A stretch of 32,000 nt of DNA, taken from Thermofilum adornatum. GTDB lineage: Archaea; Thermoproteota; Thermoprotei; Thermofilales; Thermofilaceae. Within the stretch, counting starts at the first letter, position 1, and the number at the start of each line of letters is the position of its first letter. Shown one piece after another: positions 1 to 32,000 of the stretch. The DNA lies in the NCBI RefSeq assembly GCF_000446015.1, contig NC_022093.1, forward strand, positions 1,620,001-1,652,000, in the 5' to 3' direction. The notes under the pieces were generated by a model. The model was not told the DNA's origin, made no database searches, and worked only from the letters and a program-made list of their open reading frames with translations. The position numbers and the translations under genes were made by a program.

Positions 1-177
1 AGATATACCGATGCCTTTCCATGTCCCAGTATATGTGACGTATTCCCTGTTCTCGGCTATCTTCCTAGCGCTGTCTAGGTAGCTAGCTATGAGAGGCACC
101 CTTCCGGGGTCGCCTGGCAGGATTACATACTTTGCAACGTCTCCCGGTTTGCATCTAATGTGGTATTGCAGGCTCAC
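1..177 (-). CDS. Nucleoside phosphorylase family protein (PNP/UDP family), N-terminal 59 codons only; the gene continues beyond the window start
   Basis: Not in the ORF track because it runs off the edge. Hand translation of the minus strand from GTG at 177 gives VSLQYHIRCKPGDVAKYVILPGDPGRVPLIASYLDSARKIAENREYVTYTGTWKGIGIS. The LPGDPxR ... REY.TYTG.WKG pattern is the conserved N-terminal region of purine/uridine phosphorylases. Confidence 0.55.
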   Translation of the reverse strand, partial: MSLQYHIRCKPGDVAKYVILPGDPGRVPLIASYLDSARKIAENREYVTYTGTWKGIGIS

Positions 178-235
178 AGCATTTAGACTATTAATAACCC
201 GTTAAAAACTGTACACAAAAAATTATAAATAGAGC

Positions 236-259
236 TTTGTCGAAACATATTTCGACAAA
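236..259. promoter_or_regulatory. Perfect 10-4-10 inverted repeat TTTGTCGAAA-cata-TTTCGACAAA between a TATA-like box and the ECF S-component start codon; candidate operator
   Basis: Read directly. The arms at 236-245 and 250-259 are exact reverse complements. A TATA-like aaaattataaatag lies at about 218-232 and the ATG is at 262. Confidence 0.4.
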
Positions 260-261
260 CC

Positions 262-855
262 ATGAGCCAAGAAATAAAAGAAGTTTCTCCAACAGGAAAA
301 GCAATAATCGCCGTCGTCCTTATACCCACAATTGCTGCCCTAAATTACGTGGGCGGAGTCATTGTTGAAGCCCTAAAGGCTCCAATATGGGGAGATACCT
401 GGGCAACAATACTTGGCACATTTATAGGTGGCTTCTGGGTAGGAGCGGCTGGAGGATTCCTCTACAACATAATAATGGCTCTCACGGTTTGGGGTCTTCC
501 AAGCTGGGTATGGGGCTTTGCAAACGTAGCTATAGCAGCAATCGCTTGGTTCATGATGAAGATGGGATGGACCGATTTAAAGAAGCCGATGACATGGGTC
601 ATGATGATTATCCTCTACGGGCTTGTATATCCCCTATTCACGACAGCTATAAGCATCCTTGTCTTTGGCGGGGGACCCCTTTATAAGCCACTAGCAGCAG
701 CTGTCTATGCTGGTGTGCTGTCCTCGACTGGAAACTTCTGGCTGGCAAACTATGTCCAGAATGCATTCACCGAAATAATTGACAAGCCCATCAGCTTCAT
801 AATCTCTGTGATTATCGCGCAACGCATACCGAAGAGATTCGTCCTTGCCAAATAA
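262..855 (+). CDS. ECF transporter substrate-specific (S) component, substrate unknown
   Basis: 197-aa polytopic membrane protein rich in Gly, Trp and Ile. It sits directly upstream of ecfT and two ecfA genes, and its size and position are typical of a group I ECF S component. Confidence 0.6.
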   Translation: MSQEIKEVSPTGKAIIAVVLIPTIAALNYVGGVIVEALKAPIWGDTWATILGTFIGGFWVGAAGGFLYNIIMALTVWGLPSWVWGFANVAIAAIAWFMMKMGWTDLKKPMTWVMMIILYGLVYPLFTTAISILVFGGGPLYKPLAAAVYAGVLSSTGNFWLANYVQNAFTEIIDKPISFIISVIIAQRIPKRFVLAK

Positions 856-882
856 ACAATAGGGGACACTTCATTAAAATGG

Positions 883-891
883 TTCTTTTTT
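883..891 (+). terminator. Oligo-T tract (ttcttttttg) downstream of the S-component gene; possible archaeal intrinsic terminator or attenuator
   Basis: T-run seen about 30 nt after the stop codon at 853-855. Archaeal termination commonly uses oligo-T tracts. Confidence 0.3.
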
Positions 892-933
892 GTAGTCTAA
901 AACTATAAATGTATGTATGGGTGCTAGACTTCA

Positions 934-1779
934 ATGTCGGTAGGAGTATCACTTCTAAAGAAGACCGCAGTAGAGGCAGAAACCTTTGTCCAGAGGCTTG
1001 ACGGGCGCGTCAAATTCTTGTATTTCCTCTGGGCAACTATAATAGTCTATATTTTCTTCGACCCCATACTCAACCTGATATTCCTAGCCGTCACAATGGC
1101 TCTAGCAGTCTACGCAAAATGCTGGAAACCCATCGCTCTGACACTACTCATTATCGTAGTACCATGGATACTATTCGCGGTTCCAATATTGGCTTTGCCG
1201 CTTGGATTCCCATGGAACAAAACAATAATAGGCTACATCAACATACTTGGAAAGAACTACCCTGTCTACCTTGAGGGCTTGGGGTGGGGCGTCACCTGGC
1301 CCCTCCGCGTCTCAGTAGCAATTTCTACTGCGTTATTGTTCTTCTTGACAACTAACCAGGCCAAACTTGTCGCCACAATGTTCAAAATGAAGTTTCCCTT
1401 CAAGCTCATCTACATGGTGATAGCTACTTTCCAGTTTATTCCTCTCCTAGCTTCGGAAGCCAACACTATAATGCAGGCGCAGATCGCGAGGGGGCTGAGG
1501 ACAGACGTCGGCTTCGTGCAGAAAATAAAAAATTACCTGGCAGTCGTTATTCCGCTAACGCTCAGCGCACTGAACAAGGTACAGATAAGAGCAATAGCCC
1601 TTGAGTCGAGAGGCTTCAGTGCCCCCGTTAAGAAGACCCTCCTCTACGAGGCGAGCTTCACAAAGCTCGACTATGCCTTCCTCATGACAATGCTCCTCGT
1701 CACAGTTTTCCTTGCCTGGGTCTATGTGTATATAGGCTTCTCCCCCTTGGCCCATCTCCCATGGATATGGTCTGGGTGA
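934..1779 (+). CDS. ecfT: ECF transporter transmembrane (T) component, EcfT/CbiQ family
   Basis: 281-aa polytopic protein carrying the two signature Arg-Gly motifs (AQIARGLR and LESRGF). It overlaps the following ATPase gene by 19 nt. Confidence 0.75.
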   Translation: MSVGVSLLKKTAVEAETFVQRLDGRVKFLYFLWATIIVYIFFDPILNLIFLAVTMALAVYAKCWKPIALTLLIIVVPWILFAVPILALPLGFPWNKTIIGYINILGKNYPVYLEGLGWGVTWPLRVSVAISTALLFFLTTNQAKLVATMFKMKFPFKLIYMVIATFQFIPLLASEANTIMQAQIARGLRTDVGFVQKIKNYLAVVIPLTLSALNKVQIRAIALESRGFSAPVKKTLLYEASFTKLDYAFLMTMLLVTVFLAWVYVYIGFSPLAHLPWIWSG

Positions 1780-2636
1780 AGAACATGGAACCAATAATTA
1801 AGGTCGAAAACTTAACATATGCATATCCAACAAGCAAAGACTTTGTTCTCAAAAATATCTCTTTCACAGTCAACAAGGGAGAAGTACTCGCGGTCATCGG
1901 TCCAAACGGGGCTGGAAAATCCACTCTACTAAAGGCTCTAAACGGCCTCGTGCCACACTTTTACGGTGGAAAATACGGCGGCAGGGTTATCGTATCAGGT
2001 TTCGAGGTTTTAAACACACCTATCTCAAAGATGTCGACAAAGGTCGGCTTTGTCTTCCAGGACCCAGAAGACCAGATCTCTGGACTCGCGCTAACCGTTT
2101 GGGAAGAGGTCGCCTTTGGATTGATGATGCTTGGATACCCACGAGAAGAAATAGACAAGAGGGTTAAAGAAGCAATAGACTACGTTGGACTTACTGGTCT
2201 CGAGAAGAGGTCTCCATTTGAGCTTTCAGGAGGACAGATGCAGAGACTAGCAATTGCGACTGTCCTAGCCCTTCGCCCAGAAGTCATAGTGATGGATGAG
2301 CCTACCGCCCAGCTCGACCCACTTGGCAAATACGAGGTTTTAAGCGTAATCGAGAAGCTGACCGAGTCTGGCTCAACTATTGTCCTTGCAGAGCACGAAA
2401 TAGAGGAAGTCGTATACTTTGCAGACAAGATGCTTCTGCTAGACAAGGGTGAAGCCGTAGCCTACGGGGACACCAGAAAAGTTGTTACCATGGTTGAGGA
2501 GCTTAAGAGGCGCGGCGTAGACCCGCCGTCCGTCACAGAGCTGACAAGCCTCTTGAAAGAGAAGACAGGTGTCGATGTGGCTCTCCCCGTCACATTGGAG
2601 GAAGCTGTAAAGATATACTCCGAGCTTTTGAGGTGA
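1761..2636 (+). CDS. ecfA1: ECF transporter ATPase component A
   Basis: Walker A GPNGAGKST, ABC signature LSGGQMQR, Walker B VIVMDEPTAQLD, H-loop AEHE. The true start may be the ATG at 1785 (MEPIIKVENL). Confidence 0.9.
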   Translation: MDMVWVKNMEPIIKVENLTYAYPTSKDFVLKNISFTVNKGEVLAVIGPNGAGKSTLLKALNGLVPHFYGGKYGGRVIVSGFEVLNTPISKMSTKVGFVFQDPEDQISGLALTVWEEVAFGLMMLGYPREEIDKRVKEAIDYVGLTGLEKRSPFELSGGQMQRLAIATVLALRPEVIVMDEPTAQLDPLGKYEVLSVIEKLTESGSTIVLAEHEIEEVVYFADKMLLLDKGEAVAYGDTRKVVTMVEELKRRGVDPPSVTELTSLLKEKTGVDVALPVTLEEAVKIYSELLR

Positions 2637-3469
2637 AAGAAATGAGTGAAATAATACGTGTAGAAGACGTATGGTTCAGATATGAAGGGGCAGACTTCTG
2701 GGCCCTAAAGGGAGTATCTCTAACAATAAAGAAAGGAGAATTACTCGCAATAATCGGCCAGAACGGCGGCGGAAAAACCACACTCGCCAAGAACCTAAAC
2801 GGTCTCTTAAAGCCCACAAAGGGCAGAGTCATGGTTGATGGGCTAGACACAAAGACCACACCAACCTACGAGATTGTCAAGAGAGTTGGATACGTGTTTC
2901 AAAACCCCTCTCACCAGATATTTGAGAGCACTGTGTGGAAAGAAGTAGCCTATGGACCTACAAACCTCGGGCTATCACAGGAAGAGGTAAAGCAGAGGGT
3001 GGAGTGGGCTATAAGCGAAGTGGGACTGCAGGGATACGAGCAATACAACCCATACGACCTAGACTATGGAAAAATGAAGCTACTAACAGTTGCATCAGTC
3101 CTCGCAATGAAGCCACAGGTACTCATACTAGACGAGCCCACAACTGGACAGGACCATGCTGGACGCCACCTGCTATCCAACCTCTCAAAAAAGCTGAACA
3201 GAGAAGGCTTCACGGTCGTGATAATAACCCACGACATGAGGTTCGTAGCTGAGACTGTAAACAGAGTAGTCCTCGTCTCTAACGGCGAGATACTCATGGA
3301 TGGATCTACAAGAGAAGTCCTAAATGCCTTTGACATACTTAAGAAGGCGGCGATAAAGCCGCCCCAAATAGTCCAGCTAGCAAGCGAGCTGAGAAAGAAG
3401 GGCGTAGATATAAACGCTCTGACAGTTGAAGAGGCTCTACAAGAAATCTTAAAGCATTATAAAGGGTAA
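2633..3469 (+). CDS. ecfA2: ECF transporter ATPase component A'
   Basis: Walker A GQNGGGKTT, Walker B VLILDEPTTGQD, H-loop ITHD, degenerate signature motif as is typical of EcfA'. Its start overlaps the ecfA1 stop (GTGA); an alternative ATG lies at 2642. Confidence 0.9.
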   Translation: MKEMSEIIRVEDVWFRYEGADFWALKGVSLTIKKGELLAIIGQNGGGKTTLAKNLNGLLKPTKGRVMVDGLDTKTTPTYEIVKRVGYVFQNPSHQIFESTVWKEVAYGPTNLGLSQEEVKQRVEWAISEVGLQGYEQYNPYDLDYGKMKLLTVASVLAMKPQVLILDEPTTGQDHAGRHLLSNLSKKLNREGFTVVIITHDMRFVAETVNRVVLVSNGEILMDGSTREVLNAFDILKKAAIKPPQIVQLASELRKKGVDINALTVEEALQEILKHYKG

Positions 3470-3544
3470 AAGCCAACCCTATCTAATTTTATTTAAATCT
3501 GAACTTCTGAATTATTTATATATTTCTGTGTCTCACTGTGTTTT

Positions 3545-4711
3545 GTGACTTGGACTTATATGGATAAGACCGAAGCCTTCAGGAAGGATCCATCATACGA
3601 GTTCCTCAACCTGGCAAACAGGTACAAGGATACTGTGAGTTTCGGCATCGGCCAGCCATTCCATCTTCCACCAGGAGAGATATTCTCTGGCATAAAACCG
3701 TCCCAGAAAGATGTGTCAAGCTACTCTCCTGCCCTGGGCCTTCCGGAGCTCCGAGAAAGAATAGCTGATTTTCTAGGCCAAAAATACAAGGCAGACTTGA
3801 AGGCTGGAAACGTGGCTGTAACTGTTGGGGCCACATCTGCCCTATTCATGTCTATGCTTCTATTGGTCAAGGACGAGACCAATGTTTACATTCCAGACCC
3901 GGGATTCCCGATGTATAGGGACGTAGCCTCATTCTTTGGGGGAAGAGTTACATATTGGAGGGCAAACTTCAATGATGACTTCAAGTGGGATTGCCAACTG
4001 GAGGCTATTAATAGCGAAGGCGGAGTCGTTGTCATTAATTTTCCAAATAATCCAACTGGGACAGCTGCATCGAGGGAAATGTTGGAATGCTTGTCTGAGG
4101 CGTCCCGCAGGAAAAGATTCTTCATTGTAAGTGACGAGGTTTACGAGGACTTCGTATATGAGAATAGACACTTTTCAGTGCTGGAGTTTCCTGAGTTGCT
4201 AGAAGGAGCCGTATATATTGGAAGCTTCTCTAAGACGTGGGGTCTCGCCGGATACAGGCTAGGCTACATGGTTGCTAGCGCAGAGCTCATAGAAAAGCTT
4301 GAAAACGTTGCAATAAGCATGTATGGTTCGCCACCGACCTATTCACAGCTACTTGCACTGAAGGCCCTGGATTACGGTCTTGGATGGTTTGAAAAGGTGA
4401 GAGAAATGTATAAGGCTAATAGGGATCTCCTAGTTGAGGGCTTGTCTAGGATTCCAGGCGTCGAAGCGTATAGGCCTGGGGGAGCCTTTTACGTTTTTCC
4501 ACGCATAAGAGAGCTGGCAAAGCGGCTGGGGGCGAGGAATTCCCGGGAGCTGGCCATTATGTTACTGGAACGTGCAGGAGTGATTGCATTGCCTGGGGAC
4601 GCCTACTCAGAAAGTTTAGGAGCATATTACTTAAGGTTCTCATTCTCGCTTCCACGCGAAAAAATATTGGAAGGGCTAAATAGGTTGAAAAAGCTGGCCG
4701 AAGGCATTTAG
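3545..4711 (+). CDS. Class I/II pyridoxal-phosphate aminotransferase (aspartate/aromatic aminotransferase-like)
   Basis: FPNNPTGTA motif, PLP-lysine motif SFSKTWGLAGYRLGY, C-terminal YLRFSF. The start may be the ATG at 3560 (MDKTEAF). Confidence 0.85.
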   Translation: MTWTYMDKTEAFRKDPSYEFLNLANRYKDTVSFGIGQPFHLPPGEIFSGIKPSQKDVSSYSPALGLPELRERIADFLGQKYKADLKAGNVAVTVGATSALFMSMLLLVKDETNVYIPDPGFPMYRDVASFFGGRVTYWRANFNDDFKWDCQLEAINSEGGVVVINFPNNPTGTAASREMLECLSEASRRKRFFIVSDEVYEDFVYENRHFSVLEFPELLEGAVYIGSFSKTWGLAGYRLGYMVASAELIEKLENVAISMYGSPPTYSQLLALKALDYGLGWFEKVREMYKANRDLLVEGLSRIPGVEAYRPGGAFYVFPRIRELAKRLGARNSRELAIMLLERAGVIALPGDAYSESLGAYYLRFSFSLPREKILEGLNRLKKLAEGI

Positions 4712-4726
4712 GCCCTTTTTTCTCCA

Positions 4727-5533
4727 GTGGCTCAGGAAAACTCTTCGCCAGGTACCAAGCAAACTATTTATTCTTTGTATGTCCCTATCCGTGTGTCTAC
4801 AACTGGGATAATTGTCGAGGGACTAGTAAAAAGGTATGGCGGCAAGACAGCGATCAATGGTGTTTCTCTGAGAGTGGAACCAGGAGAAATATATGCGCTT
4901 CTAGGCCCTAACGGGGCCGGCAAGACAACGACACTGAAGACCATAGTGGGTTTACTTAGACCCGACTCTGGCTACGTCCTTATCGACGGGGTAAATGTCC
5001 ACGCTGACCGGGCCAGGGCTCTACGCAACATTGGATATGTCCCCGAAAACCCCGTTGGCTTCGACTACCTCAGGGTCCGAGAGTTCTTCGAGTTTGTGGC
5101 ATCCTTGAGAGGTATACCCAGAGACGTTTTGAGTGAGAGGACAGAAAAGTATCTCCAGCTTTTCCAGCTTGAAAAGTTTGAAGACTCCTTTATGGGAGAG
5201 CTTTCCAAGGGAAATCTCCAAAAAGTCCTAGTTGTATCAGCCCTTCTACATGAGCCCAAAGTTCTAGTCCTCGATGAACCTATGTCAGGCATGGACCCAG
5301 AGTCCCAAATAGCATTTAAGGAGGTCTTGAGGGAGCATGCGGTTAAGGGTGGTACAGTCCTCATATCCAGCCACATGCTAGACACTGTGGAAAGATTTGC
5401 AACTAGGGTCGGCATCATAGCTGATGGCAAGATAATTGCAGAAGGGACACTAGAAGAGCTGAAACGGAAAGTGGAGGCCCGCGGGGACATTACACTTGAA
5501 CAGGTATTCTTGAGAGTCCTTAAGGGGGTCTAG
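4727..5533 (+). CDS. ABC transporter ATP-binding protein (ABC-2/export type)
   Basis: Walker A GPNGAGKTT, signature LSKGNLQK, Walker B VLVLDEPMSGMD, H-loop SSHM. GTG start; a T6 run at 4716-4721 lies just upstream. Confidence 0.85.
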   Translation: MAQENSSPGTKQTIYSLYVPIRVSTTGIIVEGLVKRYGGKTAINGVSLRVEPGEIYALLGPNGAGKTTTLKTIVGLLRPDSGYVLIDGVNVHADRARALRNIGYVPENPVGFDYLRVREFFEFVASLRGIPRDVLSERTEKYLQLFQLEKFEDSFMGELSKGNLQKVLVVSALLHEPKVLVLDEPMSGMDPESQIAFKEVLREHAVKGGTVLISSHMLDTVERFATRVGIIADGKIIAEGTLEELKRKVEARGDITLEQVFLRVLKGV

Positions 5534-5534
5534 A

Positions 5535-7091
5535 GTGATAAAAGCTCTAGCAATATCCAAGTATCTCACCCTAAATACTCTGAGCATTCTGCGGGCCGGT
5601 AAAGCTAAAATAGCGCTAATATTTTTAGGAGCCTTGATAATCTCTTTATACCTTTTCGTTGTTTCCCTCACAATTGTCAACCCCTACGTCTGGCAAAACG
5701 CGAGAAAAAGCGTAGCCCTTCCTGGACTCAACAAGGAAAACGTTACAGAGACCCTTGCAGTCTTCCAGACCCTCACATTCATTGCTATAGCCATGCTCCC
5801 CAGGCGTGACATAACAGTCTCAGAGCAGGCCGAGTACGAGGTCCTACTAACAATGCCTGTAACCATGCAGGAATACATGCTCGGGCGCTCACTCCACCTA
5901 ATCACACAGTCAGTCCTTGTACAGTCAGTGTTCCTAGTGCCGGGAGCCTTCTATGCGGCGGCTTTTTCGGCTGGAAACACAGTCAAAGTTTTACTTTTCC
6001 CTCTAGCGCTTGTCCTCTGGATCACTTTCTCAGAGGCGTTCGAAGGCCTAATCAGCTACGTCAAAGTTGCGACGCAAAGAGAGAAAGAAATTAGGCTCTT
6101 TGCACTTCTGTATTTATTAACAGCGGGAGCCGAATATTTGTTCACAGGGAAGACTCCTATACTTTTAAAGGCCCCAACACTGCTAGCTGTACAGCCGCTT
6201 GTCCACTGCTTCACCATCAAAGAGCCTGCAAGCCTAGTCTTGCTTGAGACCATGCTTCTCGGAATTTTTGTCCTAACTCTAATAACTCTCCAGTACCTCG
6301 TGTCCTCCTACATTTATCCAGAAAAAGTAAAACCATTCTCAGCGAGGACACTTACTATCCGTTTAGGGATACGGCTACTAGACCTAGGCTTTTACTCTGA
6401 AAGACCCGAGGTAAGCATCTTGAAAGTGTCCCTGCTTAGACCCCTCCTCGGTATCCAGGGGCTCATACTGTTTGCGGGACTCATTGTTTCTTATGTTGCT
6501 GGGATAGTTGTGAAGAGGCTTTTCCCCCTGCTTGACCCGTACTCACTCGTAACTTTTGCTGTAATATTCATTTTAATGGTTATCATTATCGAGCTCCAGC
6601 TATCTATACAGGAAGACCTCTCCCCCATATGGCTCTACAGGGTAAGCATGCCAAACCTCAAGCCGCTGGCAAGGGTGGCTGTAGCAAAGATCTCCCTCTA
6701 CACACTAGTATCTTTCCTTGCAGGCGGGCTCTTCCTCTTCAGCGTAACTGGCGAATATGTGTCACTATTTTTGCCATTGTTCTCGCTCCCAATGACCGTT
6801 CTCAACGCGGTTTTCACACTTGGCTCGGTAGCACTAGTCATGACTAGGAGGAGAATTGTCAGGTTCTCTTCTAGGGGCTTCTACCTAGTTGAAGACGTGC
6901 TTGCCCTCATCACCCTGGCTATTTCTATGTCTCTTTCAAGCCTAAGCGTCGCCCTTTTCCAGATGGTGTCCAGCTATCCCAGCCAGCTAATTCTCTTGAC
7001 TGCTGTGAGCCTCCCCATCTCACTCATCATCTACTTTATCGGAGCCGACATAATTGGAGACATGCTTACCACTAGGGACGTTGCCTCGTAA
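5535..7091 (+). CDS. Polytopic membrane protein, probable permease partner of the preceding ABC ATPase
   Basis: 518 aa with many hydrophobic segments. It starts 1 nt after the ATPase stop codon. No family-specific motif recognised. Confidence 0.55.
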   Translation: MIKALAISKYLTLNTLSILRAGKAKIALIFLGALIISLYLFVVSLTIVNPYVWQNARKSVALPGLNKENVTETLAVFQTLTFIAIAMLPRRDITVSEQAEYEVLLTMPVTMQEYMLGRSLHLITQSVLVQSVFLVPGAFYAAAFSAGNTVKVLLFPLALVLWITFSEAFEGLISYVKVATQREKEIRLFALLYLLTAGAEYLFTGKTPILLKAPTLLAVQPLVHCFTIKEPASLVLLETMLLGIFVLTLITLQYLVSSYIYPEKVKPFSARTLTIRLGIRLLDLGFYSERPEVSILKVSLLRPLLGIQGLILFAGLIVSYVAGIVVKRLFPLLDPYSLVTFAVIFILMVIIIELQLSIQEDLSPIWLYRVSMPNLKPLARVAVAKISLYTLVSFLAGGLFLFSVTGEYVSLFLPLFSLPMTVLNAVFTLGSVALVMTRRRIVRFSSRGFYLVEDVLALITLAISMSLSSLSVALFQMVSSYPSQLILLTAVSLPISLIIYFIGADIIGDMLTTRDVAS

Positions 7092-7138
7092 AGCAACACT
7101 TAAATTAAAACGGTTTTCTTAAGCCGAAAGGATGACTC

Positions 7139-7834
7139 ATGGCTATAAACGTTGTCGTTGCCCCAACATACCTCTACGTAAGGAGCCGGGCCCCAGAAAA
7201 CGATCCACCCATAAGACTTGCATTTGGAAAAGCACTTGACAGGGCAATCTCAAAGTACAACTACTATTCCATGCATACAACCAGGTCGCTACTCGGGAAA
7301 GCCCAGAGATGCGCAATGGCAGTGCTTAGGAACGAGCTAAAAAACATGGAAGTAGAAGTTTCAGGAGAAGAGCTAAAAGAACAGGCTAGGAAGATGTGGC
7401 GCATGCTGGCCGCGTGGTACAAGAGCCCCTACGTGAGATACCTCAGGCCCAAGACCCACGTAATAATAATGAGGAGCGGTGACTTCATCGGAGCACTATA
7501 CGCACAGCCAGACTTCGAAGACAACGTAGGACAGTTCTACGAGGTAAAAAGCTTCGACATAGAAAAAGAGCCGAAGAAACACGTCCAGGTACAGGCGGGG
7601 GTATTCTCTCTTCTTGGACCCCTATTCCTTGTCTATTTCTCAGAGCAAGACGGGTACTACACTGTCAAGCAAAAATTCGTCCCAGGAGACCCCCAAATCC
7701 TCGACGACGTTGTAGATTTCCTCAAATCTAGGCCGGAGGGCTCAGAGACCCAGCCTTTAGAAAGGCTCCTTAGGAGTTTTCCCTCGAGAATATATGTAAA
7801 AGAAAACGATTGGAAAAGAGCAAAGAAGATATGA
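7139..7834 (+). CDS. Hypothetical protein with a possible PD-(D/E)xK (Cas4/RecB-like) nuclease core
   Basis: The string AQPDFEDNVGQFYEVKSF...HVQVQAGVF fits the D ... ExK ... QxxxY-like order of PD-(D/E)xK nucleases. This rests on motif recognition only. Confidence 0.4.
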   Translation: MAINVVVAPTYLYVRSRAPENDPPIRLAFGKALDRAISKYNYYSMHTTRSLLGKAQRCAMAVLRNELKNMEVEVSGEELKEQARKMWRMLAAWYKSPYVRYLRPKTHVIIMRSGDFIGALYAQPDFEDNVGQFYEVKSFDIEKEPKKHVQVQAGVFSLLGPLFLVYFSEQDGYYTVKQKFVPGDPQILDDVVDFLKSRPEGSETQPLERLLRSFPSRIYVKENDWKRAKKI

Positions 7835-7917
7835 GTATGTATCAGTGCTTTCGCTTATAGACCTCTAGAATACAAAGGATTTATTAACATAGCAAAGGAT
7901 TATCTTTTCAAGGACAG

Positions 7918-8293
7918 ATGGTCGCGCTGAGCATTAGGTTCTACAACGAGATGGTGGAGAGAGCAAAACACTTCTACCGGATTAGCGACAACGACGCGTC
8001 TACAGGACGATACGACATCGCGCTTTTCCACCTCGAGCAGGCTGTCCAGCTAGCATTAAAGGCATACCTTCTAAGAACAATAGGAGACTTTCCAAGGACT
8101 CACTCGATAAAAGACTTAGTTGAGCTGAGCGGAAACGAATCTTTCCGACGAGAAATGGTACATCATCGACATACTTGAAGACGCGTACACAGGGGCAAGG
8201 TACTTTTTACGTAGTTATGGCGAGAAAGAATACGTAGAGGCGAAAAGGTTCGTAGAGGGAGTCTTTCAATGTATAGGCATATCGAGTATTTGA
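7918..8293 (+). pseudogene. HEPN-domain protein (toxin partner of the downstream MNT) split by a frameshift near 8129-8141
   Basis: The frame-1 ORF 7918-8178 encodes the HEPN N-terminal part (ALFHLEQAVQLALKAYLL...FPRTHSIKDLVEL) and then reads into nonsense. The shifted frame from about 8141 to the stop at 8291-8293 encodes the canonical HEPN C-terminus (LSDEKWYIIDILEDAYTGARYFLRSYGEKEYVEAKRFVEGVFQCIG). Confidence 0.65.
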
Positions 8294-8589
8294 AGAAGAC
8301 AAGAAAAGACCTAGAAGAAAACCTCGAGAAATATCTCTCAGACCTCAAAAGCCTTGCAGAGAAACATGGCGGCAAAGCATACATCTTCGGCTCCTACCTT
8401 CGGGGAGAAAACATAGCCGCAAGCGATATAGACGTTCTCATCGAGATACCAGACAACCTCGACAGACTCAGCGTGCTACACGAGGCCAGAAAGCTTGCAC
8501 CAAACACAAGAATAGAGATCCACGTACTAACCAAGAAAGACGCAGAAATATTCAAACAACTCATAAAGGAATACAAAGAAATAGTTTAA
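8269..8589 (+). CDS. Minimal nucleotidyltransferase (MNT), antitoxin partner of HEPN
   Basis: The classical motif AYIFGSYLRGENIAASDIDVLIEIP (GS...G...SDIDxL). 106 aa. Overlaps the reconstructed HEPN end by 25 nt. Confidence 0.85.
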   Translation: MYRHIEYLKKTRKDLEENLEKYLSDLKSLAEKHGGKAYIFGSYLRGENIAASDIDVLIEIPDNLDRLSVLHEARKLAPNTRIEIHVLTKKDAEIFKQLIKEYKEIV

Positions 8590-8640
8590 CTTGTCTCTAC
8601 GAGAAAAAAGTTATATTGCCCCCTTTTATGTAGTTACTCA

Positions 8641-8700
8641 CAGCGATGATGATTGAACTCCCCGTATGAACTGGTGATGAGGTTTCTGGTCACTGAGAAA
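8641..8700 (+). ncRNA. Candidate archaeal C/D-box sRNA (2'-O-methylation guide)
   Basis: C box ATGATGA at 8646-8652, degenerate D' (ATGA, 8666-8669), C' GTGATGA at 8674-8680, exactly 12 nt of guide (8681-8692), then D box CTGA at 8693-8696. It is intergenic, with a TATA-like aaaagttatatt about 20-25 nt upstream. Confidence 0.55.
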
Positions 8701-8750
8701 AGCTCAAGGTTTCATGCGATTTGCGGCTGACTTTAGCTACAATAATACTT

Positions 8751-8783
8751 GTTTAACGTTAAACTTATTAGGAAAAGTTTAAC
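8751..8783. promoter_or_regulatory. 14-bp perfect palindrome GTTTAACGTTAAAC plus an extra GTTTAAC half-site just upstream of vapB; candidate VapBC auto-operator
   Basis: Palindrome at 8751-8764 and half-site at 8777-8783, read directly. The GTG start of vapB is at 8794. Confidence 0.4.
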
Positions 8784-8793
8784 ATATTAATTT

Positions 8794-9048
8794 GTGACCG
8801 AAAAATACACGGTAAAAGTTCACGGGAAAGGATTAATAGTCATACCTGCAGAGGTCAGAAAGAAGTTTGGCATAACGCCTGGCTCAAAACTTCAGCTTTA
8901 CATAGAAGAGGACTCTATCCGCATTGTTGTTCCTAAGGATCTCAAAAGCCTATTTGGAGCTGATGGCGAAAAGGCACTTGAGGTTACTAGACTTATATTG
9001 GAGGAGAGGAAGAGAGAACGTGACACCGAGATTCGTGCTCGACTCTAG
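8794..9048 (+). CDS. vapB: AbrB/SpoVT-family antitoxin (VapB-like)
   Basis: N-terminal swapped-hairpin motif VKVHGKGLIVIPAEVRKKFGITPGSKLQLYIEEDSIRIV. 84 aa. Overlaps the downstream PIN gene. Confidence 0.8.
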   Translation: MTEKYTVKVHGKGLIVIPAEVRKKFGITPGSKLQLYIEEDSIRIVVPKDLKSLFGADGEKALEVTRLILEERKRERDTEIRARL

Positions 9049-9421
9049 CGCGGTCTCACTATATTTTGCTGGAAGGAAAGAGGTTGAACGCTTCATAGAA
9101 GATGCCTACAGAGGTAGAAACCAGCTCTACATGTGTGAAATTAACGTTGCCGAATTCCTCTACAACACGGCTAAGGTTCTTGGTTGGGAAACTGCTATCA
9201 TAAGGCACTCCGTCCTCCGTAATAGTCCAATTAAAATTGTAACACTGGACGAGGAACTCACACTAGAATCTGCCCGCCTAAAGCACAAATACTGGAACAA
9301 GCTTTCTCTTGCGGACGCGTATTTAGTCGCCCTAGCAAAACAACTAAGAGCAAAAATTGTAACCTCTGATACTACTCTAGCAGAAATAGAAGAGGCAGAG
9401 ACAGTTCTCGTATTTCTTTAA
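9020..9421 (+). CDS. vapC: PIN-domain ribonuclease toxin (VapC)
   Basis: FVLDSSAV (first Asp), CEINVAEF (Glu), LSLADAYLVALA (Asp) and IVTSDTT (Asp) are present in PIN order. The track ORF begins at TTG 8924 deep inside vapB, so I prefer GTG 9020 (29-nt overlap). The start remains uncertain. Confidence 0.75.
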   Translation: MTPRFVLDSSAVSLYFAGRKEVERFIEDAYRGRNQLYMCEINVAEFLYNTAKVLGWETAIIRHSVLRNSPIKIVTLDEELTLESARLKHKYWNKLSLADAYLVALAKQLRAKIVTSDTTLAEIEEAETVLVFL

Positions 9422-9491
9422 AATCACATAAGAGTTCAAGCACCTTACAAACCTTTAACACAGGATACTTAATAGAGTGTTCAGTGTCTTC

Positions 9492-10268
9492 TTAAAGGTG
9501 CCTTTTTACCCATTCTAGGACTTCCTGCTCGATTCTGCGTCTAACGTTGTAGTCATCGAAGACGTGGCCGCCGTGCTCTATCTCTATGAACTTTTTCTCT
9601 ACCTTCAGCTTCTCATAGAACCTCTTCGCCTGGCTAATTGGGACCACCATGTCGTCTACAGAGTGGATGATTAGAGTGGGTGCCTTGATTTCCTCGGCAA
9701 GCCCCATAACAGAGAAATTCATCGTCTCCATGGCATAGACGTCCCTCATCCTGTTGGGTCCCCAGTAAACATATCCCTCCTCAGCCCTGAAAAAGCCCCG
9801 TGCACGCTGGAAAAGCTCGGGCCAGTCCAATGCAGGGGAAAGAAGAACCAGGGCGCCTACATCTTCACGCCCAGCCGCCAGGCTAACAGCGACTCCTCCG
9901 CCCATGCTTAGCCCCACAACGCCAAACCTGGTCCCGTCCACCTCAGGAACATTCTTCAAGAATCCAGCAGCGTTGCGCGCATCCTCCACGGCAAGAGATA
10001 TCCTGAACTCCTCAAACGGCAACGGGCTGTCTCCGTGGCACCTGAAGTCAAACCTTAGAGCCGCATAGCCAACGCTACAGAGAACCCGAGCCATGTCCGT
10101 ATAAAGCCTACCACTCTCAGTCTTGTTGCCAGTAAACCCATGCAGAAAAAGCACCGGCCTAGAGACACCAGCGGGAAGATGGAGGACACCCGAAAGACCC
10201 ACACCAGCGCTAGGCACCCAGACAAGTTGCTCTCTGCAACCACTCAAACTAGAACCTTGCCTAGACAC
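9492..10268 (-). CDS. Alpha/beta-fold hydrolase (esterase/peptidase-like)
   Basis: HGFTGNK oxyanion region, nucleophile elbow GLSMGG, later SVDDMVV and GGHVF supplying the Asp/His of the triad. Confidence 0.85.
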   Translation of the reverse strand: MSRQGSSLSGCREQLVWVPSAGVGLSGVLHLPAGVSRPVLFLHGFTGNKTESGRLYTDMARVLCSVGYAALRFDFRCHGDSPLPFEEFRISLAVEDARNAAGFLKNVPEVDGTRFGVVGLSMGGGVAVSLAAGREDVGALVLLSPALDWPELFQRARGFFRAEEGYVYWGPNRMRDVYAMETMNFSVMGLAEEIKAPTLIIHSVDDMVVPISQAKRFYEKLKVEKKFIEIEHGGHVFDDYNVRRRIEQEVLEWVKRHL

Positions 10269-10367
10269 AAATAAGGTGTATATTCACATACATATATCAT
10301 TTTCCTATTGAAGAGAGCCTACATGAGCTTTGCACAAATGACACGGTACCCTAGGGACGGTAATTTT

Positions 10368-10393
10368 TATATACTATGGTTTCATAGTATATA
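10368..10393. promoter_or_regulatory. Perfect 11-4-11 inverted repeat TATATACTATG-gttt-CATAGTATATA spanning the TATA box to 3 nt before the start codon; candidate operator
   Basis: Read directly. The left arm overlaps the TATA-like tttttatata (10364-10373). The GTG start is at 10396. Confidence 0.4.
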
Positions 10394-10395
10394 CT

Positions 10396-10674
10396 GTGAA
10401 GTTTCAAAGGGTCAATGACTACCTCTACGTGACGCTATGGGACAAACAGTACAAAAGACCAAGGAGATTCTACCTGGGAAAATCCACCAACAACAAGCTC
10501 GCAGAACTCCTCAATGCAGCCGAACAGCTACGTGTCGACCCAGAAGAGATAAGAGACTACCTTGAAAGACAAATGGACCCGGCTACCCGTCTCACGAGGA
10601 CAGATCTCGTCGTACTCGCACTTGTACTGGGCGCTAAGGCATGGCAACAGAGTACAGATTCTACAGCGCGCTAA
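10396..10674 (+). CDS. Hypothetical small protein, possible partner of the downstream NTase-fold protein
   Basis: 92-aa ORF with a GTG start right behind a TATA box and palindrome. It overlaps the next gene by 34 nt. No motif recognised. Confidence 0.4.
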   Translation: MKFQRVNDYLYVTLWDKQYKRPRRFYLGKSTNNKLAELLNAAEQLRVDPEEIRDYLERQMDPATRLTRTDLVVLALVLGAKAWQQSTDSTAR

Positions 10675-11192
10675 GGCTAGCGGTCAGGCTAGTCAAGAAG
10701 TGGTTTCCAGAATACGCCCTGATAGGCAGGTTCGCAAGAAACTTTTACGCCCCTCCCGAAACAACACTAGACGTAGACTTCCTGGTAAACCTAGACGACC
10801 ATGAGAGACTAGCAGAGTTCCTCGAATATGCGTCCGCCCGCTTTCAAGTATCGCCTATGGATATTGGACACTGGCAGTACAAGCTCTACATAAAGAGCTT
10901 CCGATTCGACCTCGTAAAGCCCAAGGGCTACAACTACGACCCAGAGGTAGTAGCAAGGAGAAGACACGTAAAAATCGGCCAAATTGGTGAAGTAGCCATC
11001 CTCTCCCCAGAAGACCTAGCCGTGCTTTACCTAGTCTCGTCCCTCGACAGAGGGGTCAAAGACCTTGTAAAGGCAAAAGACATAGTCGCATACTCAAAGG
11101 CGAGGGGAGACTTTAACGAGGAATACTTCCTGAGAAAAAGCGAAGAAAACAAAGTAAAACACCTAGCTTTAACACTTCTAAGCAAGATGTAG
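10641..11192 (+). CDS. Nucleotidyltransferase-fold protein (MNT/AbiEii-like superfamily)
   Basis: N-terminal LIGRFARNFYAPPETTLDVDFLVNL matches the G-x-ar ... T.DxD pattern of the pol-beta NTase fold. 183 aa. Confidence 0.45.
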   Translation: MATEYRFYSALRLAVRLVKKWFPEYALIGRFARNFYAPPETTLDVDFLVNLDDHERLAEFLEYASARFQVSPMDIGHWQYKLYIKSFRFDLVKPKGYNYDPEVVARRRHVKIGQIGEVAILSPEDLAVLYLVSSLDRGVKDLVKAKDIVAYSKARGDFNEEYFLRKSEENKVKHLALTLLSKM

Positions 11193-11272
11193 GAGCCCTA
11201 GGCAATTCTTACAGCTAGTTCCTAGAAGCAGGTTTACCTTTGAAATATATAAACCACTAAACGATTTTTGGG

Positions 11273-11422
11273 ATGATGCGGCAAAGGCTCAAGAAGAAGT
11301 TAGAATTTTCGGAGTTTGCAGGCATCTGGAAAGATACGGAAGAAGAAAAAATCAATAGGATATTTGAAACAATAAGAAAAGCTTGGCGAAAAACAAGAAT
11401 GTATAAAGCAAGCTGTCCTTAG
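11273..11422 (+). CDS. Small ORF (49 aa), possible antitoxin-like peptide
   Basis: Below the ORF-track cutoff. Hand translation: MMRQRLKKKLEFSEFAGIWKDTEEEKINRIFETIRKAWRKTRMYKASCP. The FAGIWKD...EE pattern resembles short archaeal antitoxin-like proteins. Weak evidence. Confidence 0.3.
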   Translation: MMRQRLKKKLEFSEFAGIWKDTEEEKINRIFETIRKAWRKTRMYKASCP

Positions 11423-11505
11423 AATCATATCCCTACGGATAAAGAAAGACTCATTCCCCTTTTATAAACAACAGGAATATAATTATCAAACAAACCTTTT
11501 TTCTC

Positions 11506-12411
11506 ATGGATAGATTTCGGGAAAAGACATGCATAGTTACAGGCGGAGCCCGCGGCATAGGAGCCGCCATAGCCACTAGGCTTGGCACCGAGGGGTGCAC
11601 CGTTGCAATATTCGACATAGACGAGCAAGCAGGAAAATACAGGCAACGCGAACTCGAGAAAAACGACATAAAGGCAGTCTTCTACAAGGTAGACGTAGCA
11701 AGCGAAGAAATGGTTAGACAAGCAGTTGAAGACTTCTATGCCAAGCACGGGAGAATAGATATACTCGTAAACAACGCCGGCATAGGGTTCTCCGGCAAAA
11801 GCATCGAGGAGCAGACCCTAGAAGAATGGAGAAGAATCATAGACACAAACCTGACAGGCACATGGCTCTGCACAAAACACGTCGTCACATATATGAAGAA
11901 GACCGGCGGAGTCATAATAAACATCGCGTCGACAAGGGCCTTCCAATCGGAGCCAAACACAGAGCCCTACTCAGCGTCAAAGGGAGGAATAATAGCGCTT
12001 AGCCACGCACTAGCAGTCTCCCTAGCAAAGTACCACATAAGAGTCATATCGATATCCCCCGGATGGGTAGACACGAGCCACTGGCAAGTACCACCCAGAC
12101 AGCCACAGCTAACACCCCTAGACCACGAGTGGCACCCCGCCGGACGCGTAGGAAAGCCAGAAGACATAGCCGCCCTAGTAGCATTCCTGGCATCAGACGA
12201 CGCACAGTGGATGACAGGGACAAACATCACAATAGACGGAGGAGTAACAACAAAAATGTTCTACCCAGACCTCGACCAGATCCAAAAACTCCTAGCAAAA
12301 CTCCTACAAGACGAGGAAACAGCCCAGACACTCATAAAGCTAGCAGAAAAGCTCCACACAAACAAAGATATCCTAAGAGAAATCAGAAACAAGTACCTCT
12401 CAACATCGTAA
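11506..12411 (+). CDS. Short-chain dehydrogenase/reductase (SDR) with a helical C-terminal extension of about 50 aa
   Basis: TGGARGIGAAIA (TGxxxGxG), NNAG, and the catalytic YSASKGG (YxxxK). Confidence 0.9.
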   Translation: MDRFREKTCIVTGGARGIGAAIATRLGTEGCTVAIFDIDEQAGKYRQRELEKNDIKAVFYKVDVASEEMVRQAVEDFYAKHGRIDILVNNAGIGFSGKSIEEQTLEEWRRIIDTNLTGTWLCTKHVVTYMKKTGGVIINIASTRAFQSEPNTEPYSASKGGIIALSHALAVSLAKYHIRVISISPGWVDTSHWQVPPRQPQLTPLDHEWHPAGRVGKPEDIAALVAFLASDDAQWMTGTNITIDGGVTTKMFYPDLDQIQKLLAKLLQDEETAQTLIKLAEKLHTNKDILREIRNKYLSTS

Positions 12412-12512
12412 CACGTGGCTCCACTAACCTTAATCCTGTCTGCGCCGCCTTGACACAAAAATTTAAGCATACCTGTGCCGTTTTATAAGTAGGGACATTG
12501 GGATACAGAGCA

Positions 12513-12742
12513 GTGGAGAAAACAACATTATAGAAGAGCTCAAAAAGAGGGAAGAAGCTAGACAAATCAGGAGAAAACAAGCAGACTGGAACTATATCAA
12601 CAACCAGCCAACCAAGCTAAAGCTAGCACTCGTCCACTACATCGAGACAGGCGACCTCTACGTCTCTGCAAAGATTGCCGGCATAACAGTGGAAGAATTC
12701 AACGAGCAACGCATAAAAGCGAGGATCCCACATGTCAACTAA
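12513..12742 (+). pseudogene. Frameshifted tandem paralogue of the downstream UPF0175-like gene
   Basis: The open frame 12467-12742 encodes IIEELKKREEARQIRRKQADWNYINNQPTKLKLALVHYIETGDLYVSAKIAGITVEEFNEQRIKARIPHVN, clearly homologous to ORF 12788-13012. It has no in-frame ATG, GTG or TTG before the conserved part. A GTG at 12513, about 25 nt after the TATA-like ttttataag, is in another frame and stops after 6 codons. Confidence 0.45.
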
Positions 12743-12787
12743 AGCGCGCGCTAGGTTCCCGGCAAAAGACCTCGAAAGGCTGGGCCT

Positions 12788-13012
12788 ATGAGCGACATAT
12801 TACGTGAGCTCGAAGAGCGGGAAAAAGAAGTAGTCGAAATGAGGAGACAAAACGCAGACTGGAACTACATAAACAGGCTCCCGCCCAGAGTAAAGGCGGC
12901 AGTAATCCTATTCATAGAAAAGGGCGACCTAAGACTAAGCCAAAAACTCTCAGGCCTAGACCTAGAAGACTTCATCGAAACCCTAAGAAAAGCAAGAGTC
13001 TGGATAACCTAG
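12788..13012 (+). CDS. UPF0175-like small protein (antitoxin-like, putative HTH)
   Basis: The 74-aa sequence LFIEKGDLRLSQKLSGLDLEDFIETLRKARV fits the UPF0175 pattern (LY..G.lSlg.aA.laG....eF...L...gi). Confidence 0.5.
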   Translation: MSDILRELEEREKEVVEMRRQNADWNYINRLPPRVKAAVILFIEKGDLRLSQKLSGLDLEDFIETLRKARVWIT

Positions 13013-13013
13013 C

Positions 13014-13253
13014 CTAAAAATCGCCCCCAACAAGCCTAGGCCGCGTCTCTCCCTTACCGTCGCTTTTTAATCGTGAATCCATGAAAACAGTCTCATCAGA
13101 AAAGTCCTCCAGCCTAATAGGCTCAATAATGATCCTCTCCCCCTCGATCCTCACACGGACAAGCCTGTACCTCGCATACTTCTCTCTCCACTCCTTGGGC
13201 AACAGTAGCCTACCCTTCCTATCCAAAACCCTAATATACTCCACAAAAACCAA
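13014..13253 (-). CDS. AbrB/SpoVT-domain protein (antitoxin or regulator)
   Basis: VLDRKGRLLLPKEWREKYARYRLVRVRIEGERIIIEPI is a typical swapped-hairpin motif. 79 aa. Confidence 0.6.
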   Translation of the reverse strand: MVFVEYIRVLDRKGRLLLPKEWREKYARYRLVRVRIEGERIIIEPIRLEDFSDETVFMDSRLKSDGKGETRPRLVGGDF

Positions 13254-13346
13254 AGTTGTCCCTCCTCCAGTTCTATAAAAATCTTAGCTTAACCGATTCC
13301 AGGCAAGCTATAGCTAAAAATTTATGGAAAAACTCAAAGGCTAGCC

Positions 13347-13571
13347 ATGAACATCATGGAAACAGCAAAAAAGATGCTAGCCCACGTCGTACTAAAACTC
13401 ATTAACCTAAAAATCCTGAGGCAAAGATGCCTCCGCTCAAAGACAATCCAGAGACTCGTACTAGAAGCATTGGCAACAAAAAGCAGACTAACCGAGAAAG
13501 AGGCTCTAGAACTAGGAGAAAAAATAAAGGAAGGAATGTTGCAGGAGCTAAGAGAAAAAGGGCTCATCTAA
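13347..13571 (+). CDS. Hypothetical small protein
   Basis: 74-aa ORF behind the TATA-like ctaaaaatttatgg. The C-terminal TEKEALELGEKIKEGMLQELREKG is helical and charged. No confident family. Confidence 0.35.
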   Translation: MNIMETAKKMLAHVVLKLINLKILRQRCLRSKTIQRLVLEALATKSRLTEKEALELGEKIKEGMLQELREKGLI

Positions 13572-13606
13572 CCCTCAATCCCGATGGTAGCCTCGCTAAA
13601 ACATTC

Positions 13607-13709
13607 AATAATAACATTGTTATTATTAAGCATAATATAGTTATTTTTGGATTTCTCTGTTCAAAATAACAAGAATAACAAAGTTATTACAAATAATAAC
13701 AAAGTTATG
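13607..13709. repeat. Cluster of AATAAC/GTTATT inverted repeats in an AT-rich spacer
   Basis: Perfect 10-1-10 inverted repeat AATAATAACA-t-TGTTATTATT at 13607-13627. AATAAC-aaa-GTTATT at 13674-13688. AATAAC-aaa-GTTATg at 13695-13709. Extra half-sites at 13640-13645 and 13665-13670. Confidence 0.7.
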
Positions 13710-13772
13710 CAGACTTTACCAATACAAATCTTGTCACCAAATTCCTCCTCCACACCTACGCCAGCCGGCTAA

Positions 13773-13931
13773 CTAGACCTCGGCCGCTACGCTTTGCTTA
13801 ACAACTCTGAGCGGTTTTAGACATTCTTCGGCATAGCTAAGTCCCTTGTAAAGGGAGATGAAAAAGATTTGAGAATAGCGCGTGCCGAAGGCTGGGAGGA
13901 GGAAAGACGTGTCAAGTAACACCATGAGCAT
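13773..13931 (-). pseudogene. Truncated PIN-domain (vapC) remnant, about 52 codons
   Basis: MLMVLLDTSFLLPAFG... is a canonical PIN N-terminus (first Asp), but the frame ends after about 52 aa against roughly 130 aa for a PIN domain. Its start overlaps the upstream AbrB gene end as in vapBC operons. Confidence 0.45.
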
Positions 13932-14232
13932 CGCGGACACCCAGTAACTCTTCCTGAGCCTCCACGCTAGTTTTCTCGAACTCCTCAGGCGCCAGGCGCA
14001 ACCTCTTAGGACTCCTCCTAGCCTCCTCGAAGAAATCAAGAGGCCTACGCAACACTATGCTCTCACCCTCCACTGTCAGAACCAGCTTCTCCCCTTCCTT
14101 GAGCTTCAGCTCCTCCACTACTCTTCTGGGGAGGTATACCGCGTAGTTCCTACCCACCCTCACAACAATCCGGGCCACCAGCCACAACCAGGTATAACCT
14201 GGAAAAAACTGGATAAAAGCATTCCCCTCCAA
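13912..14232 (-). CDS. AbrB/SpoVT-family antitoxin (VapB-like)
   Basis: VRVGRNYAVYLPRRVVEELKLKEGEKLVLTVEGESIVLRR motif. The track start is TTG at 14232; GTG at 14178 is an equally plausible start. Confidence 0.6.
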   Translation of the reverse strand: MEGNAFIQFFPGYTWLWLVARIVVRVGRNYAVYLPRRVVEELKLKEGEKLVLTVEGESIVLRRPLDFFEEARRSPKRLRLAPEEFEKTSVEAQEELLGVRDAHGVT

Positions 14233-14671
14233 ACCAGATACGAGCTAGCCTCTCACGCCCATGCTTTCTCAAAGACATTTGTCCATTTTTTATGTCTCAA
14301 ATATATGTGTCTTAGAGAAAACATCCCACTCCCAAAGCATCCCTGTAGCCGAACTGCTCTTTTATAACCCTCCCAAGGTACACTTTAAGGTATCGCGAAG
14401 GCTCTTTTATAGTGAAGCATTTCTTCTGGCAGGAATATTCCCATAAAGCTACTATTCCTTAAGAGAAGGGAGACCTAGCATTACAAGAGAGCTGGCCCCC
14501 CATCACGAGAAGATCCCTTGTGACTATTACATAGTTGAAAGCAACAGATTCTTTAAAAAGACCGAAGCATACAATTCAAAAAATTTATAGGCAACGAGCG
14601 CTAAAGATAAATGGTTCTAATGCTATCAACCAATATCCAAGACACAGCCCGCATCGAGGTGACTACACAGA

Positions 14672-15085
14672 ATGCTTAAGCCGGAAACCGTCGGGGCCGT
14701 AATTGCCCTGTACACAGAAGACAGGGACGACTTCGACGCCGAAACCATAAGAGGCATCATAGAGAACGCATACAAATTGATGGACGAAAAGAAACATGTA
14801 TCCGTAAAATTAGACTCAATAAAAAGGATCCTAGAGGTGTTCATCTCTCAAGGCTACATCCAGAAAAGCGGAGACAAATACCTCGTAACCACCCAAGGCA
14901 GACAAGCCTTCAAGGACATGTGGAAAAGCCTAGACCCCCTCACAGAGGCATACTTCGCCGGCGCATACGCATATTACGAGGCGAAAAAAGAAGAGGCAGA
15001 AAACCAACAGCACAACACTCGGCCCAGCCACAGAAAAAAAAGACAACACCAAAAACGTGATGATCGACCCCACGTTGAGCTATGA
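14672..15085 (+). CDS. Hypothetical protein with a basic low-complexity tail
   Basis: 137-aa ORF with coherent codon usage matching its neighbours. The middle part (LEVFISQGYIQKSGDKYLVTTQGRQAF) could be a winged helix, which is inference only. Confidence 0.4.
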   Translation: MLKPETVGAVIALYTEDRDDFDAETIRGIIENAYKLMDEKKHVSVKLDSIKRILEVFISQGYIQKSGDKYLVTTQGRQAFKDMWKSLDPLTEAYFAGAYAYYEAKKEEAENQQHNTRPSHRKKRQHQKRDDRPHVEL

Positions 15086-15296
15086 CAACGTATTGCCGGC
15101 ACTGCTTAGGGATGTTACTTCGCCAAACCAGTTTGGACGCGTGAAGATACACCCGATACTCTTGGTAAGTAAAGACATGCGGTACGCCTTAATGCTGATC
15201 GTCGCGCGCTAATCTCTGGAATAAATACCCGTATTGACGGTTGTACTGTATGAAGGGCTTCTTTTTCCAGATGAATAGGACACAAGCTGGATTTTT

Positions 15297-15947
15297 ATGC
15301 AGGCCCCGCACACCTATTGTTGCCCAGAGAGAGGGTCACAAAACATGAGAGTAGTCTTTAAATCTGGCATAAAGGACCTGTTCGACCTCATACAGGGAGA
15401 ATTCAAGCTCGCCCTCAAGGAAGACAACACCCAGAAAGCCAAGATCGAGTACGACGAAGAAAAACTCATCTTTCTCACAGGCACCGGCAACAAGTGGTTC
15501 ACCAAAACAGACGAGAAGGGCGACGTCTACCTCGGCTACGAGGGCACACGCAAAGACTTCATAGAACTACGCCCCTTCCAAAACCTATACTGGCTCTCAT
15601 CATCAGAAGACAAAGCTACACTAGGCTACGTCGACGACTGGACCTTCATCGAATATGTCGACCCAATTCTTGGAAACGTCTATCTTATCGAAAGAATCCC
15701 AAAAAGGATAAGAGACTTCACCCTCAAACTCGTAGAATACAAGACATCCCTCCCACCAGAGTGGGACGTCCAATGGTACGAACTCATCGAGATAACAAGC
15801 ACCAAGACCATCAAGGCAGTCCAACCACAAAAAATAACAGAACTACTCCAGTCCCAAGACGGCTACATCGCATTCATAAAAAGCCAAAACTCCACACCAC
15901 GAGTCATGGCCCCATGCAAAGACCAATGCGAAGACATAAAAGACTGA
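15297..15947 (+). CDS. Hypothetical protein
   Basis: 216-aa ORF. A more likely start is the ATG at 15345 (MRVVFKSG). No motif recognised. Confidence 0.4.
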   Translation: MQAPHTYCCPERGSQNMRVVFKSGIKDLFDLIQGEFKLALKEDNTQKAKIEYDEEKLIFLTGTGNKWFTKTDEKGDVYLGYEGTRKDFIELRPFQNLYWLSSSEDKATLGYVDDWTFIEYVDPILGNVYLIERIPKRIRDFTLKLVEYKTSLPPEWDVQWYELIEITSTKTIKAVQPQKITELLQSQDGYIAFIKSQNSTPRVMAPCKDQCEDIKD

Positions 15948-16009
15948 TAAGCGCTGTGCAAAAGTTTTATACAGAAAAATTTTAGTAACTTTTAAGTTAA
16001 TTTAAAAAC

Positions 16010-16879
16010 GTGTCCGAAGATTTCATGAAAGATATAAAATACATCATGGTAACATACTATCCAAATCACTGGAATAACTTACCAAACAACGAAACATCTT
16101 ACACTAGGAGGCTTCTAAAAGGTGTGCAACCCAATGAGCTTATAGAATATGCGAAAACCCTCTTCATTAAGCTTTCTGATGAGCACGCAACAGCTGAAAA
16201 AGCGTGGATAGGTCTAGTATATGGTTATGATACAAAGAGGGAGAAAAACAAGATTTATTTTAAAGTCAAAATTGAGAGAGAAATTCCTCTGCATCAACTT
16301 CCACCGGAAATTCAAGCACTACGAAAATCTGGATGGTATCTTAAAGAAAAAGTATTACCCATTGAAACATCTCACGCTAGTTCTCTCGTTCCACCATTCT
16401 TTTCCGAGCTACTAGCAACTAATAACTGGGAGGAGTTTGAAGACGGGGTATCCTATCTGTTGAAATTGATAGGAATCAATGAGATATTTAGGTATGATAA
16501 AACGGAACAAAAAGGTCGCCCAGACGGATTTTTCATAGTCAACAATCTCGCCGTTATATATGACGCAACACTTGACACAAAATTTGAATAAACTAAAAAT
16601 CAACAGATCGAGAATTACGTCAATATGCTAAGAAAGGATTATATAGACTATCAAAGAGATAATCTAAATCTCACGAAAAATATCTCTAGATGTACAAAAC
16701 AAGTGTGGATAATTACAAGGGGGACATCAAGAATCAAATGGCTTTTTGACGATATAAAAGTTAAAAAAGTCTCCGTGAGCGACCTCATCAAAAACTACAA
16801 GTGGAGACTCCAACAAGATCCCCTAAGAGAAGAAGATCTAGTAAAAGAACTCGTATTCTTAGGCGAAAATACTCCTTAA
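16010..16879 (+). pseudogene. FokI-cleavage-domain-like PD-(D/E)xK nuclease gene interrupted by a single in-frame TAA (16589-16591)
   Basis: ORFs 16010-16591 and 16625-16879 share one frame, and the 11 codons between them contain no further stop (TKNQQIENYVN). The joined sequence GRPDGFFIVNNLAVIYDATLDTKFE*TKNQQIENYVNMLRKD parallels FokI RKPDGAIY...VIVDTKAY...QADEMQRYVEENQ. GC content is markedly low. Confidence 0.55.
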
Positions 16880-16912
16880 CTAGCCCTAGGAAATGGTTAG
16901 AGTTGCCGTAGT

Positions 16913-18133
16913 CTAGACCAATGAAAATGCCCTAGAGCCAAGAAGCTCGAGATACTCCATCATTGCTTTGTCCAGCCTCTCCCAATCCATCACCATGAAA
17001 GGTGGGCTCTCTGGTTCACCGTACTCGTTGAAGCCGGAGATACTACCAGTAGACGAGCTAATTTCTTGTATAAGGTCTCGTAGACGCTCGAGAACTTCAT
17101 CGTATGAGAGGCCGAGCTCTTTGTTCTCGTCTAGAATAACCTCTAAGGCCTTTAGGATTTCGCCCTTTGTGTAATGCTTTGAGCCTAGATAAAGCAAAAA
17201 GAGGGAGACAAATTCTGTTACGAACTCTTTAAGCTTTTCTTGGCCGATCCCAACATTGGATTCCTTGACTACATCCATAAATTCGCTTGTAACATACCAC
17301 TTCTCCCAGTCTGTATATACGTTTCTTTTGCTATAAGATGGAATAAGAAGTACTAGGCGTCTCTCATATAGTGGCGAAAAGAACTCGTTGACAACATTTG
17401 TAACAGTCTGTGTCTGCGCGGTAGCCTGAAATGCTACCCTAACCATGTCTAGAGGTTGCATCCCATATATGTCCTTAACCTTACCCCACAGCTCCTCCGC
17501 GGTATGATACGTCCTTCTCTTCTGGGGCGGCTCAGGAGCCTTACCAATTTTAGCATCAATGATCGAAGTTGTTTCAAATCCTAGAACCCGGTCAATGCTC
17601 TCTATAGGCTTACTATTAAAATAAATTCTTCCAAGACTCTCATCATAAATAGCCCCATAGTAAAGTATCGGCGCCAATCTTTTGTATCTCTGCAAGTGAT
17701 CTTTAACAAAGTCGAGGCTTTTTTCGAGTTTACTCATATAAGCTTCCTGGGCAACTGCTACACCTTTCTCTGTTAAGGCTAAGAAATACCAATTGGCTTC
17801 AGGCATATAAACGGTAAAAGCACTACTTGTATCAACGAAGCCGCTCTGTAACAAGATCTTCTCAATTATATCGCTGTAAGGCCAATACTTCGTTCTAATC
17901 GGAGAATAGTAAATGCCACCAGATCCCTTTGGTATAATCTTATAGGGTATTCGGACTCCTATATACAAATCTGATAAAGCCTGCAAGACCTCTTGTATGA
18001 CTTCTTCAGAAAAACCCATCGACTCAAGCTCGGAAACAAAGTTCTCTAAACTCATCGCAAAATTATACAAGAATAGCAATATTAATTTTTCCTCTCGAAG
18101 CCGTGCTAAAAATGCTTCTCGTTCATTGGCCAA
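16913..18133 (-). CDS. Hypothetical protein (406 aa), second gene of a two-gene operon
   Basis: Long ORF overlapping the upstream gene by 11 nt. No Walker or nuclease motif seen by eye. Confidence 0.5.
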   Translation of the reverse strand: MANEREAFLARLREEKLILLFLYNFAMSLENFVSELESMGFSEEVIQEVLQALSDLYIGVRIPYKIIPKGSGGIYYSPIRTKYWPYSDIIEKILLQSGFVDTSSAFTVYMPEANWYFLALTEKGVAVAQEAYMSKLEKSLDFVKDHLQRYKRLAPILYYGAIYDESLGRIYFNSKPIESIDRVLGFETTSIIDAKIGKAPEPPQKRRTYHTAEELWGKVKDIYGMQPLDMVRVAFQATAQTQTVTNVVNEFFSPLYERRLVLLIPSYSKRNVYTDWEKWYVTSEFMDVVKESNVGIGQEKLKEFVTEFVSLFLLYLGSKHYTKGEILKALEVILDENKELGLSYDEVLERLRDLIQEISSSTGSISGFNEYGEPESPPFMVMDWERLDKAMMEYLELLGSRAFSLV

Positions 18134-18923
18134 GAACCTCCATTATTTTAGTGAAAAACTCTTCGCTGTTATTAGCAGTTATCCGGATTTTCCCATCTAT
18201 GCTTACAAGTTCTACTTTTTCGCCCCTCTCGAGAAGACTCAATGCTTTCCTTGCCGCAGAGGCTGGAGGTAAGAGTTTCCCGTTCACATAAAAGAGGCAC
18301 TTTATCCCATACCTTCTACAGACCTCCGAGAGTAGCCCTGCAATTGTTCCCGAACCAATCTCCGGAGTCTGCTTAGACTTGTTTTCTTCCACAATGTAGT
18401 CTACACAGCGCTCCAGCACAGCGCCATGCTCGTCTAATAAGCGCCGCATATAGCCCACAAGCACCTTTATCTCCTCTAGACCCTCGCCAAAGAAATACCT
18501 ATAGCTCTGAGTCCTAAGCTTCGCATCGATCCACTCGACACAGTTCTCAAGAGCCTTCCTCGCCTTCCCCTCGAAAACCAACGTCCCCAGGCTCTTCATC
18601 CTCCGGTCCACGCAGTCAAGCAAGAAGTGCAGAGCTGCGGCCCTCAAATAATCCTCGCCGAGTCTCCCCCCAGCGCCAAGGCACTCAAATAGCCTCCTAA
18701 CTCCAAGCTCCAGAGCAACCTCCAAGTTAAGCTCCTCGCTCAGCTTCTCAGTATAAATCTCCAAGCCGATGTCATGCTTGCCACACTTGCCAGTATCGAT
18801 CAAAACATCTACGTATCTCACAACATCTATGGGCAGGCCAATCATGCTCCCGCATTTCTGATGAACCTTATGGGAAGGCATCAATACGTACCCCTTAAAG
18901 GAGATGGTATTAATAGTTTTCAA
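18123..18923 (-). CDS. Hypothetical protein (266 aa) with an N-terminal H-x3-H ... HD motif (possible HD-type metal-dependent hydrolase)
   Basis: MPSHKVHQKCGSMIGLPIDVVRYVDVLIDTGKCGKHDIG has the His ... His-Asp spacing seen in HD-superfamily phosphohydrolases and nucleases. Motif level only. Confidence 0.45.
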   Translation of the reverse strand: MKTINTISFKGYVLMPSHKVHQKCGSMIGLPIDVVRYVDVLIDTGKCGKHDIGLEIYTEKLSEELNLEVALELGVRRLFECLGAGGRLGEDYLRAAALHFLLDCVDRRMKSLGTLVFEGKARKALENCVEWIDAKLRTQSYRYFFGEGLEEIKVLVGYMRRLLDEHGAVLERCVDYIVEENKSKQTPEIGSGTIAGLLSEVCRRYGIKCLFYVNGKLLPPASAARKALSLLERGEKVELVSIDGKIRITANNSEEFFTKIMEVLGQ

Positions 18924-19043
18924 GTTTCAACGTATCACTAATAGATTAAGTTTACTGTGTTGCCTATGAAAAAAGAATGCATCATAAATCCAGTAATATA
19001 TTTTTCAAAGCAATAAATAAAAAGGACTAGGGAGAGAGAAAAC

Positions 19044-19349
19044 ATGTTTCGCTTATTTAAAAACGAGCGCGTGCCAACAGAATTACAACGAAGCGTTGGA
19101 AAACTTCACATGCCTAGAGAGCAACTACAAGCAACTGAAACCAATGACAATCAACTGAGGGGTAACTACGAGGAGCTCCAAACCAATTACTCTGACCTGC
19201 AGAGCTCCTACTAGTGGCTTGAGAGCAAGCTTACCGCGTGGCGAGCAACGGGTTTAATAGCGATCATGATCATCGCGGCAATAATAGCCGGGGAGGGTTT
19301 GATGAGAACATTAGCAGCCAAGAAAAAAGCGGGATCGCAAAGGGGGTGA
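19044..19349 (+). pseudogene. Small coiled-coil, C-terminally membrane-anchored protein interrupted by an in-frame TAG (19212-19214)
   Basis: Hand translation gives ...NQLRGNYEELQTNYSDLQSSY*WLESKLTAWRATGLIAIMIIAAIIAGEGLMRTLAAKKKAGSQRG. That is heptad-like LQxNY repeats, then a stop, then a TM helix and a basic tail in the same frame. A further LESNYKQLK segment lies in another frame upstream. Confidence 0.3.
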
Positions 19350-19402
19350 ACGTTGAATAGACGGCTAAACGTTAATATACCGAAGAAGTCTTTATTTAGC
19401 AT

Positions 19403-21430
19403 GTGAAGCTACATTGGCTAGTTGCACTGGCGACGATCGTTCTCGCTTCCAGCTTTTTGGTTCAAGCCCAGCCGGTTGTTTGGAGGGTTTTTAGTGATCC
19501 TTCGCCCAGCATTGATAAGGCTTTGTGCACTTGTCTTTCCGGTGACAACGTCTATGTAATTGGTGTTGAAAACGGTTCGACTGGTAGGATTGAAGTTAGA
19601 GACAAAAATACTGGAAATCTAATTAAAGTTTGGAGGGGTAAAGGAGAGTTTTACACTTGCACCGTTACTGGTGGTACGCTTTACGTTGGCGGAGGCAACG
19701 TGCTAGCAACTTTCAGCCTTGAATTGTACGAGAAAGGGCGGGTTAAGCTGGACTACGCTGTCATGCAGGTGGCGACGGACGGCGAGTACCTCTACATAGC
19801 TGGGTGGAAGCGTTTACGGGGAAACGATACCGCTTGGGTTATCGAGAAGAGGGATCCCGCCCTGAAGCTAGTGAAAAGGTACCTCTACAACCCCTCAATC
19901 GGGGACGAGTGGGCTTGGGGTGTGGGTGTGAACCCTGCTACGGGGGAGCTTTGGGTTGTCGGGGAGCTCTATAATGCGTCGTCGAAACGGCTTGCAACTC
20001 GTGAGGGGCGCGCGCTGATCCTAAACCGCGAGCTTGAGCTCCAAAGGGAGCTAAAAATAGGTGGTGAGGCAGCGTTAGCCGTAGCGTTCGACGAAAATGG
20101 TTCAGCGTACATTCTAACTGCCGGTGACATATTGAAACTGAGCAAAGCTGGAGAGGTGCAGGTAGCCAGCAGCGAAGGACTTCGCCCAGGCTGGCTTCTG
20201 CAACCTGAGCGCTTTTTCAACTATATCCTCTTCAGGAATCTCGCAGAGGTTTCTTACTCTTTCTTCAATGATGATGACCTATACAATTTTACTAACCGTG
20301 CAGATTTCCCCCTTGGATGCGGGATAACGCTTCAAGGGTACTTTTACCTCTTCAGCGGGGAGCTCGTTGATAACCGTTCTAACCATGCATTATATGTTTA
20401 TGATGAAAATCTTAAAAACATATTCAGTTTCACGTTGGGAGGGGAAGCCGAAAGAGATTACGAGTTCCCTACCGGCCTAGCGGTGACCGACGGTCTCAAC
20501 TTGTACGTTGCCGGCAGCGATTGCGCTAAGCAAGGGAGAGAGGGGGCCAAGTACGATTGCCGGTGGGTGGTTTACGCGTTGCGCCCAGCTTTCCCTGTAA
20601 ACGTGACGTCAAACGCGCCTACGCAGCTGGCTGGAGCTGGATGGTACTCGCCTAGGGAGACTGTTAGGATTACCGCACCTCTAACGGTCGAAGAGCTTCC
20701 CGGTGTTCGCTACGTGTTTAGAATGTGGAAGGTCGAAAAGCCTACTGGGAGCGCATCACAGGCGAACCCCTCGCTCGAGCTTATCGTCGATGCGCCAGTC
20801 AACTTAACAGCTGTGTACACGAGGCAGTATATGGTCGAGGTTGTATCGCCTAACATGCTCTTGCGCAACCTGGTGCGCGGGGAGGGCTGGTACGATGAAA
20901 GCACAATGGCTACGCTGAGCATCAGGAATGCCGAAGTGTACTTCTCCGGTAACGTGACGCAAGGATACTGCACCTGGGGCTGCAGCAGAGCTTCGTTCGA
21001 AGGTTGGTACAAGGACGGCAAACTGTTTTCGAACAACCCATCAATCGTCATTCTACCCGTGAACGAGTCGGTGAAGCTGGAGGCGAGGTGGAGGATTCAG
21101 CACTACGTTGGGGTGATTACAGACCGCGGCTCAGCGGAGGGGGAAGGTTGGTACGACGATGGGAGCTACGCTACGGTGAAGCTTACCGCGACTGACGTTG
21201 ATGCAGGGCTCGTGACGTACCGCTTCGAAAGGTGGGAGGGCTTAGAGGCAGGAGACGTGGTTGTGGAGCGCGGCACCGTGAGGGTGCTTGTAAACCGGCC
21301 TAGGAGCCTGGTTGCCGTTTGGAGGGAGGACTACACGCGCGCCTACCTGTTGCTCGGGCTACTGTTAGCCGTTGTAGCAGTAGCCGTATTTGCAGTGAAA
21401 GCTAGAAAGCGCGCTCCAAGTGCTCGATAA
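19403..21430 (+). CDS. Secreted, C-terminally membrane-anchored surface protein with repeated GxGWY (divergent InlB B-repeat-like) domains
   Basis: N-terminal signal-like MKLHWLVALATIVLASSFLVQAQ. Many N-x-S/T sequons. Three repeats (AGAGWYSPRETVRITAP, GEGWYDESTMATLSI, GEGWYDDGSYATVKLTA, each followed by Y.F..W). C-terminal TM segment LLLGLLLAVVAVAVFAV plus KARKR tail. GTG start. Confidence 0.7.
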   Translation: MKLHWLVALATIVLASSFLVQAQPVVWRVFSDPSPSIDKALCTCLSGDNVYVIGVENGSTGRIEVRDKNTGNLIKVWRGKGEFYTCTVTGGTLYVGGGNVLATFSLELYEKGRVKLDYAVMQVATDGEYLYIAGWKRLRGNDTAWVIEKRDPALKLVKRYLYNPSIGDEWAWGVGVNPATGELWVVGELYNASSKRLATREGRALILNRELELQRELKIGGEAALAVAFDENGSAYILTAGDILKLSKAGEVQVASSEGLRPGWLLQPERFFNYILFRNLAEVSYSFFNDDDLYNFTNRADFPLGCGITLQGYFYLFSGELVDNRSNHALYVYDENLKNIFSFTLGGEAERDYEFPTGLAVTDGLNLYVAGSDCAKQGREGAKYDCRWVVYALRPAFPVNVTSNAPTQLAGAGWYSPRETVRITAPLTVEELPGVRYVFRMWKVEKPTGSASQANPSLELIVDAPVNLTAVYTRQYMVEVVSPNMLLRNLVRGEGWYDESTMATLSIRNAEVYFSGNVTQGYCTWGCSRASFEGWYKDGKLFSNNPSIVILPVNESVKLEARWRIQHYVGVITDRGSAEGEGWYDDGSYATVKLTATDVDAGLVTYRFERWEGLEAGDVVVERGTVRVLVNRPRSLVAVWREDYTRAYLLLGLLLAVVAVAVFAVKARKRAPSAR

Positions 21431-22124
21431 CTTACCTCGTTAAGCTGAGTTGGGAGTTGAGCGTAGTGCGCTTTCGCAGTTTCACTCTGGCCCCCTCCCG
21501 CCGGCTTAGTCGAAAAATTCAGCCGCAGAAGCGCGGAGCTGGGGGTAGGAAGTCAAGTTCTTCATCCTAGACATTTATAGCAAGACGCTACGTGTGCTTG
21601 ACGACGTAGCGAGCGAGCTGAGAATCTCCTCGCTAGTAAAAGGGATTACGGGGTGGTAGGCGGGGAACCTATTACGCGAGCTGAATGCAGGTGAAAGTGC
21701 GACCTTCGCTAAAAGAAGTGGGAAAGGTGTTGGGGGGTGGAGCGGGATTACTAGCAGCTGAAGTGTTATTACTCAGGTCTCGAGCTTGACTAGACGTTGT
21801 TGAAGAACGAATATATACTCCCAATGGGCGCGTAGATTGCTTAGCATCTCCTAAAAATTAATTCTTTCTCGTACACGTTGCTGAGGCGGAGCTCTACATT
21901 CTTCCTGAGAAGCCACAGGTTGCTAGCGTAGTGATGATAGCGTACTATATTCTCTGAAGAAATCGAAGAGCACTCAGAAAGGAGCCTGCTAGATTAGGGA
22001 AAACAGATTCTAAGAAACTTTTGGGCGTGCGCCAAGCTAACGAGCACGCCGAGAACCAGTTCGCCACAATAACTGACATCTAGCATCATGTCATAATCTT
22101 CAGATAGCGCGCTAACAGCAAAGC

Positions 22125-22607
22125 TTAGGCTATCGTTGCGCCTTTCTCTAGTCTGTTAATCAAATCATAGATTCTCCAATAGGAGTTCCTCACCTGTTCA
22201 ACAATAGTAGCTGCTAGCTTCTCAGCGAATGTGAATTCGAATACTTCCTTAGAACCCGCTAACCCATTCACGCCATACTCCAGATACTCTCTGATCGAAG
22301 TTAAGAGCCGCAAGAGCACAGCGGATCTAGCTAACTCCACTCTTATCGACTTAACTTCGTATTCCTTCAAGTCCTGCGGGCATTGCTTCAGCTTCTCATA
22401 AGCTTCGGGGATTTTATCACTGACATCGTGTGGTATCCTCCCCTCCCTAGTCTTATAGCTTATGCCCAGCTTGTCGAGAAGAGCCTTAATCGAGAGCTCC
22501 ATGCACATTTGGGCTTCGAGCATTGCACCGGAGTAATCATGCTCTTTGAGATGGTTCTCTGCTGCGTAAAGCCTCGCTCGGGCATCCTCTATTCTGCCAA
22601 CAGCCAT
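22125..22607 (-). CDS. HEPN-domain protein, orphan (no MNT partner)
   Basis: The N-terminal helix pair ARARLYAAENHLKEHDYSGAMLEAQMCMELSIKALLDKLGISY...GRIPHDVSD matches the HEPN layout seen in the 7918 gene (LALKAYLL...THSIKDL). 160 aa. Confidence 0.65.
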   Translation of the reverse strand: MAVGRIEDARARLYAAENHLKEHDYSGAMLEAQMCMELSIKALLDKLGISYKTREGRIPHDVSDKIPEAYEKLKQCPQDLKEYEVKSIRVELARSAVLLRLLTSIREYLEYGVNGLAGSKEVFEFTFAEKLAATIVEQVRNSYWRIYDLINRLEKGATIA

Positions 22608-22647
22608 AAGCGGTCATCCTAGAGTTTGCAAATTTGCTCCAATAAAC

Positions 22648-23007
22648 CTAGCGCGCTATCTCTCTAAATGTTTCTGGGTCCAGCTTGTTTATTGCGAAGC
22701 CTACCAGCATCTTGGCTGGCTTCTTTTTTGGCTCCCCAAAGACCTTTTCGACCCTTATTTTGAGCCTTAGGGGCCAGATGGGCTCGCCTCTCTCCTTTTC
22801 CTTGGGCCAGAGAGGCTCCCTGCTCTCGAACTTGCCCTCCACGGTCCCATAGCCAAGGACGCCTGTCTTGACGGCGTAGAAGACGACCTTGTCGCCCGGC
22901 TGTACCTTGCCCCAGAGCGGCCTAGCCCTCTCCCTGACGCCCCAGACGCCCCTCTCGATTCCAATCATCCAGTTGTCAAGCGTACCGACAAGAGTCCAGT
23001 AATTCAT
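22648..23007 (-). CDS. EVE / PUA-like domain protein (UPF0310-type)
   Basis: MNYWTLVGTLDNWMIGIERGVWGVRERARPLWGKVQPGDKVVFYAV...GYGTVEG...PIWPLRLKI follows the YW...NW...VWGV...V.PGDK.V.Y pattern of small archaeal EVE/UPF0310 proteins. It lies 40 nt upstream of the HEPN gene on the same strand. Confidence 0.7.
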   Translation of the reverse strand: MNYWTLVGTLDNWMIGIERGVWGVRERARPLWGKVQPGDKVVFYAVKTGVLGYGTVEGKFESREPLWPKEKERGEPIWPLRLKIRVEKVFGEPKKKPAKMLVGFAINKLDPETFREIAR

Positions 23008-23096
23008 ACAACTTCAAAGTTTTCACGTTGGACATCTATTTATTTTTATTTTTTAGAACTTTTTCAAAACATTTTTTCTTAATAAAAAAGGAAAAA

Positions 23097-23339
23097 TTAG
23101 CTTATTTCTTCCCGATATAAGAAGAGAATCGTCTTTTTCTTGTGTGACTTTTCAGAAAGATAAATTTCTTTAACTTCAAGAAGACACTCCTTGAGTTGTT
23201 CCAAATCAAAAATGCTCTCAATATCGTCTAAAGAAGTTCCGTCCAATTTCACTTCATCTACAGTAAATGATGAACCATTATCTATTACTACAGAATATAC
23301 ATCCTTCTCCCTGCGGATCCTTACCTTGAAGCCCATCAA
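23097..23339 (-). CDS. Hypothetical small acidic protein (80 aa), very AT-rich
   Basis: ORF only. It is divergent from the methyltransferase operon and no motif was recognised. Confidence 0.35.
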   Translation of the reverse strand: MMGFKVRIRREKDVYSVVIDNGSSFTVDEVKLDGTSLDDIESIFDLEQLKECLLEVKEIYLSEKSHKKKTILFLYREEIS

Positions 23340-23444
23340 GATTCAGATTATCTTTATGGATAGTTTTTAATGTTATTCTTACTTCTATAATTTCTACTTT
23401 AAAAAGATAATGAAAAAAGATTTATTCATATACCGCTCTATATT

Positions 23445-26400
23445 GTGATGTCTTCATTCCTCGAATCCCCCAAATTCCCCGTAGACATTGTAAACCAGGC
23501 CGCAGAAAAAGAGAAAAAGGGCGGAGGACGCCCAGAACACTGGGAAATGGTCTTCTGGTGGACGAGAAAACCCCTAGCAAGCGCCCGCGCAGTGCTCGCG
23601 GCGGCCGCACTCCCCCCAGACATAGATGTACACACTTTTGTCACGCAGGTCCTCAAGGCAAAAGTAAACCTTAAGGGGCAAGTCGAAAACGTCCCGCACA
23701 GGGAGAACCCGTCGCCGCCACCCGAGTGGAGGGAGCGCTTCGCCAAGATGAAAGTGCTAGACCCCTTCGCGGGCTTCGGCTCTATACCACTAGAGGCGAT
23801 GAGGCTCGGCTTCGGCGAAGTAGTTGCGGTAGAACTGCTCCCGACAACTTATGTTTTCCTTAAGGCTGTACTCGAGTATCCAAAGTGGGCCGCAGAGAGA
23901 GGCCTAGGAGAACAGCTAGTCAGAGACGTTGAGAAGTGGGGAAAATGGATAACAGAACAGCTCGCCGGCGACCCAGACATCAAGGAGCTATACGACCCCG
24001 ACGTTGCTGTCTACATAGGCACATGGGAAGTAAAGTGCCCCCACTGCGGCAAATACACGCCCCTCATAGGCAACTGGTGGCTAGCAAGAGTATCCAAGGG
24101 CTCATCAGAGGAGACAGAGGAGGGAGAAGAGGAGGGAGCCAAAAAGAAGATCTTTAGCAGGCTTGCATGGATGGACTGGGAAAACGGGGCAATAAAGATA
24201 GTAGACCTCAACAAGGAGCTAAAAACAAGCGAGATCGAGGCCAAGGTCAACAGCAAGCAGGGCTACGTCGAGGTCAACGGCACCAAGAGGACGGTCAGGA
24301 AGCCAAATATATACGCGAGACGCGAAACAGGTACATGCCTCCACTGCGGAAACCAGATTAGATACATCTCACTGAAAACCGGGAAACACAGCATCGAGAA
24401 GCCAAAAGGCGAAGAAACAGAGTGGTACGTCAAGCACGCGATCAGAGAGTGGAACCGGCTGCTCGAGGAGTACCTAAGCGGGAGAATCGAGCTCGAGAAG
24501 CTCATCGAAAGCCCCGCCAGGCCAACCCTCCTCGTAAAAGTGAAGGTGAGAGAGGGAGACCTCGAGTTCGAGCCTGCGACCAAGCAGGACACGGAGAAGC
24601 TGTGGAAAGCCCTAGAGAAACTAAGGAGGATGTGGGGTGACCCAGATATACCGATAGAATTATTCGCGCCTTACCAAATGGGAACTGCCGGGGCTTTCCG
24701 AATAACACTTTGGGGTTTCGATAAATGGTTCAAACTTTTCAACCCGCGCCAGCTCTTGACCCTCGTCAAGCTGGTTAAGCTGATCAGGGAGGCTGGCAAA
24801 AAGATTGAAGAGGAGAAGCTGAGAGAGGGGTGGAGTGAGGAGGACGCGTTCAAGTACGCGGAAGTGGTAACGGTATATCTATCGATAGCTCTAGCAAGGT
24901 GTGCTAGCTATAACAGCGCTGTGACAGTTGTTGACTCGGCAAACCCCTGGGGGGTGAAAATAGCACATAGCTTGGCAATGCGTGGGATAGCTATGCAATG
25001 GAATTTTGGTGAAACGAATTTATTCGCTAAAAGTTTACCATTTTTCCAGGTACAAGGCTCATGGATAAAAAACATAGATAAGATAACCAATGGTTTAACC
25101 TATATTATTTCATCAATTTCGATCAAACTTAATAAGGTATTTGTTTCCATAGATGATTCTGCAATACTAAGCAGTCTCGGGAATGAAAAATTTGATGCTA
25201 TAGTTACTGACCCACCTTACAGGGACGATGTGCCTTACGTAGAGCTTAGTGACTTCTATTATGTATGGCTTAAGCGGGCTCTCAGCGACATTAGCGAGGG
25301 AAGACTTGTGCCACGATTCATGGGCGAAGCTTTTTTCAAGCGTGTTGGCGTTGCCTACAGGGAGATCAGGACTCAGTGGGAGGAATTTGCGACTAGGGAG
25401 GTTGGGCTTAACGTCGGAAGACTGAAATATTTTAAGGACAGTGAAGCTTCCGAGGATGAGGCACGTAGTTATTTTATTGATCTTTTGAGTAAGTCCTTTT
25501 TGTCGATCAGGCGTGTCCTAAAGGATGATGGCATATTGGTTACCTATTATGCTCATACGGATCCTGAGGCTTGGGAGGAGCTGATATCTGCTGGGTGGAG
25601 GGCTGGCTTCCGTGTAACTACAGCTTTTCCTGTATCAACGGAGTCTGCTCAGCGTGTGACTGCGAGGGGGAAGGCGGCTCTTGACACGTCGATTGTGGTT
25701 GTTTGGAGGCCTGGCGTTAAGGGTGAGGCTTTGTGGGACGAGGTTTATAGGGATGCTTTGGTGGCCGCTGAGGAGAGAGCTCTCGAGTTGCTTAGGGCTG
25801 GTCGTTCGGGAGTGGACTTGTTTGTTGGTACGCTGGCTGCCACGCTTTCTGCTGTGACTTCTCGTGAGAGGATTGTTGGCGTCAATGATGTTGGTGGGTT
25901 TGTTAGGGAGCGGGCTTACCCTGCGGCTGCTAGGGGGCTGGCTAGGGCTGTTTCGAGGTTTGTTGGCAGCGGGGAGGCTGGAGAGGAGGTTAGGGATGCT
26001 GGGGCGCTTTTCTATATGCTTGCCAAGGTGTTGGTGCCTTGGAGTGGTAGGGCTAGGGGGAGGGTGATGGATAGGAGCACAGTTCACATTATTGGCTTTG
26101 GGACGGGACTCGACGACAAGAAGCTGACAAGTATGAGGATTGTGGAGAAGGTTGACAGCGAGTTTCGACTTTTGGAACCTCGTGGCGAAGAGAGAGATGA
26201 TCTTGTAGAGCTTCTCCGTGCTAGGGGCCTTGACCCGTCAAGGCCGGTGTTGAGGAGTGCTGTTGATGCCTTGCATTTGTTGGAGTATTATGCCGCTACT
26301 CTTGACGTCAAAAGCTTTAGGGAGCAGTACGAGAAGCTCCGCTCTGTTAATGCTGTGCTCGTAGATGAGGCTTTGAGGCTTGCGAGGGTATTTTCTGGCC

Positions 26401-26501
26401 GTCTTGTACCGAGCGTTGATCCGGAGAGGAGACTCTGCGAGAGGGTCTTGTCGTATGTGAGTGGTGCTGGAACGCTTGAGGGGTGGTTGGGTGGGGCTTA
26501 A
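23445..26501 (+). CDS. Zn-ribbon-containing DNA methyltransferase, DUF1156/COG1743 type (N6-adenine/N4-cytosine class)
   Basis: N-terminal FPVDIVNQAAEKEK...WWTRKPLASARAVL (DUF1156 signature). SAM motif I VLDPFAGFGSIPLEA (from 23760). Two CxxC pairs (CPHCG near 24036, CLHCG near 24335). Catalytic motif IV DPPY (25209-25220). 1018 aa. Confidence 0.9.
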   Translation: MMSSFLESPKFPVDIVNQAAEKEKKGGGRPEHWEMVFWWTRKPLASARAVLAAAALPPDIDVHTFVTQVLKAKVNLKGQVENVPHRENPSPPPEWRERFAKMKVLDPFAGFGSIPLEAMRLGFGEVVAVELLPTTYVFLKAVLEYPKWAAERGLGEQLVRDVEKWGKWITEQLAGDPDIKELYDPDVAVYIGTWEVKCPHCGKYTPLIGNWWLARVSKGSSEETEEGEEEGAKKKIFSRLAWMDWENGAIKIVDLNKELKTSEIEAKVNSKQGYVEVNGTKRTVRKPNIYARRETGTCLHCGNQIRYISLKTGKHSIEKPKGEETEWYVKHAIREWNRLLEEYLSGRIELEKLIESPARPTLLVKVKVREGDLEFEPATKQDTEKLWKALEKLRRMWGDPDIPIELFAPYQMGTAGAFRITLWGFDKWFKLFNPRQLLTLVKLVKLIREAGKKIEEEKLREGWSEEDAFKYAEVVTVYLSIALARCASYNSAVTVVDSANPWGVKIAHSLAMRGIAMQWNFGETNLFAKSLPFFQVQGSWIKNIDKITNGLTYIISSISIKLNKVFVSIDDSAILSSLGNEKFDAIVTDPPYRDDVPYVELSDFYYVWLKRALSDISEGRLVPRFMGEAFFKRVGVAYREIRTQWEEFATREVGLNVGRLKYFKDSEASEDEARSYFIDLLSKSFLSIRRVLKDDGILVTYYAHTDPEAWEELISAGWRAGFRVTTAFPVSTESAQRVTARGKAALDTSIVVVWRPGVKGEALWDEVYRDALVAAEERALELLRAGRSGVDLFVGTLAATLSAVTSRERIVGVNDVGGFVRERAYPAAARGLARAVSRFVGSGEAGEEVRDAGALFYMLAKVLVPWSGRARGRVMDRSTVHIIGFGTGLDDKKLTSMRIVEKVDSEFRLLEPRGEERDDLVELLRARGLDPSRPVLRSAVDALHLLEYYAATLDVKSFREQYEKLRSVNAVLVDEALRLARVFSGRLVPSVDPERRLCERVLSYVSGAGTLEGWLGGA

Positions 26502-29500
26502 GGGGTACTGTGAGGTTAGGGGAGAGCTGTTCGACGAGAGGCTTGACGAGCAGCTTGCTCCATCGCTTTCAGAGGTTTACATGGGTAGGGGCCACGAGGT
26601 TTACTCTAACCCTGTGCTGTTCTTCGAGTCTACGTATTTCTCGGACTCTATGAGGAGGGTTCTCAGAGGCATTGTGGAGGCTGTGGAGGGCAAGGGGACT
26701 AGGAGGGTTTTCCCGCTTTTCTCGCTTTATGGCGGCGGAAAGACGCACTTGTTGCTCGCGGTACTCCACGCTGTGAGGAAGCCAGAGTCGCTTTCAAGGG
26801 TTGACAGTGAGCTGGCTGTTCGCTTTGTTGAGGCTGGGGCGAAGCTTGTGGTGCTGGATGGGGATTCTGACGAGCTTTGTCCGAGCCCTGCCAGGCCGCT
26901 GGATGTGAAGCATTACGTGGTTAGGAGTGTTTGGGGCTCTATGGCTCACCAGCTTGGGAAGTATAGGTTTTTCGAGGAGGAGGATAGGGGTGGCTTTGCG
27001 CCATCTGTGGAGGCTATCAGGAAGCTCCTTGGGGACGAGCCTGTAATCATCCTTATTGACGAGATTGCGAAGTATGTTGCGAGGTTTAGGGGGAGCCAGG
27101 ACGAAAAGCTTCGGGACTATGGGAAGAACGTTGTGGCTTTTGTTGAGAGCCTTGTGAAGGCTGTCGAGGGGACGAGGTCTGTCGTAGTTATTACTCTTCC
27201 GGTGGAGGTTAGGGGTGAAGAGGAGCGCTACATGGAGGCCTACGAGGAGGAGACTAAGATGCTTAGGGACGCTATTGGGAGGGTTGCATCGGCATACGAT
27301 GTTCCTCTTGATGCGGGGGACGTTGTCCGTGTACTGCAGAGGAGGATCTTTAAGAAGATTGATCGTGACGCTGTCGTGGCGCTTAGAAGTAGATACCTGG
27401 AGCTTTACAGCTCTGAGGAGCAAGTTTTCGGAAAATCTGCGGTCGAGAAGGCTTCTAGGATAGATGAGCTTGCGCCTTTCCATCCAAGCTACATTGATGT
27501 TCTATACGACATTGTTACAAGGCACCCCGGGCTCCAGAGGACGAGGGACGCACTTAGGATTACTCGTGTAGTGGTAAGGGAGATCTGGAATAGTGCCGAG
27601 GATCCTGACTTTGTTATGCCTTGGCATATAAATGTTGGGCGTCTTGATGCGCTTTTGCTTGGACAGAGTTTCTCGAAGTTTAAGCCGATTGTCGACAGGG
27701 ACATATATGACAACGCCCTGAAGAGGGGCCCGCTTGTTCACGCGGTTGCGCTCGCCATCTTTGTTAGGACGTATGTTTATGGCCTCGCAACGAGGCCGGA
27801 GCGGGTGTTCCCTACTAGGGAAGACGTGGCTTTCATGGTTTATGAGGAGTCTCTTGCTAAAAAGACCAACTCGAAGCCAGCCGACGTGTTGAATGCCTTG
27901 GATGTTGCTTCACGTGAATTGCTGTTTATACAGGAGAAGGACGGAAGGTACTGGTTTACCCCTATTTCTCCAATAATAGCGATTGTCCAGGACGAGGCTA
28001 GGCGTGTGAGCGAGGTTGAGGCTAGAAACCGTTTGCTCGATGCAATTAGAAGCCTGTCACAGAAGCCCCCACCGACTACTGGGAAAAAGAAGCAGGAACA
28101 GCAGAAGCTCTTTTCTCTCGTCGATGTAAGGGACAAGCCACTACCCACAGATGAGCCAAAATATTCGTTGATAATTGCCCCCCGGGTACTCTCACAGGAA
28201 GACTTGAGGAGGCTGATTTTTGAGGACGAAGGTGGCCGCTCCAGGGTCTATAGGAATACTGTGGCGGTGCTTTATCCGAGCGATGGGAGGAGGTTTAATA
28301 GGCTATTGGAGCTTGCTAGGGAGCTTATTGCCTGTGAGAATGTTGCTGAGATGCTTAATGAGATTTATCAGGATGAGGATATACGGGAGCTTCAGACTAG
28401 AAAGCTTAGACAGTACATGAGGGACAGGGAGACACAGCTCTACCAGGAAATAATTAACGCGTTTGACACTATAGGTTATCCTAGCGTGAGCGAGCGCGGC
28501 GACAATTATGCAAAGACTTCACCTGTGAGGCCAGAGGCGACTTCTCTGGCGAGGATCGCGGAGGAGGCTCTAGAGAGTCCTGATGTTGGAAAGGCATATC
28601 TGACCTCCTTAGGGTATGATGTTTTCGAGCACTTGTTGAAGGGGATTAGTGTTGATATTAGTGAAGGTAGTAGGGAGCTTACAGTGAAAGAAATTTTGGG
28701 CTACTTCTATACTCACCCCGGGTTGCCTTTTGTTCCCAGGAACCTGGTGATTCAGGCCCTAGTTGAGGGCGTGAGAAATCTCAAGATTGGTATCCAGAGG
28801 GGTGGCCAGATTTACTGGGTTCGCATTTATAGCCCTGAAAATGTACCGACGATTATTGAGGGGGCTCCGCCCAGCATGCTGGAGGACAATGATATTGTGC
28901 TTCCTTGGAGGATTGCGGCTGAGCGCTTGTTGGAACAGTTGAAGCCTGTAAGTGAGAAGAGGGATGGCAAGGTCATCAGGATTCGGTACGTGTTATTGGA
29001 AGGGGGTAGGGAGCATGACTTGAGTAGTCTTAGCACGGAGGATGCTGCGAAGCTTCTGAAGACTTATCCTCTGGTTAGGAAAGAGGAGGAGATCACTGAG
29101 GGGATCGAGGTTACGCTTCGTCCCAGCTTTGTTGAGGATAAGCCTGGCTCCATGGTTCAAGTGTTTGTGGACATAACTCCGGTGGGCAAGGTCGACGACG
29201 TAGTGAAGATTAAGGTAAGTCAAGGAGAAATCGAGCCCGGCCAGGGCAGGCCGCCGTTTACTGCTGTTTGGAGGCTTCAGCTACCGAATAAGCCGGGAAC
29301 CTACGAGTTTGAGGTGTCCGTAGAGTATAGGAGACCTGTTTCTGGGAGGCTACAGGTAAAAGTGTTGGGAGAAGAGAAGGTAAAAGTTGTCGGCCTAGTT
29401 GTGATGGATTTGTTGGAAAGTGAGGATATAGTCAAGACTTTCCCAGATTTGGTTTTTGAAGATGGCTTTGCGGCTTTGAGGTCTGGCGAGCAAGAGATCA

Positions 29501-29691
29501 CTTTGAAGACTAGGAATACTGATCCAGTCGTGTTTATAGAAATGGTCAAGGAGGCTATGAGTCTCACCGGTATTAGGAGACTTGAAGGCTTCTCTGCTAG
29601 GTTCAAGTTTAAGCAACCAAAAGAGCTTTCCGAAGTTGAAGATATTCTTTCAAGGTTTAGGAGTGTAGAGAAGATTGTGACGAGCATATGA
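26461..29691 (+). CDS. Large P-loop ATPase, DUF499/COG1483 type
   Basis: Walker A-like LYGGGKTH (26731-26748) and Walker B VIILIDEIAKY. 1076 aa. It overlaps the methyltransferase gene (up to 41 nt; alternative GTG/TTG starts run to 26491). N-terminal YSNPVLFFESTYFSDSM matches the family's FF..TY.T region. Confidence 0.8.
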   Translation: MVLERLRGGWVGLKGYCEVRGELFDERLDEQLAPSLSEVYMGRGHEVYSNPVLFFESTYFSDSMRRVLRGIVEAVEGKGTRRVFPLFSLYGGGKTHLLLAVLHAVRKPESLSRVDSELAVRFVEAGAKLVVLDGDSDELCPSPARPLDVKHYVVRSVWGSMAHQLGKYRFFEEEDRGGFAPSVEAIRKLLGDEPVIILIDEIAKYVARFRGSQDEKLRDYGKNVVAFVESLVKAVEGTRSVVVITLPVEVRGEEERYMEAYEEETKMLRDAIGRVASAYDVPLDAGDVVRVLQRRIFKKIDRDAVVALRSRYLELYSSEEQVFGKSAVEKASRIDELAPFHPSYIDVLYDIVTRHPGLQRTRDALRITRVVVREIWNSAEDPDFVMPWHINVGRLDALLLGQSFSKFKPIVDRDIYDNALKRGPLVHAVALAIFVRTYVYGLATRPERVFPTREDVAFMVYEESLAKKTNSKPADVLNALDVASRELLFIQEKDGRYWFTPISPIIAIVQDEARRVSEVEARNRLLDAIRSLSQKPPPTTGKKKQEQQKLFSLVDVRDKPLPTDEPKYSLIIAPRVLSQEDLRRLIFEDEGGRSRVYRNTVAVLYPSDGRRFNRLLELARELIACENVAEMLNEIYQDEDIRELQTRKLRQYMRDRETQLYQEIINAFDTIGYPSVSERGDNYAKTSPVRPEATSLARIAEEALESPDVGKAYLTSLGYDVFEHLLKGISVDISEGSRELTVKEILGYFYTHPGLPFVPRNLVIQALVEGVRNLKIGIQRGGQIYWVRIYSPENVPTIIEGAPPSMLEDNDIVLPWRIAAERLLEQLKPVSEKRDGKVIRIRYVLLEGGREHDLSSLSTEDAAKLLKTYPLVRKEEEITEGIEVTLRPSFVEDKPGSMVQVFVDITPVGKVDDVVKIKVSQGEIEPGQGRPPFTAVWRLQLPNKPGTYEFEVSVEYRRPVSGRLQVKVLGEEKVKVVGLVVMDLLESEDIVKTFPDLVFEDGFAALRSGEQEITLKTRNTDPVVFIEMVKEAMSLTGIRRLEGFSARFKFKQPKELSEVEDILSRFRSVEKIVTSI

Positions 29692-30110
29692 GTAGGGAGC
29701 CTCTTAGACGTGTCTCTTACACTGAAAGGAAGTCGAAGAAGGCTGAACATGGTGGAGTAGTTCAGGTCTGTCATTTTTATCCCTATACTTATTCCAAGAA
29801 GCCAGAGGTTTCCGCGGTGTGTCCGTGGAGCGAGCTAGTCCTCTTCGCGGAGTCTCTTGGTGCGCGTTTGTCTGGCAAGAGGTCGCTGCGCGTGGGCGAC
29901 GGTGTTTACAAGAGGCTTCTTGTGTATGGTGTCGTGAGGGAGAGGATTAGGGATCCTTCGAAGGCTGGAGAGCTCCGCGAGATAGTTGCTGGGCTGGACG
30001 AATACGAGCTGCATTTTTGGTTCGCGAAGTTTATTGCTGCAACTGAGAGGGGCAGGCAGGCTCTCAATAGGCCTGCTAGGGCGTTTAGGGTTTTGTACGG
30101 GCTTGATTAG
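29688..30110 (+). CDS. Small conserved-position protein (140 aa), possibly the DUF3780-type component of such operons
   Basis: ATGA start/stop overlap with the ATPase gene and a 1-nt gap to the helicase gene. Family membership cannot be verified by eye. Confidence 0.45.
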   Translation: MSREPLRRVSYTERKSKKAEHGGVVQVCHFYPYTYSKKPEVSAVCPWSELVLFAESLGARLSGKRSLRVGDGVYKRLLVYGVVRERIRDPSKAGELREIVAGLDEYELHFWFAKFIAATERGRQALNRPARAFRVLYGLD

Positions 30111-30111
30111 T

Positions 30112-32000
30112 ATGGCTCTAAGCCTTGTCCACGACGTTTTGGATCTTTATTCCCGGTATAACCCGATTCTGTATCTTGGCCTTCAGAGGGCTAGGCCTCC
30201 CGTTTATCCTTATCTGCATCAAGCCGAGTTCCTTGCACGTACAATGGTTAGGGTGCCGGTCCGCGTGTTTGTTGCGGACGAGATAGGTCTCGGCAAGACT
30301 GTTACAGCTATTTCGACTGCTAAGAGGCTTTCCGATCTGGGCCTTGCCAAGAGGGTTCTCATATTGGTTCCCCGGATACTTGTGAGGCAGTGGCTCCTAG
30401 AGCTTGAACGCTTCGGTATAAGGGCCACAAGGATCGAGAGAGCGAACTTCCAGAGTCTTTCTTCGAGCGGTTTTCCAGAGGGTTTCTATGTCGCGTCGAT
30501 GGATCTAGTTAAAAGGGAGAGGTACATGGATAAGATTCTAGGTGTTTCCTGGGACTTGCTTATTGTGGATGAGGCTCACAGGGTAGGCAAGTCATCTGCC
30601 AAAAAAGAGACCCAGAGGTACAGGTTTGTCTCTAGGATTGCGGTCGACAAGTCCAAGCATATCCTTTTGCTTTCTGCTACGCCCCACCGTGGAGACCCTA
30701 AGGACTATCTTTCCAGGCTTATGCTTTTGGACCCCTCCTTAACGACAGATTTTCAGAGGCTTGACAATGTGTTATTTTATAGTGCTACACAGAATGTGCT
30801 GGTCTTTAGAAGAACAAAGCTCGACGTGAACAATGTCTATGAAGGTGAGAAGGTCTTTCCAGGGTGTAGTGTTTCAGCGGTGATTGTCCCTGCTACCCGT
30901 GACGAGAGCGAGTTCCATAGGAGGCTTATAAGCTTCCTCAGGACGAAGATCCTCGACTACCATAATGTGAGTGGAACAGAGCCTAGGGCTCTTGGTCTTC
31001 TCAATGCTTTGATCTTTAAGAGGGCTTCATCGAGCCCGGCCGCTGCTATTAACACTATGCAGGTTATCCTCGAGAAGCGAGCATACTGGCTCCAAAATAG
31101 GGTTATTGCCGAGAAAGATTTAAGGAAAAGGATTAATCTTGCCAAGGCTCTACTCGGCACTGGTTTTGAGGAATATGAGGAAGATGTGGATCCAGACAAG
31201 GTTGTTGAAGAGTTTGCAGAAAGGTGCTCTATCCTGTTTTCTGAAAATGATGTAAGAGAGCTTCAGCATCTTGTCCAGCTCGCCAAGGCTTCGATGACTA
31301 ATGATAGCAGGCTGAAGGGCGTTGTTAGCATTGTTGAGCAACATGTAAGCATGGGCGACAAGGTAATCTTGTTTACAGAGTTTAAGGATACAGCTCACTA
31401 CGTGTTCGATGCTCTGGTGAAGGTTCTCGGCAGAGAAAACGTGAGGTTGCTCACTAGTGACGAGGCGGCCAGGGAAGAAGAGCTGATGTCGATACGTTCG
31501 TGGCTCGAGGAAAACGGGAAGAGAGTTCTAGTTGCAACTGACGTGGCATCTGAGGGCCTTAACCTCCAGGTTGCCAATGTCCTGATAAATTATGAGCCTC
31601 CCTGGTCCCCCATAAAACTGGAGCAGAGGATTGGGAGGGTTTGGAGGCTGGGTCAAAAGAAGGATGTAAATGTTTATACTGTTTTCCTTGCTGTCGACAG
31701 CGACAAGGATGTTCTAGACGTGTTGTACAAGAAGCTCGTTGCTATGGGGAGGGCTCTCGGGAAGCTCGAGAAGCCTCCAGTCGGAGAAGAGGCATACGTT
31801 ATCGACTTCGAGGAAAGGAGAGAGCCGCAACCTGTTACACTGTCTATTAAGAGTGGATCAAGGCTCAAAAAGGTAAGCGAGTACACACTTAGAAGGCAGT
31901 ACATCGAAAAGGGCAGAGAGGGCTTCGAGAGGCTCGTAGACTCTATTGCAAGAACTATACAGCAGCTCCAGAAGGATCTTGAAAAGGTTAGCGGTAGTAA
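30112..32000 (+). CDS. SNF2/RapA-family superfamily-2 helicase, 5' 629 codons; continues beyond the window end
   Basis: Absent from the ORF track (no stop in the window). Hand translation: MALSLVHDVL... with motif I ADEIGLGKT (30286-30300), motif II DEAH (30568-30579), motif III LLLSATPHRG, motif V LVATDVASEGLNLQ, motif VI YEPPWSPIKLEQRIGRVWRLGQ. Confidence 0.9.
   Translation, partial: MALSLVHDVLDLYSRYNPILYLGLQRARPPVYPYLHQAEFLARTMVRVPVRVFVADEIGLGKTVTAISTAKRLSDLGLAKRVLILVPRILVRQWLLELERFGIRATRIERANFQSLSSSGFPEGFYVASMDLVKRERYMDKILGVSWDLLIVDEAHRVGKSSAKKETQRYRFVSRIAVDKSKHILLLSATPHRGDPKDYLSRLMLLDPSLTTDFQRLDNVLFYSATQNVLVFRRTKLDVNNVYEGEKVFPGCSVSAVIVPATRDESEFHRRLISFLRTKILDYHNVSGTEPRALGLLNALIFKRASSSPAAAINTMQVILEKRAYWLQNRVIAEKDLRKRINLAKALLGTGFEEYEEDVDPDKVVEEFAERCSILFSENDVRELQHLVQLAKASMTNDSRLKGVVSIVEQHVSMGDKVILFTEFKDTAHYVFDALVKVLGRENVRLLTSDEAAREEELMSIRSWLEENGKRVLVATDVASEGLNLQVANVLINYEPPWSPIKLEQRIGRVWRLGQKKDVNVYTVFLAVDSDKDVLDVLYKKLVAMGRALGKLEKPPVGEEAYVIDFEERREPQPVTLSIKSGSRLKKVSEYTLRRQYIEKGREGFERLVDSIARTIQQLQKDLEKVSGS

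Follow-up and report, generated by a model that had tools for sequence, protein, structure and literature searches.

The stretch analysed here (the window) comprises 32,000 nucleotides of Thermofilum adornatum (assembly GCF_000446015.1, contig NC_022093.1, positions 1,620,001 to 1,652,000), and its right part carries a DUF499-centred BREX-related (BR) defence operon, also called Hma (helicase-methylase-ATPase). The features that concern us, in coordinates of the window, are the following:

22125..23007 (-), the HEPN (22125-22607) and EVE (22648-23007) genes directly upstream, identified by Pfam, typical companions of such systems (PMC12839542) and not skewed like the N arm described below.
23445..26501 (+), the DUF1156-family N6-adenine DNA methyltransferase (MTase) gene (1018 aa; N186_09205; HmaB / BR-system MTase).
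23445..24420 (+), left (N) arm of this gene, codons 1-325, with the DUF1156 domain, motif I FAGFG (nt 23766, aa 108) and two Cys-x2-Cys elements (nt 24036 and 24336); A+C-styled and T-avoiding.
24420..25364 (+), recombinant central segment, codons ~326-640.
24885..25208 (+), hypervariable AT-rich cassette, codons ~481-588, a presumed target-recognition module ending at the DPPY motif.
25209..25220 (+), catalytic motif IV, DPPY (aa 589-592), the pivot region of the skew.
25365..26501 (+), right (C) arm, codons ~641-1018; G+T-styled and A-depleted, with Ala/Arg/Val-rich protein composition.
26461..29691 (+), DUF499 AAA+ ATPase gene (HmaC / BR ATPase), which overlaps the MTase gene by 41 nt and continues the G+T style (keto3 +0.2 to +0.7 throughout).
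29688..30110 (+), a conserved operon gene of ~140-150 aa, G+T-styled.
30107..32000 (+), the SNF2/DEAD-type helicase gene, which runs off the window and in which the G+T style weakens (keto3 +0.1 to +0.47).

The MTase has 100% identity to P0001, and the deposited protein starts one codon later, at ATG. It matched Pfam DUF1156 (E = 9.5e-10), PADLOC MTase_II PDLC03352 at full length (residues 3-982 of 1023 profile positions, E = 2e-227) and HmaB (E = 4e-54). The ATPase matched Pfam DUF499 (E = 7.2e-169 over residues 126-943) and PADLOC HmaC (E = 3.5e-51), and the ORF at 29986-31995, cut by the window end, matched SNF2-rel_dom, Helicase_C and ResIII. The small gene lies in the position of the Type-2 BR marker DUF3780, and an ORF of the same size sits at the same position in homologous operons, but it gave no Pfam hit even at E = 10. 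No Rfam or tRNA hits were found in the window.

A first-pass annotation, made from the sequence alone, had noticed an abrupt switch of synonymous codons inside the MTase gene, and this observation is confirmed. Third-position T is found 1-3 times per 60 codons across codons 201-360 and about 30 times per 60 across codons 760-820, while A does the reverse. The approximate hand counts given there were essentially exact: GCT is 2 of 28 Ala codons at 23445-24600 and 32 of 45 at 25201-26498, and the four-fold families of Leu, Val, Pro, Arg and Thr switch in the same way. A maximum-likelihood change-point test restricted to 4-fold sites, which excludes amino-acid composition as a confounder, gave 2dLL = 103, against a permutation mean of 8 and maximum of 18 over 200 shuffles. 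The AT-rich block described before DPPY is also real (GC 0.23-0.35 at 25000-25180), and the 5' style does match the plus-strand genes at 7-16 kb, as the 3' style matches the DUF499 ATPase and the helicase. However, the 5' part is not almost only C/A-ending as had been stated, since G-ending codons stay at about 22-38% and the defining feature is T-avoidance (4-fold sites: A63 C74 G35 T19, compared to A21 C32 G52 T102 in the A- and C-depleted 3' part). In addition, the transition is not one abrupt step but has three parts, with A+C style to about codon 390, a neutral AT-rich middle, and G+T style from about codon 620.

The annotation had inferred that the gene is a chimera, in which the N-terminal part has a different history from the segment before motif IV and the C-terminal domain, consistent with the swapping of a specificity-determining region. 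This interpretation was only partly supported. The gene is a recombination mosaic. By windowed amino acid and synonymous identity, codons ~326-640 are closer to a different clade (L009/L007/L010; homologous loci are designated by L numbers) than to the otherwise nearest relatives of the gene, and the window's gene matches L009 at 68% of informative sites inside this segment and at 9% outside (maximum chi2 290, permutation maximum 22). However, codons 1-300 and 661-1018 have the same nearest relatives, L001-L006 (aa identity 0.83-1.0, synonymous identity 0.8-0.95), an outcome that had been named beforehand as one that would refute the chimera. Furthermore, every orthologue, with or without the recombinant patch, has the same switch. 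The compositional change does not coincide with a junction between N and C parts of different ancestry.

The AT-rich cassette, on the other hand, does behave as a swappable specificity module. Its aa identity is only 0.35-0.57 even to relatives that are 91-95% identical in the N arm (codons 1-300) and 85-91% over codons 601-1018. Across 91 homologues the identity of the block is independent of that of the arms, with a median of 0.40 for arms from 45 to 95% identical; arms 98% identical carry blocks only 0.41-0.42 identical, whereas arms 37-69% identical carry blocks 0.80-0.90 identical. N and C modules are also discordant in some pairs (L039/L093 are 0.90 in N and 0.30 in C, L040/L046 are 1.00 and 0.68, and L040/L060 is a further case). 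The GC3 of the arms tracks that of the host flanks, while the cassette stays at a GC3 of about 0.33 in every host.

The switch is a property of this gene family rather than of this genome. The median 2dLL was 42.5 for 87 MTase genes, 65 of them with p <= 0.005, compared to 7.7 for 201 other ORFs in the same loci, and only 1 of 107 other ORFs of >=900 aa reached 40; chance or a general property of long genes was rejected by permutation and by this control. All 35 strong A+C-to-G+T change points lie at window codons 363-623. The same pivot was found in homologues at 43-53% identity and in 25%-identical genes of cyanobacterial plasmids, sometimes with inverted polarity. In three of five cyanobacterial homologues with a switch the change point lies within about 5-17 codons of xPPY (2dLL 126-209), and in Picosynechococcus (2dLL 101) about 39 codons before it. 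As these cyanobacteria are mesophilic, heat-driven deamination was rejected as the sole cause. Thermus, Meiothermus, haloarchaeal, actinobacterial and proteobacterial members, although sharing the architecture, show little or no switch.

The skews of the two arms are mirror images, with a Spearman correlation of -0.72 over 87 genes and -0.65 over 27 clusters, four strongly opposite clusters and no strong same-sign cluster. Random joining of differently styled modules predicts no correlation, and unrecombined genes a positive one. In favor of the two-parent chimera, recombination in this family is rampant, the window's own gene contains a foreign central patch, and recent substitutions erode the skew, as expected for an imported relic. 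However, the switch recurs at the same position at identities where synonymous sites are saturated, and it persists although arm GC3 has been ameliorated to the host. We consider the chimera, as an explanation of the codon switch, very unlikely and already largely refuted for N versus C.

The bias acts at the level of DNA and follows the DNA strand rather than the coding strand. Codon positions 1+2, K/(K+R) and I/(I+V) follow the 4-fold skew, i.e., amino-acid composition has been dragged along. Minus-strand neighbors follow the plus-strand sign, and neighbors of any identity take the sign of the adjacent arm and decay outward; in cyanobacteria the skew extends into unrelated toxin-antitoxin genes inserted beside the MTase. 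The behavior of the neighbors weighs against transcription-associated mutational asymmetry, in which the AT-rich cassette would act as an internal bidirectional promoter (or, in the other polarity, as a convergent terminator) and the non-template strand, different on the two sides, would accumulate C-to-T and A-to-G changes. This reading has the expected sign for sense transcription in the C arm and downstream operon, an AT-rich block in all homologues whatever the host GC, and a skew domain roughly operon-sized in archaeal loci. However, in the other polarity class a 3-4 kb expressed DUF499 gene has a coding strand at keto3 of about -0.8, which would need antisense transcription to dominate, the cassette sequence is not conserved and is constantly replaced, making a conserved promoter unlikely, and other genes in the same loci show no comparable skew. 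We regard this explanation as unlikely.

A replication-related skew, with the gene on a chromosomal origin or terminus or an origin-like element carried next to the ATPase, was also considered. The A+C-to-G+T order is that expected at a bidirectional origin, DUF499 has an ORC/Cdc6-type ATPase core (PMC12839542), and much of the 25 kb to the left of the gene is mildly A+C-rich on the plus strand irrespective of gene orientation, L087 and L084 looking similar. However, the 7 kb immediately upstream in the window is neutral, the flanks are neutral in L005, L010, L013, L086, L089 and L042, and the right-hand domain ends with the operon. The neutral flanks carry this argument and not a change of genomic context in L005, as the Thermofilum loci are largely syntenic with a ~2 kb indel. 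The opposite polarity exists, and the pivot is at the same codon region on unrelated plasmids where DUF499 lies upstream and is unskewed. A replication origin or terminus is therefore very unlikely.

In some homologues the skew is near saturation (L072 and L086), and values of 0.9 exceed normal cellular ones. This, together with the neutral host flanks, the erosion by recent mutations and an operon GC3 far above that of the flanks in L010, could suggest a decaying imprint from a virus or plasmid with a long single-stranded stage, from which the operon was recently imported. However, a single-stranded stage gives one polarity across the element rather than a mirror, no relatives were found on viral contigs, arm GC3 generally matches the host, and the skew survives synonymous saturation within clades, so that this origin seems improbable. 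Present-day point mutation opposes the skew: polarised singletons run against it by 24 vs 12 in the N arm and 36 vs 10 in the C arm. Persistence across saturated divergence while new mutations run against it is the classic signature of a fixation bias and, with the near saturation and the anticorrelation of the arms, could indicate selection on DNA or mRNA composition itself. Against it, no shared oriented k-mer (Chi-, KOPS- or recognition-site-like) appeared beyond multiple-testing expectation, arm-to-arm reverse complementarity gave only chance hits, amino-acid composition is dragged along, the bias spills into neighboring genes of any function and orientation, many family members function without it, and there is no known function that would need it. 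We also consider this unlikely.

What the analysis establishes is the anatomy, i.e., two conserved arms (codons ~1-325/390 and ~620/640-1018) flanking a central region exchanged by homologous recombination, the core of which swaps so fast that its relatedness is uncoupled from that of the arms, together with the mirrored, strand-based, family-wide bias in both polarities, generated or held in situ and opposed by mutation. In this gene the top strand is amino-rich on the left and keto-rich on the right, the latter running on through the DUF499 ATPase gene and fading in the helicase gene. The mechanism is inferred, without any recombination intermediate having been observed, as are, from gene content alone, adenine methylation of self DNA and anti-virus protection. 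Our best explanation, held tentatively, is that the bias is a by-product of the recurrent recombination that swaps the cassette. In every such event the homologous arms would pass through single-stranded or heteroduplex intermediates and, because 5'-to-3' end resection has a fixed direction, the exposed or invading strand would be the opposite DNA strand on the two sides of the heterologous cassette. Strand-specific base damage (C to U and A to hypoxanthine, which turn amino bases into keto bases), strand-biased mismatch correction, or both, would then push the two arms in opposite directions. The polarity would depend on the geometry of the intermediate and on the repair enzymes of the lineage, a resected linear donor giving A+C then G+T and a break inside the resident cassette G+T then A+C, and frequent swaps would hold the bias against ordinary mutation.

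Several facts do not fit easily. Recent private changes in the window's clade show no strand-coordinated imprint, their spectrum looking strand-symmetric and GC-to-AT biased, and the imported patch has only 9-12 private differences, too few for such a comparison. The skew is not always strongest next to the cassette, as in L072 and L086 it plateaus 0.5-2.5 kb away. In L086 the left domain begins sharply at the gene start, whereas simple outward resection from a chromosomal break should run into the flank, and L072 has a further sign change in mid-helicase that needs a second pivot. The model does not explain why Crenarchaeota show one polarity and cyanobacteria and the Nitrososphaeria/Bathyarchaeia-type clade the other, and the Thermus, Meiothermus, haloarchaeal, actinobacterial and proteobacterial members share the architecture but show little or no switch. 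Finally, the strongly A+C-styled ordinary genes at 10.6-16 kb of the window show that strong local skew can occur away from any identified cassette.

It remains possible, although less likely than not, that recurrent cassette swapping in defence-system methylase genes drives a strand-asymmetric conversion or damage bias, opposite on the two sides of the cassette and strong enough to saturate synonymous sites and shift amino-acid composition over kilobases, which would be a previously unrecognised evolutionary force in prokaryotic genes. If the mirrored skew is such a footprint, biased repair or damage in recombination intermediates would be able to dominate codon usage and protein composition, there would be a sequence-only signature to locate specificity-cassette swap hot spots in defence genes and, from its sign, to infer the recombination geometry used by a lineage, and compositional “foreignness” inside defence genes would not need to mean a chimera of foreign parents. 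Even if the mechanism proves different, a gene-family-intrinsic, near-saturated, bipolar strand skew recurring from hyperthermophilic archaea to cyanobacterial plasmids is an unexplained regularity, and one accessible in a transformable model (Picosynechococcus PCC 7002 plasmid pAQ6). We found no published description of this pattern.

The locus shares gene content and order with the DUF499-centred BR/Hma systems (PMC12839542): a DUF1156 N6-MTase with a TRD insert between the catalytic motifs, a DUF499 ATPase, a small gene (here not recognised as DUF3780) and an SNF2-type helicase, with HEPN and EVE genes alongside. Nothing in that description concerns synonymous-site strand skew or cassette-centred mirror asymmetry. 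As in the target-recognition-domain swapping of restriction-modification and BREX methyltransferases (reviewed in PMC12707154), a discrete central specificity block is exchanged among otherwise conserved genes, but the host-independent GC3 of the cassette and the opposite strand skew of the arms have not, to our knowledge, been reported for such genes. Replication-associated GC/AT skew switches at origins and termini (reviewed in PMC3269012) involve the same keto/amino axis, are DNA-strand-based and change sign at a point, while the bias described here is local to one operon, travels with the gene across hosts and plasmids, is far stronger, occurs in either polarity and pivots inside an ORF. 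Left/right strand asymmetry of mutations is found around human recombination centers (NCO/CO-proximal de novo mutations), where it is attributed to resected ssDNA (PMC11922761), strand-coordinated ssDNA damage clusters are described in yeast (PMC6786661, PMC3521656), and strand-biased mismatch resolution reverses when the break position moves (PMC9001825). Like these recombination centers, the MTase gene has documented recurrent recombination at the center and opposite skews on its two sides. However, those are small effects on mutation spectra or single reporter events in eukaryotes, whereas here the effect would have accumulated to dominate the codon usage, and even the amino-acid composition, of kilobase-scale arms in prokaryotic genes, and it occurs in both polarities.

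The locus belongs to Thermofilum adornatum and the genes relevant to the analysis are the following.
23445-26501, a DUF1156-family N6-adenine methyltransferase gene (MTase), 100% identical in protein to N186_09205.
26461-29691, a DUF499 ATPase gene.
29688-30110, an ORF of ca. 140 aa conserved in the operon.
Downstream of it, an SNF2-type helicase gene.
22125-23007, minus strand, HEPN and EVE genes that precede the MTase.
The MTase has a Pfam DUF1156 match, motif I (FAGFG) at aa 108 and motif IV (DPPY) at aa 589, and it matches one PADLOC full-length MTase profile over residues 3-982 and also HmaB. By gene content this is a DUF499-centred BREX-related (BR, or Hma) defence operon as described in PMC12839542. 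The architecture is therefore standard, so that any chimerism must be between homologues. The small ORF is located where Type-2 BR systems carry DUF3780, but a Pfam search gave no match even at E = 10, and it may be a divergent or a different small component. A nucleotidyltransferase and PIN-domain pair (8269-8589 and 8924-9421) is also present, and together with the HEPN and EVE pair gives the region between the transporter genes and the operon the appearance of a defence and toxin-antitoxin island.

The switch of synonymous codons inside the MTase gene, pointed out in the first-pass annotation, was confirmed quantitatively. T at third positions rises from 1-3 per 60 codons to about 30 per 60, and A falls correspondingly. 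GCT represents 2/28 Ala codons before 24.6 kb and 32/45 after 25.2 kb, and the other four-fold families behave alike. A change-point test on 4-fold sites gave a statistic (2dLL) of 103, against a permutation maximum of 18. The AT-rich trough (GC 0.23-0.35 at 25000-25180) ends at DPPY (nt 25209). However, the description had to be refined in two respects. The 5' style, which had been taken as almost only C/A-ending, is better defined as avoidance of T, and the profile has three parts, i.e., an A+C style to about codon 390, a neutral AT-rich middle, and a G+T style from about codon 620 that continues through the DUF499 gene and fades in the helicase.

The interpretation given to this switch, a chimera of two parts with different histories, consistent with the swapping of a specificity-determining region, was only partly supported, the idea being right but for the wrong boundary. 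We collected 111 related loci and compared the two differently styled parts separately; congruent nearest relatives had been set beforehand as the refuting outcome. Against the closest relatives (loci L001-L006), the gene was 83-100% identical in protein and 0.8-0.95 identical at synonymous sites both in codons 1-300 and in codons 661-1018, indicating that the two parts have the same nearest relatives. All these orthologues, and a second Thermofilum clade with GC3 of about 0.9, show the same switch at the same place. The style switch is not the seam of a recent fusion. Some of these relatives (L001 8141-9967, L005 7808-9866 and L004 391-1611) carry an insertion of ca. 2 kb between the EVE gene and the MTase, with a minus-strand gene of 407 aa and low GC3 (0.26-0.28), that is absent from the window, L002 and L006, and homology resumes 34 bp before the MTase start (window 23411). 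In another Thermofilum relative (L010) the whole operon is compositionally foreign to its neighborhood, with a GC3 of 0.75-0.88 (9941-14249) while the flanking genes (at 5-9958) are at 0.27-0.63.

The real mosaic was found in the middle of the gene. Codons ~326-640 have a different ancestry, matching the clade of another of the collected loci (L009) at 68% of informative sites there and at 9% elsewhere (chi2 290, permutation maximum 22). Within this segment the AT-rich block (codons ~481-588) is only 35-57% identical to every relative. Across 91 full-length homologues the identity of the block was unrelated to that of the arms, with a median of 0.40 whether the arms were 45% or 95% identical. 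Genes with arms 98% identical carry blocks only 0.41-0.42 identical, and genes with arms 37-69% identical share blocks at 0.80-0.90. The block is therefore a rapidly exchanged cassette, presumably the target-recognition module, and it is to this central part that the proposal of specificity-region swapping applies. Over 87 homologues (window-equivalent codons 480-585, positions 24882-25199) its GC3 is about 0.33 (range about 0.20-0.46) in essentially all of them, although the GC3 of the arms ranges from 0.17 to 0.91 and that of the host flanks from 0.19 to 0.88. It is lower than both arms in 80 of 87 genes, while the arms track their hosts, and in the very AT-rich hosts of loci L064 and L101 the cassette is more GC-rich than the arms. 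This may reflect a shared mobile cassette pool, a mutational equilibrium under rapid turnover or a constraint at the nucleotide level.

The skew itself is a property of the gene family. At 4-fold sites the contrast between the N and C arms is large in most homologues and occurs in both polarities. All 35 strong A+C-to-G+T change points lie at window codons 363-623 (median 510), including genes of Vulcanisaeta, Caldivirga, Pyrobaculum and Desulfurococcales at 43-53% identity, and ten strong cases have the inverse order. As a control, the median change-point statistic was 42.5 for 87 MTase genes and 7.7 for 201 other ORFs in the same loci. Only one of 107 other ORFs of >=900 aa reached 40, the helicase of locus L072 (within the region 8988-13190), with a second sign change in the middle of the gene (~10.4 kb; 2dLL 59). 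The last gene of that operon has a 4-fold keto skew of -0.74, suggesting another pivot further along. Some members are near saturation. The MTase of L072 goes from keto3 -0.93 to +0.93 and that of locus L086 is the mirror image, while their host flanks are neutral. The skews of the two arms are anticorrelated (Spearman -0.72 over genes and -0.65 over 27 clusters at 70% identity), and no cluster has strong skew of the same sign in both. The same anatomy was found in DUF1156 genes only ~25% identical, located on plasmids of mesophilic cyanobacteria: Leptolyngbya (2dLL 209), Pseudanabaena (127), Allocoleopsis (126) and Picosynechococcus (101). In the first three the change point lies within about 5-17 codons of xPPY and in Picosynechococcus about 39 codons before it, each preceded by a trough of low GC3. 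In contrast, Thermus, Meiothermus, haloarchaeal, actinobacterial and proteobacterial members show little switch.

The bias acts on DNA rather than on codon choice. Codon positions 1+2 and amino-acid ratios follow the 4-fold skew, for example K/(K+R) in the C arm is 0.22 here and 0.69 in the inverse-polarity L086. It follows the DNA strand, as minus-strand neighbors carry the plus-strand sign, and in cyanobacterial loci with a different gene order the neighbors of any function take the sign of the adjacent arm, with an effect that decays outward. It is also diffuse. No oriented oligomer stood out against a null that preserves the protein and the regional codon usage, and the arms are not complementary to each other. 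The skew survives synonymous saturation. However, polarized private substitutions in the clade of the T. adornatum gene run against it, amino-to-keto 24 vs. 12 in the A+C arm and keto-to-amino 36 vs. 10 in the G+T arm (G>A 21 and A>G 0), and the current spectrum looks strand-symmetric. Something other than present-day point mutation therefore creates or holds the skew.

A strong skew is also present elsewhere in the window, over 10641-16000 and in a minus-strand gene before it.
9492-10268, minus strand.
10641-11192, 11506-12411, 14672-15085 and 15297-15947, ordinary-looking genes.
12400-14600 (approximate limits), a stretch of ~2.2 kb without any ORF of >=100 aa.
The A+C skew of these genes is as strong as that of the MTase N arm. 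Examples are an SDR dehydrogenase with only 6% T at 4-fold sites and an unknown ORF with a 4-fold keto skew of -0.84. The minus-strand hydrolase mirrors them, so that here too the bias is DNA-strand-based. No cassette or pivot was identified for this domain. The stretch lacking ORFs has a strong C>G skew (GC skew -0.31 at 12901-13500) and gave no Rfam family or tRNA hit.

The exchanged cassette, the recombinant central segment and the mirrored, strand-based and family-wide skew are results of the analysis, while the process behind the skew is our inference, as are the target-recognition role of the cassette and the methylation and defense functions, taken from sequence alone. The process should pivot at the cassette, act on opposite strands on the two sides, be able to take either polarity, be tied to the gene rather than to the host chromosome, and work as a recurrent or fixation-type force against mutation. 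Recurrent homologous recombination replacing the cassette fits all five. In this view the arms would be the homology tracts, and end resection would leave opposite strands single-stranded on the two sides. Damage to ssDNA (deamination turns amino bases into keto bases) or strand-biased heteroduplex repair would then be mirror-symmetric. A resected linear donor predicts A+C then G+T, as in this gene, and a break within the resident cassette predicts the inverse. Swaps are frequent enough to matter, since they are seen between genes whose arms differ by 1-2%. We hold this mechanism only tentatively, as somewhat less likely than not. No strand-coordinated recent changes were detectable, the maximum of the skew is not always adjacent to the cassette, L072 needs a second pivot, the model does not account for the lineage distribution of polarities or for the absence of skew in several phyla, and the A+C-styled genes at 10.6-16 kb have no known cassette. 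As alternatives we considered transcription from the AT-rich block, selection on composition, a replication origin or terminus and an imported relic. Each of them is contradicted by specific results, transcription and selection remaining the most serious.

The finding is real and significant, and what remains is a so far unexplained but testable regularity of a defense-gene family. Neither the literature on the system nor searches on archaeal skews and recombination-associated asymmetry provided any description of a mirrored, cassette-centered strand skew in prokaryotic genes. There are eukaryotic precedents for each element of the proposed mechanism. The operon itself and the swapping of target-recognition domains are both already known, and nothing in the description of the BR system concerns a mirrored skew around the exchanged cassette.
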